This document shows positions 1 to 64,000 of a stretch of DNA of 64,000 bases, piece after piece; positions within the stretch are counted from its first letter, which is position 1, and the number at the start of each line of letters is the position of its first letter. A model generated the notes under the pieces. The model made no database searches. It had not been told where the DNA came from and saw only the letters and a list, made by a program, of their open reading frames with translations. Location: positions 28,728 to 92,727 of the forward strand of contig CAWDHY010000001.1 in NCBI GenBank assembly GCA_963802255.1, given 5' to 3'. The position numbers and the translations under genes are program-made. Source of the DNA: Candidatus Magasanikiibacteriota bacterium. GTDB taxonomy: Bacteria; Patescibacteriota; Patescibacteriia; Magasanikbacterales; GWA2-37-8.

Positions 1-421
1 TCGCCACGCTCACATTAAGGCTTGTTTTTTGGCCTTTCATCGGTATAACCACGCTTGTGTCACAATATTTAAGAAGATTGTTTGTTACCCCCGTTTTTTC
101 ATTACCAACAACAAGTGCAAGAGGTTTTTTTGGCTTCCATTTAAATAAATCAAGGCTTTTTTTCGTCTGTTCCAAAGCCACTATATTATACCCTTTTTCA
201 CGCAATTGGGTAAGCAAACGCCAGGTCTGTTTCTGATATTCCCAGGGCATCCATTTTTCCGCACCCAAGGACACCTTGTCCAATTGAGGATGGGGGGGCC
301 GGGCGGTATATCCGCATAAATATATTTTTTCTACACCCGCGCCATCCGCGGTCCGAAACATAGCGCCCACATTATGCGCGCTTCTAATATCCGGTAAAAT
401 CAAGACAAATTTTTCTTTCAT
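1..421 (-). CDS. SpoU/TrmH-family RNA 2'-O-methyltransferase (C-terminal part lies beyond the window start)
   Basis: Minus-strand ATG at 421..419, then MKEKFVLILPDIRSAHNVGAMFRTADGAGVEKIYLCGYT...LALVVGNEKTGV. This carries the SpoU methylase motifs. The ORF runs off the window. The ATG overlaps the TGA stop of the upstream recombinase (ATGA). Confidence 0.7.
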   Translation of the reverse strand, partial: MKEKFVLILPDIRSAHNVGAMFRTADGAGVEKIYLCGYTARPPHPQLDKVSLGAEKWMPWEYQKQTWRLLTQLREKGYNIVALEQTKKSLDLFKWKPKKPLALVVGNEKTGVTNNLLKYCDTSVVIPMKGQKTSLNVSVA

Positions 422-1239
422 AAATCAAGCGGACTAACAATATTTTTCAAATTATTATTTGCCACATGGGTATAGATCTGAGTGGTCTGCAATTTAGCGT
501 GGCCCAATAATTCTTGAATATATCTAATATCCGTCCCATTTTCAAGCAAATGTGTGGCAAACGAGTGGCGCAATGTATGCGGAGTAACATTTTTAGCAAT
601 ATCAGCTTTTTTTGCAGCAAAAACCACAATTTTTTGTATTGTCGCCTCTGTTAATCTATCGCCACGCCCATTAGTGAACAAAAAATCATTTGGTTGCTTC
701 AAACTTTTTTGTTTTATCAAAATCTCCTTAAGCGACTCCGGCAAAAGAGTCATTCTATCTTTCTTACCTTTGCCTTGGAATATCCGCAGTAATCCTCGAT
801 CAAAATCTATATCCTTCATCCTAACATGTGTTAATTCACTCACCCGCAGTCCACAACCATATAACATAGATATAATACAATTATGCTTCAGATTCACCGG
901 GGCAGCAAGTATTCGCACCACTTCTTCCTTAGATAAAACTACCGGGATATGCTTTTCCTTTCGCGGATGCATTAAATTGATAAAAAATTGACGGTGCCAA
1001 ATCGTTTTATAATAAAATAACAGGGCATTATAGGCTACAGAGACCGTGCTGGTTGATCGTGAACCTGCTAAATAATCCAGGTAATCCTTAATATCATTGG
1101 CCGTCACCTCGCGCGGGTCTTTCAGACAAAATCGCAGAAACTCATTATTATAACGGATATATGAATCGGCAGTTTTTTGGCTATAATTACGAATTCTTAA
1201 CTCCCGAGATAAATTTTCAAATGTGTTGCCCTCCCCCAT
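418..1239 (-). CDS. Tyrosine site-specific recombinase, XerC/XerD-like (phage integrase family)
   Basis: 273 aa. N-terminal SAM-like core-binding region (ANDIKDYLDYL). Catalytic residues R (CGLRVSEL), K (GKGKKDR), HTLRH, LLGH and IYTHV Y, spaced as in Xer proteins. Too short to carry the IntI-specific insertion. Confidence 0.85.
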   Translation of the reverse strand: MGEGNTFENLSRELRIRNYSQKTADSYIRYNNEFLRFCLKDPREVTANDIKDYLDYLAGSRSTSTVSVAYNALLFYYKTIWHRQFFINLMHPRKEKHIPVVLSKEEVVRILAAPVNLKHNCIISMLYGCGLRVSELTHVRMKDIDFDRGLLRIFQGKGKKDRMTLLPESLKEILIKQKSLKQPNDFLFTNGRGDRLTEATIQKIVVFAAKKADIAKNVTPHTLRHSFATHLLENGTDIRYIQELLGHAKLQTTQIYTHVANNNLKNIVSPLDL

Positions 1240-1350
1240 ATTATTTGCTAAAATTAATGCGCTATACCCCCATGGGCTATAACCTCAATTTAGCAAAAAT
1301 TTTATCATATTTTAGCCATTTTAGCTACTAGTTATGATAAAGGTAGTTAT

Positions 1351-1731
1351 ATGACATTTTATTTAATTTTTAACCAAAAAACTATGAAAACAACACCAAG
1401 TCATTTCATGATTTCTGTAAAGGACATGGAAAAATCTTTAAACTTTTATCGTGATAAATTAGGATTAAAAGTTTTATACAAAACTGATGAATGGTCAGAA
1501 CTTTCTTTTGACAACAATTTAGAGCTTGCACTTAAAAAAGATGAGAAAGGTGCTAATTTAAATTGTGCTGGTATCGGTTTCCAAGTAGATGACTGCGAAG
1601 AAGCAACAAAATATTATGAATCAAAAGGAGTTGAATTTACTACAAGATGTCAAAAGAAAGAAGATATTATCTTAAGTCAGTTTAAAGATTCTGATGGAAA
1701 TGTAATTTGGCTATCTCAAAAAATTAAATAA
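1351..1731 (+). CDS. VOC family protein (glyoxalase/bleomycin-resistance/dioxygenase fold)
   Basis: MKTTPSHFMISVKDMEKSLNFYRDKLGLKV... is a typical VOC betaalphabetabetabeta N-terminus. The likely start is the internal ATG at 1384. Confidence 0.65.
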   Translation: MTFYLIFNQKTMKTTPSHFMISVKDMEKSLNFYRDKLGLKVLYKTDEWSELSFDNNLELALKKDEKGANLNCAGIGFQVDDCEEATKYYESKGVEFTTRCQKKEDIILSQFKDSDGNVIWLSQKIK

Positions 1732-1734
1732 AAC

Positions 1735-1806
1735 ATCACATAACACGCGATATCTGCAAGGGCTAAAGCCACATTTCTATGAAACGTCAGATATCGCGAA
1801 ACGTTA
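1735..1806. repeat. 72-nt imperfect palindrome (attC-like stem-loop) directly after the VOC gene stop
   Basis: CACATAAC-A-CGCGATATCTG ...31 nt... CAGATATCGCG-AAAC-GTTATGTG. The outer 8-mers are exact reverse complements. The inner 11-mers are exact. The bulges are asymmetric (1 nt versus 4 nt). Confidence 0.6.
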
Positions 1807-1813
1807 TGTGAAA

Positions 1814-1870
1814 TATACTTTTTCTTTTCGGGCTATCGTCCGCGCTTCACCAAAATAAATAAAATTTGAT
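1814..1870. repeat. Left terminal inverted repeat flanking ORF 1928..2800
   Basis: tatactttttctttt-cgggctatcgtccg-cgcttcaccaaaataaataaaatttgat. Its 15-nt and 28-nt arms are perfect reverse complements of 2907..2921 and 2866..2893. Confidence 0.8.
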
Positions 1871-1927
1871 TTTTTCTTTTATAAAAGGGAAAATAAGGAA
1901 AATAATTTATTAGTTAACTATAAAACT

Positions 1928-2800
1928 ATGTCAATCGAAAGACCAACACCACAGGATGTCGTGAGTCCCGAATCTCGCGAAAGTGAGGAGTCAAAATACG
2001 CTCTTGATTCTAATCAAGAATTTTTGGGCTTCCAAAACGTGGAGGTAACAAAAACAGACGATACAAAGCCATGGAAACCAGCTCTCGAAGTAAAAGTAAC
2101 AAAAACCGATGGTTCAGTTGCTGAAAATCTTGACGCTAACACGCCATTTTTCACATTTCGTGATTCAGAAGGAAACGAAATGACGGTCACTGCGGCCGCA
2201 GCTGGACACATTGATCAGTTGCACATCAAAGGTGAAGACGCCGGCAGTAAGTTTGATTATTCATCACTTGAAGCATTGTTTAAGGATGTTGCCCAAAAAT
2301 TACCACAGGAAGTTGCCAGTGCGCCGGGCGTGTCTGACTTTGCTGTAGACATGGGACGGCACATGGGAAAGGAAGGAATCGCAAGCATGGCAGAATTAAA
2401 AACAGAAGGTATTTTAAGCGAAGCAGACTTGAGTACTGCTGAATCTGTTCGTGCGGAAGTACAGGAGCTTAACAAGTCCGGTGACGAAGCTGCAAAAAAA
2501 GCATTTGCAGAAAAATTCAAAGCAGATAATCCTGACTGCAAAGTACAGTTTCAGCTTGTCCGCGGAACCGTGCTCGTTCCAACCGTAGATACGCCAAAAC
2601 GAGACACTACTAAATTATTCATGGTATTTGGCCCTGGTGCAGATGTAAAGAAAACTGCATATACAATGGCACCAGGTAGACATATGCCACGACACCCAAA
2701 TCCAGGCCAACATAAAAATCAAGAAGGTATACTTAATGAGGAAACCTTTAAAGAATCAGCTGACGCATGGTTTGACACGGTAATGTTGACCGGAAAATAA
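1928..2800 (+). CDS. Hypothetical acidic protein (no recognisable domain), TIR-flanked cargo ORF
   Basis: 290-aa ORF. GC looks higher than its neighbours by eye. Flanked by inverted repeats and followed by a perfect 14-bp stem terminator. Confidence 0.55.
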   Translation: MSIERPTPQDVVSPESRESEESKYALDSNQEFLGFQNVEVTKTDDTKPWKPALEVKVTKTDGSVAENLDANTPFFTFRDSEGNEMTVTAAAAGHIDQLHIKGEDAGSKFDYSSLEALFKDVAQKLPQEVASAPGVSDFAVDMGRHMGKEGIASMAELKTEGILSEADLSTAESVRAEVQELNKSGDEAAKKAFAEKFKADNPDCKVQFQLVRGTVLVPTVDTPKRDTTKLFMVFGPGADVKKTAYTMAPGRHMPRHPNPGQHKNQEGILNEETFKESADAWFDTVMLTGK

Positions 2801-2807
2801 AAAGGAA

Positions 2808-2856
2808 TTGACGGGACGCAATTCACCCCTTTTGTTTCCCTCTTGCGTCCCGTCAA
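2808..2856 (+). terminator. Hairpin terminator
   Basis: TTGACGGGACGCAA-21 nt loop-TTGCGTCCCGTCAA, a perfect 14-bp stem. Confidence 0.6.
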
Positions 2857-2865
2857 TATGGATAA

Positions 2866-2921
2866 ATCAAATTTTATTTATTTTGGTGAAGCGACCCTAA
2901 CGGGTTAAAAGAAAAAGTATA
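2866..2921. repeat. Right terminal inverted repeat (reverse complement of 1814..1870)
   Basis: atcaaattttatttattttggtgaagcg-accctaacgggtt-aaaagaaaaagtata. Further imperfect similarity extends to about 2990, including the 18-bp palindrome GGGCTTTTATAAAAGCCC at 2949..2966. Confidence 0.8.
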
Positions 2922-3054
2922 CATCATATAACAGCGTGCATGCGGTTCGGGCTTTTATAAAAGCCCTCTCCCATATTTGCTACACAAACATCAGGTGCAA
3001 TATTACTCGGCAGGCATTAAACTTAATATATAATTCATCAAATATTTTCTTAAT

Positions 3055-3600
3055 ATGGATCCACTAAAGATAATTCGAAAGTATTATCAAGTTGATTCAA
3101 AGTCTTATCAATTTTTAGTAGAACATGGCAAAGCAGTTACTAAGAAAGCTATCAAAATTGCAGAAAAAAATCCTCATCTTCATCCTGACGTGAAATTCAT
3201 AGAAGAAGCATCCATGTTACATGATATTGGAATGTTCTTAACTAATAATCCTGGAATTGGATGTTTTGGTAAAAAACCATACATCTGTCATGGATATTTA
3301 GGTAAAGAACTTTTAGAAAAAGAGAGCTTACCAAAACACGCATTAGTTTGCGAAAGACATGTTGGGGTGGGAATTTCAATCAAAGACATTGAGGAACTAA
3401 AATTACCAATACCTAAAAGAGATATGATTCCAATTTCGATAGAAGAACAAATTATTTGCTTTGCTGATAAGTTTTTTTCAAAATATGAAGGCGGTTTATC
3501 TAAAGAAAATAGCCTTGATAAGATTAGAACTGGATTATTAAAATTTGGTAATGACAAAATAAAAATATTTGATGAATGGATGATAAAATTTAAATGTTAA
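3055..3600 (+). CDS. HD-domain phosphohydrolase
   Basis: H...HD motif in SMLHDIGMF, with downstream conserved His and Asp. 181 aa. Confidence 0.75.
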   Translation: MDPLKIIRKYYQVDSKSYQFLVEHGKAVTKKAIKIAEKNPHLHPDVKFIEEASMLHDIGMFLTNNPGIGCFGKKPYICHGYLGKELLEKESLPKHALVCERHVGVGISIKDIEELKLPIPKRDMIPISIEEQIICFADKFFSKYEGGLSKENSLDKIRTGLLKFGNDKIKIFDEWMIKFKC

Positions 3601-3743
3601 TGCCTACCTGCGTAATACAACACCTAACACGGCATACACGGCTACGGTTTGCTCCGCAAACCTTCGCCCATATTGCACGGGTGTAGCCTGTCGGCTATTA
3701 TACACCCACGCAACATCGTATACGCCGAAACGTTATACGAAAT

Positions 3744-4901
3744 ATGATTATGAAAGCAAAATATCCTAATTTTATAATTTTAACATTCGCTATTTTAGGA
3801 ATGATTTTTTTGAGTGGCTGTGGGTTGCAAGATGTCAAGCAGGAGTCGGTACCGGAAGAAAATTTTCCAAAAATCGCAAGCTGGCTTTCGAAAAAGGATG
3901 AAATAATCGCCGGCAAACATCCTTATGACTTGATTATGACGGCCTGGTTTACTCCCGAAGAAGCGGAAAAAATTAAATTAGCAAATCCCAGCGCAAAAAT
4001 ATTAGCAGGACTATCCGCCAATTGGGTTTGGGATAATCGCGACTGGATGACTTTTTTGATAACAGCGGCAAATTATGGAAAAAAAGAGCCGATAGAAATG
4101 ACCGAGGAAATGTATTTACATAAGCTTAATGGTGAAAGATGCGCTTTCGGTTGGGCGTCTCCGGAGTGGGGGCACGAAGAAATTTATGCCATGGACCCGA
4201 GAAATGATAGGTGGATTGAGCTGATAACTTCTTTTTATAAAAACGTTTTGGACCAGGCGACACACGATGGTATCATTGTGGACATGGTGACGGAAAAACA
4301 ATGGTGGTGTCCCGAAGCGATCAGCAATGAAGAATGGCTCAACGCTACGAAAAACATTTTTTCAAAAATAGAAAAAATTAATACCAAGGACAAATTGGTT
4401 ATTATGAATGCCGGTAAGGACATCCAGGATATCGATGAATTTGGCGAATATTTTGACGGGTATCTGATGGAGAATTTCATGGGCAACCAGATGAAAACGA
4501 AGTTCGAAGATGGTTTGGCGGCGGCCGACAGCAAATACATTGTTATTTATGGAGTTGATACTGATGATACCGGCCAGAAAGATTTAAAAAAAATGCGCCT
4601 TGGCTTAACATTGAGCTTGCTAAATGATAATACTTATTTTACCTATGATTTTGGACCAAGAGACCACGGACAAGCATGGTGGTTTGATGAGTATAATGCT
4701 GAACTTGGGAGCGCTCTTGGAAAATATTATAAGAAGGACAACGCATACTGGAGGGAATTTGAAAAAGGAATTGTTGTGAGCTCTCCTTACAATGATATTG
4801 TTGTTTCATTTGATAAAGAATATGTTGATGCGACAACAAAAGTTAAAGCTAAAATATTTAATATTGGAAAAGAAGACGGGAGGATATTTTTAAAAAATTA
4901 A
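3744..4901 (+). CDS. Lipoprotein, putative TIM-barrel glycoside-hydrolase-like protein
   Basis: Lipobox LSGC at residues 23-26. A GH114-like assignment is only a weak, by-eye family resemblance. Confidence 0.5.
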   Translation: MIMKAKYPNFIILTFAILGMIFLSGCGLQDVKQESVPEENFPKIASWLSKKDEIIAGKHPYDLIMTAWFTPEEAEKIKLANPSAKILAGLSANWVWDNRDWMTFLITAANYGKKEPIEMTEEMYLHKLNGERCAFGWASPEWGHEEIYAMDPRNDRWIELITSFYKNVLDQATHDGIIVDMVTEKQWWCPEAISNEEWLNATKNIFSKIEKINTKDKLVIMNAGKDIQDIDEFGEYFDGYLMENFMGNQMKTKFEDGLAAADSKYIVIYGVDTDDTGQKDLKKMRLGLTLSLLNDNTYFTYDFGPRDHGQAWWFDEYNAELGSALGKYYKKDNAYWREFEKGIVVSSPYNDIVVSFDKEYVDATTKVKAKIFNIGKEDGRIFLKN

Positions 4902-4938
4902 TAAAGAAATAAAAAAATAATTAAATTAACTTAAAAAT

Positions 4939-5553
4939 ATGATAAAATTTCCCAAAGCTTCGCCTACAGTGCGCGCGGTTGCAGCTGTCATATTAGTCGC
5001 GGCTGCCGGTACAGTTTATCTGGCAAGAACCAAGCCGTTGATGTTTCAGTCTGTAACAGAAAAAATTGAAAGTATCATTACGCCCAAACCGCCGATAGGT
5101 AATCTGACACCGGCACGTGATCTGCGAGGTACTTGGAAGTCATCATTATCCGGCAAAGGCCTACAGTTATACGGCAGACACACCACTTACGGCTCAATTA
5201 CTGACATGTATGAAGACGGCGATATTGAACTGATTATTAATAACGTTCAAAATAATATTGCAGTCGGCACCATGCGCTATATCAATCTTTGCGGCTGGGG
5301 AGAAACCACTGTCACCATTCCTGGCGCAGAAGGAGTCATTAATGTGCCCAAAACTTGCGTGGCCGATACCGGTCCACAAGAAATCAGTATTCAAGTAAGC
5401 TCAAGCGCTCTGGATTTTGGAACAATTTCTGTTGACGGCATCACGGCCACAATGCAAGGCAATTTTACAACCGATATTATAAGTGGCACAATGACGGTAA
5501 CCATGCCGGGTGGAGTATTAAAAGGCACTTTTAATTTGTCGCGGCAAAGATAA
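4939..5553 (+). CDS. Hypothetical signal-anchored secreted protein
   Basis: N-terminal hydrophobic segment AVAAVILVAAAGTVYLA. Gly/Thr-rich beta-type C-terminus. Confidence 0.5.
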   Translation: MIKFPKASPTVRAVAAVILVAAAGTVYLARTKPLMFQSVTEKIESIITPKPPIGNLTPARDLRGTWKSSLSGKGLQLYGRHTTYGSITDMYEDGDIELIINNVQNNIAVGTMRYINLCGWGETTVTIPGAEGVINVPKTCVADTGPQEISIQVSSSALDFGTISVDGITATMQGNFTTDIISGTMTVTMPGGVLKGTFNLSRQR

Positions 5554-5611
5554 TTTGTAATGGAAAGTGTTTACTTCCTCTCAACTTCAGAAAGCAATTG
5601 ATTTATAAATT

Positions 5612-7735
5612 ATGACTGGCATGCTAATAAAAAAATTTAATCAGATCTCCAAAATTGATACTAAGATAGCCGGAGGCAAAGGCGCTTCACTCGGAGAGAT
5701 GACGCAGGCAAATATTTCTATACCGGGAGGTTTTGTAATTCTTTCCAATGTATTTGACGTCTTTATTGAAAAAACGGATCTAAATATTGAAATCGACGCG
5801 GTTTTGGACACAGTTGATATCAATAAAGTCCATACTGTCGAGAATGCGTCTGAGAGAATTAAAGCAATGATTCTTTCTAAAGAAATTCCAAAAAATATAG
5901 AAACGAAAATATTAAAAAATTTTAAAAAATTGGGTTCAAAATTTGTAGCGGTCCGGTCTTCGGCCACGGCAGAGGACTCTATTACCGCCGCATGGGCAGG
6001 ACAATTAGAAAGCTACCTCAACACGACAGGCAAAACACTTTTGGAAAATGTTAAGAAATGCTGGTCCTCGCTATTTTCTCCCAGGGCCATATTTTACAGA
6101 TTCAATAATAAGTTAGACAAGAAAAAAATTTCGGTTGCAGTCGTCATCCAAAAAATGGTTCAAGCGAAAAAATCAGGTATTGCTTTTTCGGTCCATCCCA
6201 TTACAGAGGATAAAAACCAGATAATTATTGAGGCTGGCTTTGGTTTGGGGGAAGCAATTGTTTCCGGGTCAATAACTCCGGATAGTTATGTTATTGATAA
6301 ACAAGGGCTTAAAATAATTGATATTAATGTAAATGAGCAAAAAAAAGCATTATACAAAAAAGCCGGTGGTGGAAATGAGTGGAAAAAACTGGGAGAAAAA
6401 GGTAAAAAACAAGTTTTATCTGGAAAAGAGATTGTTGAGTTGTCAAAACTAATCATGAAAATTGAAAAGCTTTACGGTTTTCCGTGTGATATTGAATGGG
6501 CAAAAGAAAAAAATCATTTTTATATTACTCAAAGCCGGCCGATTACCACATTGCCTAATACAACTAAAAGAAAACAAACAATTTTGAACTATATAAAAGG
6601 CCAAAAATGGTTTTTTGGCGTAAGAGCCGACGAGTCTTTATTATTTTATTCAGCAAAACAGGACGGATGCAATGAATACATAAAAAAAGAATACGGAGCC
6701 GAGTTTGCGGAAACTTTGCTCATCCCCTTGCTAAAAAACCGCCCAATCAGAGTTTTTAATCTTTCGCAGGCAAAAAAATTCCATGAATTCTCCAATAAAA
6801 AAATTCTAAAAAATCCGCGCATTATATTAACTTATATCGCTAAAAATAATCGCCTATACCAAGAAATGGAATCTAACGGAAAAAGATTAGCGACGGCAAT
6901 AAAAAACTGCGATTATCACAAAAGTGCGGGGTTGTTTAATAAAATATGTAACCTTTATAAGGTTGCCGGCGCGCAGTATATTATTATTTTTTCTTTAGGC
7001 CTTAAATTGACTGAAAATATAAATAACCTGAAAAATATTGGAGGGATTGTACAAAAGCATGATGAATGGAGGAACAGCGTGGCATTTAAAGAAGAAGAGC
7101 TGGGTGAAAATCTTTTTTATTTTTTTAAATTTTTATCAGAACAAAGGAAGCTAGAGATTGCGCCTCATCATTTTATGAAATTATTAACTTTAAATGAGAT
7201 TAATAATTGGTTAAACGAGAAGTTAACGGACGCGGAAATAAGAGGCATCATAAAATCAAGAAAACAACATGGTTTTATATATTTAAATTTAAATAATGAA
7301 CGCCGTGAGATTATTGACAGTTCTACGGAAATTAAAAAAATTCAAAAATATTTTTTTAAATTGGATAGAGCGGAGAAAAAATCAAATAACCCCAATATCA
7401 TTAAAGGCCAAACTGCTTGCGGTTCAAATGAAATAATAAAAGGAAAAGTTATTGTTATTAAAGATAAATCTGAATTAAAAAACAAAAGCCGTTTAATAAA
7501 GGGTAAAATTTTAGTAGCTATCCAGACTACGCCTCACTTTATTCCTTATATGAAAAATGCCAAAGCGATTATCACCGATGAAGGCGGATTGACCTGCCAT
7601 GCGGCAATTGTGGCCAGAGAATTTAATAAACCTTGTATAATCGGAACCGGTACTGCAACGCACATATTAAAAGACGGTGATGCGGTTGAATTGGAAATGA
7701 ACGATGGCACCATAAAAATTATTATAAAAAAATAA
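5612..7735 (+). CDS. PEP-utilising enzyme family protein, PpsA/rifampicin-phosphotransferase-like (N-terminal ATP-grasp, C-terminal phosphohistidine mobile domain, no PEP-binding TIM barrel)
   Basis: The N-terminus KIAGGKGASLGEM is the pyruvate phosphate dikinase PEP/pyruvate-binding-type ATP-grasp. The C-terminus GGLTCHAAIVAREFNKPCIIGTG is the PEP-utilisers mobile domain with its catalytic His. 707 aa. Confidence 0.8.
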   Translation: MTGMLIKKFNQISKIDTKIAGGKGASLGEMTQANISIPGGFVILSNVFDVFIEKTDLNIEIDAVLDTVDINKVHTVENASERIKAMILSKEIPKNIETKILKNFKKLGSKFVAVRSSATAEDSITAAWAGQLESYLNTTGKTLLENVKKCWSSLFSPRAIFYRFNNKLDKKKISVAVVIQKMVQAKKSGIAFSVHPITEDKNQIIIEAGFGLGEAIVSGSITPDSYVIDKQGLKIIDINVNEQKKALYKKAGGGNEWKKLGEKGKKQVLSGKEIVELSKLIMKIEKLYGFPCDIEWAKEKNHFYITQSRPITTLPNTTKRKQTILNYIKGQKWFFGVRADESLLFYSAKQDGCNEYIKKEYGAEFAETLLIPLLKNRPIRVFNLSQAKKFHEFSNKKILKNPRIILTYIAKNNRLYQEMESNGKRLATAIKNCDYHKSAGLFNKICNLYKVAGAQYIIIFSLGLKLTENINNLKNIGGIVQKHDEWRNSVAFKEEELGENLFYFFKFLSEQRKLEIAPHHFMKLLTLNEINNWLNEKLTDAEIRGIIKSRKQHGFIYLNLNNERREIIDSSTEIKKIQKYFFKLDRAEKKSNNPNIIKGQTACGSNEIIKGKVIVIKDKSELKNKSRLIKGKILVAIQTTPHFIPYMKNAKAIITDEGGLTCHAAIVAREFNKPCIIGTGTATHILKDGDAVELEMNDGTIKIIIKK

Positions 7736-7782
7736 TAAACTAGGGATCTTTAATATGATGATGCCGGGAGCAATTCAAATAA

Positions 7783-8775
7783 TTGCTTCTTTGTGTTAAA
7801 ATGAATGATACGCATATGATTACATACATATTATTTGTCATAGGGTTTTTTCTGCTCATCAAAGGAGCCGGTCTTCTAGTTGACGGTTCAGCATCAATCG
7901 CGAAGAAATTGAAGATTTCCAGTATTGTCATTGGCCTGACAATCGTCGCTTTTGGCACTTCCGCGCCGGAATTTATAGTCAATATCTTCGCCAGCGCTCA
8001 AGGAAGCAGCGAGCTCGCTATTGGCAACATTTTGGGCAGTAATATAGCCAACATATTACTGATACTCGGCATTTCGGCCATTATTTACCCAATCGTCGCC
8101 AAAAAGAACACCGTTTTAAAAGAAATTCCACTCAGTCTTCTTGCCATCATCTTAGTCGGAGTAATGGCTAATGATAGAATAATAGACGGCAACGGCTTCT
8201 CCGGTCTGACAAGAATTGATGGCATCGTTCTTTTGTCTCTATTAATAATTTTTCTTTACTATACTTTTGGTATTACTAAGTCAAAAAGTGATATCCCTGA
8301 TGACGGCAAAATAGAAGTTTTTAGTTATTTCAAAGCGATAATGTTTATCATTATCGGCCTTGCCGGATTAACGCTCGGCGGAAAATGGATTGTTGATGGC
8401 GCGATAAAAATAGCGCAAATTTTTAATATCAGCCAATCATTAATTGGATTGACAATAGTCGCTATCGGCACTTCATTGCCTGAACTAGCCACCTCCGCAG
8501 TAGCCGCCTACAAAAAACAATCAGATATAGCTATTGGCAATGTCGTCGGCTCCAACATATTAAATATATTTTGGATTCTCGGTTTGAGTGCTGTCATCCG
8601 TCCCCTGCCGTTTAACACCAGCTCCAATATAGATATATTGATGACGATATTCGCCAGTTTAATTTTATTTCTGGCGATGTTTGTCGGTAAAAAATTGGTT
8701 ATACAAAGATGGCAAGGCATATTGATGATAACGGCCTATGTTGGCTATATCGTTTTCCTGATCATGACTAAATAG
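7783..8775 (+). CDS. Ca2+/cation antiporter, CaCA family (YrbG-like)
   Basis: Two alpha-repeats, GTSAPEF and GTSLPELATS. Multipass membrane protein. The start may be at 7801. Confidence 0.8.
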   Translation: MLLCVKMNDTHMITYILFVIGFFLLIKGAGLLVDGSASIAKKLKISSIVIGLTIVAFGTSAPEFIVNIFASAQGSSELAIGNILGSNIANILLILGISAIIYPIVAKKNTVLKEIPLSLLAIILVGVMANDRIIDGNGFSGLTRIDGIVLLSLLIIFLYYTFGITKSKSDIPDDGKIEVFSYFKAIMFIIIGLAGLTLGGKWIVDGAIKIAQIFNISQSLIGLTIVAIGTSLPELATSAVAAYKKQSDIAIGNVVGSNILNIFWILGLSAVIRPLPFNTSSNIDILMTIFASLILFLAMFVGKKLVIQRWQGILMITAYVGYIVFLIMTK

Positions 8776-8781
8776 AAAATT

Positions 8782-9930
8782 ATGAAAATCGCGTATATTC
8801 ACAGCAATAAAAAAATCGGCACAGGTTCTCATTATATCAACGACCTGATTGTGTCTAAACTGCAAGAATATAATGTGGATGTACAGAGTTTTTATCCGCA
8901 ATTCATCTTAACGGACGCACCGGTGCATTTTAAGGGGCTAAATAATATCCTCTTTTTTTATTCACTGCTTGAAAAACGGGACAAAATATTGAAGTGCGAC
9001 ATAATTCAAGGAACAACATACACGCCTATTGCTTTTATGCGCTTCTCAAAGCCGGTGATATCGCACTTCGGTTCAACAACCATAGGTTTTTTAAAGGCCG
9101 TTCCAAAAACTAACAACATCGAACCGGAATGCGCGGATATTTTTTATGCGCTTAAAAAAGCCGGCGCCATATCTGAAATTAACATTAAAACCAGGCGCCC
9201 GCTGAATGACATCGTAACAATTGAACATTATGCCGCTGAAAAAGCTGACTTTATTATTGCCACTTCAGAAATAGTAAAAGATAATCTGGTTGAAGCCGGA
9301 ATCACGGCATCAAAAATTGAAGTTATTTATAACGCGATTGAAGACTATTGGTTTGATACTCCGAAACAGGATTTTTCCTTAAACCCGTCGCTTGTCTTTT
9401 TGGGCAGAATCGGCGATGACGCGTTCACATTGAAACTAAAAGGTTTAGACCGTTTAATATATTTTTATAAAAAATTTCCGGAAACGCCAAAACTATCAAT
9501 AGTAATGTCCCGCAATAAAAAATTGATTTTATGGATGAAAAATAATATTCAAAATCACCAGGTTGAGTCAAATGTAATAAAAACTGACATACCAAATAAA
9601 TTAGCTAGTCATGAAGGGAGTATCCTGTTGATTACATCCCGCTATGAAGGATTTTCGCTTAGTTTGATTGAGGGAATGTCTCAGGGGCTGGTCCCGGTAA
9701 GCTTCCCAATTGGTGTTGCACCGGAAATTATCCGCAATGGTGAAAATGGCTTTCTTGTTAATGACATTCATGAAGCTGAAGAGAAAATTCGTTGCCTACT
9801 GAACGATACCGACCTTAGAAAAAAAATGTCAAAAAATGCAAAAAATACTTCCCAGAAATTCAGGTCTGACGTATTGGCTCATAAAATGATTGCCTTATAT
9901 AATAATATTTGTCACAGGAAAACAATCTGA
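8782..9930 (+). CDS. Glycosyltransferase family 4 (GT-B)
   Basis: EGFSLSLIEGMSQGLVPV...GENGFLV, an EX7E-type motif. Confidence 0.75.
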   Translation: MKIAYIHSNKKIGTGSHYINDLIVSKLQEYNVDVQSFYPQFILTDAPVHFKGLNNILFFYSLLEKRDKILKCDIIQGTTYTPIAFMRFSKPVISHFGSTTIGFLKAVPKTNNIEPECADIFYALKKAGAISEINIKTRRPLNDIVTIEHYAAEKADFIIATSEIVKDNLVEAGITASKIEVIYNAIEDYWFDTPKQDFSLNPSLVFLGRIGDDAFTLKLKGLDRLIYFYKKFPETPKLSIVMSRNKKLILWMKNNIQNHQVESNVIKTDIPNKLASHEGSILLITSRYEGFSLSLIEGMSQGLVPVSFPIGVAPEIIRNGENGFLVNDIHEAEEKIRCLLNDTDLRKKMSKNAKNTSQKFRSDVLAHKMIALYNNICHRKTI

Positions 9931-9950
9931 AAACTGCATTAACCAATATT

Positions 9951-10193
9951 ATGAGCAAAAAAAATGTTGATGAGATAATCGGCTGGTACGGTACCACTGC
10001 AATCGTTTTGGCATATGCACTCTTGAGTTTTGGCTTTATTGCTTCCGACACTTTAATATACCAAATATTAAATATCACAGGCGCGCTTGGCATTGTGTAT
10101 ATATCTTTTAAAAAGAAAGCCTACCAGCCCGGAATTTTAAACATTATTTGGGTGGTAATCGCTATGATTGCCATAATAAAATTATTTGTGTAA
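9951..10193 (+). CDS. Small three-TM membrane protein
   Basis: About 80 aa from the internal ATG (MSKKNVDEIIGWYGTTAIVLAYALLSF...). Three hydrophobic helices. Confidence 0.4.
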   Translation: MSKKNVDEIIGWYGTTAIVLAYALLSFGFIASDTLIYQILNITGALGIVYISFKKKAYQPGILNIIWVVIAMIAIIKLFV

Positions 10194-10239
10194 AATGCTA
10201 TTAAGTGAGGTAAAATAGTCATAAAGTAATATTTGACAT

Positions 10240-11097
10240 ATGGTCAAAAATACGACAAATATCGGCAAGCATGAATTGGGGGTAGAAAAATTCTATTCAC
10301 ATGGATCAAAAAGACGCTCTCTTGAAGCGGATGGCTTTCTCTCATTTGGCTACTGGGACAAAGATACTGAAGAATACCTGGAGGCGGCTCAAAATTTAGT
10401 AAATTTTTTTCTAAAAGAAGGAGAAATTGAAAACCCGGAAAATGTTCTTAATGTGGCCTGCGGATACAGCGCGGAATCATTTCGTTTTTTTGAAGCCCTT
10501 AAACCGAAAGAAATGCGTTGCATAGATATTACTCAAGCACATATTGATTTTGCTAAAAAAAGAGCTGAACAAAAACATCTTGACGATAAATTAAAATTTG
10601 AAAAGAAAGATGCCTGCAGGACAGGCTACCAAAATGAATTTTTTAGCCATGTTGTCGGTATAGAAGGGCCAGCTCACTTTAATACCAGAACTGATTTTTT
10701 TAAAGAATGCTATCGGGTGCTAAAACATAAAGGTAAATTAATGCTGACCGATATCACTTTTGATCCGGTTGCGGCGAGTAAAAATTATCTGGTAAAAAAA
10801 ATGACTGAATTAGGCTCTCGTCACTGGCACATGCCAAAAGATAACTGGGTAAATGTGGAAAAATATTGCGAACAACTGCGCCAGGCAGGATTTAGAGTGG
10901 AAAAGTGCCTGCGCATAGGTGATAAGGTGTTCCCGGCGTTTGCAAAATATAATACACGGATTAAATCCATGTTGCGAGCTGTTAAAACTCGGGGGATACC
11001 TCTTGGTGTCGGGCTGTCTTTCATCTCATGGCTCCTTGGATACGGCTATAGGCACAAAGTAATTGACTACATTTTTATAAAAGCTGAAAAAATTTAA
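10240..11097 (+). CDS. Class I SAM-dependent methyltransferase
   Basis: Motif I VLNVACGYS. Post-I acidic residue. LKHKGKLMLTDI. Confidence 0.75.
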   Translation: MVKNTTNIGKHELGVEKFYSHGSKRRSLEADGFLSFGYWDKDTEEYLEAAQNLVNFFLKEGEIENPENVLNVACGYSAESFRFFEALKPKEMRCIDITQAHIDFAKKRAEQKHLDDKLKFEKKDACRTGYQNEFFSHVVGIEGPAHFNTRTDFFKECYRVLKHKGKLMLTDITFDPVAASKNYLVKKMTELGSRHWHMPKDNWVNVEKYCEQLRQAGFRVEKCLRIGDKVFPAFAKYNTRIKSMLRAVKTRGIPLGVGLSFISWLLGYGYRHKVIDYIFIKAEKI

Positions 11098-11109
11098 TAG
11101 TATTATATT

Positions 11110-11685
11110 ATGCCAACACTAAAAGGATCTAAAACGGAACAGAATTTGCTTAAATCATTTGCCGGCGAATCACAGGCGAGAAACCGCTACGATTTTTTTG
11201 CCAGTGTCGCCAAAAAAGAAGGGCTGGAGCAAATTAGCGCCATATTCATGGAAACAGCGCTCAACGAGAAAGAGCACGCCAAAAGATTTTTCAAATTCTT
11301 GGAAGGAGGCCCTGCTGAAATTACCGCCACTTATCCGGCTGGGGTTATCGCAAACACTTTAGAAAATTTGAAAGCCGCGGCCGAGGGAGAATTGGAAGAA
11401 TGGAGCAAACTCTACCCGGAATTTGCTAAAGTGGCTGGAGAAGAGGGTTTTATGGATATAGCAGCGACCTATAAAGCTATTGCTAAAGTGGAACAAGCTC
11501 ACGAGAACCGTTACCGCAAACTGTATGAAAATTTGGAGGCCGGCAAAGTGTTTGTACGCGAAGGTGTAATGGTCTGGAAATGCCGAAATTGCGGATATTT
11601 GCATGAAAGTGAAAAAGCTCCGGATAAATGCCCGGCTTGCCAGCACCCGCAAGCATTCTTTGAACTGTTTACGGAAAATTATTAA
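11110..11685 (+). CDS. rbr: Rubrerythrin (diiron domain plus C-terminal rubredoxin-like CxxC...CxxC)
   Basis: ExxH diiron motifs. C-terminal WKCRNCGY...CPACQHP. Confidence 0.9.
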   Translation: MPTLKGSKTEQNLLKSFAGESQARNRYDFFASVAKKEGLEQISAIFMETALNEKEHAKRFFKFLEGGPAEITATYPAGVIANTLENLKAAAEGELEEWSKLYPEFAKVAGEEGFMDIAATYKAIAKVEQAHENRYRKLYENLEAGKVFVREGVMVWKCRNCGYLHESEKAPDKCPACQHPQAFFELFTENY

Positions 11686-11690
11686 TATAA

Positions 11691-11718
11691 AAAGAGCGGC
11701 CTTGCTAGGCCGCTCTTT
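11691..11718. terminator. Bidirectional hairpin terminator between rbr and ruvC
   Basis: AAAGAGCGGCC-ttgcta-GGCCGCTCTTT. Confidence 0.7.
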
Positions 11719-11728
11719 TATTTAAGAA

Positions 11729-12238
11729 TCATTTTCCTTTGATTTTCTTTTTCCAAAGAGACTGGCCGGCGCAAAGTGCCACGGCAAGCGCATCGGCAGC
11801 ATCATCGGATTTTATTTTTTTTGGAACGCGCAAAATCGCAGCAACCATTTTCTGCATCTGCCCTTTTTCAGCTCTTCCATATCCGGTAATTGCCTGCTTT
11901 ACCTGAAGCGGTGTAAACTCATCCACCGGCAAATTATTTTCCACCGCTGTTAAAAGTATTACGCCTCTGGCCTGCCCCACCTTTATTGCTGTCTTCGCGT
12001 TTTTGAAAAAAAACAAATCTTCAACCGCCATTCTGGTTGGGCGGTATTTTTTTATCAAAAAAACCAACTGCTTATGCAAGTCGGCAATTCGATCAACAAA
12101 CACTCCGTTGACCGGTGTTTCAATACACCCATAGGCACGTGGCAGCCAGCCATTAACCCGGTCTTTCTCAATGATACCATAACCAATACGGCCATAACCC
12201 GGGTCAATACCGATGATTATTTCTTTAGCGACAGACAT
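11729..12238 (-). CDS. ruvC: Holliday junction resolvase RuvC
   Basis: IIGIDPGYGRIGYGII N-terminus. 169 aa. Confidence 0.9.
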   Translation of the reverse strand: MSVAKEIIIGIDPGYGRIGYGIIEKDRVNGWLPRAYGCIETPVNGVFVDRIADLHKQLVFLIKKYRPTRMAVEDLFFFKNAKTAIKVGQARGVILLTAVENNLPVDEFTPLQVKQAITGYGRAEKGQMQKMVAAILRVPKKIKSDDAADALAVALCAGQSLWKKKIKGK

Positions 12239-12262
12239 ATATTAATTTACAGACAATTATAC

Positions 12263-12994
12263 TTAATCGGCGTTTGTATACCAATCCTCAATATCATCGT
12301 TGGATTCAAACTTACCAAATAAATTTTCCAATTTTCCCTGCAATTCCGGGTCTGCAATAATCTTATCCTTTGCTTCCCAAATTAATCCGGAATCTCTCGG
12401 TTCAATGTTCATTTCTTTAAGTTTGTCTAAAACTTTTTTAAAATTTTCAACTTTTGATTTAATATCAACAACACCTTCATCCCCAATCTCAATTTCCTCC
12501 GCTCCGGCATCAATCATTAATAATTCAAAATTATCCCGACTCATTGTTGCAACCTGTTCGTTCATAATTTGCGCCCACCCGAACTGATTGAACATCCAAA
12601 GAACTGATCCGGAACTCCCGAGTGAGCCTCCACTATCAGAAAGAATATGTTTTACGTCTTGTACCGTGCGATTTTTGTTATCTGTGACGGTTTTGATAAG
12701 CAAAGCCACACCTGAGGGACCATATCCTTCATATAAAATTTCTTCCATCCGGACGCCATCTCCGGATTCACCTGTTCCCTTTTTTATGGCGCGTTCAATA
12801 TTATCCTTTGGCATACCCGCGGATTTGGCTTTTTCAATCGCCAAACGCAGAGAAAAATTCATAGCAGGATCACCCCCGCCTTTACCGGCGGCGACAGTGA
12901 GTATTTTTGCGACCTTGGTAAACATGTTGCTTCGCACAGCGTCTTGTTTGCCCTTGCGCCCCTGTATATTGTGCCATTTACTATGCCCGCTCAT
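12263..12994 (-). CDS. yebC: YebC/PmpR family DNA-binding regulator
   Basis: MSGHSKWHNIQGRKGKQDAVRSNMFTKV. Sits upstream of ruvC as in the canonical operon. Confidence 0.9.
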   Translation of the reverse strand: MSGHSKWHNIQGRKGKQDAVRSNMFTKVAKILTVAAGKGGGDPAMNFSLRLAIEKAKSAGMPKDNIERAIKKGTGESGDGVRMEEILYEGYGPSGVALLIKTVTDNKNRTVQDVKHILSDSGGSLGSSGSVLWMFNQFGWAQIMNEQVATMSRDNFELLMIDAGAEEIEIGDEGVVDIKSKVENFKKVLDKLKEMNIEPRDSGLIWEAKDKIIADPELQGKLENLFGKFESNDDIEDWYTNAD

Positions 12995-13101
12995 AATTTT
13001 ATTTATGATTTACTATGCATGTTTGTTTTATATTACTTTGAAAACGTTCAAAAATCAAGCAAAAAAACCGCCGGCTCAATGCCGACGGCTTTTTTTTCAT
13101 T

Positions 13102-16100
13102 TTATCGCTTAAAGCCAGTACCGGAGGGAATCAGCCGGCCGATAATCACGTTTTCTTTCAGACCTTCCAAATAATCAATCTTACCGGTAATAGCAGTGTT
13201 GATAAGCACACGAGCTGTCTCCTGGAACGAAGCGGCTGAAAGGAAGCTTTGAGTTGAGAGCGAAACACGAGAAATGCCGAGCAATAATTCACGGGCGGTC
13301 GCTTCCTTACCTCCATCTTTGCGCGCTACGCGATTCGAAAATTCCAATTGTGCTTTCTCCACGACTTCACCCGGAAGCAAATCAGTATCACCGGCATCTT
13401 CAACATAAACACGGCTGAACATTTGTTTTATAACAAGCTCCATGTGTTTATCATTAACTTTCTGGCCTTGGGAAGAATAGATGTTCTGTGTTTCTTCAAG
13501 CACATAGCGTTGTACAGCGGCACGTCCTTTTAAGTCAAACAGTTCATGCAAATTTACCGAGCCATCTGTGAGTTGGGTACCTTTTTCCACCTTATCGCCA
13601 TTTTTAACATACATCTTATATCCGAGCGGAATAATATATTCACGCACCTTCGGACCATTATACGACAAAGTCATGGTACTCTTCCCCACCTTTACTTGGC
13701 TTGGATATTTAGCTTTTACTTCGTCGCCTGAAGAACCACGCACAACCAGAACAGCATCAGAATCAACCATTTCCCCATCTTTAACCAACACTTCATCTTC
13801 GGCGGCGAATTTTATTTTTGTTTCATCCATGCCTTCAAAGTGAATCCTGATAATTTTTTGACCGCGACGGCCTTCAAATATTTTCTTGCCGGATGGCGAA
13901 GTAATAATTTTCCCATCGGCATCTTCAATTTCAATTGTACCGTCAACATCAGCTAAAAATGCCTGATGTTTTGGATTGCGGCACTCAAAAAGCTCTTCAA
14001 CGCGAGGTAAGCCTTGAGTGATATCAGAACCCGCTATACCGCCGGTGTGGAAAGTGCGCAGAGTAAGCTGGGTGCCCGGCTCGCCAATTGATTGGGCGGC
14101 GATAATGCCTACGGCAGTGCCCAATTCCGCCGGTTTATTGTAAGACAAGTCAAAACCATAGCACTTCTGACAAACACCTTTCGGTAATTTACACTGTAAT
14201 ACACTTCTTACATGCACTGACTTGACATCACTGTCATCAATTGCTCTGGCGGCTTTTTCATCAATCACCTCACCTGACTTTACTAAAATTTTATTGCCGG
14301 CTTTAATATCTTCCAAAGCATAACGGCCCCAGATGCGGTCTGATAATTTTTCACCCATTTCTTGCGACTGTTCGGCGGTAAATATTTCACCGATATTATC
14401 TCCGCAATCTTCTTCCAATACTACAACGTCCTGTGCAACATCCACTAAGCGTCGGGTTAGATAACCGGCGCCAGAGGTTCGCAGGGCGGTATCAGACAAA
14501 CCTTTTCTCGTACCATGAGAAGAAATAAAGTATTCAATTGCGGAAAAGCCCTCTTTAAAGTTGCCTTTAACCGGCAATTCAATAACATCGCCCGAAGGTG
14601 AAGCCACCGGACCTTTCATACCGATAACCTGGCCTAGCTGACCCCAAGAACCTCGCGCTCCCGATTCAATCATGGCGAATACCGGTCCATTCTCATCCAA
14701 AATATCTTTTGTGCCGGTGACTACCTTATCTTTCGTTTCCGCCCAAATTTCAATAATTTTCTGATGTCGTTCGGCCTGAGTTAAAAGACCATCCTGATAT
14801 TGTTCTTCAACCAGTTGGACTCTACCGTCCGCTTCTTTGACTATCGGATCTTTTTCCACAATTTTCGGAAAGTCATCCATGCCCAACGAGTACGCCGCTT
14901 TTGTGGCGTAACGGAAACCAAGATTTTTTAAATCATCTAAAAACAAGGCTGTTTTTTCCTGGCCATAGTATTCCAGATGCAGAGAAATAATCTTACCAAG
15001 TTTCTTTTTATTAATCAGCTCATTGTAATATGGCATCTTATCAGGCATAACGGAGTTAAAGAGCAGGCGTCCGATAGATGTCTCAACGATTGCCCCCTGA
15101 TCTTCGGTAAACTTTGACAAATCGGTAAAACGAACTTTTATTTGTTGATGCAAGGTTATAACCCGGCTCTTGTACGCCAACACCGCTTCTTTCTCGGTTG
15201 AAAATGCCATCACTGCCTTTGATGCTTTTTCATCAGCTCGAGTGAGATAAAAACAACCAAGGACGATATCCTGACTTGGCGCAATAACAGGAGCGCCTGT
15301 TGCCGGTTTTAAAATATTCTTTTCAGCCGCCATCAGATTGTCAGCTTCCCATCGGGCCTCTTTTGATAAAGGCAGATGCACAGCCATCTGATCGCCGTCA
15401 AAGTCAGCATTAAACGCAGTACAAACGAGAGGATGCAATTGAATGGCATTGCCTTCAATCATCCTTGGGTGAAATGCTTGAATTCCAAGACGATGAAGAG
15501 TCGGCGCACGATTCAAAAGTACGCGAGTAGTTTGAGTTAATCCTTCCAATATGTCCCAAACTTCATCACGTTCCGATTCAATAAACCGTCCGGCGGAGCG
15601 GACATTATGAGCCAATTCTCGTTTAATAATTTCAGCCATAATAAATGGCTTGAAAAGCTCCAGCGCCATGCGCTTCGGCAAACCACATTCATCGATATTA
15701 AGATTCGGCCCCACAACAATAACTGAACGCCCGGAATAGTCCACACGCTTCCCAAGAAGATTCTGACGAAATCGTCCTTGTTTGCCTTTCAATATGTCGG
15801 CCAGGGATCGTAATTGCCTCTTCTGTCCGGTTGATGCTGTGACTGTTTTGGCGTGACGGGCATTATTATCTATTAATGCATCAACCGCCTCCTGCAACAT
15901 ACGCTTTTCATTACGGCAAATTACTTCAGGGGCGTTGAGTTCAATCAGTCGGGTCAAGCGATTATTGCGGTTAATCACGCGACGATACAAATCATTCAGA
16001 TCAGAAGTGGCAAAACGTCCGCCATCCAGCGCCACCATTGGACGCAAGTCCGGTGGAATTACCGGTATGCATTTCATTACCATCCATTCCGGACGAATTT

Positions 16101-16971
16101 TATTCATTGACAAGCTCTTCAGGAGTTTTTTCCGACGAATTATTCTTTCTAACTTTGCTCCTTTAACACTCGCCTGCTCCTCGGTCATGAGCTTCATTGT
16201 TTCATCAAGGTTAACGCGCGCCAGAAGTTCAAAAATAGCCTCGGCACCTATGCCAGCTTCAAATAAATGGCCATAGCGCAAAGATAATTCCTGGTATTTA
16301 TTTTCGGATATAATGTGCATCACACTTAATTCGCGCAATTCTTTTTCAGCAGCCTGAAAATCCGCTTCCAATGCTTTGGTTTTCCGGTCGCTTTCTTCGC
16401 GAATTTTGTCCATCGCGGCCGCTGTTACCTTCTTTTCATTGGCTTGCTTAATCTCATTATTATACTCATTTTCTATCTGTTTCTTTTTGCTCTTAAATTC
16501 CTGGCGGAGAAGATCAAAAGTTTGTTTCTTTCCTGCTTCATCCACTTTCGTAATAATAAATGAAGCGAAATAAATTACTTTTTCCAAAGCTTGGGCGGAA
16601 AGATCCAAAACGAGGCCAATTTTACTCGGCACAGAACGCAAAAACCAAATATGCGCAACAGGCGTAGCCAGCTCGATATGGCCCATTCGCTCGCGTCGGA
16701 CAAGAGATGTGGTAACTTCCACGCCGCACTTATCGCAGACAATGCCTTTATAGCGAATTTTTTTGTATTTTCCGCAATAACACTCCCAATCCTTTGTCGG
16801 GCCAAATATTTCTTCTGCAAACAAACCGCCTTTTTCCGGTTTTTGCGTACGGTAATTTATTGTTTCAGGCTTACGCACTTCTCCATATGACCAACCGCGA
16901 ATAATTTCCGGCGAAGCAATTTTAAGCCGGATCGCGTCGAAGTCTAAAGTGCTTTGAACATCTCTATACAT
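13102..16971 (-). CDS. rpoC: DNA-directed RNA polymerase subunit beta'
   Basis: Zn-finger CYCGKYKKIRYKGIVCDKCG. NADFDGDQM catalytic motif. 1289 aa. Confidence 0.97.
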   Translation of the reverse strand: MYRDVQSTLDFDAIRLKIASPEIIRGWSYGEVRKPETINYRTQKPEKGGLFAEEIFGPTKDWECYCGKYKKIRYKGIVCDKCGVEVTTSLVRRERMGHIELATPVAHIWFLRSVPSKIGLVLDLSAQALEKVIYFASFIITKVDEAGKKQTFDLLRQEFKSKKKQIENEYNNEIKQANEKKVTAAAMDKIREESDRKTKALEADFQAAEKELRELSVMHIISENKYQELSLRYGHLFEAGIGAEAIFELLARVNLDETMKLMTEEQASVKGAKLERIIRRKKLLKSLSMNKIRPEWMVMKCIPVIPPDLRPMVALDGGRFATSDLNDLYRRVINRNNRLTRLIELNAPEVICRNEKRMLQEAVDALIDNNARHAKTVTASTGQKRQLRSLADILKGKQGRFRQNLLGKRVDYSGRSVIVVGPNLNIDECGLPKRMALELFKPFIMAEIIKRELAHNVRSAGRFIESERDEVWDILEGLTQTTRVLLNRAPTLHRLGIQAFHPRMIEGNAIQLHPLVCTAFNADFDGDQMAVHLPLSKEARWEADNLMAAEKNILKPATGAPVIAPSQDIVLGCFYLTRADEKASKAVMAFSTEKEAVLAYKSRVITLHQQIKVRFTDLSKFTEDQGAIVETSIGRLLFNSVMPDKMPYYNELINKKKLGKIISLHLEYYGQEKTALFLDDLKNLGFRYATKAAYSLGMDDFPKIVEKDPIVKEADGRVQLVEEQYQDGLLTQAERHQKIIEIWAETKDKVVTGTKDILDENGPVFAMIESGARGSWGQLGQVIGMKGPVASPSGDVIELPVKGNFKEGFSAIEYFISSHGTRKGLSDTALRTSGAGYLTRRLVDVAQDVVVLEEDCGDNIGEIFTAEQSQEMGEKLSDRIWGRYALEDIKAGNKILVKSGEVIDEKAARAIDDSDVKSVHVRSVLQCKLPKGVCQKCYGFDLSYNKPAELGTAVGIIAAQSIGEPGTQLTLRTFHTGGIAGSDITQGLPRVEELFECRNPKHQAFLADVDGTIEIEDADGKIITSPSGKKIFEGRRGQKIIRIHFEGMDETKIKFAAEDEVLVKDGEMVDSDAVLVVRGSSGDEVKAKYPSQVKVGKSTMTLSYNGPKVREYIIPLGYKMYVKNGDKVEKGTQLTDGSVNLHELFDLKGRAAVQRYVLEETQNIYSSQGQKVNDKHMELVIKQMFSRVYVEDAGDTDLLPGEVVEKAQLEFSNRVARKDGGKEATARELLLGISRVSLSTQSFLSAASFQETARVLINTAITGKIDYLEGLKENVIIGRLIPSGTGFKR

Positions 16972-16997
16972 ATAATTATTGTTTTGGTTAATGTAAA

Positions 16998-19900
16998 TTA
17001 TTCAACCACTTCAGCTTTCTCCGTTTTCACCGGCGCTTCGACCTCTTTCGGCGCCTCAGACGGTTCATTTTTTACAGGTGCATAATTTCCAACATTATCC
17101 CTCTTTAAGAGTTCAACATCCAAACCCAAACCTTTAAGCTCTCGGACAAGAACGTTGAATGATTCAGGAACATTCACTACTTTAATATCCTCACCTTTGA
17201 TTATTGCTTCATACGCCTTGGAACGGCCGGGTACATCATCCGATTTAATAGTCAAAATTTCCTGCAACACATGTGCCGCACCGTATGCCTCAATTGCCCA
17301 GACTTCCATTTCACCAAAACGCTGCCCGCCTGATTGGGCGCGCCCGCCAAGCGGCTGTTGAGTGATGAGAGAATACGGACCAATTGAACGCTGATGTATT
17401 TTATCTTCAACCATGTGGTTGAGTTTTAGCATGTAGTTGTAGCCGACGGTAACCTTATGATCAAATGCCTCACCGGTACGACCGTCGAAAAGAGCCGACT
17501 GACCGTCAAGCGGAAAACCCGCTTTGCCCAACTCAGATTTAATTTGCTCTTCAGTTACACCATTAAATGCCGGCGTAGCTACTTTGTAGCCGAGCTCATT
17601 AGCAGCTAAGCCCATATGATTTTCCAAAATCTGTCCTAAATTCATACGGGAGATAACGCCGAGCGGTGAAAGGATAATATCAACCGGAGTGCCATCTTCC
17701 AAAAACGGCATGTCTTCCACCGGCACTACACGGGAGATAACGCCCTTGTTTCCATGACGGCCGGACATTTTATCGCCAACCTGCACTTTCCGCATGTCAG
17801 CGACACGGACGCGGACTTGTTTTATCACACCAGGCTCAAGTTTGTCGCCGTTCTCGGCGCAAAAAACTTGCACATCAATCACCTTGCCGTGTTCGCCATG
17901 CTCAAGATATAAAGAAGAATCCCGGACATCACGCGCTTTCTCCCCAAAAATGGCACGCAATAATTTTTCTTCCGCACTTAATTCAGTTTCTCCTTTTGGC
18001 GTGATTTTACCGACCAAAATATCGCCGGACTTAACTTCAGCGCCAATTCTTACGATACCTTCAGCATCAAGATTTTTTAATTTTTCTTCTGAAACATTCG
18101 GAATGTCGGAAGTAACCAATTCGGGCCCGAGTTTTGTCTCGCGAATATCGACGGTATAGTCTTCAATATTAATAGAGGTATACCGGTCCTTCTTCATGAT
18201 GCGATCGGATAAAATGACCGCGTCTTCGTAGTTAAAGCCATCCCATATCATGTATGCGACAAGAACATTTTGCCCGAGAGCTAATTCTCCGTCTTTGATA
18301 CACGGGCCGTCAGTAAGCGCTTGTCCTTTTTTTACCTTTTCACCAATACTCACAACCGGATGCTGATTTACACATGTTGCCGCATTTGAACGCAAGAATT
18401 TTTTAAGCAGAAATTTATATATTTGACCTTTCTTGTCAGTTAAAACAATGTGGCTGCCGTTCAATTCGGTAATTTCTCCTTCAACCGGGGCTTTGATAAT
18501 ATAGCCGGAATTTTCCGCCGCAGCGCGTTCAACGCCCGTACCGACTAAAGGAGGCTCAGGCTTAATACATGGCACTGCTTGGCGCTGCATGTTTGTACCC
18601 ATGAGAGCGCGGGTAGCGTCATCATGTTCTAAAAACGGAATGCACGCTGTCGCAACTGAAATAATCTGATTTGAAGACACGTCAACATAATCAACTTCAC
18701 TGGAGGAAACAACACCCGGTTTTCCAAGGATGCGCGCTGAAACTAATTCCTCGGTAAAATATCCTTTCTCATCAACATGAGTAGTGGCCGGAGCAGTAAC
18801 GGATTTTTCTTCGCGAAAAGAATTCAAATATACAATTTCTCCTGTCAGCCGGGATTTCACCGGAATAAATTTTTCTTTTGACGAACTCAATTTCTTAGCA
18901 ACATCTTTTGTAATTTGAGTTCCATCTTTATATCCGCCGATATTGCCCCGTAAAATTTCACCTTCAGTTAGAGAGGCATCATTTGCCACTTCTTTCAAAA
19001 CTTTTCTATAAGGTGTTTCAATAAAACCAAACTCATTCACGCGGGCAAAACTGGCAAGGTGGTTGACCAAACCGATATTCGGGCCTTCCGGAGTGGCAAT
19101 CGGACAAATGCGCCCGTAATGAGTATTGTGCACATCGCGCACTTCAAAACCGGCTCGGTCGCGTGACAATCCTCCCGGACCAAGAGCTGATAAACGGCGC
19201 TTATGTTCGAGCTCGGACAAAACATTAATTTGATCCATGAATTGCGACAACTGCGAACTCATGAAAAATTCCTTAATGGCGGAAATAACCGGCCTGGCGT
19301 TTATCAATTTATTTGGTGTCAGCTGTTCGACTTCATATGTACTCATACGGTCCTTCACCACGCGTTCCATTCTGGCCAAACCAACCCTGAAACGATTTTG
19401 CACTAACTCACCTACCGCGCGAATGCGGCGGTTACCCAAGTGATCAATATCATCCGGATCTTCCTGTGTTGAATTCAGGCGAATAATTTCTTTTACGACA
19501 AGCAATAATTTTTCCGGAGAAAAAACACGGTTCTCTTTTTTCTGATAGTCCTCAGATGATAAACTAAGGTCAAATTTTGTATCGAATTTATATACGCCGA
19601 CCGGAGATAAATCATAACGGTCAAAATTAAAAAACATGGCGTAGATAAGCGATTTAGCGTTATCCGCCGTAGCCAAGTCGCCCGGACGAATTTTTTTATA
19701 AACTTCAATTAAGCCCTCATCTGTATTTTTTGCTAAATCTTTTGCCAACGTTGACTCAACGTAATCAACATGCGGATTCACATTTGCGTCTTTCAATGCC
19801 TCCCTCAATTTGTCGTCGCTGTCATAACCAAATGCCCTAAGAAGAGAAGTAACGGCAACTTTTCTCTTGCGGTCAATCTTTACCCATAACACGTTATTCA

Positions 19901-20426
19901 TGTCTGTCTCAATCTCCAGCCACGCGCCGCGGTTTGGAATTATTTTCGCTCCATAGTATCTGCGGCCACGAACATTTTCACCGGTAAAAAATACACCAGC
20001 GGAACGGATAAGCTGTGATACAACAACGCGCTCAATGCCATTGACGATGAAAGTGCCGCGCTCTGTCATCACCGGCATGTCGCCCAAATAAATTTCCTGA
20101 GTTTTGCTCTGACCGGTCTTTTTATTTGTCAAACGCGCATTAACCCGTAATGGCGCCTCAAAAGTCATATTGCGATCACGGCATACCATTTCATCAAATT
20201 TCGGTTCATCCAAATAATATTCTTCCAAAAATAGTTCCAAATCTCTTTCAGAGAAGTCGGTAATAGGAGAAACTTCCTCAAAAAGATCCTTAACACCGAA
20301 CTTCAAAAAATGATCATAAGAATTTTTTTGAAGTTCGATCAGATCGGGAAAGGGCATAGCGTCTTTCACCGGAGTGAAAAAACTGCGCAATTCTGGAGTC
20401 ACTCCGCGGTATTTATATGAAGGCAT
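16998..20426 (-). CDS. rpoB: DNA-directed RNA polymerase subunit beta
   Basis: 1142 aa with conserved rpoB blocks. 26-bp gap to rpoC. Confidence 0.97.
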   Translation of the reverse strand: MPSYKYRGVTPELRSFFTPVKDAMPFPDLIELQKNSYDHFLKFGVKDLFEEVSPITDFSERDLELFLEEYYLDEPKFDEMVCRDRNMTFEAPLRVNARLTNKKTGQSKTQEIYLGDMPVMTERGTFIVNGIERVVVSQLIRSAGVFFTGENVRGRRYYGAKIIPNRGAWLEIETDMNNVLWVKIDRKRKVAVTSLLRAFGYDSDDKLREALKDANVNPHVDYVESTLAKDLAKNTDEGLIEVYKKIRPGDLATADNAKSLIYAMFFNFDRYDLSPVGVYKFDTKFDLSLSSEDYQKKENRVFSPEKLLLVVKEIIRLNSTQEDPDDIDHLGNRRIRAVGELVQNRFRVGLARMERVVKDRMSTYEVEQLTPNKLINARPVISAIKEFFMSSQLSQFMDQINVLSELEHKRRLSALGPGGLSRDRAGFEVRDVHNTHYGRICPIATPEGPNIGLVNHLASFARVNEFGFIETPYRKVLKEVANDASLTEGEILRGNIGGYKDGTQITKDVAKKLSSSKEKFIPVKSRLTGEIVYLNSFREEKSVTAPATTHVDEKGYFTEELVSARILGKPGVVSSSEVDYVDVSSNQIISVATACIPFLEHDDATRALMGTNMQRQAVPCIKPEPPLVGTGVERAAAENSGYIIKAPVEGEITELNGSHIVLTDKKGQIYKFLLKKFLRSNAATCVNQHPVVSIGEKVKKGQALTDGPCIKDGELALGQNVLVAYMIWDGFNYEDAVILSDRIMKKDRYTSINIEDYTVDIRETKLGPELVTSDIPNVSEEKLKNLDAEGIVRIGAEVKSGDILVGKITPKGETELSAEEKLLRAIFGEKARDVRDSSLYLEHGEHGKVIDVQVFCAENGDKLEPGVIKQVRVRVADMRKVQVGDKMSGRHGNKGVISRVVPVEDMPFLEDGTPVDIILSPLGVISRMNLGQILENHMGLAANELGYKVATPAFNGVTEEQIKSELGKAGFPLDGQSALFDGRTGEAFDHKVTVGYNYMLKLNHMVEDKIHQRSIGPYSLITQQPLGGRAQSGGQRFGEMEVWAIEAYGAAHVLQEILTIKSDDVPGRSKAYEAIIKGEDIKVVNVPESFNVLVRELKGLGLDVELLKRDNVGNYAPVKNEPSEAPKEVEAPVKTEKAEVVE

Positions 20427-20677
20427 AGGAATAAAAATTTTAAAAATTGAGAATAAATTATTTAAAAATTTTTAAGTGGACAAAAAAATCCCCCTGTGAT
20501 CAGGATTTTTTTCGAAGAATGCAGTATTTTAGTTTGATAGCAAGGTTGACATGAAATTGTTTTTACCTTGCGCGCAGCTCATCTATAAATGATAAATGGC
20601 CACACTTAGCCAAAAACTGGCTATTTATTTCCGCCTTGCCAATTGGCGCTAGCGGTTAATTTATTGAAAGTAGCTTG

Positions 20678-20706
20678 ATTTTATCGTAAAAATAGCGAAT
20701 TGTCAA
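20678..20706 (-). promoter_or_regulatory. Sigma70-type promoter for rpoBC (minus strand), TTGACA-17-TAAAAT
   Basis: Reverse complement of 20678..20706 is ttgacaattcgctatttttacgataaaat. The implied rpoB leader is about 245 nt. Confidence 0.55.
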
Positions 20707-20714
20707 CTTTGAAC

Positions 20715-20923
20715 GGTGGATAATTGTTTGTCAAGAATACCCACTTTTTCTGCTAATATTAGCCAAATATTAAAATATTCCAAAAAAGTTATCCACAGCT
20801 AGTCCACTGAAACACCCCTAGATACTCAATAACTTCTCCACCGAGACTATATTCATCTTGTTATCAGCGCACGTTGAAATTACGGCCAAACTAACATTTT
20901 TCTTCAAGAAATAATTATCCACA
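20715..20923. promoter_or_regulatory. Cluster of DnaA-box 9-mers in the rpoB-ftsK spacer
   Basis: TTATCCACA at 20789..20797 and 20915..20923, both perfect. TTATCCACC (reverse complement) at 20715..20723. Confidence 0.55.
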
Positions 20924-20924
20924 A

Positions 20925-20953
20925 TTGACATTGTCCGGATTCACTTCTAAAAT
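20925..20953 (+). promoter_or_regulatory. Sigma70-type promoter towards ftsK, TTGACA-17-TAAAAT, with its -35 abutting a DnaA box
   Basis: ttatccacaaTTGACAttgtccggattcacttcTAAAAT. The implied leader is about 270 nt. A stem plus U-run at 21139..21170 lies about 60 nt before the ftsK ATG. Confidence 0.5.
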
Positions 20954-21228
20954 ATTTAACAACGTTAAAAATTTTTTACCTCTATAAAGCTGCGGTGGAG
21001 CTGATGTCTTAATCGAATCATTTTTTAGAAGCAATCTCTCTTCACCCTTCTTCAGCTTTTTAGCTGTATTAGGGTGGCGCGTCTAGAAAGATTCGTCTCT
21101 TAATACATGCAGCTCTTTTCGCAGCTTCATGGAGGTAAAACTCGGTTCTTTAATTTGGCCGGGTTTTTTTATACACACGATATTATTTGTTTATACCGCT
21201 AAAAAATGCTAAAATATCATCAACTATT

Positions 21229-23592
21229 ATGAGCAGAATTCCGAAAAACAAAACTATCTCAGAACGGCAATCTAACCTTGGCCCGCAAATTAGCCATGGT
21301 CTTTTATCTATCTTGCTTTTTATTGTCGCCGGTCTGGCCACCTTGAGTTTTTTTGACATGGCCGGAGTAGCCGGAAAATTTATTGACTCTCTTTTAGCTC
21401 TAACCTTTGGCCAGGTTCGCTATGTCTTCCCCGTAATTCTTATTATCGTCGCCATTCTTCTGATAAAAGACCTCGACTATGAATATCGGTCCACCCATAT
21501 ACTTGGATCAATACTATTTTTTCTTAGCTTTAACGGTATTGTCCATCTATATAAACCGGCAGCAGAAATGGTCGATTTGGCGATGCAAGGCTATGGTGGC
21601 GGCCTCGTAGGATTGGCATTCGGCTGGCCACTGGGAAATTATGTCGGTTTTTGGGGAGGATTTATTATCCTGGCCGGGTTAGTTTTAATATCAATAATTT
21701 TTATTTTTAACACTTCGCTCGCTGAGCTGGTCGCATTAAACAAAAAAGTTTTTTTGGCTCTCGGCTGGTTTGGAAAACAAATCATCACTTTTTTTGGCGC
21801 ATTTAAGAAAGATGACAAATTGGAAATGCGCATTGAGGGTGAATATGAGCCGGTAAAGGCCAAAAAACCACACCCCGTTCAGGATGATGAAGAAGAGGCG
21901 GATGATGACGACGAACGTCCTGTTTTTGAAAAGAAATTAATTGCTAAAGAACAAAAAATCGAAAAAGATGAGGAAGAAAAAGAAAGTATCACCGGCAAAG
22001 AGATGGTTAGGCCAACCACTCTTGACTCAAACTATAAATGGCCTTCGTTTGATTTACTTTTTACTTCAAAGTCAAAACCGACATCAGGCGATATTAAAAG
22101 CAACGCCGAGGTCATTAAAGACACCTTTCATAATTTTGGAATTGAGGTTGAAATGGGCGAGATTCGTGTCGGCCCGACAGTAACACAATATTCTCTGAAA
22201 CCGGCTAAAGGCATAAAACTTGCGCGTATCACTGGATTATCAAACGACCTTGCTTTAGCACTTGCGGCTCACCCGATACGCATTGAAGCACCGATTCCCG
22301 GAAAATCGCTTGTCGGTATTGAAGTGCCAAACCAAAAAGTCGCCATGGTCACGCTCCGGGAACTATTAGAAAGTCAGGAATACAAAACACGCGGCCACAA
22401 TATGGCAATCGCTCTTGGAAAAGATGTGGCCGGGAAAGTATGGTTTGCCGATTTACCAAAAATGCCTCATCTGCTTATTGCCGGAACTACCGGCTCAGGA
22501 AAAACCGTTTGTATAAATACTGTAATATTAAGTTTATTGTATCAAAATTCTCCGGAAACATTGCGCTTTATTATGGTCGATCCCAAAAGAGTCGAGTTAA
22601 CCCTGTATAATGGCATTCCTCATTTACTTACTCCTGTAATTACCGACCCGGCAAAAACAGTGGCCGCTTTAAAATGGACAATTAATGAAATGGAACGACG
22701 TTTTGACATGTTGGCTTCGAGCGGCTGCCGGGACATAAGCTCATATAACAAACGCTCCTCAGAAAAAATGCCGAACATAGTTTTCGTTATTGATGAACTT
22801 GCCGACCTGATGGCGATGGCCGCTTCTGAAGTTGAAGCTGGAATCATTCGTATCGCTCAAATGGCGCGCGCGGTCGGCATTCACCTGGTAGTCGCGACGC
22901 AAAGACCGAGTGTTGAAGTTATCACTGGCCTAATGAAAGCAAATATCCCCGCGCGCATTGCCTTCTCTGTTGCGTCACTAATTGATTCGCGGACAATTCT
23001 TGACTGTCCCGGAGCGGAAAAACTACTCGGACGCGGAGATATGCTTTATCTGACAGCCGATCTGTCCAAACCAAAACGTGTTCAAGGCGCATTTGTGTCT
23101 GAAGAGGAAATGAAACGCGTAGTTGATTGCGTAAAAGGAGATGAACCGCCGGTATATGATGAAACAATTGTTGCAAAGACTTCTTCGGCCGGAGGCACGA
23201 TGAATTTATTCGGAGGCCCGAGTGATGACCGCGATCAACTTTTTGATGAAGCAAAAGCGATTGTAATTGAATCAAAAAAAGCTTCGGCATCGCTTCTACA
23301 GCGTCGTATGAAGGTGGGATACGCACGAGCCGCGCGACTGCTTGACGAGATGGAAGAAGCTGGTATAGTAGGACCAGCGGACGGCGCAAAACCCAGGGAA
23401 GTTTTTACTGAACATCTATCCCCGGAACCTGAAGAAGAGATGCCACCAGATGAAGCGACAATGGATGCCGGAGGTACAATTTTTGATGACGTGGAAAGAC
23501 AAGAAGAAATATCTGGGGAAGACACGACAGAAGAAAACCTGCCTGAAAACGGAGAAGAGCTGCCGGCCGAAAATGAAGAAACAATACAATAA
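21229..23592 (+). CDS. ftsK: DNA translocase FtsK/SpoIIIE
   Basis: N-terminal TM helices. Walker A GTTGSGKTVCIN. C-terminal gamma domain. The ATG at 21229 is preferred over the TTG at 21187. Confidence 0.9.
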   Translation: MSRIPKNKTISERQSNLGPQISHGLLSILLFIVAGLATLSFFDMAGVAGKFIDSLLALTFGQVRYVFPVILIIVAILLIKDLDYEYRSTHILGSILFFLSFNGIVHLYKPAAEMVDLAMQGYGGGLVGLAFGWPLGNYVGFWGGFIILAGLVLISIIFIFNTSLAELVALNKKVFLALGWFGKQIITFFGAFKKDDKLEMRIEGEYEPVKAKKPHPVQDDEEEADDDDERPVFEKKLIAKEQKIEKDEEEKESITGKEMVRPTTLDSNYKWPSFDLLFTSKSKPTSGDIKSNAEVIKDTFHNFGIEVEMGEIRVGPTVTQYSLKPAKGIKLARITGLSNDLALALAAHPIRIEAPIPGKSLVGIEVPNQKVAMVTLRELLESQEYKTRGHNMAIALGKDVAGKVWFADLPKMPHLLIAGTTGSGKTVCINTVILSLLYQNSPETLRFIMVDPKRVELTLYNGIPHLLTPVITDPAKTVAALKWTINEMERRFDMLASSGCRDISSYNKRSSEKMPNIVFVIDELADLMAMAASEVEAGIIRIAQMARAVGIHLVVATQRPSVEVITGLMKANIPARIAFSVASLIDSRTILDCPGAEKLLGRGDMLYLTADLSKPKRVQGAFVSEEEMKRVVDCVKGDEPPVYDETIVAKTSSAGGTMNLFGGPSDDRDQLFDEAKAIVIESKKASASLLQRRMKVGYARAARLLDEMEEAGIVGPADGAKPREVFTEHLSPEPEEEMPPDEATMDAGGTIFDDVERQEEISGEDTTEENLPENGEELPAENEETIQ

Positions 23593-23595
23593 TCT

Positions 23596-24315
23596 GTGTC
23601 AATATTCTGCTTCAAAAAATTAAACCCGCCCAAACAGCGGCTGGGTCAGAAATTGCGCGTAACACGCGAGGCTTTTGGCGTTGATGTCTTAACGGCCTCT
23701 CACGCTATACGTGTTCCGGCAAAATATGTGGAAGCGCTGGAAAAAAATCATTTTAGCGAGCTACCCAAAGCAAAGGTCTACCGCCAAAATTATATAAAAG
23801 AATACGCGAAATTTTTGCACCTGAATGAAGACGAAATTCTTGAACAATTTTCCAATGAAAATGGTTTTAAAGGTATTGATATTGCACATCCCAAACAATC
23901 AGTAAAAAATGCTCCGCTTTTTTCAATCTCAATCTTAGCTCGCAACCTGCTTATCGCCTGTTTTATCCTGCTTTTTGCCGGATATTTATCATGGCAAGTT
24001 AAGCGGGTACTTGAACCACCCCGCCTCATCGTGTACAATCCTGCGGAAGGTATAACGATGACTGAAAGAACGGTCGCGGTACAGGGCGAAACGGAAAGGG
24101 AATGCAAACTGGCAATTAATGGGCAGGAAATAATGCCTGATGAAAAAGGACGTTTTAATCTGCAAGTGGACCTTTCTGACGGATTAAATACAATCGTTAT
24201 AACCGCCACAAAAAAACACGGAAAAATTTCAACGGTAACGCGGCACATTGTAGTGAAAAATATCGGATATATAGAAAGAAAAATTAGTTTTTTAAATTAT
24301 TTTTATCCAAACTAA
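23596..24315 (+). CDS. rodZ: RodZ-like cytoskeletal protein (HTH + TM + C-terminal domain)
   Basis: N-terminal XRE-like HTH ([25 protein letters not shown]). Single TM ([14 protein letters not shown]). Periplasmic C-terminal domain. Confidence 0.65.
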
Positions 24316-24326
24316 CCGGACAAATT

Positions 24327-25400
24327 ATGGCAAAGCAAGTAAGCGAGGAGGTTCAAAATAAATTAAAGGCGGCTGAAAGTGCAATTGAACAAATCAAATC
24401 AAGATTTGGCGAGGGCGCAATTATGAAATTCGGCGAATCAAGAACAATGCAGGTAGACACTGTACCTACCGGCTGTTTATCACTTGATATCGCTCTGGGT
24501 GTACGAGGTGTACCGCGCGGCCGCGTAATTGAAATCTACGGTCCGGAGGCATCCGGTAAAACCACTTTGGCTCAGCATATTGTGGCTGAAGTTCAAAAAC
24601 TAGGTGGTATCGCCGCTTTTGTCGATGCCGAGCATGCTCTGGACCCTGATTACGCAAAAAAAATAGGTGTCAAAATTGACGAACTGTTAATCTCACAACC
24701 CGACACCGGCGAACAAGCGCTTGAGATTGTTGAAACGCTGGTACGTTCAAACGCTGTGGACATTGTTGTAGTTGATTCGGTGGCCGCGTTGGTACCAAAA
24801 GCGGAAATTGAAGGTGATATGGGCGATTCACACATGGGTCTGCAAGCACGCCTTATGAGCCAAGCACTCCGTAAGCTAACCGGTGTCATTTCCAAGTCAA
24901 AAACCGTGTTGGTTTTTATTAACCAGACCCGCATGAAAATTGGGATTGTTTTTGGTAATCCGGAAACAACTACCGGCGGCGTCGCCTTAAAATTCTATTC
25001 ATCCATCAGAATTGAAGTGCGTCGCTCGGCCCAGATTAAACAAGGTGATAAAATTATCGGCAATCGGGTAAAAGTGAAAGTCGTTAAAAACAAAGTGGCT
25101 CCTCCGTTTACAACCACTGAGTTTGATATTATGTACAATGAAGGAATATCTATTTCCGGCGATGTGCTCGATACGGCAACAAACTATAAAGTGATTGACA
25201 AAAGAGGAAATAGTTATATGTTTGGTGAAGAAAAGCTCGGTGTCGGCAGAGAAAACGCCAAGAACTATCTGAAAGCAAATCCAAAATTACTGGAAACGAT
25301 AAAAAAGGCGACTATAAAAAAATCCGAAGAGGGTGAACTTCTGGAGGGTGAGGGCGTAATGCCGCCGAATGAAGATGCGCCGCTACCAACGGAAGAATAA
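24327..25400 (+). CDS. recA: Recombinase RecA
   Basis: [13 protein letters not shown] Walker A. 357 aa. Confidence 0.97.
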
Positions 25401-25437
25401 AATAAAAAAAACTGCCAACCTGAAATTGGCGGTTTTT

Positions 25438-26490
25438 TTATTTCCAAACACCGACTATTTTTTTACCGCATTTTAAACAAGAGAAGTTTTTTAAAATATT
25501 TTTTTCAACTGAAAAACCGTGGCGCTCCAGAAGCGGTTCACCACAAACCGGGCACATCGTCGTGCTCATCTTTTTATCAAAAATATTGCCGGCATAAACA
25601 TAATGCAAGCCCGCTTTAATCCCAATATTACAAGCCCTTTCCAGACTCGCCAAAGTAGCGGCCGAATTATCAGCCATCTGATAAGCGGGGTAAAACGCGG
25701 ATATATGCCAAGGAATATCCGCTGAAATATCTTTGATAAAATTTGCGATATCACGCAATTCTTTTTCACTATCATTTTTATCCGGTACAAGCAGGGTGGT
25801 GACCTCAAGCCATTTCCCGCGTCCATGAATTTCCCGAATCGTTTCAAGCACGGGTGCAAGTTTTGCCTTACAAATTTTTTGGTAATACTTTTCGCTAAAA
25901 CTTTTTAAATCAATGTTATATGCATCAATATACGGCTCCAAAAAATCAAGCGTTTCTTTTGTTTCATAACCATTGGAAACAAATACACCCTTGATACCAT
26001 GCAGCTTCGCCAGTTTCATCACATCAGCCGCGTATTCAGCAAAAATTGCCGGCTCATTATACGTAAAAGCAATCGCCGGAATGCGATGCTCAACGCAAAA
26101 ATTAACAACCTCCTCGGGAGATAATTCTTCGCCTGATTTGGTGATATTTTCTCCGGTGCCACCAACTCTGCTTGCCTGGGAAATATCAAAATTCTGACAA
26201 AACTCACAGCCAAAATTGCAGCCGACCGTCCCAATGGAAAATATTTTTGAGCCGGGTAAAAAATGATATAGAGGCTTTTTTTCCACCGGGTCAACACCTG
26301 CCGAAACAGCCCGGCCATAAACAAGTAAAAATAATTTCCCCCCGATGTTCTGCCTCACCCCGCAGGCGCCTCTTTTACCGTCTCCGATACTACAACGCCA
26401 AGAGCAAGCTGAGCACTCAACAGCTTTTTTATCTTTTATTGTATATAAGACAACTTCTTTCATATTATGAATAATAGCAAAATTAAACAT
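25438..26490 (-). CDS. Radical SAM enzyme, AmmeMemoRadiSam/PflA-like
   Basis: CNFGCEFCQN (CX3CX2C) with YHFLPGS upstream. N-terminal Cys cluster CSACSWRC. Confidence 0.7.
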   Translation of the reverse strand: MFNFAIIHNMKEVVLYTIKDKKAVECSACSWRCSIGDGKRGACGVRQNIGGKLFLLVYGRAVSAGVDPVEKKPLYHFLPGSKIFSIGTVGCNFGCEFCQNFDISQASRVGGTGENITKSGEELSPEEVVNFCVEHRIPAIAFTYNEPAIFAEYAADVMKLAKLHGIKGVFVSNGYETKETLDFLEPYIDAYNIDLKSFSEKYYQKICKAKLAPVLETIREIHGRGKWLEVTTLLVPDKNDSEKELRDIANFIKDISADIPWHISAFYPAYQMADNSAATLASLERACNIGIKAGLHYVYAGNIFDKKMSTTMCPVCGEPLLERHGFSVEKNILKNFSCLKCGKKIVGVWK

Positions 26491-26551
26491 TTATTAACAG
26501 AAAAACCAGCCGGACGGCTGGTTGAAGAAAGGTGCTTCGATGATTGGAGTA

Positions 26552-26941
26552 TCAGAGAAAGGAGCGGACTCTGGACAGGAATTCATTTGCGGGGCATGGC
26601 GCCTTCTCAATGGCGCCGACAAAACCAAATGAACGTATTTCGTTCGCGCTCAGATGAGCGACTGCGCTTGAGTACAATATCGCCCTGACGCGCATGTCTA
26701 TCTTGAGCAGTTGGTGAACAGCGATCTTGCCTTCATCCTTTTCATGTATGCCCTGCATATCAAGTAGGACGAGGTCAAATGGTTCGCCGTTGGTGCGTGC
26801 CGTAGCATATGCGTTTACGGCATCAAAACGGTCACTCACTGTCACCACTTCAAACTCTCGCGACAGCATCCTTCTAACCGCCCGTCGCACACTCTCGATA
26901 TCATCCATGACCAAAACACGCCTTTTTTTATCCGTCATCAC
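26552..26941 (-). CDS. Stand-alone response-regulator receiver (CheY-like REC) domain protein
   Basis: VLVMDD acidic pocket. Phospho-acceptor D in LVLLDM. Conserved K near the C-terminus. No output domain. No histidine kinase in the window. Confidence 0.7.
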   Translation of the reverse strand: MMTDKKRRVLVMDDIESVRRAVRRMLSREFEVVTVSDRFDAVNAYATARTNGEPFDLVLLDMQGIHEKDEGKIAVHQLLKIDMRVRAILYSSAVAHLSANEIRSFGFVGAIEKAPCPANEFLSRVRSFL

Positions 26942-27119
26942 CCCTCCTGGTTTTAAAAAACTGTTTTGAGAACGAAATACCGCATAAAGAATAGCACATT
27001 ATTATCGTTTTGTCAACCCTTTTCCTGTTCTTGCACGGTTCTCGGAGCTATGATAAACTTGGTTTAATATTAAAAAATGTCCCAATTTGTATTTTGGGAC
27101 GTAAAATACATTCTAAATT

Positions 27120-27797
27120 ATGGATAACGCAACAATTCCTACGCCTCAGACAACTCCATCGCCAGTCGGCCCGGTCAATGGAGGCGGAAATAATAAAACG
27201 CTGATAATAGTGATTATTGCAGTAATCGTAATCGGAGGCGGTTATTGGGCTTTCCACAGATGGCAGCAGCAACGCGCAGTTTCAAATCTTTTAAAGGGTT
27301 TAGGTATGGATGGCGGAGCGGCCAATATGCTTGGTGAAGGCATGGCAAATTTTGCCGATGAAATGGCCAAGGAAGCGGCGAGAGAAGAAGCAGAAGCAAA
27401 CAAAAGTCCGGCTGATAAATTTCGAGATGCTGAGGTAATCGAAATCGCCAATGATTCCCACAGTGAATTGGCGTCAGAAATAGAAGATGCTATAAAAAAG
27501 ATTTTTGATGATGCCAAAGTAACAGGTTTTACCAGCGGCTATATGGGTATGAACAGCGGTTCAGGCGTGGTACAATATACAGTGCCAAAACTTCTCGCCT
27601 TAAATGATATAAATGATTTAAGTAAAGAACTCCAAAATAACGGATTCACAATAATGACAACCGGACAGCAAAGTGAATCTGCCACAATTATGGCGCAAAA
27701 GGATTCTGTGACTTATACTGTAGGCTATAATAAAGACGAGCAAGAGATTACAGTGATTATTATTAAGACCGAAGGCGAGGTCGGCGCTTCGGAATAA
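27120..27797 (+). CDS. Hypothetical membrane-anchored protein
   Basis: Pro/Thr-rich N-terminus, then a single TM (LIIVIIAVIVIGGGYWAF). Confidence 0.5.
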   Translation: MDNATIPTPQTTPSPVGPVNGGGNNKTLIIVIIAVIVIGGGYWAFHRWQQQRAVSNLLKGLGMDGGAANMLGEGMANFADEMAKEAAREEAEANKSPADKFRDAEVIEIANDSHSELASEIEDAIKKIFDDAKVTGFTSGYMGMNSGSGVVQYTVPKLLALNDINDLSKELQNNGFTIMTTGQQSESATIMAQKDSVTYTVGYNKDEQEITVIIIKTEGEVGASE

Positions 27798-27825
27798 ATT
27801 ATTTGTTAATTAATTATTTTTATAT

Positions 27826-28245
27826 ATGGACGAACAGCAATTAAATCAACAGCCAGCTGCGCCGCAACCGGCCCCAGCGCCAACTCCGGCTCCGGCACCG
27901 CAACCGGCCCCAGCGCCATCTCATCCGGCTGGAAACCAGCCAAACTCAGGAATGGCGATAGTCGCATACATATTATTTTTCATCCCACTTTTGACTGACG
28001 CGAAAAATGATCCGTTTGTAAAATTCCACGTGAAGCAAGGTATCGTAATCTTCGGGCTTGCCGCTATTCTATGGGTAATCCGCATGATGATGCCATGGTA
28101 TTGGCTTTGGAATTTTTATTGGATATTTAATCTGGTTGGTCTTGCCATTCTGGTATTCGCTATTATCGGCATCGTCAACGCTGCCAACGGCAAACAGGAA
28201 AAATTGCCGCTGATCGGCAAATTGGGAGACATGTTCAAGTTCTAA
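27826..28245 (+). CDS. DUF4870-like small membrane protein with a Pro/Ala-rich N-terminus
   Basis: AYILFFIPLLTDAKNDPFVKFHVKQGIV matches the DUF4870 signature. The N-terminus is encoded by a tandem DNA repeat (caaccggccccagcgcca, two copies). Confidence 0.55.
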   Translation: MDEQQLNQQPAAPQPAPAPTPAPAPQPAPAPSHPAGNQPNSGMAIVAYILFFIPLLTDAKNDPFVKFHVKQGIVIFGLAAILWVIRMMMPWYWLWNFYWIFNLVGLAILVFAIIGIVNAANGKQEKLPLIGKLGDMFKF

Positions 28246-28288
28246 ATAATAAAAAACACTCCTCGTCCAGGGGTGTTTTTTTATTTTC

Positions 28289-28933
28289 TTATTTTTTTAT
28301 CAGTCTATTGTACAAAAAATAAGAATATACAAACGGAATAAACGCGGCGGATAACACAGTTACCATTACAATCCAGATGGCAATATCCGTGAAAAAAATC
28401 CCGAGCAGAGAAATTATGCCCGCTGCCTTAAATAATTTAGCACCCAAAACATGCGTTTTTTTCCATACTTCTTCACTACTTAGTGTCCACGGCGTACGAA
28501 TGCCAATAGAAAAATTCATCTGCGCTTTCCCTATCATCACTCCGACATAATAAAATAGAGCCGCAAATGCCGGTATCAAAAATTTGACCATATCAAATCC
28601 TCCGCCGATATTCCACCATAATGTCAGGACGTAGAGATACAACAGAAAAATAAAAAGTAAAATAATAAAGTTGTCAAAATACTTGCGAAACTTTTCGATA
28701 TTTTCTTTTTTAGGGTCAATGCGTGGCACCACTAACAACATGATATACATTGCCATAGATATTATCGGCATTAAAAAAACACCCCAAAACTTCGACATAT
28801 AGCCGTTTACTTCACCCGCGGAATTCCAGTGGCTCGCCATTTTTTCCGGCAGAACCGGGTAAAAAATCAGACCGATAATGACGGACATCAGCACAACTAA
28901 CAAAGATACGGCTTCGCTCTTATTTATTTTCAT
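28289..28933 (-). CDS. SdpI/YhfL-family membrane protein (immunity-protein-like)
   Basis: GIRTPWTLSSEEVWKKTH is the SdpI family signature. Multi-TM. The start is taken at MKINKSEAV to avoid overlapping the upstream GT4. Confidence 0.6.
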   Translation of the reverse strand: MKINKSEAVSLLVVLMSVIIGLIFYPVLPEKMASHWNSAGEVNGYMSKFWGVFLMPIISMAMYIMLLVVPRIDPKKENIEKFRKYFDNFIILLFIFLLYLYVLTLWWNIGGGFDMVKFLIPAFAALFYYVGVMIGKAQMNFSIGIRTPWTLSSEEVWKKTHVLGAKLFKAAGIISLLGIFFTDIAIWIVMVTVLSAAFIPFVYSYFLYNRLIKK

Positions 28934-28955
28934 ACCTAACAAAAAATTGAACAAA

Positions 28956-30107
28956 TTATTTTTTATAGACAGCCTCAACATCATCAACAATGTCCTCCCA
29001 ATTAAAATTCTTTTTTATGAAGGTTAACGCTTTTTCACCATGGCGCTTTACTGATTCCGGAAAATCCAAAAGATAAATAAGCATCTCATACAGATCATTT
29101 ACATTCTTTGATTCAAAAGTAAATCCCGCGTGATCAATACTTTCAAGATTCTCAGGTATATTACTCACGAGCACGCACCTGCCATAGCTCATGGCCTCAA
29201 GAATAGTAATTGAGAGCCCTTCAGCCTCCGAGGGGTGAACATACAAATACGCATTGGCAAATAATTGGGCCAGTGATTCCCCCTGCTGAAAACCGACAAA
29301 AATAATATTGGCCGAATCGGCGGCAATTTTCTTTAAATATTCAAGATAATCATCACTATAACTCGGCGCCCCGACTATCACCAATTTACGAAGTCTCCCG
29401 CCCGGCCAATTTTTCTGATTTGTACCATGCATTTTTTCCAATTTCTTATATGCCTCAATGAGATAATGTATTCCTTTGTGCTTAATCAGGCGGGCGACAG
29501 TCAAAATATAACTATCCTTTGAAATTCCAAATTGGCGGATTTTATCATCACGCGCTTCACCAGTCTTATGAAGGTCAGTGCCATTTGGAACATAAATAAC
29601 TTCCTTGTTAAACATATGCCGGCAATACTGCTGGATGGATTTTGATACCGCGATGCAGGCGTGTGGAAAATGAACCGCGGCCCACTCTCCAAAGCCCAAA
29701 TACCACCTGGCAAAAGCGCCCCATTTTTTATGAAAACGGTCGATACTATGGAATGTTACGACTACCTTTGCGCGCGGCTTAAATATTCGGGGAATCCAGG
29801 CCAAAGTTGACGGTCCGACTCCGTGATAATGAATAACGTCAACTTTTTGAAATAAAACATTAATGGTAGAAAAAAATACATGCGTAATTGTATCAAAATT
29901 TTTTGTCGGGATAGATGGAGTATAAATAATTTTAACTCCTTTATACACAGCATCTTTTTTTTCAACCAAATAACCCCGCGAATACGCAATAACTTCATGG
30001 CCTTTAGCTACAAGCCGCGTCGCAAGCTCTTCTACGTGACGCTCCACTCCGCCGCCCTTCCCGCCGATAAATGGCACTGTTTTTTGTCCGATGATGGCGA
30101 TTTTCAT
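28956..30107 (-). CDS. Glycosyltransferase family 4
   Basis: N-terminus MKIAIIGQKTVPFIGGKGGGVERHV. C-terminal EAEGLSITILEAMSYGRCVLVSNIPEN. Confidence 0.8.
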   Translation of the reverse strand: MKIAIIGQKTVPFIGGKGGGVERHVEELATRLVAKGHEVIAYSRGYLVEKKDAVYKGVKIIYTPSIPTKNFDTITHVFFSTINVLFQKVDVIHYHGVGPSTLAWIPRIFKPRAKVVVTFHSIDRFHKKWGAFARWYLGFGEWAAVHFPHACIAVSKSIQQYCRHMFNKEVIYVPNGTDLHKTGEARDDKIRQFGISKDSYILTVARLIKHKGIHYLIEAYKKLEKMHGTNQKNWPGGRLRKLVIVGAPSYSDDYLEYLKKIAADSANIIFVGFQQGESLAQLFANAYLYVHPSEAEGLSITILEAMSYGRCVLVSNIPENLESIDHAGFTFESKNVNDLYEMLIYLLDFPESVKRHGEKALTFIKKNFNWEDIVDDVEAVYKK

Positions 30108-30141
30108 AATCCTACTAAGTAAATTATTCTTCCATATATAT

Positions 30142-30447
30142 TTAAACTATCATTTGTGCAAAAAGCGCTATCAAAGTTAAAACAATAAGCCAAAGAACGG
30201 TCCGAAAAAACATTTTTATTGCGTCTTTTTTTTGTCCCTCCAAATACATAATTACCGGCCTTCCCAAGATCAAAGCACCGACAATTGCGGCCGATAAAAC
30301 AAATAACAGCAGAAAAGAAACCGGACCGAGCAAATTGTCCATTTTGCCAAAAATTGCCTCCGCGTTCTGCATAATAAACGCGACCACTATTGTGTAGCCT
30401 GCGACGCCGAACGCATTTACAAATGCCGCAAATTTTTGATTTTTCAT
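30142..30447 (-). CDS. Hypothetical small membrane protein
   Basis: Three hydrophobic segments. 101 aa. Confidence 0.45.
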   Translation of the reverse strand: MKNQKFAAFVNAFGVAGYTIVVAFIMQNAEAIFGKMDNLLGPVSFLLLFVLSAAIVGALILGRPVIMYLEGQKKDAIKMFFRTVLWLIVLTLIALFAQMIV

Positions 30448-30456
30448 AGAATAAAA

Positions 30457-30933
30457 TTAAATATTTAATCTCCAAATAAAAAAATTTAAGACGGCGGCAA
30501 AGCTAACCCAAAGTATATATGGAATTAACAACCAGGCAGATACCCGGCTAATCCGGTAAAAAATTACAATCGTGACCAGAATAGTCATCCAAAGACATAT
30601 TATGGCTACAAACGCGGCAAATGGCGAATGATAACCGAAAAATAATACCGACCAAAGAATATTTAGCAACAATTGAGCCGCAAAAATAATTAAGGCAATT
30701 TTAACATCGCTCCGATTAATACCTTTATTCCAAACCAGAAATACTGATATGCCCATTATTAAAAATAATATGGTCCAAACCGGTCCAAATAGCCAATTAG
30801 GCGGATTGAATGATGGCTTAGCAAGCGATGCGTACCATGTTGGAATCGAAGGAGTGGTAAATAAAGAACCGACTATGCCGGCGCTTTCACAAATAACGAT
30901 GGATACAATCAAACGTAATATGTTTGCTAACAT
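30457..30933 (-). CDS. tspO: TspO/MBR tryptophan-rich sensory protein
   Basis: PSFNPPNWLFGPVWTILFLIMG is the canonical TspO motif. Confidence 0.85.
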   Translation of the reverse strand: MLANILRLIVSIVICESAGIVGSLFTTPSIPTWYASLAKPSFNPPNWLFGPVWTILFLIMGISVFLVWNKGINRSDVKIALIIFAAQLLLNILWSVLFFGYHSPFAAFVAIICLWMTILVTIVIFYRISRVSAWLLIPYILWVSFAAVLNFFIWRLNI

Positions 30934-30950
30934 AAAAAATTTATTAATAA

Positions 30951-31844
30951 TTAATTAGGAGTCACAGCTGCGAGCACTACGGCACAAACGACTGCAAGAA
31001 TGAGCCCCGCATACTGGTGTTTTTTTAACTTCTCTTTATTAAATACAAGGCCCAACAATGCGGCCAGAGCAATATAACTTTCGCTGATGCTGATCGCAAT
31101 TGTTATGGGTATATATAGGGTGCTATAGGAATACGAAATCCAGGCGGCATTATCCAAAAGACCGACACCAATAATTAACGACTTATCCCTGTGCCAATCT
31201 CTAAAAATTTCTTTTATTTTTGATTGTGACGCAAGATAAATAAAACTGATTAATGCCAAAAATAAACTGGTAAACCAATTAATAAGCAGCGGGTTGGTTT
31301 CTCTTGAGCCTACGCCAAAAAGAAAATTTGTCGCACCCATGCATAAGGTGCCAAAAAATGCCAGCCAAACCCCTTTTTCTGCCTTGATATTTTTTAAATG
31401 ACTGAAAGATTTAACTGATACCAAGAAAATTCCAATAATCAATAAGACGATAAACACGAGTTGTAACCATGACAACCTTTCCCCAATAATAACAAAGGAT
31501 AAAATGGCGGTAACCGCCACTTCAAAAGCCATGATCGGTTCAACTACGCTGATTTTCCCGTCTTTTAACGCCTGAAAATTTAACAAGGCCGCTACTAATA
31601 TTGTAATACTGGCCAAAAATAAAATAAAAAGGGCGGGAAAATTAATGATCAAACCTGCAAGATCCTTGTATATTAGGGGGAATAATACAACAGACGCAAT
31701 AAAAGTTATAAAGAACAAAGCGATCCATTTTCCAAATTCACGACTGCTTTTTTGGATTAAAAAATCCCCTACCCCCCAACAAATTAATGCGATAAACGCG
31801 AATAAAATACCCATATTGGTATATTTAGGATATAACAAAAACAC
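30951..31844 (-). CDS. EamA/DMT-family transporter
   Basis: Ten TM helices with duplicated EamA halves. Confidence 0.8.
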   Translation of the reverse strand: MFLLYPKYTNMGILFAFIALICWGVGDFLIQKSSREFGKWIALFFITFIASVVLFPLIYKDLAGLIINFPALFILFLASITILVAALLNFQALKDGKISVVEPIMAFEVAVTAILSFVIIGERLSWLQLVFIVLLIIGIFLVSVKSFSHLKNIKAEKGVWLAFFGTLCMGATNFLFGVGSRETNPLLINWFTSLFLALISFIYLASQSKIKEIFRDWHRDKSLIIGVGLLDNAAWISYSYSTLYIPITIAISISESYIALAALLGLVFNKEKLKKHQYAGLILAVVCAVVLAAVTPN

Positions 31845-31974
31845 CCTGTTGTATAGGGTGCTCGCCGGTAGGTTGACGCAAATATTATAGTTTCTTTATG
31901 ATATAAAAAATCCGCCATCTTGTCGAGGGCGGAGAGCTTGTTGGGCTTGTAATAATTAATCCCAGTATTACGGG

Positions 31975-33666
31975 CTACTCAGCCGAGACTAGATGTTTGA
32001 CTGTCCCGTGCGTTGCGCGGACTTCGACCACATCACCATCATGTATCCGCTCAGTACCATTTTCTGTGCCAATTATGCAAGGTATTCCAAACTCACGGGC
32101 AATAATACCGGCCGGACAAGTTACGCCGCCTTCGTTTGTCACGATGCCGGCCGCTTTCTTGAAAATGGGAATAAAGGCCGGCCATGTCATACCGCCAGTA
32201 ACGACAATATTACCGGGTTTAAATTTAAGAAAATCTTTTTCATCCAAAATAACTTTAGCCGCTCCTTTGGCATAACCAGGGCAAGCCGTTTGACCATAAA
32301 TCAAATCCTCCGAACTTGCTACCTCCCCAGTTGTAGCGTCCAATTCGCGTTTTAAGGAATCAGCCTCCACGTCGTGAAGTAATTTATAATCACCTTTTTC
32401 AAGAATGACCAACAAGCCGCTGGCGGCACGTTTCTCCAACGTATCACGACCGATCAGGCCACGCCATGCTAAATTTACTTCGTCAAATGAGAGGCTCCCT
32501 AACAATTTTTTAGGAATGCCAGATTTAACGGACAACACTTCCAAAACACCATCCAAAATATGAAATCCCATAAGATTTATTTTGCGTCGCTCTTCCCGCC
32601 ACTCGGCTAAACGGCAAAAGAAATCCAGGGGATTCTGCTTCAGCCCGTGCTTTTTTAAAATTTGTTTTTTTTGAGCCTCTTGAGCTGACGGATAATCAGA
32701 CAACCGACGGCATATGTCGCGATATATCTGCTTCCAATTCGTCACATAGCGTTCCAATTCCTTGGCGGTTTCCTGCAACGAAATATGGGCGATTTTCCCG
32801 TAATTAGATTGGTAAAAATCAAATTGGCGTTGATATCGCAACACCTCTTTTGTTTGCAGAAATTCAACAATGTGCGCACGCATTTTCCTGACTGAGATTT
32901 TTTTGCCGGACATTTTTTCGGCCATTCTCAGCAGCATCAACTGACGTTCGTTCGGCAAGGTCAAGGAATTTGGCGCTGAAAGCACGGCCACTTCTGATTT
33001 ATCTAAACCTTGCTGCTGTGCGATCTCGTGCATGCGCGAAAAATCAAAACCAGCATCAAAAGCGTCAATAAAAATACTTGACTGCCAAAATCGGTCATAA
33101 GCACTTCTCACTGATCGGAAGTGCTCTTCAAATTCCGCGGAATCCTGATTTAAAGATGAGCGACTATAACTATTCCAGTACAAATTCTCCATTTCTTTAC
33201 CGGCATAAACAAATTTTTCATGTAGCGCTTCCGACTCATTTTGGTCTTCGTAACGACGATAGCAATAGGCGGCAATGTCATTGGCGTTACTGTAATTAAT
33301 ATAAAAATAGAAATACGATTGTTTCAGATACAGATAGGCGCGGCCAAAATTTCGGCCAAACGATGACACTAACATATTGTTAAAGGCAAATGCAGCCGGC
33401 CAAAGATTGATTAGCTCCCCGGCACCCTCCTGACGATACAGCCGTTCAGCTAACGGTTTTTGCGTGAGCTCTTCGACTTCAATTATGTCGGTAATATTCA
33501 GGCCATAGGTACGGCAAAGCCGGCTAAGCGTATCAAATCGAATACCGTTGACTTTACCATAGTAAAGCGCGGCTACGGAATTGCGATTTAAGCCGGTTTC
33601 TTTGGCCACATCGGCAATTTTTTTTCCGCTTTTCTTCAAAAAGTCCGAAAATTTGTTTATTATCAT
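31975..33666 (-). CDS. HTH (XRE-type) DNA-binding protein fused to a PEP-utilisers mobile domain whose catalytic His is replaced by Pro
   Basis: N-terminal HTH (IADVAKETGLNRNSVAALYYGK). C-terminal GGVTCPAGIIAREFGIPCIIGTENG, where the paralogue at 5612..7735 has GGLTCHAAIVAREFNKPCIIGTG. Shared upstream block (I/L)xGQTAC(G/P)G. Confidence 0.75.
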   Translation of the reverse strand: MIINKFSDFLKKSGKKIADVAKETGLNRNSVAALYYGKVNGIRFDTLSRLCRTYGLNITDIIEVEELTQKPLAERLYRQEGAGELINLWPAAFAFNNMLVSSFGRNFGRAYLYLKQSYFYFYINYSNANDIAAYCYRRYEDQNESEALHEKFVYAGKEMENLYWNSYSRSSLNQDSAEFEEHFRSVRSAYDRFWQSSIFIDAFDAGFDFSRMHEIAQQQGLDKSEVAVLSAPNSLTLPNERQLMLLRMAEKMSGKKISVRKMRAHIVEFLQTKEVLRYQRQFDFYQSNYGKIAHISLQETAKELERYVTNWKQIYRDICRRLSDYPSAQEAQKKQILKKHGLKQNPLDFFCRLAEWREERRKINLMGFHILDGVLEVLSVKSGIPKKLLGSLSFDEVNLAWRGLIGRDTLEKRAASGLLVILEKGDYKLLHDVEADSLKRELDATTGEVASSEDLIYGQTACPGYAKGAAKVILDEKDFLKFKPGNIVVTGGMTWPAFIPIFKKAAGIVTNEGGVTCPAGIIAREFGIPCIIGTENGTERIHDGDVVEVRATHGTVKHLVSAE

Positions 33667-33685
33667 AGATATTTGTTAGATAATG

Positions 33686-33771
33686 ACTAGTATACTATGC
33701 AATACTGTGCATATCATTGAAATTCTCTATATATTGTACCATATTGCTATATTTTTGCATAGTATACTAGC
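33686..33771. promoter_or_regulatory. Inverted-repeat operator pair in the divergent promoter region
   Basis: ACTAGTATACTATGCA (33686..33701) against TGCATAGTATACTAGC (33756..33771), 15/16 reverse-complement match, 54 bp apart. Confidence 0.5.
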
Positions 33772-33852
33772 TAATACCCATTGACAAAATCGATTTTTTT
33801 GGTATATTTGTCCTACAGACTAATTGTCTGTCCTTTTAAAAGGAGGAAACAA

Positions 33853-35433
33853 GTGAGTTGCCAAAAGAACAACCGTCGCATCGTCCTTATCAAGCCGCCA
33901 CTGTATACCTGCGCAACGTTTGCCCCCATCAGGTCATCTCAGCCGCTGGGAATCTGGCGACTGGCCAGTTATCTCGAAGCCAAGGGTTACGAAGCTAAAA
34001 TCATTGACGGCGTCATTGAAGGCTGGGATCGCAAGGTTCTCATGCCGGCGGAAGCTCTTTACTCGCATCGCGAACATCTTAGTGAGAAAGCCAGAGCGCT
34101 TCGCTCTATGAATCCGTCTGATTTTCTTCGCAAGTATCCAGTTGCGGATGCGGAGGGTAGAATTAACCGGGCATTGGTCCGAACTGGATTATCGTGCGAT
34201 ACGATTGTGGAGCAAATCCGCGATTTTAATCCGGGCTGGATCGGCATCTCGATTATTGCTACCTGCGAGCACCGTGGCGCCATGGAGTTGGTCAAGCGTT
34301 TGCGGCGTGAGTTTCCGGAGAGCAAAATTGTGGCTGGAGGGCAGCATGCAACTGATATGGCCGAAACTGTGCTGCGTGATTCCGAAAGCTGTATCGATTT
34401 CGTGGTAAAAGGCAACGGCGAGTTCGTTCTCGAAAAATTGCTCTCTGGACAGAATTGTGACCACGGATTGGCTTGGTTGGAAAACGGTGTCTTGGTGGAG
34501 CGACCTGACGCGCCGCTCACCCCGATTCATATTCTACCGCCATTCAACCCGGAACTTCTGGCCCACATAGCATATCCGTTGCCGGCGACCCACTCCTACG
34601 GTACTCAGGGTCGCAAATACACTGATTGGATGTTTTCTTCGGGATGCCACAGACACTGTGACTTCTGCCGCGAAGGCTCGATAAATAGCGGCTATCGCCA
34701 CTTAACGCTTGAACAGGTAAATGCACAGCTCCGGCTCTTCAAAGCGTATGGTTACGAAGAAATTATCTTTCAGGACGACAGCTTGCTCGGCGGACCCAAC
34801 AACGACGGGGCAGATTTCTTCCTGGAAGTGGCCAAGCTTATGAAAAAGTACGGCTTGAATTGGCACGACAACGGGGGCGTGGAGTTCGAGAGATTGAATG
34901 AGCGCGTCGTTGCTGACATCATTCGTCTCAACCATGAACCTGGCATGGGGAATTGCACCGCACTCTACATTCCTTTTAACCCTCGATATATCGGCGACAA
35001 TCGATCGGCCGAGAGGAATATGCGGACAAGAAATAACAAACTCGACCTATTGAAACGTCTGAAGGAGAACGATATATACACGTTCACTTCCTGGATCTGG
35101 GGCCACGTTGACCAGGGAATGGAAGACATGGAGGCTAATACGGTTTGTTACGAGAAACTCCTTCAAGAGGGGGTCGTCGACCAGGTTGTGATATTCGGTT
35201 TATCATATTTGCCGAGGACTAAGGACTGGGAAAGTTATCGCCACCACATTGTCGACTTGCAAGATTGGGAGGGTTACTCAATCTTTGTTCCACACGCTAA
35301 AACGACAAAAGCTAGCTTTAACGATGTCAACATGGCGGTCCTCGACGCCTACCGGCGTCTGAACGTATTGCAAAAACATGTTGAACCTTGGGCCTACGGC
35401 TTCCCACTCGTCGTTCCCGACGATTGGCGCTAA
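33853..35433 (+). CDS. B12-binding (class B) radical SAM enzyme
   Basis: N-terminal cobalamin-binding Rossmann region (IVLIKPP...GISIIAT...IVAGGQHAT). Radical SAM CHRHCDFC. GTG start at 33853 sits 6 nt after AAAAGGAGG. GC looks clearly above the window background by eye. Confidence 0.8.
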   Translation: MSCQKNNRRIVLIKPPLYTCATFAPIRSSQPLGIWRLASYLEAKGYEAKIIDGVIEGWDRKVLMPAEALYSHREHLSEKARALRSMNPSDFLRKYPVADAEGRINRALVRTGLSCDTIVEQIRDFNPGWIGISIIATCEHRGAMELVKRLRREFPESKIVAGGQHATDMAETVLRDSESCIDFVVKGNGEFVLEKLLSGQNCDHGLAWLENGVLVERPDAPLTPIHILPPFNPELLAHIAYPLPATHSYGTQGRKYTDWMFSSGCHRHCDFCREGSINSGYRHLTLEQVNAQLRLFKAYGYEEIIFQDDSLLGGPNNDGADFFLEVAKLMKKYGLNWHDNGGVEFERLNERVVADIIRLNHEPGMGNCTALYIPFNPRYIGDNRSAERNMRTRNNKLDLLKRLKENDIYTFTSWIWGHVDQGMEDMEANTVCYEKLLQEGVVDQVVIFGLSYLPRTKDWESYRHHIVDLQDWEGYSIFVPHAKTTKASFNDVNMAVLDAYRRLNVLQKHVEPWAYGFPLVVPDDWR

Positions 35434-35480
35434 AAAATCGCCAATCATTACGCACTTATAAGATTACGTGATCGTTCCCA

Positions 35481-35508
35481 AGAGAAGGCGAAAGCGCCTT
35501 CTCTTTTA
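35481..35508 (+). terminator. Intrinsic terminator after the radical SAM gene
   Basis: AGAGAAGGCG-aaag-CGCCTTCTCT-TTT. Confidence 0.65.
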
Positions 35509-35569
35509 ATTATCTCGATTGTTTTCTATTTAAACAACAACACCATATTGGGGTGTTGTTATTTAAATG

Positions 35570-35654
35570 CGGAAGGGGTGGGATTCGAACCCACGGTCCC
35601 TTGCGGGACACGGCTTTTCGAGAGCCGCACTTTCGACCACTCAGACACCCTTCC
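35570..35654 (-). tRNA. tRNA-Ser (anticodon CGA)
   Basis: The reverse complement folds as a class-II tRNA. Anticodon loop CTCGAAA. Long variable arm. T-loop GGTTCGAATCC. Confidence 0.85.
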
Positions 35655-35673
35655 AGATGATGCCGCCAGTCAA

Positions 35674-35800
35674 AATGCGGAGAGGGTGGGATTTACCCCT
35701 TCACTCCGTTCTCGGGGCATAAACTTCTCATCCCATCTCCATCCATATTTTTCTATCTACGCCAAAAAGCGTGGATAGAAAATGCGGAGAGGGTGGGATT
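35674..35800. repeat. 21-bp direct repeat duplicating the 3' end of tRNA-Ser(TGA)
   Basis: aaatgcggagagggtgggatt at 35674..35694 and again at 35780..35800. The second copy overlaps the 3' end of the tRNA gene. Confidence 0.75.
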
Positions 35801-35871
35801 CGAACCCACGGTCCACTTTCATGGACAACAGTTTTCAAGACTGTCGCTTTCGACCGCTCAGCCACCTCTCC
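35785..35871 (-). tRNA. tRNA-Ser (anticodon TGA)
   Basis: The reverse complement is GGAGAGGTGGCTGAGCGGTCGAAAGCG...CTTGAAA...GGTTCGAATCCCACCCTCTCCG. Confidence 0.85.
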
Positions 35872-35973
35872 AATTTGCCGTATATTAGCACATTTTCATA
35901 AAAAAATCAACCCCAACACTTCCTAAATTTCTTTATATACTTCAAGGCACATTTCTGCTAAAATACGCGCTGT

Positions 35974-36540
35974 ATGAATAAACAAGTGGAATTTAATGGG
36001 CAAATAATCAGATATTCAATAAAACGAAACCGCCGGGCTCGACAGGTGCGGATTTTAATACACCCGAACGGAATCATCACAGTGAGCACCCCCTATTTTA
36101 CATCCCAAAAATTTATCAACAATTTTATTATTAAAAAACAGGACTGGATCAAAAACATGCTCGCCAAATGCCACCCGGACGACCCTCAAAAAAATAAAAT
36201 ATCAAAAAATGATTTTCATAAAAATAAAAAAAGAGCGCTTCACTCGGTAAATGAAAAAATTATTGTTTTTGGTTCCATATATAATCTTCGGCCAAACAAA
36301 ATTTTTATACGCAATCAGTCAACACGCTGGGGTTCGTGTTCGGGCCGTGGCAACCTTAGCTTCAACTTTCGGCTAATTTATTTACCTGAGCCACTTCTGG
36401 ATTATCTGGTGGTCCATGAACTATGCCATGTGAAGGAGATGAATCACGCCCCCCGGTTTTGGGCGCTGGTGGCGCAGACAATTCCTGACTATAAAAAAAG
36501 AAGAGCGGCCTTGCGCGAAGCCGGCCGCCGATTACTGTAA
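35974..36540 (+). CDS. YgjP/DUF45-family zinc metallopeptidase-like protein
   Basis: HELCHVKEMNHAPRFW (HExxH plus downstream His). Confidence 0.7.
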   Translation: MNKQVEFNGQIIRYSIKRNRRARQVRILIHPNGIITVSTPYFTSQKFINNFIIKKQDWIKNMLAKCHPDDPQKNKISKNDFHKNKKRALHSVNEKIIVFGSIYNLRPNKIFIRNQSTRWGSCSGRGNLSFNFRLIYLPEPLLDYLVVHELCHVKEMNHAPRFWALVAQTIPDYKKRRAALREAGRRLL

Positions 36541-36550
36541 AAAATATTTT

Positions 36551-37294
36551 TCACTCCAATAAACTGACAAAAAGTATTACGCCAACACCGCAAAGCATAA
36601 AAAGAAAATCAATAAAAAAACTTTTTAAACTTAAATTTTTACGCAGCTCAGGCAATAGGTCACTCGCGGCAATATAAATAAAACCACCGGCTGCGATTGG
36701 CAATAAATATTTCTCGATGCCAACCGAATATTGAGATAGAAACCATCCAAATATACCCCCGGCCACAGTCATAAGCGCCGTCATAAAATTCAAAAACAGG
36801 GCGCGTTTTTTTGTAAAACCAGAATAAATCAATACTCCGAAATCCCCTATTTCCTGCGGTATTTCATGTAAACCCATGGCCACGGCGGTAATCAGGCCCA
36901 GCCGTATATCCACAACAAACGCACCCGCTATCACAAGTCCATCAATAAAATTATGGACTGAATCTCCGATCAGATTCATATACCCCATTGAATGATGGGT
37001 ATCGCAATTACCTCCCTTATGACAATGGCGCCAGTGCAAAATCTTTTCAATTAAAAGATAAAACAAAATGGCGGATAGCACCAATGAAAAAAATAATTTT
37101 GCGTTTAATTGTTCAATGCCTTCGGGCATCAGATGCAAAAACGCGCCTCCAAGCAAAGCGCCCGAAGACAATGCTACCAATTTCATCAAAATTTTGTTCA
37201 ACGAACTCTCCTTCATACTCAGCGTAAAAACCCCAACCAGGGCACACGCGCTAATGATAAATGTCGTTAACAATATCCAAAAAAATACGGTCAT
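36551..37294 (-). CDS. zupT: ZIP-family zinc transporter
   Basis: HNFIDGLVIAGAF and HEIPQEIGDFGVL motifs. Confidence 0.8.
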   Translation of the reverse strand: MTVFFWILLTTFIISACALVGVFTLSMKESSLNKILMKLVALSSGALLGGAFLHLMPEGIEQLNAKLFFSLVLSAILFYLLIEKILHWRHCHKGGNCDTHHSMGYMNLIGDSVHNFIDGLVIAGAFVVDIRLGLITAVAMGLHEIPQEIGDFGVLIYSGFTKKRALFLNFMTALMTVAGGIFGWFLSQYSVGIEKYLLPIAAGGFIYIAASDLLPELRKNLSLKSFFIDFLFMLCGVGVILFVSLLE

Positions 37295-37295
37295 A

Positions 37296-38084
37296 TTAAA
37301 TTATTTTTTTAATTGCTGATAAAACTTTTTTTGTCGCTTTTTCGCCTGCGGCGATAGCTTTTTTTCCGTTAAGAAATTCATGACCCCAAATATCTCCAAC
37401 CTCAGGCACGATTACCACGTCGGCTTCAGCGGCGTCCCGTTCGGCAAGATGGTAGCGCAATAAATTAATTGACTGCCAAGCCAGCTCACCAACTGAAAAT
37501 TTTTCTTTTCCGGTGGCAAAAAAATTCCCGTCCAAATTTACCGCAATTATTTTATCAGCACCCATTTTTTTAAGCGGTTTGATAGGCAATGGAGCGGATA
37601 GCCCACCATCAACAAAAACCCTATTACCAATTTTTACCGGCTGAAAAATAAGCGGAATGGCGCAAGATGCCATTATTGCTTCGCATAAATCGCCCTCTTC
37701 CAAAAAAACCGCCTCGCCTGTAATCAAATCTGTAGCAGTAATAACAAACGGGATCTTTAAATCCTTAAAACCGGCTCCGCCTAAAAAATCAATTAAAAAT
37801 TTCCTAATTTTTTTACCTCTTAATAATCCCTGGGACAAACTCGGATCAAGCAATGACAAGAATAGCTTCCAATCTGCCGAGTTAACAATTTTTTCCATCT
37901 GACCGACATTACGCGTGACAGAATACAATGCGCCAATTACAGACCCAATTGATGATCCAGAAATATAATCAATCGGAATATTATTGCGCTCCAGCACCTT
38001 TAAAACTCCGATATGGGATAGTCCCCTCGCCGCGCCGCTACCTAGGGCTAAACCGATTTTTTTTTGTTTTTTCATATTGGACAA
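37296..38084 (-). CDS. Patatin-like phospholipase
   Basis: GSGAARG oxyanion motif. GSSIG (GxSxG). DGG. Confidence 0.8.
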   Translation of the reverse strand: MSNMKKQKKIGLALGSGAARGLSHIGVLKVLERNNIPIDYISGSSIGSVIGALYSVTRNVGQMEKIVNSADWKLFLSLLDPSLSQGLLRGKKIRKFLIDFLGGAGFKDLKIPFVITATDLITGEAVFLEEGDLCEAIMASCAIPLIFQPVKIGNRVFVDGGLSAPLPIKPLKKMGADKIIAVNLDGNFFATGKEKFSVGELAWQSINLLRYHLAERDAAEADVVIVPEVGDIWGHEFLNGKKAIAAGEKATKKVLSAIKKII

Positions 38085-38131
38085 CAGGCGGATTTTTTGT
38101 TATTATAGCAAAAAATTACTGGATATTCAAT

Positions 38132-39400
38132 ATGGAAATACTTTTAATATCGGCATTCTTCATTTTTTCAGCCTGCCTTGCGTGGATCAATTTTCGCTAT
38201 GCATTATGCTTTTTTATTCTTCTTCTGCCGGCTTATATTATCCGTTTTTATCTTGGCCCTCTGCCTTCAACATTGCTGGAAATTTCTTTTGGCTCGCTCG
38301 CCTTAGTTTGGCTCATAAAATATGCCCGCAAAGACTGGTGTGAAATAAAAAATTTTTTTCAACAGCACAAAGTATTGTTTGTACTTATTTTTATTTTTCT
38401 ATTTTCCACGCTTATTGCCGCGTTTGCAAACCCAATCCCCCTTAAAGCGCTTGGCATCTGGCGCGCATATTTTTTTGAGCCGATAATAGTATTTTTTATA
38501 CTGGCCGGCAGAAGCAAAGAGGCGCCACCAAAAGACCTGATAAAATTTTTAGCATGGTCAACCGTCAGTATTTCATTGCTGGCGATTATCCAAAAAATTA
38601 CCGGTAACTTTTATCCGCCCAGCTTGTGGAATGACGAGTTATTCGGCCGTCCAACGTCTTTTTTTACAACTCCTAACGCTATCGGATTATATCTGGTGCC
38701 AATACTGCTGTTGCTTATTCCGTCAGTTATCCGCATACTGCAAAAAAAGCGCGAGTCAGGAGATTCATTGATATTGTTGATATTTTTAACCGGCCTGTTT
38801 GCCACGATATTATCTTTTTCACAAGGTGCTTGGGCGGCTATTGCGGTCGGCTTTATTATTTTTATTTTTTTATTTGGCAAGCGCCGCCTCGCTGTTTCTA
38901 CTTTCATTGTTCTTGTTCTTTGTCTACTGCTCGCGCCTAATATCAGGCAAGCTTTTCTTTTCCAAGATCAGGCCGGACAAAACCGCGTCACCCTTTGGAA
39001 ATATTCTACGCAGTATCTGACAAAAACTCCGACCAACTTTGTTCTCGGCTCCGGATTACGCCGTTTTTTTACTGAAGTGCAAAAACCATATTATAATGTC
39101 AAAGAAATGGAGCGCCTGATTTATCCACATAATTTATTTTTAAATTTTTGGTTGGAAACCGGCTTGCTTGGGATGTTGTCTTTTATCGGTATTCTACTTT
39201 ATCTTTTTTACATCGGCCTAAAAATTTTTAAAAAAGATCACCTACTTGGTGCGGCCATAGCCGCGTCTTTAATCGCCTTTGTCATTCACGGCCTGGTTGA
39301 TGTCCCTTATTTTAAAAATGATCTGGCTGTAATATTTTGGCTTATTGCCGCAACAATCATCGCTTCCTCCGATTTTATCAAAGAAAAAACAGCGTCTTAA
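38132..39400 (+). CDS. O-antigen ligase/polymerase family membrane protein
   Basis: Multi-TM protein with a Wzy_C-like loop (HNLFLNFWLETGLLG). Start taken at the ATG at 38132 to avoid overlapping patatin. Confidence 0.7.
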   Translation: MEILLISAFFIFSACLAWINFRYALCFFILLLPAYIIRFYLGPLPSTLLEISFGSLALVWLIKYARKDWCEIKNFFQQHKVLFVLIFIFLFSTLIAAFANPIPLKALGIWRAYFFEPIIVFFILAGRSKEAPPKDLIKFLAWSTVSISLLAIIQKITGNFYPPSLWNDELFGRPTSFFTTPNAIGLYLVPILLLLIPSVIRILQKKRESGDSLILLIFLTGLFATILSFSQGAWAAIAVGFIIFIFLFGKRRLAVSTFIVLVLCLLLAPNIRQAFLFQDQAGQNRVTLWKYSTQYLTKTPTNFVLGSGLRRFFTEVQKPYYNVKEMERLIYPHNLFLNFWLETGLLGMLSFIGILLYLFYIGLKIFKKDHLLGAAIAASLIAFVIHGLVDVPYFKNDLAVIFWLIAATIIASSDFIKEKTAS

Positions 39401-39412
39401 CGCTGTTTTTTC
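39388..39412. terminator. Bidirectional hairpin terminator
   Basis: AACAGCGT-ctta-ACGCTGTT-TTTT. Confidence 0.65.
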
Positions 39413-39429
39413 TTATTAAACCAAATTTA

Positions 39430-39888
39430 TCAGGCTTCTTCAATTTCATCCCGCTCCCGACCGCCCGCATGGACGATCTTTTTTTCATTTATCATTAATA
39501 CAGCTAGTATAATTAACGTACCGACAACTGCCAGAAAGTAGTATCTTAAACCAACTGCCATGCCTATCGCGGCTGTAATCCACAAACCGGCGGCTGTTGT
39601 TAGCCCAACAATACGGCTTTCCTTGTGCAATATCGCACCAGCCCCCAAAAAACCAATTCCGGTAATAATTTGGGCGGCAACGCGGGCCGGATCATCCGGA
39701 AAGGCGCTGACTGAAAGAATGGTAAATAAAGCTGAGCCGACTGTTACCAGCGCATATGTCCGGGCTCCTGCGGCCTTACCCAATTTTTCTCTTTGCCAGC
39801 CAATCGCCCCGCCAAGTATAAGAGCAAGTATCATCTGACCAAGAAAATAAATCTGAGGTAAAACATTGTGCCAATTATAGTTGTCCAT
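39430..39888 (-). CDS. MgtC/SapB-family membrane protein
   Basis: ILGGAIGWQRE signature. Confidence 0.8.
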   Translation of the reverse strand: MDNYNWHNVLPQIYFLGQMILALILGGAIGWQREKLGKAAGARTYALVTVGSALFTILSVSAFPDDPARVAAQIITGIGFLGAGAILHKESRIVGLTTAAGLWITAAIGMAVGLRYYFLAVVGTLIILAVLMINEKKIVHAGGRERDEIEEA

Positions 39889-39894
39889 AGAAAA

Positions 39895-40860
39895 TTATTG
39901 TTGAATTTTTTGATCTTGATATGGCGGGTACAGCTCTTTATCGATCGTACGCTCAAAACAAGTTTTGCCAACTCCGTGTTTCCAGCTCTCAGACCCGGAT
40001 TTATACGCCGGCATGGCTACGGCCGGTGAATTCATGTTATTCTCTTCGCTCACCAAATTAAATGTGGCGCACAGTTCAAATGTCTCCGATCCTTTAACAG
40101 CGTATTCAAATGCTGTGTTATTTTCCGGATCAGTCGGCACGACAAAACCACTGATCTTATCATCCAAGTCCGTTAATGTTGCCGGCAAATATTCTTTACT
40201 CCTCCAATAATTTATCACCTGCATTTGTAAGTCCTGTAAACGAATTACACGCTCATAATCAAACCGGCGCAGACGTTCTGTTTTGGGCGAGCCAATAATG
40301 AAAAAACCGGCTACAACTGCCGCTGTGACTATGGCAATAGTTGCCCAAACAAAATATTTTGTGGATTTCATCGGTTTATCGTGTTTCAATTCGCGCAAAT
40401 AGTAGAAAAAAATCATTCCGGCGACAAGCAAAACCGACAACGCTTTCAAAATAAAGCGCACTGTCATCTCGCCCTCAAGAAAAATCAGAATGGTCCTGAC
40501 CAGATCGCCGATCATAACCAGTGCCGCGACAAACAAAGTAAAATATATCAGCCATTTTCTTATTTTCATTTCGCGTATGGCCGGACTTTTCACGTAACTT
40601 TTATTTAAATATCTTGAAGTAATAATAAAAACCGGAAAGACAATTATTAGCGAAGCAATGGCAAACCTGATTAAACCGGAACTGAAAATCATCTGATAAT
40701 AATCCGTCTGAGACAACAAGTCGGGAATTAAGTAATTGATAAATTGAAAAAGCAAAATCAAAAAATTCACCGTGCTGTAATACAACATGATGATAACAAA
40801 CAAATGGAGAAAAACATGCTTGGGCGAAGCTTTTTCCTTGGAATTGGCTTCATGTTCCAT
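39895..40860 (-). CDS. Hypothetical membrane protein
   Basis: Six or so N-terminal TM helices and a soluble C-terminal domain. Confidence 0.5.
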   Translation of the reverse strand: MEHEANSKEKASPKHVFLHLFVIIMLYYSTVNFLILLFQFINYLIPDLLSQTDYYQMIFSSGLIRFAIASLIIVFPVFIITSRYLNKSYVKSPAIREMKIRKWLIYFTLFVAALVMIGDLVRTILIFLEGEMTVRFILKALSVLLVAGMIFFYYLRELKHDKPMKSTKYFVWATIAIVTAAVVAGFFIIGSPKTERLRRFDYERVIRLQDLQMQVINYWRSKEYLPATLTDLDDKISGFVVPTDPENNTAFEYAVKGSETFELCATFNLVSEENNMNSPAVAMPAYKSGSESWKHGVGKTCFERTIDKELYPPYQDQKIQQ

Positions 40861-40977
40861 ATACTTTGAATTAATTATTAACTGGGATTATATTGTATCA
40901 TTTATTGACTTTCCCGTAAAATATGCTATAATCCTTTTACTTTCAATTTTTCGGTTCGAACCTATGAGCAAACAAAT

Positions 40978-41050
40978 GGGCCGATAGCTTAGCTGGTAGA
41001 GCGCCGCGTTTGCAACGCGGAGGTCCGGGGTTCGAATCCCCGTCGGTCCA
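40978..41050 (+). tRNA. tRNA-Ala (anticodon TGC)
   Basis: GGGCCGATAGCTTAGCTGGTAGAGCG-CCGCG-TTTGCAA-CGCGG...GGTTCGAATCCCCGTCGGTCCA, with the G3:U70 identity pair. Confidence 0.9.
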
Positions 41051-41198
41051 CGAGCAATGCAACAGTTTGCATTGCGAGCGGGGATGAGAACGGCGGAGCG
41101 ATGTCGCGCGAGTTTGCTGAAGAGCGCGACCGCGAGCCGGTGGCCAGACCGCCGAGCCGGAAGACTAGGCGAGTCGAGGCCGAATCCCCGTCGGTCCA
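41033..41198. repeat. 18-bp direct repeat of the tRNA-Ala 3' end bracketing a 130-bp GC-rich spacer
   Basis: cgaatccccgtcggtcca at 41033..41050 and 41181..41198. The spacer carries two strong hairpins (GCAATGCAA/TTGCATTGC and GTCGCGC/GCGCGAC). Confidence 0.8.
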
Positions 41199-41251
41199 CA
41201 ACGCTAAGCGTTGTGATGGAGGCGATGAACGTTCCACATTATAAATAAAAT

Positions 41252-41323
41252 GCCGAGGTAGCTCAGTGGTAGAGCGAAGGACTGAAAATCCTTGCGTCGT
41301 GAGTCCGATCCTCACCCTCGGCA
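41252..41323 (+). tRNA. tRNA-Phe (anticodon GAA)
   Basis: GCCGAGGTAGCTCAGTGGTAGAGCG-AAGGA-CTGAAAA-TCCTT...CCCTCGGCA. Confidence 0.9.
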
Positions 41324-41404
41324 CAAACGTTATGCGTTGTAGTTGTGTCGCGTAAGCGACACATAAAATTTAGCACCACCGCAGTGACGGTGGTGTTTTA
41401 CCAC

Positions 41405-41478
<74 letters not shown>

Positions 41479-41536
41479 CGAAATATTGATTGAATCATAT
41501 CAATCAATATTTTTAAAACCAACAAAAGGAGGAAAA

Positions 41537-41839
41537 ATGGGAACGCGTCATGTTTTTACCTGTGGGATTACCAAAAAAACGATTGATATCAGAAAATCCG
41601 ACACGGTAATGATTGCCGGCCAAAATGAGGATGGAAACAAATTTGTGGTTTACGTTCGCATGCGGATTTTCTTCGACCGGTTCGTAAATCACGAAAACGT
41701 TCCGAATCCTTTGCCCGGATTGCGCCCCTATCGGTCAAAAAAGTTTCCGCACATCCGTTTTCTTTTCGATCCTTCACGCTTTGGCGCGAGCATCCAGTCT
41801 TGGGGTCCGTGCAAGGTCTTCACCGACCTGCTGAAATAG
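41537..41839 (+). CDS. Hypothetical protein (about 100 aa)
   Basis: ATG 7 nt after AAAGGAGGAAAA. The longer track ORF 41345..41839 is rejected because it runs across tRNA-Pro. Confidence 0.4.
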   Translation: MGTRHVFTCGITKKTIDIRKSDTVMIAGQNEDGNKFVVYVRMRIFFDRFVNHENVPNPLPGLRPYRSKKFPHIRFLFDPSRFGASIQSWGPCKVFTDLLK

Positions 41840-41931
41840 CAGTTCTGCTCCCCTTGACATTCTACAAAAAAACAGGTAAGATCCAGAGTTCTTTTCACAG
41901 GGGCAAAAATGCCCAAACAGAAGGAGTAACG

Positions 41932-42651
41932 ATGGATAGAAACAGGAAGGTCGTGCCGATCAAGCGGAAGGTGCTGGCAAAAGAGATAAAAAAGAGGGAG
42001 GAGCGGCCGGTCTGCCACATCGCCAACAAGGTGCTGGGCAGCGCCGAGTCCAGGGTCGAAATCGTCGGCCTGGACGAAACGCTCTTCATCCGCGAGGAAC
42101 TCTTCTTCAGCCAGTTCGTCGCCAGGGTTTCGGGAAAAAACGCCCGGACGAACAACAGCTACCGCAGGATCCCCGGCCTCACCAGGCATGATGGTGGTCC
42201 GGTCAAATGGCGGTTGAACCTGACCGTCTTCACAGACAAGGCCGAGAACAGCCAAAAAGAGCTCCTCGAGTGCATCTGCCGGCCGAGCTCCCCGATCGTA
42301 CGACAGCTGACCAGAGCCGACATTCTCGGCAAGTTGATTTCCGCCGTACAGATGATCGCCCCCGACAACACGGAGGTTCTCATCGACGAGGCGGCGTTCT
42401 TCACGAGAGTGGTCATCCCCTTCGCCCGCGGAGCCAATCCGCTGATCATGGCGAAAAAAATATTCGGTCTCGAGCGGGCGACCAGACACCCGGTGATCAA
42501 GTGGCGGTTCAACCTCAGCGAGTGCGTGGACATGCTCTCCGCACGCCAGATCACCGCCCTGAGCAAACTCGCCGGCGACGACTGGCCCGATTCACCGTCT
42601 CTCTTCGGAGCAGACGAGCGCAACCGGAGACGCGCTTCGGCCGGACGCTAG
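41932..42651 (+). CDS. Hypothetical protein with an internal duplication, encoded in a GC-rich island
   Basis: ATG 7 nt after AAGGAG. Repeat PVKWRLNLTVF.../PVIKWRFNLSEC.... About 58-60% GC by eye, against roughly 40% background. Confidence 0.5.
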   Translation: MDRNRKVVPIKRKVLAKEIKKREERPVCHIANKVLGSAESRVEIVGLDETLFIREELFFSQFVARVSGKNARTNNSYRRIPGLTRHDGGPVKWRLNLTVFTDKAENSQKELLECICRPSSPIVRQLTRADILGKLISAVQMIAPDNTEVLIDEAAFFTRVVIPFARGANPLIMAKKIFGLERATRHPVIKWRFNLSECVDMLSARQITALSKLAGDDWPDSPSLFGADERNRRRASAGR

Positions 42652-42682
42652 ACGGGACAAGCTGTTCTTTAATTTATTTCAT

Positions 42683-42741
42683 AACGCCGTAACGGTATTT
42701 GGCGCGATTCTTTTCCGCCGAAACCGCTACGGCGTTTTTTT
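42683..42741 (+). terminator. Intrinsic terminator closing the GC-rich island
   Basis: AACGCCGTA ... TACGGCGTT-TTTTTT (9-bp stem). Confidence 0.6.
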
Positions 42742-45712
42742 ATCCGCGTTTCCAAATACCGGAGGCAAAAGATATTATTTTTCTTGCGGCACCAATTATT
42801 ACACTCTTTTTTGCACGCCCAAAAAAACCAAGCAAGAGGGCGGTTAACCCGCCGGCTGTAGCGGTAAAATATTTTTCCGCCACTTCTTTTGAATTGTTTT
42901 GCGTCACAATCAATTCATTTTTTATAGTCTCCTCTGATAAACCAGTTACTATAATATCCGAATTACCGCGTGGCCAAACCTGAATTTCATTTCCGGACAA
43001 TTCAACTATTCCGGTTATTTCGACTTTTTCTCCTTCAGCAAATGCATTTTTATCAATGGCCGCTCCTTTTTTAAAATACACTTTTATTTCTCCGGCGCCA
43101 TTGTCTAAATACATATAACTACTTTTAATTTCTGTAATTTCACCGCTAAAATTTACCAGCGACCCGGCATGTTCTTCGTTTATTTCGTCCAGCTCAAGAA
43201 TGTTTGCCTTAATTTGCTTATTAGTTTCTAAGATATCGACCGCCTGCTGATTTTTCATTTTTACTCTTTTGATACCGCTTGCTTCTGAAATAATACCTGA
43301 TATCTCTACGGAGTCACCAAGCGCTAATCCGGGAAAATCTTTGTTATACTGATAAATTTGTATTCCGCTTATATTGTCATATATATAGAAAATTTGGCTG
43401 CCAAAAGTTGCCGGTAAGGCAACGACAATGCCACGAATAATAACACCTGCATCGGCGTTTTCTTGCCGCGCTTCCTGAATTGACAGCGGACGATAATATA
43501 CTGCCGTTGAATTATTTGTACTTTTTTTTGCAGCCAATACTCCAATAGCCGAAATATCCGGTAAAAATATATTTTCTTTTCCGGGCGAGGGTGATTCAAC
43601 CCAGCGCCACTCATCAGCAAACGCATAACTCATGCCCTCAACGCTTTTACCATACTTCACCAAATCCACCACACTGTTGTCGCGGTTAATTAGCTCGACA
43701 CGACCGCCAGTGTTATCTAGAACTAATCCCGTAGCTGCACGAAAAAATACCAGCTGTGACTGAGGATTAATAATTGTATTATCCGGCAGAACAAAATCCT
43801 TATCTTTTACTCTTAGCGCCCAGCCAGATAAATTTACAGAAATTTCAGATACATTGCATAATTCAATAAATTCTTTTGTATCAACACCGGGCGGATTGGG
43901 GAAAATTTCACATACCACGATTCCGGTCTCTCCAAGCGCCAACCCTGAGCCAACCGTAATACTGATTTCTTTCTGCCCAAAACTGCCAAGCGTGCTTGAA
44001 GCAGAAACTATAACAATGTAAGTTCCTGAAGAAGCGAAAGAATGCGCCAATTCTCCGCCTTCAGCCACATTGCCATCGCCAAAATCCCATCTAAACGATA
44101 ACATACCGCCCCGTTCGTCAGCAGAATCATCAGCGTTAAACACAACCATCTCCCCGATTTCAGCTGTCGAAGGCGCAATGATTTTCCAGACAATTCCAGA
44201 ATCGGCCATACTGAAAACATTTTCCTGTCCCGGCGTAGGTTGTGCCGTCCACACAAATGTGCCTGATGCAGTCCTGGCGAAACTTTCCGCTTCCGGAGCA
44301 CTATCATATGCAATTTTATCAATTACTTCTCCTGCCGGTGAAATTAACACGGCTTCTTCTTTGCTTGTATTGTTGAACGAAATATTTGTCGCCGAGCGTA
44401 ACCAATACACTATGCTCTGAGCCGGGAGCATGCCGGACAAGGAATAAGTTTTCACCGCATCGCCAATTTTCCAACCATTTAAATCCACCGGTTCATCCTC
44501 TAAATTTTTTATTTCAATAAATTCATCAGAAGTGTCAGACCCGGCCGGATTAGGAAATATTTCATTTATTACTACCCGGGCGGAGAAAGTTGAACTGGTA
44601 GCTATTGAAGTCGTCGCTGTTATAATTTGCTCTGTTACAGTATCTTGGGCGCTTCCATTCCCCCCGCTGGATACTGGCGGCGGGGCAGTAATCATATTTG
44701 CCGCACCCGGTGTAAGACTGGTGGTAATCACCCAGTCGCTGTCACTATCTGTGTCTAACCCATCAACCCGCCTCGCTAATGATTGCCCTTTCTTAGCCGA
44801 CAAATCGGAAGAATAATCAATTCTATCGACGATCTGCCCATCCGGATTTTTTAAAATCACACTATCTCCGCTATTATTTAAAAAACTGGAAGTCAAAAGA
44901 TCCAAATACATCCAGCCGACTGCAGAAATATAACCCGCTACCGGTTTGCACCCGGTTTCTCTGGAGTCGCAAACTACACCACCGTCCATATCAAGCGAAC
45001 TGGTTCCAGGATTAAAAAGTTCGACCCACTCACTTCCCGTTTGCGGGTCAGAAACAAATTCATTTATCCTAATCATCCCCCACAACGTCGTCGTAGATAT
45101 AACCGGAGTTGTTGTAGGGGTCGGTGTTGTCGTCGGTGTTGGAGTTGTTGTCGGCGAGATAACGCCGCTTGAAGTGGCAAAGACACTATTTATTTGCCCG
45201 ATTGTGTTGCCCGTTACATGCTCTCTCCAATTTGTATTATCATAAATAGCTTCGTACGGATTAACACGCTCCAATGAAAAACTTGGCGCGGCAATATAGC
45301 TAAATTGTTCAACAAAATTTCCATCCGCATCTTTCAGTCCTATTTCCTCCCCACTTTCACTTAAACTACCCCATGATGAATCAAAAATTGACCCTGAAAA
45401 AGCTGGATAATCCACAGAAAAAAGATCACTGTTCTGGCAAATTGCCGCATACTCTCCCGGATCAATCATGCTATCTGTGCTACTTACTGTTAAGCCATGA
45501 TTCGTGCTATCTTCCCAAAATTTCCATGCTCCTAAATCTACCGGGTCAGAACCCTTATTCCATATTTCAATCCATTCATGGCCGCTGGCTTCATACGCGC
45601 CAATTTCATTTATTATAATATCGCTATTCGCCGAAAATGCGACTGCCGCACAAACAAAAAAACCGACAATAGCCAGCGCCGATGCCGGAAAAAATTCCCT
45701 CCTCATAAGCAA
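42740..45712 (-). CDS. Large secreted surface protein with four lamin-tail domains (LTD), a PKD domain and a Thr/Pro linker
   Basis: Signal peptide. LTD repeats (INEI...EWIEIWNKG..., RINEFVSDPQTGSEWVELFNPG..., VINEIFPNPAGSDTSDEFIEIKN..., VVCEIFPNPPGVDTKEFIELCN...). PKD (FRWDFGDGN). TTPTPTTTPTPTTTP linker. C-terminal hydrophobic tail. Confidence 0.8.
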   Translation of the reverse strand: MLMRREFFPASALAIVGFFVCAAVAFSANSDIIINEIGAYEASGHEWIEIWNKGSDPVDLGAWKFWEDSTNHGLTVSSTDSMIDPGEYAAICQNSDLFSVDYPAFSGSIFDSSWGSLSESGEEIGLKDADGNFVEQFSYIAAPSFSLERVNPYEAIYDNTNWREHVTGNTIGQINSVFATSSGVISPTTTPTPTTTPTPTTTPVISTTTLWGMIRINEFVSDPQTGSEWVELFNPGTSSLDMDGGVVCDSRETGCKPVAGYISAVGWMYLDLLTSSFLNNSGDSVILKNPDGQIVDRIDYSSDLSAKKGQSLARRVDGLDTDSDSDWVITTSLTPGAANMITAPPPVSSGGNGSAQDTVTEQIITATTSIATSSTFSARVVINEIFPNPAGSDTSDEFIEIKNLEDEPVDLNGWKIGDAVKTYSLSGMLPAQSIVYWLRSATNISFNNTSKEEAVLISPAGEVIDKIAYDSAPEAESFARTASGTFVWTAQPTPGQENVFSMADSGIVWKIIAPSTAEIGEMVVFNADDSADERGGMLSFRWDFGDGNVAEGGELAHSFASSGTYIVIVSASSTLGSFGQKEISITVGSGLALGETGIVVCEIFPNPPGVDTKEFIELCNVSEISVNLSGWALRVKDKDFVLPDNTIINPQSQLVFFRAATGLVLDNTGGRVELINRDNSVVDLVKYGKSVEGMSYAFADEWRWVESPSPGKENIFLPDISAIGVLAAKKSTNNSTAVYYRPLSIQEARQENADAGVIIRGIVVALPATFGSQIFYIYDNISGIQIYQYNKDFPGLALGDSVEISGIISEASGIKRVKMKNQQAVDILETNKQIKANILELDEINEEHAGSLVNFSGEITEIKSSYMYLDNGAGEIKVYFKKGAAIDKNAFAEGEKVEITGIVELSGNEIQVWPRGNSDIIVTGLSEETIKNELIVTQNNSKEVAEKYFTATAGGLTALLLGFFGRAKKSVIIGAARKIISFASGIWKRG

Positions 45713-45713
45713 A

Positions 45714-46832
45714 TTATTGAAAATGTAAAACCACTATTTCCGGACGGTTGCCGGTACGGATAGTCGGTCCCCATGTCCCAACCCCGCTAGTAGTATAAAT
45801 TGAAAAATCACCATCAACTGACAACCCATAGTCATAACCTCTAAAAATCATCTTAGTAATATAGCCGAAAGGAAATATCTGGCCCTTGTGAGTATGACCT
45901 GACAGTTGGAGGTCTATTCCTGTCTCTTTTATTTTATCAACTTGCACAGGACTGTGATAAAGCAGAACGGCCGGCTTATCCAAATCAAGATCTTTTTGCT
46001 CATTAATAATTTTTACCAGGTCGCGACTCTCAAAACGATCAGAATAATTTAAACCGACAATTTGCAGCCCTTCCAGACTCACCGTTTCATCAGATAAAAA
46101 ACGGACCTTCGTTTCGTCGAGTATTTGCTTTGCCCTGCCAACACCAAAATATGTCTCATGATTTCCGGTAATAAAAAATGTTCCAAACTGCGCAGTTATT
46201 TTATCTAGTGGCTTCACATGAAGATTCAGCTGGCCGTCCATCCCGTCAAATAAATCCCCTGTAATAAAGACAGCCTCGGGCTTTTCATAATTAATTTTAT
46301 CAACTATCTTGTCTAAAAAGTTTTGATTAAATACGTGTCCGAGATGAACATCTGAAATATGTATAGCCGTCTTATTTTTCCAAAAATCAGGCAAGTTTTT
46401 TATAGAAATATTGACATGGCGGACTACCGGATTAAATGCGGACCACACACCCCATAATGTGAAAATAAGCGCCGCCACAACAGATAATAGACCAATAATC
46501 GCTAAATTGGGCTGAAAACCGGCTGAATTAAGCAATGCTGAGGCTACCCATCCGAGAAGCAAGGCCATAATCAGATTGACTAATAACCCCAGCCATAGGC
46601 CGGAGGTAAAATAAATCGCTCTTGTGACCATATTCTCCTTCCAGTGAGCAAGAATGGAAGCGATGATGAAACTAACAGCCAAAATAGAAATCAGAATGGC
46701 CATTGCCATATTTACGTCCGGATTGATGATCTTAAAAAAATGGCCTAATGAGTAATAAACAAAAAAATGACTGGCGAACACTATGCTAATAGTCGCTAAA
46801 ACGATAAAAATAATTGATATAACATAACTCAT
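45714..46832 (-). CDS. Membrane-anchored calcineurin-like metallophosphoesterase
   Basis: Six N-terminal TM helices. GDLFDG and GNHE motifs. Forms an operon with the LTD protein (1-bp gap). Confidence 0.8.
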   Translation of the reverse strand: MSYVISIIFIVLATISIVFASHFFVYYSLGHFFKIINPDVNMAMAILISILAVSFIIASILAHWKENMVTRAIYFTSGLWLGLLVNLIMALLLGWVASALLNSAGFQPNLAIIGLLSVVAALIFTLWGVWSAFNPVVRHVNISIKNLPDFWKNKTAIHISDVHLGHVFNQNFLDKIVDKINYEKPEAVFITGDLFDGMDGQLNLHVKPLDKITAQFGTFFITGNHETYFGVGRAKQILDETKVRFLSDETVSLEGLQIVGLNYSDRFESRDLVKIINEQKDLDLDKPAVLLYHSPVQVDKIKETGIDLQLSGHTHKGQIFPFGYITKMIFRGYDYGLSVDGDFSIYTTSGVGTWGPTIRTGNRPEIVVLHFQ

Positions 46833-46960
46833 ACGGAGTATAGTTTAGCTCAAATTCATTTTTCGGGCAAGTATCATGGATAAGAACCATACTCTCTCAT
46901 CTGTATAGATATATATTATATATTTTATGAATGTCACTTAATTATGAAATTTGTGTACGC

Positions 46961-46972
46961 TTGTGTACACAA
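46961..46972. promoter_or_regulatory. 12-bp perfect palindrome TTGTGTACACAA, preceded by a direct repeat of TTGTGTAC
   Basis: Seen directly. A DnaA box TTATCCACA (reverse complement) follows at 46987..46995. Confidence 0.5.
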
Positions 46973-47061
46973 AAGTGCATATCTCTGTGGATAACTCATC
47001 ATATATGTGGACAGCAAACGCTAAAACAGTCACTTATTTCTCTATAATTAGCGTTTTTTCA

Positions 47062-47085
47062 GTTTGTATACACTAGTGTATACAA
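47062..47085. promoter_or_regulatory. 24-bp perfect palindrome TTTGTATACACTAGTGTATACAAA (candidate operator)
   Basis: Perfect dyad, seen directly. Sits about 70 bp upstream of the consensus promoter. Confidence 0.55.
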
Positions 47086-47151
47086 AAATTTTGCAAAAAT
47101 TCATCACTTTTTGGCTAACTATAAAGAAAATACGGCATAAATCGTCCCACC

Positions 47152-47180
47152 TTGACAAGAACGCAAAATTGTGATATAAT
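47152..47180 (+). promoter_or_regulatory. Consensus sigma70 promoter TTGACA-17-TATAAT with a TG extended -10
   Basis: cTTGACAagaacgcaaaattgTGaTATAATat. Confidence 0.65.
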
Positions 47181-47187
47181 ATATTGG

Positions 47188-47520
47188 TAGTCTGATAAGT
47201 AACCGTCGTTCCTTTGCACAATCCACTACTGATTCCAAACTGCAAAAATACAAGCCGAAATACCACGATCAAAAATAATTGAAATCTTGGCATTCCGACT
47301 TCAACCAGGGTATCTCCGATATTGGCTTATTGTGTCGTATATCGACCAGTAAGTATGGAGTTCTACCCCCAAGCGGTTGGGATCATCATTCTACGGCGTA
47401 ATGCCGACATTCCCCGAAAGGGGAAAGAAAGCTTGCACGTAGACAAAAAAAGGGCCGAGGCCTTAAAACAACATTGTTATACGGGCACATCGGCCTTTTA
47501 TATTTATAAAAGTTAACCGG
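47188..47520 (+). ncRNA. Candidate roughly 330-nt structured non-coding transcript (family unidentified)
   Basis: Downstream of the perfect promoter. No credible ORF. Several GNRA-capped hairpins (CCCCgaaaGGGG, CCCAAgcggTTGGG). A second promoter follows at 47526..47554. Confidence 0.3.
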
Positions 47521-47525
47521 TTCAC

Positions 47526-47554
47526 TTGACCAGATAGCGAAAAATTTGTATAAT
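47526..47554 (+). promoter_or_regulatory. Sigma70 promoter TTGACC-17-TATAAT for the dksA-like gene
   Basis: TTGACCagatagcgaaaaatttgTATAAT. Confidence 0.55.
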
Positions 47555-47598
47555 AATTACATAGAACATTTTTGCAAGAGGCGCAAAAAAATAATCAT

Positions 47599-47988
47599 AT
47601 GACAAAGAAATTGGATTTTTCAAAGGAATTCTTGAGCCAGATATCAGGGCAGCTTGAGGAACAAAAAGCCAAGCTTGAAGGCGAGCTAGGCAAATTTACA
47701 AAAAAGAGCCAGCATGTAGCTGATGATTTTGATACTCAATTTCCAAAATACGGAGACAAGGAAGATGAAAATGCGGCCGAGGTTGCCGAATATATCAACA
47801 ACCTTCCTATTGAAGAGGGTCTGGAAAAAACATTACGGGACATAAATAAAGCACTTGAGCGCATCGGAAAAGGAACTTATGGCGTATGCAAATATTGCGG
47901 TAAGCCAATTGAAGAGAAACGCCTGATAGCGCGACCGACATCAAGTGCCTGTGTTGAGTGTAAAAAAACTATTACTCAAGAATTGTAA
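47599..47988 (+). CDS. DksA/TraR-family C4 zinc-finger protein
   Basis: CKYCGKPI...CVEC C4 finger. N-terminal coiled coil. Confidence 0.75.
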   Translation: MTKKLDFSKEFLSQISGQLEEQKAKLEGELGKFTKKSQHVADDFDTQFPKYGDKEDENAAEVAEYINNLPIEEGLEKTLRDINKALERIGKGTYGVCKYCGKPIEEKRLIARPTSSACVECKKTITQEL

Positions 47989-47990
47989 TT

Positions 47991-48443
47991 TTGAGTAATA
48001 TAATTATGGCAAACAATACCCGCCTGACTTTAATAATTGTCGGCGGTTTTTTATTTTGCGCCGACCGTATATTCAAATCATTGTCCGCATCATCGTTTAG
48101 TAAAGAGAATATTTTCGGCGGATTCTTCGGATGGTTTCCTTCTGTAAATTCCGGCATCGCTTTCGGCTTAAAATTACCTCAAATATTAATCATCTTTTTA
48201 TCAATACTATTCATTATTTTTTTATTGGAATATTTCAGACGCAATGAAAATATGCTTCTGCGTTTTGGAATTTTTTTTATTTTGCTTGGCGCTATTTCAA
48301 ACTTATTTGACCGTCTAATTTATGGAAAAACATTTGATTATCTTATCCTATATATTAGCTTATTCAATATTGCAGACATATTGATCGTGACGGGCGCTGT
48401 AATGTGCGCTATCTACGCGTACAGCAGAAAAACCATTAAATAA
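47991..48443 (+). CDS. lspA: Lipoprotein signal peptidase II
   Basis: FNIADILIVTGAV motif. Four TM helices. Confidence 0.85.
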   Translation: MSNIIMANNTRLTLIIVGGFLFCADRIFKSLSASSFSKENIFGGFFGWFPSVNSGIAFGLKLPQILIIFLSILFIIFLLEYFRRNENMLLRFGIFFILLGAISNLFDRLIYGKTFDYLILYISLFNIADILIVTGAVMCAIYAYSRKTIK

Positions 48444-48446
48444 ATT

Positions 48447-49964
48447 ATGTTTTTCAGACTTAACTCGGCCGCCATCGTCGGTCTTGATTGCGAACCGGTT
48501 GATATTGAGGTTGATATCAACAAAGGACAGACAAATTTTGGCATTGTCGGTTTACCCGACGCATCAATAAAGGAATCTAAAGAAAGAATATATTCTGCTA
48601 TAAAAAATTCCGGCTTTACCTATCCGTATAATTTTCGCGTTTTGGTAAACCTGGCACCGGCAGGCCTGCAAAAAGAAGGCGCCCTATATGATGTGCCGAT
48701 GGCTGTGGGAGTAATTGGCGCCAGCATGAACAAGCCCTTCAATCTCGATAATGCCATTTTAATAGGCGAACTGGCTCTGGATGGGGCCATCAGACATGTA
48801 ACCGGAATTTTGCCGCTATCGATTTATGCTAAAAAACGCGGTTTATCAAGTATTTTCGTCCCTGAGGAAGATGCCCCTGAAGCAGCCATGGTTGATAATG
48901 GGCCTGCGATATATCCGTTAAAGAATCTTAAACAATTAATAAACCACATAAGCGGACTGGAGCAAATAGAACCATATAAAAAAATTATCGATGAGGAACA
49001 GGAACAATTTGTTACGCACGAACTTGATATGGCGCTCGTAAAAGGCCAATCATTTGCAAAACGCGCTTTGGAAATAGCGGCCGCCGGTGGACATAATATC
49101 CTAATGAACGGCCCTCCCGGATCCGGCAAAACATTGCTGGCCCGGACATTGCCGTCAATCTTACCGCCGCTGGCCAGAGAAGAATCTTTGGAAGTGACAA
49201 AAATATTTTCTATAGCAGGACTTCTTCGCCGGGAATATGTCCGGGTACGCCCGTTTCGCGCGCCACATCACACGATCTCAAACGTAGCGTTGGTCGGTGG
49301 CGGACGATTACCCAAGCCGGGTGAGATATCTCTCGCCCACCGAGGCATTTTGTTTTTGGATGAATTTTCTGAATTTCCGCGACAGGTTTTAGAAGCAATG
49401 CGCCAGCCGCTTGAAGACGGCACCGTTACAATTTCAAGAGCGCAAGGCACACTGACATTCCCGGCGAGATTTATTTTGGTTGCCAGCCAAAATCCCTGCC
49501 CCTGCGGGTACGCCACAGACCCCGAAGAACCATGTACTTGCACAGCTTCACAGATAAACCAATACCAGAAAAAAGTCAGCGGCCCAATACTGGACCGGAT
49601 TGATTTACACGTCGAGGTGCCAAGGGTAAAATTTTCCGAACTCACATCTGTCGAAATGGCCGAACCGTCAAAGAAAATTCGCGACCGCGTATGTGGTGCA
49701 CGGCAAATACAGCAAACTCGTTTTGCCGGAACGCGCATTCATACAAACGGCGAAATGACTAATGCTGAAATAAAAGAATATTGCAAAATAAATATCGCCA
49801 CATTAGATATTCTCCGGGCCGCCACAACCAGGATGCGGTTATCGGCACGCGCTTATAATCGTATTTTAAAAATTTCAAGAACCATCGCCGACTTGGATAA
49901 TAAAATTGATATCAGTGAAGAGCACGTGGCTGAGGCTCTGCAATTCAGAGCAAAAGAATCTTAA
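48447..49964 (+). CDS. comM: YifB/ComM Mg-chelatase-like AAA+ ATPase
   Basis: N-terminal Lon-like domain. Walker A GPPGSGKT. C-terminal ChlI domain. Confidence 0.9.
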   Translation: MFFRLNSAAIVGLDCEPVDIEVDINKGQTNFGIVGLPDASIKESKERIYSAIKNSGFTYPYNFRVLVNLAPAGLQKEGALYDVPMAVGVIGASMNKPFNLDNAILIGELALDGAIRHVTGILPLSIYAKKRGLSSIFVPEEDAPEAAMVDNGPAIYPLKNLKQLINHISGLEQIEPYKKIIDEEQEQFVTHELDMALVKGQSFAKRALEIAAAGGHNILMNGPPGSGKTLLARTLPSILPPLAREESLEVTKIFSIAGLLRREYVRVRPFRAPHHTISNVALVGGGRLPKPGEISLAHRGILFLDEFSEFPRQVLEAMRQPLEDGTVTISRAQGTLTFPARFILVASQNPCPCGYATDPEEPCTCTASQINQYQKKVSGPILDRIDLHVEVPRVKFSELTSVEMAEPSKKIRDRVCGARQIQQTRFAGTRIHTNGEMTNAEIKEYCKINIATLDILRAATTRMRLSARAYNRILKISRTIADLDNKIDISEEHVAEALQFRAKES

Positions 49965-50006
49965 AAAACAAAACACCCCAGAGATGGGGTGTTTTGACTT
50001 GAGCGG

Positions 50007-50705
50007 TTATTTAGCCACCACAAGTTGCTTTGTTTTCTCTTTATTATAGATTTCTATCGCCACACGCTTAACGCCGAACTTTAGAGCTTCTGACTTTGAA
50101 GTATCCAGCCAGACGTCCATACGGCCATAACCATAGCGCTTGTTCATTCTGTCATCTACAGTGAATATTTTATCACCATAGAGCGCAGGAATTTTAACCC
50201 TGGTACCAAACGGTAGCCAGTTAGCCGCAATCATGCCATCATAGACATGTTTGCCGGAAGCTGCTATATCTGGAGTATCATCGGTTTGGTCCGGTGTAGA
50301 TGTATAGGCAGTAATCACCACATTCACCACTCTATCCGGCTTAGTATTTTCTGCCCTCTTGCCAGCGACCGCTGTAGGCACAGTTTTTTTGGCTAATCTT
50401 ACAATAATATCCTTTTCCAACTGATCAATTGATTGTATTTTAGCCACTTTCTTATCTTCAACAATGGCTTTCTCAGCAATTTTGGCTAAAGTAAGCACTT
50501 TATTATCTTTTTGACTTTCTTTTAGCTCTTTAACCTTATTTTGTTTGTAATAAAGGGCCAAATAATGGTCTAATGAGGTATAGGAATATAGGATTTCACT
50601 AGAATTAGCCAAGGTAACGGTCGGGATAAAGGCAAAGACAACAATGGCAGAAGCAAACCACAGTTTGCTGCTGGAAAACAAGCTTTTTCTTAATGTATTG
50701 TCCAT
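50007..50705 (-). CDS. 3D-domain (MltA-like) cell-wall protein
   Basis: Signal or TM segment, then a 3D domain with a conserved Asp triad (DDTPD..D..VDDRM). Confidence 0.7.
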   Translation of the reverse strand: MDNTLRKSLFSSSKLWFASAIVVFAFIPTVTLANSSEILYSYTSLDHYLALYYKQNKVKELKESQKDNKVLTLAKIAEKAIVEDKKVAKIQSIDQLEKDIIVRLAKKTVPTAVAGKRAENTKPDRVVNVVITAYTSTPDQTDDTPDIAASGKHVYDGMIAANWLPFGTRVKIPALYGDKIFTVDDRMNKRYGYGRMDVWLDTSKSEALKFGVKRVAIEIYNKEKTKQLVVAK

Positions 50706-50858
50706 AAATCGCTTATTTAAGCAAAAAATATCCTATATGGGATATTTTCGCTGGATTATTTTAACATGTAATACTATCACAAAATAGGGTTTTTGTCAAG
50801 AGTCAGCGTTACTGCTATAATGATATGGTTCAGACTCACAAAAGAGGTACTTTTACTT

Positions 50859-53699
50859 ATGCCAATAAAACATTTAATCGAAAAAGAGCGCCGGGCGTAT
50901 AGGAATCCAGAACCTGAAAAGAATTCGCGCCGGCAGACAAAAAAAAGTAAAAAATGGTTAAAATTTGCTATTTTGGGCGGCGTAGCTTTTTGTATCGCCT
51001 GTTTTATTATTGGCACTATCGTAGTTGTCGTAATTAGCCGTGAATTGCCCGACCCGCAAAAATTGTCAGAACGCCAGGTCGCTCAAAGCACGAAAATCTA
51101 CGATCGGACGGGAGAACATCTGCTTTATGAGGTTTACCAAGACCAAAAGAGGACCATGGTTGAACTTGACCAAATAGCACCGAATGCAATCAAGGCGACA
51201 GTCGCTGTCGAAGATAAAAATTTTTATACCCACAAGGGCGTACGTCTAATTTCCATTATCCGCGCCGGTGTTAACAATCTAATAGGAAGACAGGCTGGTT
51301 CAGGAGGTGCTTCGACCCTGACCCAGCAGTTAATAAAAAACACAATTATCGGCGGCGAGCATTCTATTTTTCGGAAAATCAAAGAGGCTATACTTGCCCT
51401 GCGGCTTGAAAAAAAATATACCAAGGACGAAATAATGAAAATGTATTTAAATGAAATTCCTTACGGTTCAACAAATTATGGAATCGAGGCGGCTTCGCAA
51501 AGTTATTTCAGAAAAAAAGCAAGTGAACTTTCATTAGCCGAGTCGGCGACACTCGCCGCTTTATTAAAACAACCGACGCGTTATTTAAATAATCTTGAGA
51601 TGCTGAAGGAACGCCGTGACGTCGTGCTCCGTTTAATGTTTGAACAAGGATATACCACAGAGGAAGAAAAGACGGCCGCACAGGAGGAAGAATTAAAAAT
51701 TATCCGCAACGCCGGTATAATGGATGCCCCTCATTTTGTTTTATATGTAAAACAACTGCTGGCTGAACAGTTTGGCGAAAAAATGGTTGATCAGTCCGGC
51801 TTAAAAGTTATTACAACCCTCGATTATGATAAACAGAAAATAGCTGAAGCGGCTATAACCGAATTGGGTGATAAATTTGCCAAAGATGCCAATGCTGATA
51901 ATGCATCCCTGGTGGCGATCGCACCTGCGACCGGAGAAATATTGGCCATGGTCGGCTCGAGGGATTTCCAAAACGAAGAAATAGACGGACAATTTAATGT
52001 GGCGGTTCTTGGTAAACGCCAACCTGGATCATCCTTTAAACCGTTTGTGTATACGGCTGCATTTGAAAAAGGTTTCACCCCGGAAACAGTGCTTTATGAT
52101 GTATCGACGAATTTCGATATGCGCACGGGCGGCGATTATACGCCGGTAAATTATGACAGCAAGGAGCGAGGGTTAGTAACTCTACGCAAAGCACTGCAGG
52201 GGTCACTCAATATTCCTGCCGTAAAAACGCTCTATTTGGTCGGGGAACAATATATGTCTGACTTTGCGGAACGTTTTGGTTATACCACGCTGAAAGACGG
52301 CAATTTCGGCCTGTCTTTGGTGCTTGGAGGCGCGGAAGTGAACCTTCTTGAACACACAAATGCCTACGCCACACTGGCCAATAATGGGCGTTACCACCAG
52401 CCAAGCAGTATATTAAAGGTAACTGATGATAAGGGCAGTACTTTGTTTGAGACAAAGCAAAACGAAGGCAGCGAGGCCATTAAGCCGGAGCTGGCCGCAT
52501 TAATCAGCAGTGTTTTGTCGGATGACAACGCCCGCTCGTATGTTTTTGGCCGTGGTGGCACTTTGACTTTGCCTAACCGCCCGGTCGCCGCCAAAACCGG
52601 CACCACAAACAATTATAAAGACGCTTGGACAATGGGCTACACACCTTCTCTCGCAGCCGGAGTATGGGTCGGTAATACCACACCTGCCCCGATGAAGGGC
52701 GGCGGCAATGCGCTGGCCGGTCAAATTTGGAACAGGTTTATGAAAGAGTCGCTGGCATCCACCTCACCCGAAACATTTCCCGAACCACCGGTAAACGACG
52801 CCGAAAAAGCCGTGCTTCGCGGCGGAGATGGTGTAATAAAAATAAAAGTCAACCGGCTGAATGGAAAGCTGGCAACATCCTCTACTCCTGAAGAGTTGGT
52901 TGTTGAAAAAGAATTTTTGCCACCCCACGATATTCTGTACTATGTAAATAAAGACGACCCCCGCGGTCCAATTCCACCATTTCCAGCTGACGACCCGCAA
53001 TATGAAAACTGGGAAACCGCATTACAGGATTGGGCAAGGCGCGAACAAGAAGCAGGCCGCTTCGTATCTTTTTCAGAACCACCGACAGAAGTTGATCTTT
53101 TTTCCGCTGACCCTGCTCTGGCACCAACAATAGAAATAATTTCACCCTCAGCCAATTCAACAATTTTAGAGCGTACAATGAGTATCTCAGTTAATGCATC
53201 TGCTCCTCGCGGAATTTCCCAGGTTATATTCAAACTGGACGACAACACAATTGCAATTAAATATACCCCCCCGTTCACTATAGATTATTATTTAAAAAGT
53301 TTAAATAAGGGCTCCCATACTCTTTCCGTGCTTGCGAGCGACGATATTGGTAACAGCGCTATTCAGGAAATAACTTTTGATTTGCAAGCTGAACTCGACC
53401 CTCCCGATTTCAGCTGGGTTGACGGCTCGTTAATTATGTTGCGCAACGATGATTTCCCACGTTCAATCGGAATAATTCCATTCCGCTGGGATGACATTAA
53501 AAATATCCAGATTAAGCTTACAGGCAACGGCAAAAACATTTTGATATATACATTTGACCACAATGACAAACTGTTGGTTGATAAACTAAATTTCACCTGG
53601 AAAAATTCCCCCGGCTCAGGGACATACCAGCTGGAAGGTTTACTAACCGATACAAGCGGTAAGACATCTTCAAAAACTTTAGAGGTTCAGGTTGAATAA
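50859..53699 (+). CDS. Class A penicillin-binding protein (GT51 transglycosylase + transpeptidase) with a C-terminal Ig-like extension
   Basis: EDKNFYTHKG. SSFK, SLN and KTG motifs. Confidence 0.9.
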   Translation: MPIKHLIEKERRAYRNPEPEKNSRRQTKKSKKWLKFAILGGVAFCIACFIIGTIVVVVISRELPDPQKLSERQVAQSTKIYDRTGEHLLYEVYQDQKRTMVELDQIAPNAIKATVAVEDKNFYTHKGVRLISIIRAGVNNLIGRQAGSGGASTLTQQLIKNTIIGGEHSIFRKIKEAILALRLEKKYTKDEIMKMYLNEIPYGSTNYGIEAASQSYFRKKASELSLAESATLAALLKQPTRYLNNLEMLKERRDVVLRLMFEQGYTTEEEKTAAQEEELKIIRNAGIMDAPHFVLYVKQLLAEQFGEKMVDQSGLKVITTLDYDKQKIAEAAITELGDKFAKDANADNASLVAIAPATGEILAMVGSRDFQNEEIDGQFNVAVLGKRQPGSSFKPFVYTAAFEKGFTPETVLYDVSTNFDMRTGGDYTPVNYDSKERGLVTLRKALQGSLNIPAVKTLYLVGEQYMSDFAERFGYTTLKDGNFGLSLVLGGAEVNLLEHTNAYATLANNGRYHQPSSILKVTDDKGSTLFETKQNEGSEAIKPELAALISSVLSDDNARSYVFGRGGTLTLPNRPVAAKTGTTNNYKDAWTMGYTPSLAAGVWVGNTTPAPMKGGGNALAGQIWNRFMKESLASTSPETFPEPPVNDAEKAVLRGGDGVIKIKVNRLNGKLATSSTPEELVVEKEFLPPHDILYYVNKDDPRGPIPPFPADDPQYENWETALQDWARREQEAGRFVSFSEPPTEVDLFSADPALAPTIEIISPSANSTILERTMSISVNASAPRGISQVIFKLDDNTIAIKYTPPFTIDYYLKSLNKGSHTLSVLASDDIGNSAIQEITFDLQAELDPPDFSWVDGSLIMLRNDDFPRSIGIIPFRWDDIKNIQIKLTGNGKNILIYTFDHNDKLLVDKLNFTWKNSPGSGTYQLEGLLTDTSGKTSSKTLEVQVE

Positions 53700-53759
53700 A
53701 TATATTTATTCAAAAATAAAAACACCCGCCGAAAAAGCGAGTGCTTTTTTATTTATTAT

Positions 53760-54884
53760 CTATTGCCTGATTGGCATAACTATATATAAATAATTTTCGT
53801 CATTTTTTCCCACCAACACACACGGGCTGTCGCCGTTGATTATTTTTAAAGTACCCTCTTCGCCGGTAATACTGTTTAATCCATCCAATAAATATCTGTG
53901 ATTTAAAAGTATTGCATTTTTTTCTCCCTTGATGTTCGCCTCCATGCCGGACCGATATTCACCTGTCTGGTTTGATGTTGATGCAATTTTTATTTCTCCT
54001 TCAGCCTGTAATATATCAAACGCAACCGCATTCACTCCCACTGTAGTAAACAAACTCGCCGCCTTAATTTCCTTTACCATTTTCGCGATTGAGAACTCTG
54101 CTGTCGTCTTAAAATCTTTCGGAATAATTTGTGTATAATCCGGATATTGCCCCTCAACCAAACGCGATATCATCTGTACGCTGTTGTAATTAACAGCAAT
54201 TTGATTTTCGCTTAAAATGACACGCACGCTTTTTTCCGGCTCCAGTTCGCTCGTTGAGGAAAGTATGTGCGCTATTTCCTGTGATGTTCTACCCGGGACG
54301 ATAACTCTGAAAGATTCCTTTCCTTGCAATAATTTAATTTTTTTCTCCGCCAAGCGATAACTGTCGGTCGCTGCCATTACCAATTGGCCGCTGTCTTCCT
54401 GATTAAAAGCAAATAGAACCCCGGAGAGTTCAGGGCGAATATCATTACGCGCGGCTGCGAGGTTTACTTGTGATAAACCCCTTTTCATATCCTCAACCGG
54501 CACCAAAAACCCTTGGCCCTCTCCAACCGCCGGAATTACTGGGTATTCATCAGCTGGTATGCCCTTAATTTTTGTTGATGATTTTCCGCAGGACAAAACA
54601 AGCTCATTATTGCTTAATTCAATATCAATTTTTTCATCTGCCAGTAAATTAATAAAATCTGTCAGTGTCCTTGCCGGAACTGTGAAAGAGCCGGGTTGTT
54701 CAATTTTCGCTCTTACAGAAACAATAATGGCTAATTCCAGATTAGTCGATATAATTTCAACCTTTTGTTCATCGGCCTTTATTAAAACATTACTCAATAT
54801 TGGCAAATTTACGCTTTTTGTAGCCAAATTTGTTACCAGCGAGAGGGCGGCTGCCAAATTTTCTTTTATGCAAGTAATCTTCAT
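53760..54884 (-). CDS. dnaN: DNA polymerase III beta sliding clamp
   Basis: 374 aa with three-domain clamp organisation. Sits downstream of dnaA. Confidence 0.9.
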   Translation of the reverse strand: MKITCIKENLAAALSLVTNLATKSVNLPILSNVLIKADEQKVEIISTNLELAIIVSVRAKIEQPGSFTVPARTLTDFINLLADEKIDIELSNNELVLSCGKSSTKIKGIPADEYPVIPAVGEGQGFLVPVEDMKRGLSQVNLAAARNDIRPELSGVLFAFNQEDSGQLVMAATDSYRLAEKKIKLLQGKESFRVIVPGRTSQEIAHILSSTSELEPEKSVRVILSENQIAVNYNSVQMISRLVEGQYPDYTQIIPKDFKTTAEFSIAKMVKEIKAASLFTTVGVNAVAFDILQAEGEIKIASTSNQTGEYRSGMEANIKGEKNAILLNHRYLLDGLNSITGEEGTLKIINGDSPCVLVGKNDENYLYIVMPIRQ

Positions 54885-55145
54885 ATCTTATTAATTGGTA
54901 TTATTTTATATATTTATATAATAGTAATAATAAGGGGTGTTAATAGTGGGGATAATTGAATTTTTTAGCTTGTTTAAAAGGATTTTATACTAGTAGTATG
55001 TGTACAGTCATGAAATCGTCGAGGGACAGATGGTGAGGATAAATAGCAGGTGTTATCTGTTTTGTGTGTAGCAACCGGGTTAGGGGGATAAGGTTTAAAA
55101 GTTAGGCACCAATTTTAGAGGTTTATCCACACAATATAAACAAAA
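54885..55145. other. Candidate oriC (dnaA-dnaN spacer)
   Basis: Perfect TTATCCACA at 55123..55131. Variants (reverse complement) at 54946, 55034 and 55084. AT-rich run at 54901..54934 as a possible unwinding element (DUE). Confidence 0.55.
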
Positions 55146-56585
55146 TTAGACATTATTTATATACAAACGCTGTTTTATTAATTCTATCTCTTGCTTTAGT
55201 TTAGGACTATTTTCAACATCGCGGCGTATTTTTTCATAAGCATGCATTGCAGTTGTGTGGTCGCGCCCGCCAAGTTCGCCGCCAATTGTCGGGTAAGACA
55301 TTTTTATTTCCTCTCTCATAAGGAACATAATAATTTGCCGCGGGTAGGAAACGCGTTTCTCTCGGCTTTTATTGGAAATATTATCCGAGGGTATGCTATA
55401 GAATTGGCACACAGTCTCGATAATCTGGCGCGGGGACAGCGATTGCTTCATTGAAGCCGTTTCGATTGAACATAGCAAAGATTTTACCGACTCAACCGAT
55501 GGTATCAGATTTTTTAGTTGGTGGTAGGCAATAATTTTATTTAATGAGCCCTCGAGCTCGCGGATGTTAGACTGAACGGAGGCGGCGATTGTATGCAAAA
55601 TCTTTTCTTGCAAGTCAAAATTCTTTTCAGAACATTTCTTTTGTAAAATAGCGACCCGGGTCTCAAAGTCAGGCATTGTGATATCAGCGATCATCCCCCA
55701 CTCAAAACGCGATTTCAATCTGTCTTCTAATGTTGGTATTGCTTTTGGTGGCCGGTCGGAGGTTAATATAATTTGTTTGTTTTGTTGGTGGAGTTCGTTG
55801 AAGGTATGGAAAAAAGATTCTTGAGTTCTGTCTTTGCCGGCGATAAACTGGATGTCGTCTATTAATAGTAAATCGATATTGCGGTAATGGTTTTGGAACT
55901 CTTTGGCAGATCCTTCTTTGACCGACTGAATAAAGTCATTCGAAAATTTTTCCGCGCTGACATATAGAACCGCAGCGTTGGGATTATTTTTTAATATTTG
56001 CGTACCGATAGCCTGGATTAAATGGGTCTTGCCAAGACCGACGCCACCATAAATAAACAAAGGGTTATAGGCATCACCCGGCCGTTCGGAAACGGCTTTG
56101 GCCGCAGCGTAGGCTAACTCCGAACCGCTGCCAACTACAAAGTTTTCAAAAGAATATTTTGGGTTTAAAGCAAAACCACCGTTTTGCGTAGCCGGTTTTG
56201 TTTGTGACCGTACTGCATCCGATGGGTCGTTTTCTCTGGCATAGGTATTCGCGTAGTTTTCAAGCTCGTTGGCGGCCTGCTCCACTAAATTTTTTATATT
56301 ATCAATTTTGTACTCAAGACGTCTTACCGGCTTTCCCATGATGCGTTCCATGGACTTGATTATCATATGGTGATATTTTTTTTCAAACCACGCGCGAGCA
56401 AAGGTGTTCGGCACACACAACAGAACCTGTCCTTCTTGGACCGAAACAATGCCGGTATTTTTAAACCAGGTAATAAAATTGGCTTTTGAAATTGATAATT
56501 CCAGTTCGGCAAGCACTGCCTGCCATATTTCGTTATTGTTCATAATTATTAGCACCGTAGTTTTTAATTTATTGAATTTTATCAC
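55146..56585 (-). CDS. dnaA: Chromosomal replication initiator DnaA
   Basis: AAA+ Walker A GGVGLGKTHL. C-terminal HTH. 479 aa. An extra DnaA box lies upstream at 56635..56643. Confidence 0.97.
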   Translation of the reverse strand: MIKFNKLKTTVLIIMNNNEIWQAVLAELELSISKANFITWFKNTGIVSVQEGQVLLCVPNTFARAWFEKKYHHMIIKSMERIMGKPVRRLEYKIDNIKNLVEQAANELENYANTYARENDPSDAVRSQTKPATQNGGFALNPKYSFENFVVGSGSELAYAAAKAVSERPGDAYNPLFIYGGVGLGKTHLIQAIGTQILKNNPNAAVLYVSAEKFSNDFIQSVKEGSAKEFQNHYRNIDLLLIDDIQFIAGKDRTQESFFHTFNELHQQNKQIILTSDRPPKAIPTLEDRLKSRFEWGMIADITMPDFETRVAILQKKCSEKNFDLQEKILHTIAASVQSNIRELEGSLNKIIAYHQLKNLIPSVESVKSLLCSIETASMKQSLSPRQIIETVCQFYSIPSDNISNKSREKRVSYPRQIIMFLMREEIKMSYPTIGGELGGRDHTTAMHAYEKIRRDVENSPKLKQEIELIKQRLYINNV

Positions 56586-56723
56586 AACAGAGCCAAATAA
56601 TCGAACTTACAAAGTGTAGGATATGTGGAAGAAATGTGGATAAGATTAGCGAAAACGAAGACAAACCTTGACTTGACTCCCAAGATAAGCTATGCTTATA
56701 TCATTCTACTAATATTTTTCAAT

Positions 56724-56900
56724 ATGCCAAAAAGAACGTATCAGCCAAACAAGCGAAAACGAGCAAAAAGCCACGGTTTTAGGAAAAGAATGGCGACAAA
56801 GGGGGGTCGCAATGTCTTAAGCCGCAGGCGCGCTAAAGGCAGAAAGAAGCTCACTGTCTCAAGCGAACGCAAGGGGAAGCGTACGCGAAAAACCAGATAA
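56724..56900 (+). CDS. rpmH: 50S ribosomal protein L34
   Basis: [45 protein letters not shown]. Has a C-terminal extension. Confidence 0.85.
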
Positions 56901-56947
56901 TTGTCAACACGGAATATATTCTTTGTAGTGTCAGCAGAATAGATTAT

Positions 56948-56974
56948 AAAACCCGCTAAAATAGCGGGTTTTTT
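56948..56974. terminator. Bidirectional terminator between rpmH and yidD
   Basis: AAAACCCGCT-aaaat-AGCGGGTTTTTT. Confidence 0.7.
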
Positions 56975-56982
56975 GTTGTCTT

Positions 56983-57255
56983 TTAGGGCAGATCAACGCC
57001 CCCGGCGCTCCATGGATTACAGCGTATTACTCTCCAGATTGCCTTGGGAATGCCGACAAAAAGACCATATTTTTTTATTACTCCATGCCCGTATTCGCTA
57101 CAACTGGGATAAAAACGGCAATATCCATGAGGGAACAGACGTTTTAGTGGTCCGTGGTCTGGCGAAAAAGTCTTTTGGTAAAACCTTATGATTATTAAAA
57201 CCGGTATCCGTGGCAAATATATCAGTTTATAAAAAAAATCGAGTGGTTTTCGCAT
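56983..57255 (-). CDS. yidD: Membrane protein insertion efficiency factor YidD
   Basis: YQKTFSPDHG...CRFYPSCSEYG. Confidence 0.8.
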   Translation of the reverse strand: MRKPLDFFYKLIYLPRIPVLIIIRFYQKTFSPDHGPLKRLFPHGYCRFYPSCSEYGHGVIKKYGLFVGIPKAIWRVIRCNPWSAGGVDLP

Positions 57256-57256
57256 A

Positions 57257-57649
57257 TTATTTCAGGGTTTTTGCTTTGCTCAGTAATTCTATCGCCTGTT
57301 TCTCAATTTCTTCATATGTTTTGTCCAAACATCCGGACTTGGCGATAAACAATAAATAATAACCATTATTAATTTTAGAGCCTTTAATCAGCAGGCGTAT
57401 TGATTCTCTCAGTTGCCGGCGAAAACGGTTTCGCTTTATCGCGCTCTTGGATATTTTTAACCCCACAGCGAAAGCGACGCGGAGCTGTGTTTCAAATTTT
57501 TCCGGGTTTTCTTTTGGCGGGAAATGTTGTTTTGCCTTTGATAGCTGGAGTGCTTTTAATGATAAAAAAGAACCGTTGATAAAATAGCCGTGTTTAATCA
57601 GCAGATTAAAATCTCTTGTTTTTGCCAAACGATTTTCGGGCTGTAACAT
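57257..57649 (-). CDS. rnpA: RNase P protein component
   Basis: 130-aa basic protein with KRNRFRRQLRE. Followed by yidD. Confidence 0.8.
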   Translation of the reverse strand: MLQPENRLAKTRDFNLLIKHGYFINGSFLSLKALQLSKAKQHFPPKENPEKFETQLRVAFAVGLKISKSAIKRNRFRRQLRESIRLLIKGSKINNGYYLLFIAKSGCLDKTYEEIEKQAIELLSKAKTLK

Positions 57650-57655
57650 ATCAGG

Positions 57656-57874
57656 TCAGATAATATCAATAATTTTATTTTTTCCTTTTACGCCCTTAAT
57701 TATTTTGACGTGCTTTTTTGCAACATCAAATTTTTTGGCGACGAGTTCAATTAATTTTTCATTTGCCGCTCCTTCGACCGGCGGTGCGGTCAATTTCACC
57801 TTAAAAGAGCCGTCGGGCTGTTCAGTTATTTTATTTATTGAAGAGCGTGGTATAACATGGATATTAATTCTCAT
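57656..57874 (-). CDS. DUF167/YggU-family protein
   Basis: 72 aa. APPVEGAANEKLIELVAKKF. Confidence 0.65.
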   Translation of the reverse strand: MRINIHVIPRSSINKITEQPDGSFKVKLTAPPVEGAANEKLIELVAKKFDVAKKHVKIIKGVKGKNKIIDII

Positions 57875-58715
57875 ACTGTTGATTGGCGCGTATTTTCTTT
57901 AGTAATGCTAAATCTTTTTCGACCATGTCCGGTTTTGTCTCCAAAATAAAATTTACTTTTTCGAGAGCCTTATTGCCAATTAATGCCTTAAAACCCTCGA
58001 CGCCGATTTTTCCTTTTCCAATATGTTCATGGTGGTCGCTATGGGAGTTAAATTCCGTTTTTGAATCATTACAGTGTGACATCTTAAGCCTTTTTAAACC
58101 TATCGTTTTGTTAAAATGTTTTAATGTTTCAGCGACATGTTTTATATCGCGAATATCATATCCGGAAGCAAACGCATGCTGGGTGTCAAAACATACGCCG
58201 ATGTCGTATTTTTTAAGTTTTGGATGATCTATAATTTTTGCGATACCTTCAAATGTTCCGCCGATAATATCGCCGGCGCCGGCTGATATTTCAATTAAAA
58301 AACGTGTTGAGCCCTTATATCCGGCGAGTGTGGTTTCCAGCGCGCTAACCAATTGTTGGAATCCTTTTTCACTGCCGAGAGTGGAGTAACTGCCAAGATG
58401 TGTCATCAAATATTTAGCGCCAAGAATTGTGGCGCGTTCCAGTTCTTGGCGGACAATGCTTATTGAAGCATGTTTGATGCGCGGGTTGGCGGATGCAAAA
58501 TTTATAAAATACGGAGTGTGGACATACCACTCCTTTTGTTTTGCAATTTTGCAGTTAGCTTTAAATTCAGCGGCAATTTTTTTGTTTAGTTCCGGGGTCC
58601 AGCCGCCCTGCGGAGAGCGGGTGAACATTTGGAACACTTCACATCCGATTTTTGCCGCGTTTAAAGGGGCATTCACAAGCCCTCCCGCTATGGAAACATG
58701 CGCCCCGAAGTACAT
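57864..58715 (-). CDS. nfo: Endonuclease IV (AP endonuclease family 2)
   Basis: MYFGAHVSIAGG N-terminus. Metal-binding His and Glu pattern. Confidence 0.9.
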   Translation of the reverse strand: MYFGAHVSIAGGLVNAPLNAAKIGCEVFQMFTRSPQGGWTPELNKKIAAEFKANCKIAKQKEWYVHTPYFINFASANPRIKHASISIVRQELERATILGAKYLMTHLGSYSTLGSEKGFQQLVSALETTLAGYKGSTRFLIEISAGAGDIIGGTFEGIAKIIDHPKLKKYDIGVCFDTQHAFASGYDIRDIKHVAETLKHFNKTIGLKRLKMSHCNDSKTEFNSHSDHHEHIGKGKIGVEGFKALIGNKALEKVNFILETKPDMVEKDLALLKKIRANQQYEN

Positions 58716-58716
58716 A

Positions 58717-59997
58717 TTATTTAATTATTTGTTTTTTGAGGAATTCCACTACCTTTCTATTTTGCACTGTGCGCGCAATCGTGTCCAGCACCTCCGGCCG
58801 TTTGAGATTTTCTTCGACCTTCGGATCATTCCCATACGTGGCTTTTATCAGCTCAACTTCTTTATTTAATTCTTCCTTGCTAACTTCAATATTGTTTTCA
58901 ATCGCCACTTCTCTCGCAATCAACGAAGCTTTTGCTCTTTTAACGGCGCCATCCTGAAAATCACGATAAATTTCTTCCTCTGTCTTTTTTAGGTCCTGAA
59001 GGTATTTTCCCATTTCAATACCCCTGTGTTCCAAGTCATGTTTTAACTCGTTGAACATTTTTTGCTTTTCCGATTTGATCAGTACCTCCGGGATGTCGCC
59101 AAATTCGCTCATCTCAATAATTTGTTCCAAAATAGCGGCCTCCAAGCGTTGTGATTCCTTGTGCTCCGCCTCGTGTGCTAAATTTTCCCGAAGTAAAGAT
59201 TTCAGTGTTTCAATATCTTTTTGTCCTAAGCTTACGGCAAAGTCATTATTCAGTTCGGGCAGTTTCAGAGAATATATATTTTTTGCTTTTATTTTGATAT
59301 CAACATTTTTACCGGCAAGATTTTTTTGGAAATGTTCCTTCGGGAATATTAAGCTGAATTCCTTCTCATCATCCTTTTTAAGATCAATAAGCTGTTCTGC
59401 AAAACCCGGGATGTAGTGCTCTTCATTTAAATACACCTGATGATCCTTAGCCTGACCTCCTTCCAAAGGGACCTTGTCAATGAACATATCCATATCCACG
59501 ACAATTTTGTCTTCCTTAGTGGCTGCGCCATCTTTTAAGACTTCTTTAGTTCGCATCTTTTGGAGATCGTTTAGAGCCGCTAAAACCTCATTATCTCCTA
59601 CTTCAATTTTTTTTGTTTCAACTTTAATTTTGCTAAAATCAGCCAGTTTAATTTTTGGCAGCAAAGCCACTTTTGCTTTGAATACGATGTCATTGCCCGG
59701 AGCCAGTTTTTCGATCGTCACCATTGGCATGCCGACTGTTTGTAATTTTTCGGCGTCAACCGCTTTATAGAAATTATTGCGCACAATCTCTTCGAGAGCG
59801 GTTTCAAGAATTTTTTGTTCACCCAGCTGTTGTTTCACAACTTCATACGACGCTGTTCCAGGGCGGAATCCTTTAATAGCGGCAGTTTCCGATAAGCGTT
59901 TTGCCGCGTGTTCCAGATCTTGTTGGTATGCGGGCATCTCAACAGTGATGGTTAACTCAACCTCCGAATTATCAAGCTTTTTAAGTTCGTGTGGCAT
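58717..59997 (-). CDS. tig: Trigger factor
   Basis: Ribosome-binding N-terminal domain. Central PPIase-like domain. C-terminal domain. 426 aa. Confidence 0.9.
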   Translation of the reverse strand: MPHELKKLDNSEVELTITVEMPAYQQDLEHAAKRLSETAAIKGFRPGTASYEVVKQQLGEQKILETALEEIVRNNFYKAVDAEKLQTVGMPMVTIEKLAPGNDIVFKAKVALLPKIKLADFSKIKVETKKIEVGDNEVLAALNDLQKMRTKEVLKDGAATKEDKIVVDMDMFIDKVPLEGGQAKDHQVYLNEEHYIPGFAEQLIDLKKDDEKEFSLIFPKEHFQKNLAGKNVDIKIKAKNIYSLKLPELNNDFAVSLGQKDIETLKSLLRENLAHEAEHKESQRLEAAILEQIIEMSEFGDIPEVLIKSEKQKMFNELKHDLEHRGIEMGKYLQDLKKTEEEIYRDFQDGAVKRAKASLIAREVAIENNIEVSKEELNKEVELIKATYGNDPKVEENLKRPEVLDTIARTVQNRKVVEFLKKQIIK

Positions 59998-60115
59998 ATG
60001 TAAATATTAATTAAAGCAATTGGCAGTTTAGCGGAAAATGGCCGGGCTGTCAATTTAAATAAGAAAACCAGTCCGGAGACTGGTTTAAAGAGATGCCTTT
60101 TTGCAGATGGGGCGC

Positions 60116-60550
60116 TTAGTCGCGGCGTCCGCGGATGGCGCTTAGGTCAATAGAGCAGCGATCCTTGGTCGTCTCGTCATCGAGCCGAGTGGGGCGCAGA
60201 CCCGTGTCGCGAAGATCGCGACTGGTCCGAGGGCCAACCATGTTGTAAGTCGTGGAGACCTTTGGCTTCACACCAATATGCGGGGTAGCGGGTAGCGGTT
60301 CAACGGAGATGGCCTTTGTTTCTTCACTTCCGCCGGGGTTTTTTTCCGATTCAACGATAATTGGCGGCGGTGGGATGGTCTCGAAGGTTCGCGTAAACGA
60401 GCGGAGGGTCAAGGCCCGGGTTTCGGGCTTTGTCAGGCTGGCAAACAGCGAAACGATCAGTTCGATTTCGGTTTCAGAAATGTTTCCCTGCTCAATCTGA
60501 TGCATGATTTGGCTGACACATGCCAACATCTCATCAATTTGCTGAGACAT
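60116..60550 (-). CDS. Hypothetical protein encoded by a GC-rich insert
   Basis: 144-aa ORF with no recognisable domain. About 55% GC by eye. Bracketed by strong hairpin terminators (60065..60086 and 60618..60645). Confidence 0.45.
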   Translation of the reverse strand: MSQQIDEMLACVSQIMHQIEQGNISETEIELIVSLFASLTKPETRALTLRSFTRTFETIPPPPIIVESEKNPGGSEETKAISVEPLPATPHIGVKPKVSTTYNMVGPRTSRDLRDTGLRPTRLDDETTKDRCSIDLSAIRGRRD

Positions 60551-60617
60551 TTTTGCCTCCCCTTGTTGGAAAGATCGACACGTAACGCTACCATATACTG
60601 ATTAATTTGTCAATAAT

Positions 60618-60645
60618 AAAACACCCCGCCGAAGCGGGGTGTTTT
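60618..60645 (-). terminator. Intrinsic terminator downstream of hppA
   Basis: AAAACACCCCGC-cgaa-GCGGGGTGTTTT. Confidence 0.7.
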
Positions 60646-60687
60646 GAATCGTTACATATAGCCCTGTATTGAGATGGGCCGGTTTTA

Positions 60688-62682
60688 TTATATCAGCAAA
60701 CCGACAATGAGGAGTGCGACGATGTTCGCCACCTTGATCATTGGGTTTATTGCTGGGCCGGCAGTATCTTTGTAGGGGTCTCCGACTGTGTCGCCGGTAA
60801 CAGCAGCCTGATGGGCAAATGAACCTTTACCGCCATGGTTGCCCTCTTCAATATACTTCTTGGCATTATCCCAAGCGCCACCGCCGGTAGTCATTGAAAT
60901 AGCCATGAATAAACCGGTGATGATTGTGCCCACGAGCATACCACCCAAGGCCTGCGGGCCAAGAGCAAAACCGACGATAACCGGAGCGAAGACGGGAATT
61001 AACGCCGGAAGAACCATTTGGCCGATTGCCCCTTTGGTTACGATATCAACTGCTTTGCCATAGTCCGGTTTATTCGTACCCTCCATAATTCCGGAAATTT
61101 CTTTAAATTGGCGTCGGACCTCTTCCACGACTTGACCTGCGACTACTCCGACGGATTCCATCAAGCGGGCGCCAAATATATATGGCAGAAGGCCGCCGAT
61201 GAATAATCCGGCCAGAACCTTTGGGTCATTGATCAGGAATTGCATCGTGGATGGAAGTTTATGCGTATAATCAGCAAACAATACGAGCGCGGCTAAGCCG
61301 GCAGACGCAATAGCATAACCCTTTGTCACCGCCTTTGTAGTGTTGCCGACAGAATCCAAAGGGTCAGTAATGTCACGAACCTCTTTTGGCAAATCGGCCA
61401 TTTCGGCGATGCCCCCGGCGTTATCTGTTATGGGGCCATACGCATCAATTGTAACGATAATACCGGTAAGTGAAAGCATCGCCACAGCCGCAATCGCGAC
61501 CCCAAATATACCGGCTAACCAAAAAGAGGAAAGAATGGCGGCTACGATAAATAGTACCGGTAACGCGGTGGATTTCATTGAAACAGCCAAGCCGGAAATG
61601 ATATTTGTGCCATGTCCTGTGGTTGAGGCCTTGGCGATTGATTGTACCGGTTTATATTTTTGGGAAGTATAATATTCAGTAACGAGTACCATTACTCCGG
61701 TTAGAACCAGACCAATGATACCAGTTAGATATAGATTGTTGGCTTTTATTCCCTCGAGTCCCGATGCCAGCCATTTTGTTATCGGATAAAAACCGATAAG
61801 TGCTAATATCCCGGCAGCAGCGAGTCCTTTGTATAGTGCCTTCATTACTTTTTTGTCTTTTCCGACGCGAATGAATAATGTTCCAATAATAGAGGCAATC
61901 ATGGATACTCCGCCCAGTATAAGCGGCAAAATTAATATTTTAATATTGCCGGGGAAAATAAGCGAGGCGAGTACCATAGCCGCTATGGCTGTGACAGCAT
62001 ATGTTTCAAACAAATCAGCGGCCATACCGGCGCAATCACCGACATTATCGCCAACGTTGTCCGCGATTACAGCAGGGTTGCGCGGGTCGTCTTCAGGAAT
62101 GCCTTTCTCAACTTTTCCGACCAAGTCGGCGCCAACGTCAGCCGCTTTGGTGAAAATGCCTCCGCCGATACGGGCGAAGACTGAGATTAAGCTTGCGCCA
62201 AAGCCAAGACCGACAAGAGCGAAGACATCTTTTGTAATAATGTAAAAACCAGCTACGCCAAACAGCGCTAAACCGGCGACTAATAGTCCGGTAATTGATC
62301 CTCCGCGGACGGCCATATTTAATGCTTCCTTAAATCCTGTCTTCGCGGCTTCAGCAGTGCGGACATTGGCTCTGACCGAAATGCTCATGCCGATAATCCC
62401 GGCTGCGCCTGAAAGAAGAGCGCCAACTAAAAAGCCAAAAGCCGTTACCCAGTCTGCGGCGATACCGATAATAAAAAACATTACTATGGCTACTGCAGCG
62501 ATAGTTTTATATTGTCTGCTTAAGTATGCCTTTGCGCCGTCCTGAATAGCGCGGGCAATGGCTTGCATACGTTCGTCGCCGGCAGGTTGTTTATTAATCC
62601 AGCGAATAAGAATCACGCCGTAGATCACCGCGGCTAAGGCCGGGACGATTGCTCCAAGAGCGATAATGACACTCGGTGTCAT
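60688..62682 (-). CDS. hppA: Membrane-bound proton/sodium-translocating pyrophosphatase
   Basis: GDNVGDCAG and DNAGGIAEM motifs. 664 aa with 15-16 TM helices. Confidence 0.95.
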
Positions 62683-62777
62683 AAGAAATAGTTAATAAAT
62701 AAACATTTTTTTTAGCCTCTCTCATCTTGCTTTTATGCGATAAATATAATATGCTATTAGAGCCGTATCGTCAAGAT

Positions 62778-64000
62778 ATGAAATATAAGGTTTTATTAAA
62801 AATTCTGCATTTGCTGATTGGGATAAAAAGGTTTTTCTGGTGGCTAGGTCCAAAGATATATTATATATTAGCCAAATTTTCCGCCAAAATTTGGCATTTT
62901 TTTGCTTTCTGGAATTATAAGCTGGAATATTATTTAAGGCGGGTTGGTTGGGGGAAAGACCAAATTTGGTGGCTTAAACGTGATAATCTGCAGATAATTC
63001 TTCTGGCGGTTCTTTTTATTTCCGCTTTGCCGCAGACAAAATTGCTTTCAAAAGAAATTGGTACGAGTACCAGACAGGACACAATCGCTTATCAGCTTTT
63101 CGGGCCGGGTGAAGATTACGGAGTTGAGGAAATTTCAGTTGGCGTAGACAGTGATTTTATACCAGTAGTTGCTTCGGCTTGGCGGTCGGGGGCTGTTGAA
63201 AGCGAATTATCCGGCGGAGGTTCGCAGGATGGCGTAATACTTAGCGAATTAGGGATGATGGCGATGGGGGGCAGTGCAGTTTACAAGCCGTCTCTTATGT
63301 CCGGTGTTGTTGTTATTGGGGCGGAGCGTAAAAATATTATTGATTATACAATTGAGCCGGGAGATTCTCTCTCGAGTATTGCATATAGGTATGGTATCAG
63401 TGTTGCCACATTGATGTGGGAAAATAGTCTCGGCGCAAACTCGATTATCAGACCTGGGAACATAATACGTATTCCGCCAACTACAGGCGTCATGCATACA
63501 ATCAAAAAAGGAGATACATTGGGCAAGATTGCTTCCGCCTATGGGGTTAAACAGGAAGAGGTTATTAAATTTAACAATTTGCAGGAAGACGGGACTGATT
63601 TAATTATTGGTGAGAAAATTATGGTGCCGGGTGGGGTTAAACAGGAGGCGCCGGCAGTCAGAACTCCGTCACGGTATATTCCAACACAGGGTTCATATAG
63701 CGGGTCAAAACCGGCTTCGTCTTCTCAAGCTCCGACTTTGGCCGGTTATGTTTGGCCTTCAGCTGCGCGAACGATTACGCAGTATTATGGTTGGCGCCAT
63801 CATGGCTTAGATGTAGCCGGTCCATTAAATACTCCCAATTATGCGGCGCGCGCCGGTACGGTTATCAAATCCCAGTGTGGGTGGAACAGCGGTTATGGCT
63901 GCGTTATTATGATTGACCACGGCAATGGAGTTGTTACACTTTACGGCCACCACAATAAGCTTCTGGTGAGCGTTGGCGACCGTGTGACAACCGGTCAAAC
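62778..64000 (+). CDS. LysM-domain M23 peptidase (3' end beyond the window)
   Basis: N-terminal TM. Two LysM repeats (DYTIEPGDSLSSIAYRYGIS, HTIKKGDTLGKIASAYGVK). M23 motifs HHGLD...GH. Confidence 0.8.
   Translation, partial: MKYKVLLKILHLLIGIKRFFWWLGPKIYYILAKFSAKIWHFFAFWNYKLEYYLRRVGWGKDQIWWLKRDNLQIILLAVLFISALPQTKLLSKEIGTSTRQDTIAYQLFGPGEDYGVEEISVGVDSDFIPVVASAWRSGAVESELSGGGSQDGVILSELGMMAMGGSAVYKPSLMSGVVVIGAERKNIIDYTIEPGDSLSSIAYRYGISVATLMWENSLGANSIIRPGNIIRIPPTTGVMHTIKKGDTLGKIASAYGVKQEEVIKFNNLQEDGTDLIIGEKIMVPGGVKQEAPAVRTPSRYIPTQGSYSGSKPASSSQAPTLAGYVWPSAARTITQYYGWRHHGLDVAGPLNTPNYAARAGTVIKSQCGWNSGYGCVIMIDHGNGVVTLYGHHNKLLVSVGDRVTTGQ

Follow-up and report, generated by a model that had tools for sequence, protein, structure and literature searches.

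A putative integron-like gene-cassette platform beside a Xer-type recombinase gene in Candidatus Magasanikiibacteriota

Organisation of the locus

The window (the whole 64-kb stretch of DNA analysed) carries a tyrosine recombinase gene near its left end and, on the opposite strand, three small genes interspersed with structured elements. The features are as follows.

2..421, minus: SpoU-family methyltransferase gene, partial, running off the window edge (Pfam SpoU_methylase, E 5.6e-36); context only
418..1239, minus: tyrosine recombinase, 273 aa, XerA-like (Pfam Phage_int_SAM_4 and Phage_integrase)
1330..1357, plus: attI-like double-stranded site, 28 bp, two 10-bp inverted arms and an 8-bp centre (left arm AGTTATGATA, 1330-1339; central region AAGGTAGT, 1340-1347; right arm TATATGACAT, 1348-1357)
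1346..1802, plus: cassette 1, VOC/glyoxalase (ORF 1351..1731, probable start 1384)
1733..1814, plus: attC-like site 1, intact, R''-A-L''-loop-L'-AAAC-R' (R'' ACATCACATAAC, 1733-1744; A, 1745; L'', 1746-1756; loop, 1757-1787; L', 1788-1798; AAAC, 1799-1802; R' GTTATGTGAAAT, 1803-1814)
1803..2989, plus: cassette 2, 290-aa hypothetical (gene 1928..2800; no family)
2921..2989, plus: attC-like site 2, truncated (R'' ACATCATATAAC, 2921-2932; A; L'' GCGTGCATGC)
2990..3731, plus: cassette 3, HD-domain gene (gene 3055..3600)
3617..3743, plus: attC-like site 3 (R'' ACAACACCTAAC, 3617-3628; A; L'' CGGCATACACG, 3630-3640; L' CGTATACGCCG, 3717-3727; AAAC; R' GTTATACGAAAT, 3732-3743, the terminal core)
3744..4901: GHL15 lipoprotein gene, directly after site 3

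A first-pass annotation had described a 273-aa Xer-type recombinase on the minus strand and three plus-strand genes (VOC/glyoxalase, a hypothetical and HD), all of which are present as claimed. Its "72-nt palindrome" is site 1 and is real, although the coordinates were 2-4 nt off; the outer boxes are CACATAAC (1737-1744) and GTTATGTG (1803-1810), the inner boxes CGCGATATCTG (1746-1756) and CAGATATCGCG (1788-1798), and the asymmetry of 1 nt (A) against 4 nt (AAAC) is correct. The second 'ctaacacgg' segment also exists (3624-3641), as the R''-A-L'' part of the third element. The recurrent motif (CGAAACGTTATGTGAAATAT, 1797-1816, and CGAAACGTTATACGAAATAT, 3726-3745) is likewise real but does not always lie immediately 5' of a gene: the second copy directly precedes the ATG at 3744, while the first is 125 nt upstream of its gene. 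No attC-like site was found after the lipoprotein gene.

The 12-nt core GTTATRYGAHRT occurs five times in the window, always inside 1346-3743, against an expected count of 0.22 in 64 kb; none of 100 shuffles reached five. The copies alternate in orientation (1346+, 1744-, 1803+, 2932-, 3732+). The minus-orientation copies had been overlooked earlier, as had the long inverted repeats flanking each gene. In cassette 1 the leader and trailer form 26-nt inverted repeats beginning with the core (1346-1371/1719-1744). Those of cassette 2 span about 70 nt (1803-1872/2864-2932), the inner 30 nt being perfect, and this cassette also holds a 14-bp hairpin at 2808-2856. Cassette 3 begins with a start remnant, ATCAGGTGCAAT (2990-3001), and has the inner inverted repeats GGCAGGCATTAA and TTAATGCCTACC.

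The recombinase

The protein passes the NCBIfam XerA model NF040815 (244.8 against a cutoff of 220) and fails the integron integrase model TIGR02249 (244.7 against a cutoff of 265), matching the latter in two stretches. Residues 177-194 align to residues 180-240 of IntI4, and the IntI-specific insertion of about 43 aa is absent. The recombinase is therefore not a canonical IntI, which bears out the first-pass view. Foldseek gave IntI4 (2a3v) and XerA (5hxy) as top matches; by sequence and by fold these two are about equally near among solved structures. Only one recombinase of this kind is encoded in the window. Its identity across Magasanikbacteria is 60-85%. The recombinase stop codon overlaps the ATG of the SpoU gene (ATGA), and the pair is kept in the related loci L001, L005 and L012. 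Since it passes the XerA equivalog model the enzyme may be primarily a chromosome-dimer resolvase, and it may also be the cell's housekeeping Xer.

The attI-like site

The cassette junction within the 28-bp site falls at 1345|1346 (A|GTT). The site is conserved leftward up to GTT; from core position 4 on, the sequence varies between loci. GTTATGATAAAGGTAGTT is kept in L001 and L005, and with one substitution (GTCATGATAAAGGTAGTT) in L012, and the 10-8-10 geometry is seen in 7 of 10 loci. Logan contigs encoding identical proteins end at about 1342 and about 1798, corresponding to the attI junction and site 1.

In the window the core precedes the recombinase start by 107 nt. In seven related loci the core 12-mer is found 64-119 nt upstream of the recombinase start (control matches, 2), and recombinases with a core at or near such a distance (the window and 7 loci) extend down to 41% identity. 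The core is missing upstream of the recombinase in more than 50 loci with more distant recombinases. The association is with one recombinase clade.

The attC-like sites

As single-stranded DNA, 1719-1828 folds with -17.8 kcal/mol on the top strand (z -4.6) and -22.5 kcal/mol on the bottom strand (z -6.7), equalled by 0 of 200 shuffles. Site 1 and its L012 homologue differ by two compensatory L-box changes, and the site 1 loop GCAAGGGCTAAAGCCACATT recurs in L012 and L016. Site 2 continues after L'' with GGTTC, a hairpin, CTCCCATATTTG and ...AAACATC, the L'-AAAC-GTT part being missing. It aligns to an intact site of L098 (3396-3494) as far as AAACATC, and no significant fold was found for it (z -0.98). 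Site 3 has a fold z of -2.9 and L boxes complementary at 9 of 11 positions; its R' probably represents attI's original right half.

The arm motif ACnTCnnATA stands in fixed register at both R'' and L'. Across the elements 99.4% of L-box cells are paired, and both sides change in 9/10 pairs. When elements were picked by their R''/R' flanks alone, the L boxes were complementary at 9.2 of 10 positions, compared with 2.5 in shifted controls. A strict geometric scan returned 13 matches on the array strand upstream of recombinases (224 kb) and 6 elsewhere (1055 kb), the latter near the false-positive rate.

Cassette shuffling among relatives

Related contigs share the architecture and carry other genes, with arrays of at least 9 and at least 12 cassettes, and arrays also adjoin recombinases only 41-47% identical to that of the window. 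The core lies at or near the corresponding position upstream of recombinases 41-83% identical in L001, L005, L007, L011, L016, L017, L019 and L027; attC-like sites are found upstream also in L001, L007, L016, L017, L019 and L027. L012 (Magasanikbacteria) has a partly deleted recombinase copy, 83-93% identical over the retained parts. There, GNAT, 145-aa, 137-aa and 258-aa genes replace those of the window and the sites are homologous; the GNAT gene takes the position of cassette 1 and is followed by the homologous palindrome. In L098 at least 12 cassettes lie on one strand, every gap between genes holds a site, and a GNAT cassette is duplicated.

The 290-aa cassette shows the shuffling directly. 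Window positions 1783-2992 and L098 positions 2258-3468 are 91.6% identical in DNA over 1211 nt, and the neighbours differ on either side; in L102, L103 and L107 the start of this cassette stands after three other upstream attC halves. Every relative examined differs on the side upstream of the recombinase, whereas the downstream side (SpoU methylase, 241/242-aa gene) is kept in relatives 81-93% identical in the recombinase. The three genes are accordingly not syntenic in relatives. Among the compared assemblies, many of them metagenomic, there was no circular cassette junction, empty attI or pair of strains differing by one cassette.

The inverted cores could be read as inversion sites, at which the recombinase flips genes relative to outside promoters (phase variation, shufflon-like). 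The genes are indeed bracketed by core-initial inverted repeats (26 nt for VOC, about 70 nt for the 290-aa gene) and a tyrosine recombinase gene adjoins them. We nevertheless regard inversion as very improbable. Nearly all genes keep their orientation relative to the plus and minus cores in every array examined, and that of the 290-aa cassette is identical in all five contexts. The two copies also differ in spacer (1 nt for the minus copy, 4 nt for the plus copy); the minus copy always pairs with the next plus copy as a palindrome whose L boxes covary; and homology between genomes breaks at the direct-repeat boundaries, not the inverted ones.

Position of the crossover

For 28 cassettes, with elements hand-curated from about 10 loci, the inverse core agreed with the cassette's own 5' core at 5.46 of 6 positions and with the physically adjacent core at 3.54 of 6. 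The own start fitted better in 23, worse in 1 and equally in 4 (binomial p 1.5e-6); the single exception is site 1. In cassette 3, the reverse complement of R'' (GTTAGGTGTTGT) and the start of the cassette itself (AGGTGC) agree at 5 of 6 positions. Because the inverse core matches the cassette's own start in 23 of the 24 informative cassettes, the crossover lies at C|GTT, as in integrons, where a crossover at GTT likewise leaves the inverse core complementary to the cassette's own first bases. With the compensatory L-box changes, this position upholds the attC-like reading (R''-L''...L'-R' with asymmetric spacer) of the first-pass annotation.

The same result bears on whether the elements are REP- or MITE-like repeats, or terminator or promoter modules, functionally unlinked to the recombinase. 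They are intergenic, and extended -10-like boxes (TGATATAAT) and hairpins in some of the long loops point to a role in expression. An inverse core matching the cassette's own start is, however, the outcome that site-specific recombination yields. The remaining 60 kb of the window contains none of the elements, so that genome-wide REP-like repeats are not what is seen; a core lies at or near one distance upstream of the recombinase in the window and the related loci and is missing from loci with more distant recombinases; and Rfam gave no matches. We rate this the least probable of the readings considered.

Proposed mechanism

On this comparison of assemblies we assign a probability of roughly 0.7 to the locus being a small chromosomal integron-like gene-cassette platform run by a Xer-type tyrosine recombinase. 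Of the two possibilities raised in the first-pass annotation, a non-integron cassette system is favoured by the shuffling, the compensatory L boxes and the crossover at GTT. A Xer gene merely beside a repeat-rich patch is less favoured, since the cores are confined to the array and the genes are non-syntenic and shuffled. We found no description of an integron-like platform with a Xer-type recombinase in the searchable literature.

The putative platform comprises the recombinase gene (418..1239, minus), diverging from the double-stranded attI-like site (1330-1357), and, promoter-distal to that site, three cassettes that share one orientation and each consist of a gene plus a following attC-like imperfect palindrome. 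ACnTCnnATA occurs twice per palindrome on the same strand (at R'' and just 5' of L'), and the two copies would be brought together on folding of that strand, either single-stranded or in a cruciform. In the fold, the duplexes R''/R' and L''/L' would set the two arms in inverted orientation, 8 nt apart on the R'' strand, the attI geometry. The opposite strand of the fold would hold three extra unpaired bases from AAAC, and two fixed mismatches (ACATC opposite GAAAT) may also mark the strand. We infer that this recombinase would exchange strands at the C|GTT boundary, a single-strand exchange resolved by replication; cassettes would therefore excise as circles with one complete site and re-insert at attI. 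The L'-AAAC-R' half resembles a double-stranded 12-7-12 site, so a purely double-stranded mechanism may apply.

Comparison with known systems

The locus resembles integrons, sedentary chromosomal integrons above all, in several respects. A tyrosine recombinase gene diverges from an adjacent attI; the cassettes are small, mostly single-gene and accessory (VOC/glyoxalase, GNAT, HD and others) in one orientation; and each ends in an imperfect palindrome R''-L''...L'-R', with ...AAC and GTT..., an asymmetric central spacer and a variable loop. Cassette duplication, empty cassettes, assembly breaks at sites and site families common to several lineages are all seen here, and the best solved-structure match of the recombinase is VchIntIA (XerA about equal). 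There are also differences. IntI carries the insertion that is missing from this 273-aa protein, and the core is GTTRRRY there and GTTRYRYGAAAT here. The R''-L'' spacer is about 5 nt in integron attC and 1 nt here. Unlike attC, these sites have no extrahelical bases in the L box; the asymmetry consists of a 1x4 internal loop plus the two fixed mismatches. Complementarity between leader and trailer extends 26-70 nt past the core, and a site often measures 100-190 nt, with conserved motifs (GGTTC, CNCCCAAATT) in the loop. The reaction is predicted to use the cassette sense strand, in contrast to the bottom strand used in integrons.

Single-recombinase Xer/dif systems (archaeal XerA; XerS/difSL; XerH/difH) resemble the locus in the XerA model, Xer size and domain layout. 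The site difSL is a 28-bp two-arm site beside its recombinase gene, the arrangement seen here. These systems resolve chromosome dimers at one fixed site; the present site stands at the head of a cassette array that varies, and one half of the site depends on which cassette comes first. The 'Cand' subgroup of Xer-related tyrosine recombinases from candidate phyla has been treated as a presumed Xer substitute, with cassettes unmentioned (Smyshlyaev et al. 2021, PMC8138268).

Units in the present arrays are 0.1-2 kb, usually with one gene, each with its own structured site of one family; IMEX are phages or genomic islands many kilobases long and few per genome. In the IMEX phage CTX, a Xer-type enzyme without the IntI insertion joins a hairpin-folded single-stranded attP to double-stranded dif1, and successive integrations yield tandem arrays. 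One account of Acinetobacter plasmid pdif modules (PMC7399989) describes small accessory-gene units that have Xer-type sites of alternating orientation at their borders and are believed to be moved by Xer recombination. A pdif site is a complete 28-bp XerC-6-XerD site, present at either end of the module; in the present arrays a minus-orientation copy makes up just one arm of a long palindrome, and the cassette boundaries are direct-repeat cores in plus orientation.

These comparisons frame an alternative in which the recombinase is the cell's single XerA-like dimer resolvase, the adjacent site is its dif (cf. XerS/difSL) and the cassettes are IMEX-like hitchhikers, integrating like the folded single strand of CTX or the pdif modules; the platform would be a by-product with no dedicated system. 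We consider it unlikely, while noting that its mechanism overlaps with that of a platform and that the main difference is whether the enzyme is dedicated. Consistent with it are the NF040815 score, the conserved, SpoU-coupled gene with downstream synteny kept in the closest relatives, its single occurrence in 64 kb, and the classic 28-bp two-arm form of the attI-like site, the right arm of which (TTATGTGAAAT in site 1) we take to resemble the XerD arm of E. coli dif (TTATGTTAAAT). XerCD, too, recombines a folded single-stranded phage site without an IntI-type insertion. A housekeeping dif whose right arm changes with each first cassette would, however, be unusual, and the internal deletion in L012 is hard to square with a sole essential Xer, barring a second copy or an assembly error. 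IMEX elements and pdif modules are not known to form long arrays of single genes that share one orientation and each have their own structured palindrome. The GC skew of the window gives no indication of where the replication terminus lies.

Several observations run counter to the platform reading. The recombinase is strongly conserved, its gene is translationally coupled to that of a housekeeping methylase, and synteny is kept on one side. Site 2 of the window is truncated, and at site 1 the adjacent core fits better than the cassette's own start. The recombinase is without the insertion by which IntI reads folded attC sites. Finally, L012 retains its array next to an internally deleted recombinase gene.

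The recombinase

The 273-residue recombinase passed the cutoff of the NCBIfam XerA equivalog NF040815 (244.8 bits against 220) and failed that of the integron integrase model TIGR02249, which it matched in two stretches (244.7 bits against 265). The score against NF011946 was 172.5 bits, where the cutoff is 435. Integron integrases carry an additional domain of around 35–45 residues around patch III, which is needed for attC recombination. When the protein was aligned to VchIntIA (IntI4), query residues 177–194 spanned IntI4 180–240 with about 43 residues missing, thus the IntI-specific insertion is absent. The AF2 model (pLDDT 82) has only a short β-hairpin region at this position. The doubt expressed in the first-pass annotation that the protein is a canonical IntI is therefore borne out, by the absent insertion and by the missed TIGR02249 cutoff. 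The best solved relatives are IntI4 and XerA, both by sequence (E 7.7e-50 and 2e-49) and by the fold of the AF2 model (E 1e-17 and, for XerA 5hxy, 2e-16); the two-domain Xer fold matches 5hxy. The catalytic residues R132, K157, H221, R224, H247 and Y256 are invariant among 33 relatives. There is no second such recombinase gene within the 64-kb window, and the GC skew of the window gave no usable signal for the position of the terminus.

The cassette array

Four genes lie opposite the recombinase gene, in the order VOC/glyoxalase, a 290-aa gene with no assigned family, HD-domain and GHL15 lipoprotein.

Features of the array region (window coordinates)
418..1239, minus strand: tyrosine recombinase gene, 273 aa; its stop codon overlaps the ATG of the SpoU methylase gene
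1330–1357: attI-like site
1346–1802: cassette 1, VOC
1733–1814: attC-like site 1, consisting of R″ ACATCACATAAC, A, L″ CGCGATATCTG, a 31-nt loop, L′ CAGATATCGCG, AAAC and R′ GTTATGTGAAAT
1803–2989: cassette 2, 290-aa gene; palindrome without L′-AAAC-GTT
2990–3731: cassette 3, HD; palindrome 3617–3743, L box complementary at 9/11 positions
1346, 1803, 2990 (damaged) and 3732: plus-orientation cores, direct repeats that bound the units
1733–1744, 2921–2932 and 3617–3628: minus-orientation cores, each at the 3′ end of a unit

Five copies of the 12-nt core GTTATRYGAHRT are present in the 64-kb window (0.22 expected), all of them within 1346–3743 and in alternating orientation. Each minus core opens a palindrome that closes in the next plus core. 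The GHL15 gene starts directly after the last core, and beyond this gene the window has no further attC-like site. Rfam searches of the whole window at gathering thresholds and of 1200–4000 at E ≤ 1 gave no match in the array region; promoter and terminator scans of the window returned counts equal to or below those of shuffles. No identical VOC or HD protein was on record in an exact-protein look-up. Viral contigs scanned with the type-I loop gave 0 matches and, when scanned with GAAACGTTANNNGAAAT, isolated chance-level matches only, among the matches listed.

Past the core, the leader and trailer of each cassette form inverted repeats of 26 nt (cassette 1), about 70 nt (cassette 2) and about 35 nt (cassette 3), whereas leader–trailer complementarity in integron cassettes is far smaller than these 26–70 nt. 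Pairing of the two in a circular or single-stranded cassette would give a longer hairpin stem, and in the mRNA it could join the 5′ and 3′ ends. The paired stretches in the window include 1346–1371 with 1719–1744 and 1803–1872 with 2864–2932; similar pairing is seen in the first cassette of the related locus L001. A perfect 14-bp hairpin, TTGACGGGACGCAA...TTGCGTCCCGTCAA, sits directly 3′ of the 290-aa gene (2808–2856); it has no T-run and is kept in the related contigs L098 and L103.

The attC-like sites

In integrons, attC sites are conserved in structure rather than in sequence and crossover takes place in R′ at G|TT. The 72-nt palindrome of the first-pass annotation does exist, although its coordinates needed correction to 1733–1814 (site 1). 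As single-stranded DNA this site is far more stably folded than its shuffles (top strand, z −4.6; bottom strand, z −6.7). As loop lengths span 30 to about 700 nt, a strict geometric scan was preferred to a covariance model. The pattern, AAC-N-10 nt ... complementary 10 nt-NNNN-GTT with at least 9/10 positions paired, has about 0.6 false positives per 64 kb in shuffled controls. It found 13 matches in 224 kb on the array strand upstream of recombinases and 6 in 1055 kb elsewhere. Across 17 scan elements the L helix is 99.4% paired, and nine of its ten pairs vary on both sides. These elements had been picked by complementarity, so a second set was picked by the R″/R′ flanks alone (n = 10); here the L boxes are complementary at 9.2/10 positions, against 2.5/10 in shifted controls. 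L-box pairing is thus kept while L-box sequence varies, apart from a small conserved central (A/G)TAT core. The homologue of the window palindrome in L012, a 770-kb Magasanikbacteria contig, retains the 1-nt versus 4-nt asymmetry, and its L boxes (CGGGATATCCG/CGGATATCCCG) differ from those of the window (CGCGATATCTG/CAGATATCGCG) by two compensatory changes.

Related loci

Most comparison sequences were metagenomic contigs. A genome scan with the single recombinase protein yielded nine loci, several of them broken off within the recombinase gene or shortly upstream of it; a metagenome scan with a recombinase alignment yielded, among the matches listed, mostly distant relatives (32–47% identity). 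The matches listed in the latter included 319-aa IntI-like proteins, and such distant relatives were used as negative controls.

In the related loci L001–L006, whose recombinases are 81–83% identical to that of the window, the downstream side is syntenic (SpoU, a 241/242-aa gene and others) and the upstream side is wholly different. Upstream genes in L001 are PTPS-GTP cyclohydrolase-methyltransferase, AAA protein, cupin, radical SAM protein and Fic; in L005 they are an EcoRI-type methylase and GmrSD. L012 has the same layout, with GNAT, 145-aa, 137-aa, 258-aa and more genes over at least 7 kb. The 13-kb metagenome contig L098 encodes a 93% identical copy of the 290-aa protein in an array of at least 12 same-strand cassettes (its genes include GNAT, HD, SnoaL, 290-aa, 96-aa, GNAT, 382-aa, aldehyde dehydrogenase, 205-aa, VanW and 202-aa), and an attC-like site occupies every intergenic space. 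The architecture is also found upstream of recombinases just 41–47% identical (L016, L017, L019 and L027). The combination of recombinase, attI-like site and array is fullest in L001, L012 and L016; a core upstream of the recombinase gene is also present in L005, L007, L011, L017, L019 and L027.

In seven related loci, with recombinases 41–83% identical, the core 12-mer lies 64–119 nt upstream of the recombinase start (107 nt in the window). Cores farther upstream were found in L007 (285 nt) and L041 (recombinase about 40% identical; 264 nt). The upstream core is absent in 54 of the 63 loci tested; apart from L020 and from L012, where the absence is a coordinate artefact, these have the more distant recombinases (including the 319-aa IntI-like proteins). 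The three control strands produced 2 matches in total. Three loci labelled ‘uncultured Gammaproteobacteria’ (L008, L009 and L010) encode recombinases 68–69% identical to this Magasanikbacteria protein, and each contig ends within the gene or about 120 nt upstream of it; the probable explanation is wrong bin labels together with assembly breaks at the array.

Cassette mobility and the crossover point

Gene shuffling among relatives, which the first-pass annotation had pointed to as something to look for, is indeed found: upstream genes differ, and the 290-aa cassette stands in changed contexts. Window 1783–2992 and L098 2258–3468 are 91.6% identical over 1211 nt, and the homology stops at the start of the next cassette. 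The neighbours of the 290-aa cassette are VOC and HD in the window and SnoaL and the 96-aa gene in L098. Its start, GTTATATGMAAT ATACTTTTTCTTTTCGGG, is preceded by another three, differing half-sites in the related contigs L102, L103 and L107, and one GNAT cassette is present twice in L098. With the same cassette in different arrays and positions, the sequence comparison points to mobile cassettes. Contigs from other samples that encode window-identical proteins break at about 1342 (the attI junction) and about 1798 (site 1). Many contigs with homologues of the 290-aa gene begin 150–220 nt upstream of it. In the related contig L096 (7900–8861), an 81%-identical homologue of the 290-aa protein is encoded amid housekeeping genes, with a partial cassette leader AACAAAATAAATAAAATTTGATTTTTTT and without cores or palindrome; it would be either a gene from which cassettes are formed or a cassette that has decayed.

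For 28 hand-curated cassettes from eight arrays, the reverse complement of the inverse core was compared with the cassette's own 5′ core and with the adjacent core. At six variable positions the own core matched at 5.46/6 and the adjacent core at 3.54/6; the own core was the better match in 23 cassettes, the worse in 1 and tied in 4 (binomial p 1.5e-6). The sole exception is the first site of the window. Matching of the inverse core to its own cassette start is the rule known for integron cassettes, and would place the exchange at, or within 1–2 bases of, C|GTT.

Because inverted repeats flank each gene, inversion and MITE/terminal-inverted-repeat readings were considered first. An inversion switch of the inverton or shufflon type should not hold its segments in one direction, yet the 290-aa cassette points the same way in each of its five contexts, as do nearly all cassettes across the arrays. 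Homology also breaks at the direct-repeat cores, and no target-site duplications were seen by eye. Constant orientation, the own-start rule and the confinement of the sites to the locus contradict both the inversion switch and generic repeats.

The attI-like site and a proposed folded substrate

At the attI-like site, GTTATGATAAAGGTAGTT adjoins the recombinase promoter on its upstream side and is conserved in the window, L001 and L005; the L012 version, GTCATGATAAAGGTAGTT, has one substitution. Sequences diverge starting with the fourth base of the core. The site consists of two inverted 10-bp arms around an 8-bp centre in 7/10 loci. These arms are of the ACnTCnnATA kind, and this motif is found twice per attC-like site, on the same strand and in fixed register. 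The first copy is at R″ (consensus ACATCnnATAAC); the second (consensus ACnTCnnATA) is within the 12 nt ending 7 nt before GTT. The complement of R′ is ATTTCnnATAAC. Folding of the sense strand would set the R″ and L′ arms in inverted orientation, spaced 8 nt along the R″ strand as in the attI geometry. On the opposite strand the spacing would be 11 nt, leaving three bases of AAAC extra, and the ACATC/GAAAT pair would leave two fixed mismatches. In the unfolded duplex the L′-R′ half has an 11-bp centre and the R″-L″ half is without the distal consensus of one arm. On this geometry a folded substrate, parallel to attC, is favoured, and the geometry likewise suggests the choice of strand.

The site geometry also distinguishes the array from pdif modules. 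Those of the Acinetobacter type have complete 11-6-11 Xer sites, inverted, at both module ends, whereas each minus copy here makes up the 5′ half of a palindrome, is without the distal arm consensus and has a 4-bp, not a 7-bp, gap to the neighbouring arm. Modules of the pdif kind were accordingly rejected.

Nature of the system

With a recombinase gene, an adjacent attI-like site, same-orientation, apparently mobile structured cassettes and a predicted crossover at GTT, the locus would qualify under the functional definition of an integron platform. Its sites resemble attC in their R″-L″...L′-R′ architecture, L-box covariation and crossover at or next to GTT. They differ from attC in core consensus, spacer lengths, the lack of L-box extrahelical bases, the long leader/trailer complementarity and the conserved loop motifs, and the insertion that defines an integron integrase is absent. 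Since the platform features are present while the defining feature of the integrase is not and the sites differ, the best reading of the sequence is an integron-like cassette system with a Xer-type recombinase, outside the integron family in the strict sense.

Full-text searches of papers open without subscription turned up no account of integrons, cassette arrays or integron-like systems from CPR/Patescibacteria. Smyshlyaev et al. 2021 (PMC8138268) grouped Xer-related recombinases of candidate phyla as a ‘Cand’ subgroup and presumed it to substitute for Xer. The IntIs of archaeal integrons retain the additional domain (Ghaly et al. 2022, PMC9668308). The IntegronFinder 2.0 survey (PMC9024848) nowhere contains ‘Patescibacteria’, its sole ‘Candidat-’ term being Candidatus Nitrospira inopinata.

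We put at roughly 0.45 the probability that a whole CPR clade of Xer-like recombinases, filed as presumed dimer resolvases, are in fact dedicated cassette integrases that need no IntI insertion to recombine attC-like sites folded as hairpins. The integron-like reading of the locus has one main rival, in which the enzyme serves first of all as the housekeeping Xer while the cassettes hitchhike at its dif site. Xer enzymes are able to use a folded single strand, as with CTX phage; the recombinase deletion in L012 argues weakly against essentiality. We regard a primarily housekeeping role as rather unlikely. It overlaps the integron-like reading in mechanism, and whole-genome context would be needed to tell the two apart. 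In L012, a close relative, the recombinase gene lacks residues 59–189 and a 73-aa ORF is inserted between it and SpoU (7959–8434 and 8553–8774); the contig nevertheless keeps an array of at least nine cassettes.

If these enzymes are dedicated cassette integrases, the system would have arrived at the integron principle independently or else be a living intermediate linking Xer/dif with IntI/attC. If a plain Xer-type enzyme runs a structurally parallel cassette system, the integron principle either has a greater age or evolves more readily than has been assumed, and a natural intermediate would make the step from Xer/dif to IntI/attC testable. What defines an integron is the special insertion with which its integrase reads folded attC sites; surveys using such a definition would file these recombinases as Xer and their arrays at best as orphan attC clusters. 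The system would be a previously unrecognised gene-acquisition route for tiny-genome organisms, showing that CPR bacteria, with genomes well under 1 Mb, maintain a dedicated hotspot at which accessory genes are exchanged (acetyltransferases, VOC/glyoxalase proteins, hydrolases and restriction-modification genes). It would account for the frequent assembly breaks at the locus, and would yield a compact recombinase and site pair that could be developed as a tool.

Leader, loop and cassette variants

The 5′ leader of the recombinase gene contains a conserved hairpin (GCTATACCCCCATGGGCTATAAC in the window, CTATACCCCTTGGGGGTATAG in L001) with a conserved −10-like box, TATGATAAAAT, upstream of it; hairpin and box are located at window 1261–1285 and 1296–1306, L001 6960–6985 and L005 3365–3390. 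The two may together serve to regulate this gene. Long attC-like loops hold extended −10-like boxes facing the next cassette (TGATATAAT; TATGATAAAAT), as in L001 (about 4990–5010), the L016 array (element 2090–2259) and L098 (10440–10460 and 9300–9315), and the conserved motifs GGTTC and (T)CNCCCA(A/T)ATT. Cassettes may carry their own promoter within the preceding site.

Whole ORFs are also found within an attC-like loop, between perfectly complementary L″ and L′ boxes 650–690 nt apart: in L001 at 3582–4270 (171-aa ORF 3703..4218) and in L016 at array coordinates 607–1300. The arrangement is reminiscent of elements that target attC loops. A recurring leader element, AGGGGAATAAGGTGTTTTC-hairpin-GAAAACGA, is seen in L001 (6790–6850), L005 (3170–3200), upstream in L011 and L017 and, in part, at window 1881–1905, and the leader start GTTATACGCAATTCAAAAAA is common to three unrelated genes in L005, L011 and L098. 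‘Empty’ cassettes, in which the matching inverse core comes within about 44–150 nt after the plus core with no ORF between, are located just upstream of the recombinase in L016, at array coordinates 1827–1908 in L012 and at 3880–4030 in L103.

Follow-up and report, generated by a model that had tools for sequence, protein, structure and literature searches.

Inverted repeats around a single open reading frame in a Candidatus Magasanikbacteria chromosome: probable split outer stem of an integron-type attC hairpin

The DNA analysed here, a 64-kb stretch referred to below as the window, is part of the 628-kb genome of a tiny uncultured Candidatus Magasanikbacteria (Patescibacteria/CPR) bacterium, and the array which it carries is chromosomal. 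Genomes of CPR bacteria are very small and contain few known mobile elements. Within the window, genes converge and the GC skew changes sign (positive to negative) near 11.7 kb, some 10 kb from the attI-like site described below. One end of the window includes a tyrosine recombinase gene and, diverging from it, three short co-oriented units, which we call cassettes 1 to 3 in anticipation of the interpretation developed below. The second of these carries an ORF of 290 aa enclosed by an inverted repeat. The features of the array are as follows (the arrow in G↓TT marks the crossover point).

418..1239, minus strand: tyrosine recombinase of 273 aa resembling IntI and XerA, divergent from the array
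1327..1356, plus strand: attI-like site, AGTTATGATAA-AGGTAG-TTATATGACAT, with crossover G↓TT at 1346-1348
1347..1803, plus strand: cassette 1, with an ORF of the glyoxalase/bleomycin-resistance family (1351 or 1384 to 1731) and an attC
1732..1816, plus strand: attC-like site B, R''-L''-loop-L'-AAAC-R' (model R1, 66.7 bits, E 3.6e-10)
1804..2992, plus strand: cassette 2, the mobile unit, carrying the 290-aa ORF and the inverted repeat
1928..2800, plus strand: cargo ORF, 290 aa, a conserved CPR protein family of unknown function
2920..3015, plus strand: attC-like site C, cassette 2's own, truncated (R1, 38.1 bits)
2993..3732, plus strand: cassette 3, with an HD-domain ORF (3055-3600) and an attC, now fused to cassette 2
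3616..3745, plus strand: attC-like site D, the last of the array (R1, 83.5 bits)

The recombinase is the only tyrosine recombinase in the window and its gene (418-1239, minus strand) points away from the array, which begins at 1346 on the plus strand. It includes the Pfam domains Phage_integrase (1.7e-43) and Phage_int_SAM_4. It passes the NCBIfam model NF040815, "XerA/integron integrase" (244.8, cutoff 220), and scores 244.7 with TIGR02249, "integron integrase", which is under the cutoff of 265 and is matched in two stretches. IntI1, which accounts for 10 of the 12 plasmid matches among the matches listed, is 34% identical over the full length, and the alignment leaves gaps of 31 and 11 aa in the recombinase where IntI1 carries its extra domain. 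The protein lacks the IntI-specific domain (near patch III), and its best 120 relatives are all of about 273 aa. This domain serves to define IntI and has been reported to be necessary for activity; integrons are defined and searched for through an integrase with this extra domain, and recombinases without it near attC sites have earlier been dismissed as not being IntI. Genes for such a recombinase head an array in all eight relatives with upstream sequence (L008, L012, L013, L032-L036), while the contig of a ninth, L009, terminates exactly at the attI crossover.

The attI-like site is conserved upstream of the recombinase, up to ...ATAAAGGTAG↓TT, in L013, L035, L032, L009, L008 and L033 and more loosely in L012 and L034. 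In nine loci conservation reaches ...AGGTAG↓TT and the sequences diverge directly afterwards. The window and L013 are homologous as far as 1348 and again in GHL15 (3864-4789), the gene which follows site D. The two loci share the recombinase, attI and this distal gene; between attI and GHL15 lie 2.4 kb in the window and about 8 kb in L013, with different cassettes. In our own reading the attI layout would be 11-6-11 and dif-like. The attI site of L033 adjoins a ribosomal-protein operon.

The attC-like sites have the form R'' TAAC, a 12-bp L''/L' stem, a variable loop, a 4-nt spacer and R' GTTA. They were collected with a covariance model, R1, which was built from these arrays, so that matches in the training arrays are partly circular evidence; those in L013, L019 and L032-L036 lie outside the training set. 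Within the 64 kb, R1 matches exactly three sites, all near the recombinase and on one strand. The arrays together include 48 matches (32 + 16, with lengths of 85-208 nt in the set of 32), and in L032-L036 all of the 16 attC matches lie upstream of the recombinase in a constant relative orientation. L008 and L012 gave one match each, even unfiltered, and may use a diverged attC type. Compensatory changes occur at 15 of 20 predicted pairs (alignment A4, 11 sites). The L stems fold as uninterrupted helices of 11-12 bp in which extrahelical bases are absent; asymmetry is instead provided by the 1-nt versus 4-nt spacer and by a conserved 2x2 mismatch. In 31 of 35 sites it is the bottom strand that folds better (p = 3e-6). 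Most sites escaped a strict motif scan in which R'' and R' of a single attC had to be complementary, because R' forms a hybrid with the cassette that follows. A double-stranded, dif-like core site composed of L', spacer and R' was also considered and set aside: the L boxes vary among sites yet covary with L'', which argues for a hairpin.

In the window, the box GTTATRTGA occurs four times within 1346-2932, against 0.77 expected in the whole window. Cassette 1 (Pfam Glyoxalase, 6.9e-14) has ends which pair with each other over 26 nt (1346-1371 / 1719-1744, 88%, with 15 of 15 matches past the box), as do those of cassette 3 (Pfam HD, 4.6e-06; 3009-3034 / 3583-3608). Sites B and D have the motif CGAAACGTTATRYGAAATAT in common. 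As single-stranded DNA, site B folds with z = -6.3 (top strand) and -8.6 (bottom strand), and site C poorly (z = -1.3 and -0.6). Site C has suffered a deletion after 2992 in which L', the spacer and GTT were lost (about 19 nt), and the alignment of cassette 2 with L001 ends before L'; the intact counterparts in L001, L019 and L020 score 71-92 bits with R1. Since its own attC has lost L' and R', cassette 2 in this window is now able to move only jointly with cassette 3.

The inverted repeat and the sequences around the cargo ORF are organised as follows.

1803..1828, plus strand: left outer arm, with R' box GTTATGTGA, conserved mismatch AA and a 15-nt cassette-specific stem
1829..1842, plus strand: left mini-hairpin CGGGC-TATC-GTCCG, part of what the initial annotation called a divergent core
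1843..1872, plus strand: left inner arm, 30 nt, perfect complement of 2864-2893, overlapping the native upstream region of the gene
1873..1927, plus strand: 5' region of the ORF, in which conservation with the chromosomal homologue L006 extends to the ATG
2807..2857, plus strand: perfect 15-bp hairpin 3' of the stop codon (arms 2807-2821 / 2843-2857, 21-nt loop)
2864..2893, plus strand: right inner arm, 30 nt, complement of the left inner arm
2894..2906, plus strand: right mini-hairpin ACCC-TAAC-GGGT, whose stem covaries in L020
2907..2932, plus strand: right outer arm, with a 15-nt stem, conserved CA mismatch and R'' box TCATATAAC

A repeat search of the window recovered two arm pairs, an inner one of 30 nt with 100% complementarity (1843-1872 / 2864-2893) and an outer one of 26 nt with 88% (1803-1828 / 2907-2932). 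The latter consists, in order, of a 9-nt box, GTTATGTGA / TCATATAAC, with one mismatch, a 2-nt mismatch and 15 perfect nt (1814-1828 / 2907-2921); between the two pairs lies a non-complementary core of 13-14 nt (1829-1842 on the left, 2894-2906 on the right). The near-perfect inverted repeat reported in the initial annotation is therefore borne out with slightly shifted limits: 30 plus 15 perfect nt plus the 9-nt box, around a core of 13-14 nt. The outermost 9 nt of the arms are the R' box of the upstream attC (1803-1811, in site B) and the R'' box of the cassette's own attC. A weaker inverted similarity had also been noted outwards, to about 1735 and 2990; it is present, but represents the resemblance of two palindromic attC-like sites, 1732-1816 and 2920-3015, which both match one covariance model.

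The cargo is a well-conserved CPR protein, with 130 homologues in Patescibacteria at 47-94% identity. Searches of the 290-aa protein gave no Pfam domain and no match in NCBIfam, PHROG or PADLOC. Its AlphaFold2 model (pLDDT 89.9, pTM 0.80) points to a confidently predicted fold without a solved relative, no match to the PDB being obtained by fold or by sequence. The higher GC content ascribed to the ORF by eye is real (0.429 at 2001-3000 versus 0.327 and 0.340 on the flanks). A promoter belonging to the cassette itself is probably located in the 5' region, 1873-1927, where TTTATA-17-AATAAT at 1878-1906 resembles a promoter, although such sites are not enriched over shuffles. The hairpin following the stop codon, first described as a perfect 14-bp terminator, is indeed perfect, and of 15 bp, but is not a canonical intrinsic terminator; this reading was rejected because no T tract follows. 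A scan of 1200-3800 gave no terminator-like site. A Logan contig encoding an identical protein starts about 130 nt upstream of the ORF, within attC-like site B, as expected of an assembly break at a repeat.

Cassette 2 recurs as a unit of about 1.2 kb (85-92% identity) with different neighbours in L001 (1783-2992, 91.6%), L019 (1804-2980, 85.8%) and L020 (1799-2948, 85.4%) by blastn, and the 290-aa ORF recurs with the left arm in L017, where a 2H-SAK gene is inserted. Including the window, this amounts to five contexts, the other four being metagenomic arrays. The left breakpoint of the unit is at G↓TT (1803/1804; 1804 with L019), among the initial bases of the left arm. On the other side the unit extends beyond the right arm and across its own attC, to about 2992 in the window and to the next G↓TT in intact copies. 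We infer from these differing contexts that cassette 2 is mobile; no excised circle or empty site was observed. The initial annotation had proposed a non-autonomous one-ORF mobile unit bounded by hairpin-forming sequence, as is found here, and had suggested that the adjacent recombinase mobilises it in trans. This is very probably the case, since the recombinase heads such arrays in every relative examined.

The same annotation offered the unit as a MITE-like, non-autonomous transposon with terminal inverted repeats. Repeats of about 70 nt do surround a single ORF, and no transposase lies between them, the tyrosine recombinase (418-1239, minus strand) being 560 nt upstream. The repeats, nevertheless, do not coincide with the ends of the unit: what is shared between loci is offset from them and extends from G↓TT to past the attC. 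A target-site duplication was looked for and is absent: the repeat is immediately preceded by CGAAAC and followed by AGCGTG. Even when 3 mismatches are allowed, the 30-mer of the inner arms occurs in the 64-kb window only as the two arms (shuffles expect 0.00), and it was not found by a scan of viral contigs. Every copy is situated in an attC array, and the orientation is constant. Finally, the repeat is specific to each cassette rather than family-wide, which implies that base pairing is conserved and not a transposase binding site. We consider transposition of this type to be scarcely credible here.

Comparison of the copies supports conservation of pairing. The 30-nt arms are perfect in three of four copies despite a divergence of about 8-15%. 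Paired substitutions affect both inner arms, A to T in L001 and A to G in L020, and the right mini-hairpin of L020 carries a compensatory stem change giving ATCC-TAAC-GGAT, making three compensatory changes in total. In the left mini-hairpin the stem is constant among copies and the loop variable (TATC, TGGT, TACC, TGTC). The motif GGGCTRYCGYCC occurs about 27 nt past G↓TT in at least five different cassettes, always in the same orientation. On the other side of the balance, 27 nt of the left inner arm are conserved upstream of a non-cassette homologue in L005, L006 and L021.

This last observation bears on the idea that the repeat is a by-product of the way in which the cassette originated, devoid of present function and kept perfect by template switching or gene conversion; an example would be a long palindromic "empty" element which captured a gene at its base. 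As the non-cassette homologue L006 has the left inner arm for its native upstream region, the right inner arm would be a secondary inverted copy, and part of the repeat may be of regulatory origin. Template-switch correction of quasi-palindromes can give perfect arms and paired changes without selection, and the simultaneous changes in both arms are of the kind that it would yield. Against this, decay would be expected of an unconstrained repeat, whereas the 30-nt arms have stayed perfect in most copies; the mini-hairpins covary in a position-specific manner; and the layout of the outer arms, a 9-bp box, a mismatch (AA or CA left / CA right) and 13-15 bp, is uniform across unrelated cargos and across genomes whose recombinases are 62-85% apart. 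We regard an origin purely as a by-product as unlikely.

The generality of the repeat was assessed in ten arrays by scoring pairing between the left and right ends of each cassette beyond the 9-nt box and the 2-nt mismatch (positions 12-26). At least 11 of 15 positions match in 19 of 28 cassettes, against 5.4% of 756 non-own pairs, and neighbouring cassettes within an array reach at most 9 matches. The paired sequence differs from cassette to cassette. The remaining nine cassettes have no such extension, which is hence not obligatory and which counts in favour of the by-product reading. In six class 1 cassettes compared, complementarity of this kind does not exceed 11 nt. Natural end-joined junctions fold as a single long hairpin, and in circle and array form, respectively, the predicted energies are -70.4 vs -33.6, -69.9 vs -32.8, -69.4 vs -21.8 and -66.7 vs -27.2 kcal/mol. 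A junction reconstructed with the arms of the window gives z = -15.

These data lead us to propose, as the probable explanation, that the 290-aa ORF is the cargo of an integron-type cassette, the second of a three-cassette array, and that its repeat is an attC hairpin which integration has split at the crossover. The repeat would then represent the outer stem of the cassette's own attC. Complementarity continues past the R box into the conserved 2x2 mismatch and a 15-bp stem and, in some cassettes including cassette 2, into two mini-hairpins and a further stem of 20-30 bp. The crossover G↓TT would sit in the 3' arm of this long palindrome, and integration would shift the distal part of the arm to the 5' end of the linear cassette, so that the integrated ORF seems to be flanked by inverted repeats. 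Joining of the ends, as in an excised circle, is predicted to lengthen the attC stem (about -70 vs -33 kcal/mol). The adjacent recombinase, the only tyrosine recombinase in the 64 kb analysed of a 628-kb genome which might encode a canonical IntI elsewhere, would catalyse the reaction on folded single-stranded DNA, and the extended stem would stabilise the folded attC of the circle for re-insertion. It may also compensate for the missing extrahelical bases and for the extra domain of IntI.

The linear form offers these base pairs as well, and the arms could in principle pair across the ORF in a single-stranded integrated array, either drawing the two flanking attC sites together and so favouring excision of precisely this cassette, or sequestering R' and R'' and thereby disabling both neighbouring attC sites. 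Full complementarity of R'(n-1) to R''(n), the pair R''(n)/R'(n) within the array being a hybrid, would fit such pairing, as would the preference for folding of the bottom strand. Own-end pairing is also present, however, in cassettes of 4 kb and 7.2 kb, where complementarity is equal and closure of such a loop implausible, while in a circle the arms are adjacent and form one continuous hairpin with the attC. Pairing across the ORF is thus quite improbable.

Still less probable, in our view, is a role in RNA, in which the flanks of the ORF would pair in a read-through transcript to form an RNase III stem or a protective end-to-end duplex comparable to those of rRNA operons. The inner arms do extend to the ATG and the stop codon in several cassettes (L001 4744-6022, 4047-4607), and RNase III acts well on perfect duplexes of 26-30 bp. 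The likely promoter of the 290-aa gene, however, is downstream of the left arm, so that the gene's own transcript would not contain this arm; it is the antisense (bottom) strand which folds better at most attC sites; and pairing holds in the multi-gene 7.2-kb cassettes as well. Moreover, the recombination box and a mismatch of conserved sequence both belong to the stem, and this suggests that a protein recognises the DNA.

The proposed split-hairpin explanation leaves room for a further, more speculative suggestion. The 273-aa enzyme could be a Xer-type recombinase, possibly the dimer-resolution enzyme of the cell itself with a dif-like attI, which doubles as the integrase of the array. The system would then be a "proto-integron" marking a transition from Xer to IntI, with long attC stems past the crossover and the 2x2 mismatch in place of extrahelical bases and of the IntI-specific domain. 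We put this forward tentatively, as a possibility against which the odds presently lie.

In the eight Magasanikbacteria relatives with upstream sequence, a recombinase without the IntI domain heads attC arrays, which vary from one relative to another. Standard tools would probably label these arrays as orphan attC clusters, and cassette-based gene exchange in CPR bacteria would consequently go unnoticed. The literature covered, which is incomplete, provided no report of integrons in Patescibacteria/CPR and no relevant paper on the complementarity of cassette ends. Own-end pairing represents a simple sequence signature which could help to delimit cassettes and to predict circular intermediates. 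The system also offers a test of how single-strand hairpin recombination evolved from Xer-like enzymes and of which structural features are able to replace extrahelical bases.

Several known systems share some of these properties. MITEs and other elements with terminal inverted repeats likewise have inverted repeats flanking a unit without the enzyme for its own movement; they differ in their target-site duplications, family-wide terminal repeats and dispersed copies, none of which is seen here, and in that the bounds of the unit are here distinct from the repeats. The pdif modules of Acinetobacter plasmids, genes between inversely oriented XerC/D sites, are also small, bounded by inverted sequences resembling recombinase arms and found as one module in different contexts. 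Here, in contrast, two inverted half-sites are joined between modules as one hairpin with a covarying stem, the cassettes are all co-oriented beside the recombinase gene, and the repeats are module-specific and far longer than the 28-bp site.

With the Xer/dif system and IMEX (such as CTXphi, whose single-stranded DNA folds into a dif-like hairpin for integration), the array shares a recombinase that passes the XerA model, an attI which reads 11-6-11 with inner ATAA/TTAT, the stacking of elements at one site beside the recombinase gene and a putative hairpin substrate. The R' arm, TTATGTGAAAT, resembles the XerD arm of E. coli, TTATGTTAAAT. In contrast to IMEX, the elements here are co-oriented single-gene cassettes, each with a hairpin, and not phages or islands, and the L boxes covary rather than forming a conserved second arm.

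Parallels also exist with sedentary chromosomal integrons and their cassettes, of which the Vibrio cholerae superintegron is an example and class 1 the mobile form. Both have a divergent tyrosine recombinase beside attI and co-oriented, mostly single-ORF cassettes ending in an imperfect palindrome, R''(..AAC)/L''...L'/R'(GTT..). In both, crossover is at G↓TT, so that each cassette begins with bases of its own attC; attC structure is conserved rather than sequence; array content varies between related genomes; and the cargos include restriction-modification systems and small enzymes. The array described here differs in its CPR host, in the absence of the IntI-specific domain from its recombinase, in its clean L stem of 11-12 bp without extrahelical bases and in an attC stem which runs 15 to about 60 bp past the crossover, compared with at most 11 nt in the six class 1 cassettes, and gives rise to the repeats flanking the cassettes.

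The 290-aa ORF lies, as the initial annotation had proposed, within a genuine inverted repeat, which a repeat search resolves into two arm pairs of 30 and 26 nt with a non-complementary core of 13–14 nt between them. Within the outer pair, two mismatched nt separate a 9-nt box (GTTATGTGA / TCATATAAC) from 15 nt of perfect pairing. The higher GC content of the ORF, earlier judged by eye, was borne out (0.429 against 0.33–0.34 on both flanks). The "perfect terminator" ascribed to it is indeed a perfect hairpin 3′ of the stop codon (15 bp, 21-nt loop) but not a canonical intrinsic terminator: it lacks a T tract and a terminator scan was negative. The features are:

418-1239, minus strand: tyrosine recombinase, 273 aa
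1327-1356: attI-like site, crossover G|TT at 1346-1348
1346-1371 / 1719-1744: 26-nt repeat flanking the glyoxalase ORF
1732-1816: attC-like site B, covariance model 66.7 bits
1803-1828 / 2907-2932: outer arm pair, 26 nt, 88% complementarity (repeat search)
1843-1872 / 2864-2893: inner arm pair, 30 nt, 100% complementarity (repeat search)
1878-1906: promoter-like site, weak evidence
1928-2800, plus strand: 290-aa ORF, in cassette 2 (1804-2992)
2920-3015: attC-like site C, covariance model 38.1 bits
3616-3745: attC-like site D, covariance model 83.5 bits

The repeat flanking the glyoxalase ORF begins with the same GTTATRTGA box, which occurs four times within 1346-2932 in alternating orientation (0.77 expected in the whole window). 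No further copies of the 30-mer turned up when the 64-kb window was searched at a tolerance of three mismatches, and shuffling predicts none. The element had been likened to a MITE, an alternative to the reading that we strongly prefer: the unit is very probably a cassette of the integron type within an integron-like platform.

A strong local palindrome, TCACATAAC-A-CGCGATATCTG...CAGATATCGCG-AAAC-GTTATGTGA, occupies 1736-1811, between the glyoxalase and 290-aa ORFs; folded as single-stranded DNA, its top strand has z = −6.3 and its bottom strand −8.6. It has the integron attC layout R″-L″-loop-L′-R′. Eleven attC-like sites were aligned. They share a 12-bp L″/L′ stem, with compensatory changes in 15 of the 20 predicted pairs, and provided a covariance model which matches the entire window only at B, C and D, all adjoining the recombinase. 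Among loci carrying relatives of the ORF or of the recombinase (L001-L036), there are 10 matches in L001, 5 in L013, 4 in L017, 5 in L019 and 3 in L020, the training set overlapping some of the arrays searched. Two matches in L019 enclose 86 nt (833-918) resembling a mini-cassette without an ORF. Alignment and folds reveal no extrahelical bases in the stems, and asymmetry comes instead from spacers of unequal length (1 nt vs 4 nt). The bottom strand is the better folder at 31 of 35 sites (mean −21.6 vs −19.1 kcal/mol, p = 3e-6), which argues against another explanation of the repeat, a role in RNA processing, as far as the sense RNA is concerned.

Site C, the 290-aa cassette's own attC, aligns with the intact L001 copy up to 2992, immediately before L′; from the following bases (AGGTG...) on, the sequence already belongs to the left end of the HD cassette (right end, ...CACCTAAC). 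The site is defective, about 19 nt (L′, spacer and GTT) having gone after 2992. Because of this loss cassettes 2 and 3 are fused and could move solely as a pair.

The 290-aa cassette recurs elsewhere, in related loci whose arrays indicate mobile cassettes. In L001 (protein identity 93%) the gene lies within a series of small co-oriented ORFs separated by attC-like sites, and window 1783-2992 corresponds to L001 2258-3468 in blastn (91.6% identity), the surroundings being without any match. Two more metagenomic copies match 1804-2980 (L019) and 1799-2948 (L020); since these matches begin at 1804 and 1799, the left breakpoint is placed at the T following the G of GTTA. Neighbours are not the same in any two of five contexts.

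Neighbours of the 290-aa cassette (context; upstream; downstream)
Window; glyoxalase; HD domain
L001; SnoaL; 96-aa ORF
L019; 144-aa ORF; type II restriction-modification
L020; 188-aa ORF; 473-aa ORF
L017; 78-aa ORF; two-gene cassette, 2H-SAK then 290-aa gene

Cassette cargo in L019 includes a type II restriction-modification pair (N6_N4 methylase and TdeIII). In L017 (2157-3830) a 2H-SAK phosphoesterase gene (213 aa) stands between the left arm with the promoter region and the 290-aa ORF, and the ribosome-binding region is present twice; this insertion may hint at a functional link with the 290-aa protein. A 2H-SAK gene is present in the L034 array as well. Homologues in L005/L006/L021 and L007 (78% nucleotide identity) have an ordinary chromosomal setting in which attC is absent. 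In the non-cassette L006 homologue, the left arm's 27 inner nt are conserved ahead of the gene, together with the remaining 5′ region as far as the ATG, so the left inner arm belongs to the native upstream region of the gene. A downstream copy is absent there, and the right inner arm is a secondary inverted copy. The protein has 130 relatives (47–94% identity), every source-named one from Patescibacteria, and its family is common across CPR, with strongly conserved motifs (GHIDxLHIKG, GSKFD, PGRxMPRHPNPxQH, AWFDTVML). Its AlphaFold2 model is confident and has no fold match in the PDB; the family may represent a new fold or enzyme family.

The recombinase, just upstream of the array on the opposite strand, is the only tyrosine recombinase in the 64-kb window. 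Relatives occur in Candidatus Magasanikbacteria, the best 120 all being of about 273 aa. It scores 244.8 against NCBIfam NF040815 "XerA / integron integrase" (above the cutoff of 220) and 244.7 against TIGR02249 "integron integrase" (below the cutoff of 265, the match split in two stretches). IntI1 is the most frequent named protein among the plasmid matches listed (10 of 12). Aligned end to end, the two are 34% identical; two gaps, 31 and 11 aa long, fall precisely at the extra domain of IntI1, a domain which is a defining criterion for IntI and has been reported to be necessary for activity.

Upstream of the recombinase, ...GTTnnnATAAAGGTAG|TTA is kept in L008, L009, L013, L032, L033 and L035 and is looser in L012 and L034; divergence among attI-like loci begins directly past G|TT, the point where the L009 contig stops. 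L013, a 770-kb Magasanikbacteria contig, is homologous to the window over the recombinase and its upstream region to 1348, and again in the GHL15 gene (3864-4789). Between these stretches the window has 2.4 kb; L013 has about 8 kb, holding small co-oriented ORFs of other kinds and five attC matches. In L032-L036 all 16 attC matches lie upstream of the recombinase in identical relative orientation. First cassettes include a unit of about 7.2 kb (L033 2901-9716) in which an Abi_C gene accompanies a complete type I restriction-modification system and which acts as one cassette with matched ends.

L013 9959-10434 matches window 417-687 and 1067-1281, about 379 nt being deleted inside the recombinase gene of this closest relative. 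The gene is probably a pseudogene, yet the array of about 8 kb persists beside it. The contigs with close recombinase relatives L009, L010 and L011, labelled "uncultured Gammaproteobacteria" MAGs, break off within the recombinase/attI region or at its edge. Errors of binning or labelling, together with broken assembly at the variable array, probably account for this. Some 100–130 nt into the first cassette, 5′ of unrelated genes, there is a conserved hairpin, GTGTTTTY...RAAAACGAT(TTATT) (L012 5246-5275; L032 9768-9797; L033 9771-9800 and 817-852; L035 9753-9790; L036 2334-2371). It is not in the window and may have a leader or regulatory role.

We compared the two ends of every cassette, its boundaries being set by attC matches: the left end starting at the G of GTTA, the right end, up to TAAC, as its reverse complement. 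In 19 of 28 cassettes from 10 arrays, own ends agree at no fewer than 11 of the 15 positions 12–26, mostly at 13–15; non-own pairs average 5.8, 5.4% of them reach 11, and array neighbours reach at most 9. Own-end complementarity was at most 11 nt in a small class 1 integron control (n = 6 cassettes). The pattern is constant: the 9-bp box, a sequence-conserved mismatch (left AA/CA, right CA, plus strand), then a stem of 13–15 bp whose sequence varies between cassettes. This rule is also followed by 4-kb and 7.2-kb cassettes, which argues against the arms pairing across the ORF, whether in single-stranded DNA or in RNA.

In several unrelated cassettes (L001 820-1519 and 4744-6022; L013 11300-12239, counted on its reverse complement) the pairing goes on, as around the 290-aa ORF, into two mini-hairpins followed by another stem of 20–30 bp. 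At least five different cassettes carry a mini-hairpin motif, GGGCTRYCGYCC (a TATC-like loop between two stem halves), about 27 nt past the crossover and in a single orientation throughout (window 1830-1841; L001 848-859 and 2305-2316; L020 1187-1198; L032 9853-9864; L033 9855-9866; L034 5785-5796). Among copies of the 290-aa cassette, both inner arms change A to T in L001 and A to G in L020, the L020 right mini-hairpin carries a compensated change (ACCC..GGGT to ATCC..GGAT), and L019 has one uncompensated change. A rival account would make the repeat a neutral by-product, its perfection maintained by template switching.

When natural cassette ends are joined as in an excised circle, a single continuous hairpin is predicted: inner stem, four-way junction, 15-bp stem, 2x2 loop, R box, spacer and L stem. 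Fold energies are −70.4, −69.9, −69.4 and −66.7 kcal/mol; where the next cassette follows the same attC instead, they are −33.6, −32.8, −21.8 and −27.2. The junction reconstructed with the window's arms gives z = −15. We consider it likely that the flanking repeat forms the outer part of the attC stem of its cassette and matters once the cassette is excised, by stabilising the folded site. On this reading the crossover lies within the 3′ arm of the attC stem, so that integration separates the two stem halves.

A relation to dif and the terminus was also considered, in part because the attI reads 11-6-11 with inner ATAA/TTAT. Plus-strand genes (1351-11685) and minus-strand genes (11729-20426) converge at about 11700, where GC skew turns from positive to negative (about 11.7 kb); this point could be a replication terminus, some 10 kb from the attI-like site. 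The L033 attI-like site adjoins a ribosomal-protein operon, with no obvious fit to this idea. The gene order recombinase, variable region, rubrerythrin, RuvC, YebC is common to the window and L034, and is shared by L035 as far as rubrerythrin.

In the literature consulted, whose incomplete coverage makes this no proof, we found no account of integrons in Patescibacteria/CPR, nor of cassette-end pairing past the core site. The system resembles integrons in its mode of working; it differs from them in two defining features that were tested, the IntI domain and extrahelical bases, both absent here, and it adds one of its own, the extended split stem.

Follow-up and report, generated by a model that had tools for sequence, protein, structure and literature searches.

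What might a transcription factor sense with a phosphotransfer domain that can no longer carry a phosphoryl group? This question is raised by a gene in the window, i.e., the whole 64,000-nucleotide stretch of DNA analyzed here, which comes from a metagenome-assembled genome of Candidatus Magasanikbacteria (Patescibacteria), a tiny groundwater bacterium. The gene starts with ATG, encodes a protein of 563 amino acids, and is organized as follows.

31975..33666, minus strand: gene of the HTH/RIF-BD-like/swivel-domain regulator (open reading frame; Pfam HTH_26 and PEP-utilizers; full-length homologues; dN/dS of 0.10 against L001)
33463..33666, minus strand: Cro/C1 (XRE)-type HTH, the DNA-binding domain, residues 1-68 (HTH_26 at 51.3 bits; match to the Stl HTH; model pLDDT 86-94)
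32317..33444, minus strand: central (MID) domain, mostly helical, about 375 residues, 75-450 (AF2 model; Foldseek RPH matches; family motifs)
31987..32310, minus strand: PEP-utilizers swivel phosphohistidine domain, catalytically dead, residues 453-560 (Pfam, 67.1 bits; PEP synthase profile matches; dN/dS of 0.11)
32113..32115, minus strand: codon CCG for Pro518 at the site of the phospho-accepting His of the GGxT[S/C]H motif (alignment; independent assembly; model)

Domain architecture of the regulator

The initial annotation, made from the sequence alone, had called an HTH fused to a PEP-utilisers domain, and a Pfam profile search bore out both calls, with scores above the curated cut-offs. 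HTH_26, a member of the HTH_3 clan, was found at residues 7-65 (51.3 bits against a cut-off of 22, E = 1.4e-13), and the nearest solved sequences, when the family profile was compared with PDB sequences, belong to the HTH of the SaPI2 Stl repressor (E = 5.9e-9). PEP-utilizers (PF00391) was found at residues 483-554 (67.1 bits against a cut-off of 23.1, E = 1e-18); the swivel domain matched PEP synthase at an E value of 1e-33 in a search of PDB profiles, and Foldseek matched its beta/beta/alpha fold to 2fm4, the phosphoryl carrier domain of PPDK (TMt 0.64), so that the domain belongs to PF00391 by sequence and by fold. What it lacks is the phospho-accepting His of the PF00391 motif GGxT[S/C]HAA, which reads GGVTCPAG here. 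The target is not itself a PEP synthase or PPDK: the Pfam search of the 563-residue protein detected neither the PEP/pyruvate-binding TIM barrel (PF02896) nor an ATP-grasp domain (PF01326), and the match to NCBIfam PEP synthase models is confined to residues 450-556. The same Pfam search gave no match for the central domain, on which the initial annotation was silent and which carries the motifs YRQEG (residues 77-81), FIDAFDAGFD (199-208), and WREERR (356-361); these correspond to YxQEG, FIDxFDxGxD, and WRExRK, kept across the family, the target included.

Proline replaces the phospho-accepting histidine

The target reads NEGGVTCPAGIIAREFGIPCIIGT at the swivel motif, with TCPAG in place of the TCHAA of the enzymes, as had been noticed from the sequence. 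The motif, NEGGVTC-P-AG-IIAREFGIPCIIGT, is otherwise nearly unchanged, with Ala520Gly as the one further replacement, and Pro518 is the first residue of a helix spanning residues 518-526 in the AF2 model. To what extent this residue could be an artefact can be judged from L001, an independent assembly whose protein is 94% identical to the target, with a dS of 0.27 and 84 synonymous differences, and which has the same CCG codon. To reach a His codon (CAT or CAC) from CCG takes two substitutions, and dN/dS against L001 is 0.10 for the whole gene, 0.11 for the swivel domain at a dS of 0.26, and approximately 0.1 over all three domains. Because the codon is identical in L001, lies two substitutions from His, and sits in a gene with low dN/dS, Pro518 is real and not a sequencing error. 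The reading in which the change is an error of sequencing or assembly, or the mark of a pseudogene, with the true protein active and His bearing, can draw on the origin of the window in a metagenome-assembled genome, which is a general caution only; the reading frame is intact over 563 residues and related clades have Ile or Pro at the site, and we dropped this explanation as effectively refuted. Altogether, the low dN/dS indicates that a dead swivel domain is under purifying selection.

Mutagenesis of homologues defines what the replacement means for catalysis. Changing the His to Gln or Ala in HpeH and RPH abolished activity (PMC12167813), and the residue was also found to be essential in a second study (PMC4844700). 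Since the His, on which both phosphotransfer steps depend, is essential in these homologues and the target has Pro518, the target can neither accept nor pass a phosphoryl group.

The scaffold resembles the H subunit of a two-component dikinase

The AF2 model of the target (pLDDT 90.5, pTM 0.82) was compared with the PDB by Foldseek. The best six matches were all entries of Listeria RPH (RPH-Lm), with E values of 2e-12 to 8e-11 over 576-638 aligned columns that cover the central and swivel domains; among them, the top entries 5fbu, 5fbt, and 5fbs gave E values of 2e-12 to 7e-12 over 576-633 columns with TMq of 0.46-0.50, whereas PPDK and PK lay far behind and aligned to the swivel domain only. 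The central domain of the model thus has the rifampin-binding-domain fold that characterizes the RPH superfamily, and it is probably the ligand-binding sensor, judging from this model. The link to RPH is one of fold comparison: when PDB sequences were searched by HMM, the central domain was undetectable and the HTH alone was matched. RPH (PDB 5FBS/5FBT/5FBU; PMC4844700), the best structural match to the whole target model, has the same order of a central domain followed by a C-terminal swivel domain, and both proteins have an Arg-Glu-x-x-Lys/Arg motif about 160 residues before the His position. In RPH this is R666-E667..K670, which is essential for the second transfer and lies 159 residues ahead of H825 (PMC4844700); in the target, R357-E358..R361 lies 161 residues ahead of Pro518. 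WREERR was likened in this way to RPH block 9 by spacing and the global Foldseek match only, the HMM alignment of the target to solved structures stopping at residue 378; YRQEG is a candidate counterpart of the Gln of block 1. RPH differs in having an ATP-grasp in cis at the N terminus, the place of the HTH in the target, and in its His825, where the target has Pro518; the identity is 15-17%.

A closer parallel in layout is provided by the H subunits of two-component small-molecule dikinases, namely HpeH of Rhodococcus HpeHI, CreH, and PpsA of phenylphosphate synthase (PMC12167813), in which, as in the target, a substrate domain of the RPH RIF-BD type is followed by the swivel domain with no ATP-grasp in cis; relatives of the target have a separate ATP-grasp gene of about 312 residues in the same operon. 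Unlike these proteins, the target has an N-terminal HTH, Pro for the catalytic His, and no adjacent ATP-grasp gene. HpeH and PpsA come from aromatic-degrading bacteria, while the target is from Patescibacteria, and the likeness is one of fold and gene layout, not of direct sequence alignment. The initial annotation had the ATP-grasp swapped for an HTH, which proved too simple: the target has HTH-less relatives of about 470 residues with the same central and swivel domains, encoded as separate subunits beside stand-alone ATP-grasp genes. Because of these relatives, the comparison indicates that an HTH was added to an H-subunit-like protein of the two-component dikinase type, which forms the target's scaffold.

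Swivel-type domains have been recruited to regulation elsewhere. The C-terminal extra domain of pyruvate kinase (Geobacillus/Staphylococcus, PDB 2E28 and 3T05), which is among the fold matches, serves in regulation without a DNA-binding fusion. VadK of M. tuberculosis is derived from PPDK and was likewise recruited to regulation, but it has no DNA-binding domain and works through its retained His; transcriptional control of the methylcitrate cycle is reported not to be among its functions (PMC13400623).

A family of regulators in Patescibacteria and DPANN

The HTH/central/swivel architecture was found in 34 clusters (50% identity) from Patescibacteria and DPANN. The literature contains no description that we could find of a transcription factor family with this architecture, and databases hold automatic names only, in agreement with what had been supposed at the outset. 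The further supposition of a family built on a dead swivel domain did not hold, in that 25 of the 34 clusters keep the His. The His-less form does recur with an HTH in other genomes, a point that the initial annotation had proposed to check: the His is absent from 9/34 HTH-bearing clusters and from 0/259 swivel domains of HTH-less proteins (Fisher p = 1.4e-9). His loss is confined to HTH-bearing proteins among the sequences compared.

In a neighbor-joining tree, which is star-like and unreliable, the clade of the window protein with L002 and L003 stands apart from L008/L021 and from a degenerate group; a single origin of all His-less forms was rejected as this tree splits them into separate groups. 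By these comparisons, the dead form is a derived condition that evolved repeatedly, through at least two losses. How the Pro-type group of the window relates to the distant Pro-type clade L008/L021 is uncertain, because the latter has degraded WRE motifs and no clear TAGTATACTA site. Some other His-less relatives have a heavily degenerate swivel motif, e.g., VDDDRDGLAAVFAREHG in P0060 and ESADKNSELEKIVH in P0098, and in L024 and L025 the swivel domain has been split off entirely.

The His-bearing regulators are usually encoded by the first gene of an operon that also contains a stand-alone ATP-grasp, an HD protein, and 1-10 HTH-less paralogues; the ATP-grasp partner lies beside His-bearing relatives in L006, L007, L012, L013, L015, and L022. 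No partner ATP-grasp gene was found within 10 kb of the regulator in the window, L001, or L021.

An intact kinase in the window

The initial annotation had also named an intact kinase relative of the regulator in the window, and this relative was confirmed.

5612..7735, plus strand: paralogous intact kinase with ATP-grasp (PPDK_N), a short central region, and a swivel domain with TCHAA (Pfam; pairwise and profile alignment)

The kinase, a protein of 707 residues with PPDK_N (312.6 bits) and PEP-utilizers domains by Pfam, is encoded 26 kb from the regulator, and the window holds no copy of these domains beyond the two genes. The homology of their C-terminal regions is as claimed, with 43% identity over 116 residues of the swivel domains (E = 4e-23), but it extends further than the 100 residues or so first proposed: hhalign with the family profile paired residues 335-558 of the target with residues 491-706 of the kinase, approximately 220 residues, at a probability of 99.8. 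The ATP-grasp of the kinase is 53-58% identical to stand-alone or fused ATP-grasp genes that are clustered with family regulators in other genomes, in several of them directly adjacent, and the whole kinase is 39% identical over 709 residues to the fused form of L013.

Paired operators and a divergent radical SAM gene

The region between the regulator start and the divergent gene contains the following elements, listed with those beyond it.

33687..33702, strand not assigned: regulator-proximal predicted operator, TAGTATACTA (33688-33697) within the arm CTAGTATACTATGCAA, which lies 31 nt ahead of the regulator ATG
33755..33770, strand not assigned: distal predicted operator, TAGTATACTA (33760-33769) within the arm TTGCATAGTATACTAG, located 11 nt before the rSAM -35 box and 72 bp from the proximal site
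33781..33808, plus strand: sigma-70-like promoter of the divergent gene, TTGACA, 16 nt, TGgTATATT (11/12 matches; -35 box conserved in L001-L003)
33853..35433, plus strand: divergent B12-binding radical SAM (rSAM) gene, 526 residues, the probable regulated target (Pfam B12-binding and Radical_SAM; GTG at 33853 after AGGAGG)
31839..31863, minus strand: terminator-like hairpin with a T tail, located after the regulator stop and before the EamA gene (consensus match only)

TAGTATACTA is a 10-bp palindrome, and its two copies flank the promoter region shared by the regulator and the rSAM gene, a region of 186 nt in which one copy lies in the regulator leader and the second borders the rSAM -35 box. 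They sit in inverted-repeat arms of 16 nt that are 100% complementary. With at most one mismatch, TAGTATACTA occurs 13 times in 5.8 kb upstream of 31 family genes and 4 times in 457 kb elsewhere, a 255-fold enrichment (Fisher p = 4e-22), and the 72-bp spacing of the two sites is common to the window, L001, L002, and L003, though the proteins are only 45% identical. The inverted repeats, noted earlier at about 33686..33771, are thus real and likely form an operator, judged by arm complementarity, enrichment, and conserved spacing; comparative sequence points to recognition of TAGTATACTA by the HTH. A search for operators upstream of the L008 and L021 genes gave no convincing TAGTATACTA site, a scan of the window gave none near the kinase gene, and a promoter consensus search did not clearly identify a promoter of the regulator itself.

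The start of the rSAM gene at GTG 33853 was assigned in part from the 526-residue product in L001, and no NCBIfam family reaches its cut-off for this protein. Orthologues adjoin other Pro-type regulators, in L001 (95% identity), L021 (36% over 511 residues), and L008 (40%), so that the linkage extends to three lineages of Pro-type regulators; in the Ile-type relatives L002 and L003, which are on short contigs, the rSAM gene is not adjacent. On the other side, an EamA gene follows the regulator in the window, L001, and L002; in L003 it is found at a distance of 4 kb. We considered EamA as a cotranscribed or regulated target and set it aside as a weak lead, given 29-32% identity between clades, the terminator-like hairpin, and the lack of an operator ahead of it; a match to TAGTATACTA with two mismatches, at 31665, falls inside the EamA gene.

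A ligand-sensing autoregulator as the favored reading

Altogether, the reading that we favor, and consider more likely than not, is that the target is a one-component autoregulator that senses a ligand, belongs to a new family, and has lost phosphotransfer. Its XRE-type HTH would bind the paired TAGTATACTA sites between the regulator and the rSAM gene, most likely repressing both genes and possibly bridging the two sites; the center of the distal site falls some 50 nt ahead of the probable rSAM start, a position that an activator could occupy as well. Homology and fold show the sensor to be a complete copy of the substrate-binding and swivel subunit of a split RPH-like small-molecule dikinase, in which the central domain retains its signature motifs but Pro518 precludes acceptance or transfer of a phosphoryl group. 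A small molecule, either a substrate of such dikinases or their phosphorylated product, may bind in the central cleft under the docked dead swivel domain and change how the pair of HTHs engages the operators. The window protein is a derived form that lost both its operon linkage and its His and has the radical SAM gene as a neighbor instead.

Two other explanations take the conserved domains differently. If the dead swivel domain docked on the ATP-grasp of the kinase at 5612..7735, DNA binding could report the state of the kinase, or the protein could titrate it as a decoy. A functional link to the kinase had been suggested before, and it gains support from the 53-58% identity of the kinase ATP-grasp to the subunits clustered with family regulators elsewhere; the near-unchanged swivel motif under purifying selection fits the same idea, and since complexes of two-component dikinase subunits are only transient (PMC12167813), an exchange of partners is plausible. 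Against this explanation, no operator lies near the kinase gene, which is 26 kb away, and the conserved neighbor of the regulator is the rSAM gene; moreover, the ligand-site motifs of the central domain are also kept, which a pure decoy would not need. We regard this explanation as unlikely. Still less likely is a constitutive, signal-independent repressor, in which the two C-terminal domains became a mere dimerization or structural scaffold after loss of the His and the operon. The degenerate swivel motifs of P0060 and P0098 and the split swivel domains of L024 and L025 do show that function can decay in this family, but the clade of the window protein keeps every central and swivel signature except the His, and a dN/dS of approximately 0.1 over all three domains is more constraint than a scaffold would need.

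The proposed ligand-sensing autoregulator follows the logic of one-component regulators that join an HTH to a paralogue of a metabolic enzyme, with the ligand site kept and catalysis lost or unneeded, such as MocR/GabR (aminotransferase fold), ROK proteins Mlc/NagC (sugar-kinase fold), and RpiR (SIS). The sensor fold of the target is wholly different, and we know of no regulator of the MocR, ROK, or RpiR type that uses a dikinase substrate-binding and swivel module. Unlike in those groups, the catalytic His persists in most members of the target's family, and this suggests that regulation works through phosphotransfer and not through binding alone.

A broader and more tentative proposal, which we hold to be possible but rather doubtful, is that the HTH/central/swivel family constitutes a new signal transduction device. 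In its His-bearing members, the ATP-grasp of the operon would phosphorylate the swivel His and the regulator would pass the phosphate to bound substrate. The phosphorylation state of the regulator, and through it DNA binding, would then reflect how ATP-grasp activity is balanced against substrate supply for as many as 10 or more paralogous small-molecule dikinase subunits, in CPR bacteria as well as in DPANN archaea. On this view, the target would be a rewired, phosphorylation-blind derivative that kept the (phospho-)ligand site and would now control a B12-dependent rSAM enzyme. This makes testable the idea of a transcription factor regulated via a swivelling phosphohistidine domain, and the His-bearing members in enzyme operons, set against the His-less members outside them, offer a natural experiment in the passage from enzyme subunit to pure sensor. 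Regulation in these ultra-small, genome-reduced organisms has hardly been explored, and sequence alone is enough here to delimit a whole regulator family, with its TAGTATACTA operator, probable sensor fold, and regulated operons, tying transcription control to split RPH-like small-molecule dikinases, a poorly understood class. As a separate observation, dikinase genes in Patescibacteria and DPANN form striking tandem arrays.

A helix-turn-helix protein carries a PEP-utilizers domain without its phosphohistidine

31975-33666, minus strand: target regulator, 563 aa
32113-32115, minus strand: Pro518 codon, phosphohistidine motif of the target
5612-7735, plus strand: kinase, 707 aa; ATP-grasp (PPDK_N, 312.6 bits), swivel domain reading TCHAA

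The initial annotation had described the target as an HTH joined to a dead PEP-utilizers domain and related to an intact kinase, and profile searches agreed: residues 7-65 form a Cro/C1-type HTH (HTH_26, 51.3 bits) and residues 483-554 a PEP-utilizers mobile (swivel) domain (67.1 bits), both far over the Pfam cut-offs, with the phosphohistidine motif reading GGVTC-P-AGIIAREFGIPCIIGT. NCBIfam models of PEP synthase, rifampin phosphotransferase (RPH), PigC and the PRK08296 group matched only residues ~450-559, and homology to the kinase, by family profile, spans residues 335-558 (hhalign probability 99.8). The swivel domains of target and kinase share 43% identity over 116 aa, and the window has no third gene of this kind. 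The core idea of a pseudo-enzyme regulator related to the kinase holds for the target.

Pro518 is a genuine substitution. An independent run (Logan SRR23086375) contains a homologue with 94% identity, L001, which differs from the target gene by 84 synonymous and 35 non-synonymous changes (dS 0.27) and has the identical CCG codon for Pro518, which excludes the sequencing error that had been considered. The dN/dS ratio was 0.10 overall (HTH, 0.04; central domain, 0.11; swivel domain, 0.11), a sign of purifying selection: the gene is functional, and its dead swivel domain is under constraint. In an AF2 model, Pro518 opens the helix 518-526; proline is well tolerated as the first residue of a helix.

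The central domain resembles rifampin phosphotransferase

A Pfam search with residues 75-450 gave no match. The AF2 model, built from a 47-sequence family alignment, was confident (pLDDT 90.5, pTM 0.82), and its best six PDB matches were all Listeria RPH (E 2e-12 to 8e-11), with RPH matches covering 576-638 aligned columns at a TMq of up to 0.50; PPDK, pyruvate kinase and Enzyme I matched via the swivel domain only, and an earlier 5-sequence model left the PDB ranking unchanged. In the two-component systems HpeHI, CreHI and PpsAB, a rifampin-binding domain (RIF-BD)-like region and the swivel domain make up one subunit and the ATP-grasp the other (PMC12167813). Given this split and the RPH-like fold, the target is an H-type subunit with the same two domains but with an added N-terminal HTH, so that its scaffold is that of a two-component dikinase subunit and not, as had been proposed, a kinase whose ATP-grasp was swapped for an HTH.

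The target keeps all three motifs that are invariant in the family (YxQEG, FIDxFDxGxD, WRExRK). Its R357-E358..R361 lies 161 residues ahead of position 518, and RPH R666-E667..K670, essential for the second transfer, lies 159 residues ahead of H825 (PMC4844700); from this spacing, rather than residue-level superposition, we infer that the two are equivalent.

Most members of the regulator family retain the histidine

A word-indexed search returned only 4 full-length relatives and an exhaustive profile search many more, of which the best 150 matches were parsed with custom HTH, MID (central domain) and MOB (swivel domain) HMMs. Among these were 34 representative HTH-MID-MOB clusters (50% identity; 488-589 aa), 17 MID-MOB proteins without the HTH that are ~412-534 aa long, two more of 341 and 777 aa, and many proteins with 2-6 MOB domains. 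The His was kept in 25 of the 34 HTH-bearing clusters and absent in 9, with Pro in P0001 (the window clade), P0054 and P0072, Ile in P0002 (with P0003), Leu in P0060, Glu in P0061, P0098 and P0109, and Ser in P0052. Since all 259 swivel domains of HTH-less proteins among these matches had His (Fisher p 1.4e-9 versus HTH-bearing clusters), its loss is specific to the DNA-binding form. The His-less form is the minority state, and the replacing residue varies by clade. Recurrence of the His-to-Pro form with an HTH was borne out by P0054 and P0072, but HTH-bearing proteins mostly keep His, and the suggested family built on a dead swivel domain does not fit this count. A poorly resolved neighbour-joining tree set the window/L002/L003 clade apart from the L008/L021 clade and a degenerate group.

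Going by genome titles, the family occurs in the Patescibacteria groups Uhr-, Falkow-, Magasanik-, Peri- and Saccharibacteria and Parcubacteria and, outside them, in one DPANN archaeon, lineages in which regulation is largely unknown. Its members have only automatically assigned database names ("PEP-utilizing enzyme", "helix-turn-helix domain-containing protein"), and, as the annotation had supposed, a literature search turned up no account of a regulator of this type. Joining an HTH to a sensor that derives from an enzyme is a known principle, which the target applies with a sensor fold not previously reported in transcription factors. At L024:10001-12326 and L025:10001-12284, two overlapping ORFs make up the regulator, one for an HTH-MID protein (429-443 aa) and one of 335 aa in whose swivel domain Phe or Ala replaces the His; this is either a frameshift or a genuine split form.

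His-bearing regulators typically lead dikinase gene clusters

The His-bearing regulator is typically the leading gene of a cluster on one strand, whose genes lie 6-34 nt apart.

Gene content of His-bearing loci
L006: regulator, HD, ATP-grasp (312 aa), MID-MOB
L007: regulator, ATP-grasp
L013: regulator, HD, MOB protein, fused ATP-grasp-MOB
L022: regulator, fused ATP-grasp-MOB, 4 MOB proteins
L018: regulator, 6 MID-MOB genes, HD
L005: regulator amid at least 10 MID-MOB genes, plus HD

The ATP-grasp of the window kinase is 53-58% identical to those of regulator clusters, and the whole kinase 39% identical over 709 aa to the fused protein of L013; the kinase belongs to this regulator/dikinase system. 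It is an attractive idea that His-bearing regulators might themselves be phosphorylated by the ATP-grasp of their operon.

MID-MOB (HpeH-like) genes that lack the HTH, each of them retaining His, stand in long tandem arrays (L005:1-15545, at least 10 genes; L018:11682-19501, 6; L004:3-5304, an archaeal contig, 4), and giant ORFs (P0017, P0018, P0032) of up to 2648 aa have 2-6 swivel domains. The arrays, on which we found no literature, point to a diverse set of small-molecule dikinase subunits using one common ATP-grasp. The clusters also regularly include a conserved ~200-aa HD-domain protein (L005:15542-16129; L006:2613-3227; L009:13150-13746; L013:11702-12295; L018:14672-15274), which might hydrolyze the phosphorylated product; the window has no homologue.

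Pro-type regulators adjoin a B12-binding radical SAM gene

33853-35433, plus strand: B12-binding radical SAM (rSAM) gene; GTG start at 33853, preceded by AGGAGG
33781-33808: near-consensus rSAM promoter (TTGACA, 16 nt, TGgTATATT)
33687-33702 and 33755-33770: perfect 16-nt inverted repeat, target/rSAM intergenic region

Within the available sequence, Pro- and Ile-type regulators (window, L001, L002, L003, L008, L021; full 10-kb flanks for the window and L021) have no ATP-grasp, HD or MOB cluster neighbours. Pro-type regulators instead adjoin the rSAM gene in the window, L001 (divergent, as in the window; 95% identical), L021 (divergent; 36% over 511 aa) and L008 (convergent; 40%), and it was found in none of the His-bearing loci examined; from gene order, it is the conserved partner of the His-less form. 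No NCBIfam subfamily reached cut-off for the window rSAM, the best being a P-methyltransferase family (73 bits; cut-off 575). Ile-type regulators (L002, L003) have a different divergent gene, unrelated to rSAM, with product start MIDPRQIVELINRTDIAEEDVA and no family identified; it is conserved between both and truncated at the contig ends (L002:3-164 and L003:3-338, minus strand). The cobinamide salvage proteins CbiZ and CobD/CbiB are encoded at L003:3627-5395, at 1.5-3 kb distance from the regulator of Ile type; together with the B12-rSAM neighbour of Pro-type regulators, this single locus makes a corrinoid connection possible.

Each inverted-repeat arm contains the 10-bp palindrome TAGTATACTA, which recurred upstream in L001, L002 and L003 at the same 72-bp spacing as in the window and at similar start-codon distance; the L002 and L003 regulators are 45-46% identical to the target. 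With at most 1 mismatch, 13 sites fell in the 200 nt upstream of 31 family genes (5.8 kb total), including the His-bearing L005, L010, L011, L012, L013 and L023, versus 4 in the other 457 kb (Fisher p 4e-22). This comparison argues strongly that it is this palindrome which the conserved HTH (ETGLNRN[TS]) reads. The 64-kb window has no further good copy. The distal predicted operator ends 11 nt ahead of the rSAM promoter, whose -35 box is kept in L001-L003, and the proximal one lies 31 nt ahead of the regulator ATG.

A proposed model for the His-less regulator

Domain architecture, His loss, purifying selection, family distribution, conservation of the operator and the pattern of gene context are shown; for the mechanism, we propose that the target binds both predicted operators, with probably one dimer on each, and would control its own gene and rSAM. 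The RIF-BD-like cleft, with phosphate-site residues intact, would hold a small molecule or its phosphorylated form, and the dead swivel domain would serve as an interaction surface or an immobile lid. In the chief alternative, the intact kinase is what the swivel domain responds to, by sensing or titrating its ATP-grasp. A constitutive scaffold and an artefact are both less likely.

Other features of the window

The host genome is that of a Candidatus Magasanikbacteria (Patescibacteria): its RpoB shares 95% identity with that of a MAG so named, other genes are housekeeping genes of bacterial type, and the contig measures 628 kb. Base composition is atypical on both sides: GC is 51% in rSAM (GC3 59%) and 34% in the kinase gene (GC3 32%), compared with 42% in the window and 44% in the target gene, and either or both may be horizontal acquisitions.

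28289-31844, minus strand: EamA, TspO/MBR, 101-123-aa ORF, GT4 glycosyltransferase, DUF1648/SdpI-like protein
35569-35871, minus strand: first small tRNA group, Ser-CGA, Ser-TGA
40978-41479, plus strand: second small tRNA group, Ala-TGC, Phe-GAA, Pro-TGG
42740-45712, minus strand: lamin-tail/PKD protein, 990 aa

The run of membrane-protein and envelope genes downstream of the target is syntenic in L001, which has in addition a 120-aa ORF, a cytochrome-b5-domain gene and a flavodoxin-like gene. A terminator-like hairpin lies 3' of the target gene, which probably sets EamA and the membrane-protein genes beyond it apart from the regulator. The 990-aa protein contains a PKD domain as well as four lamin-tail domains and is probably a surface protein.
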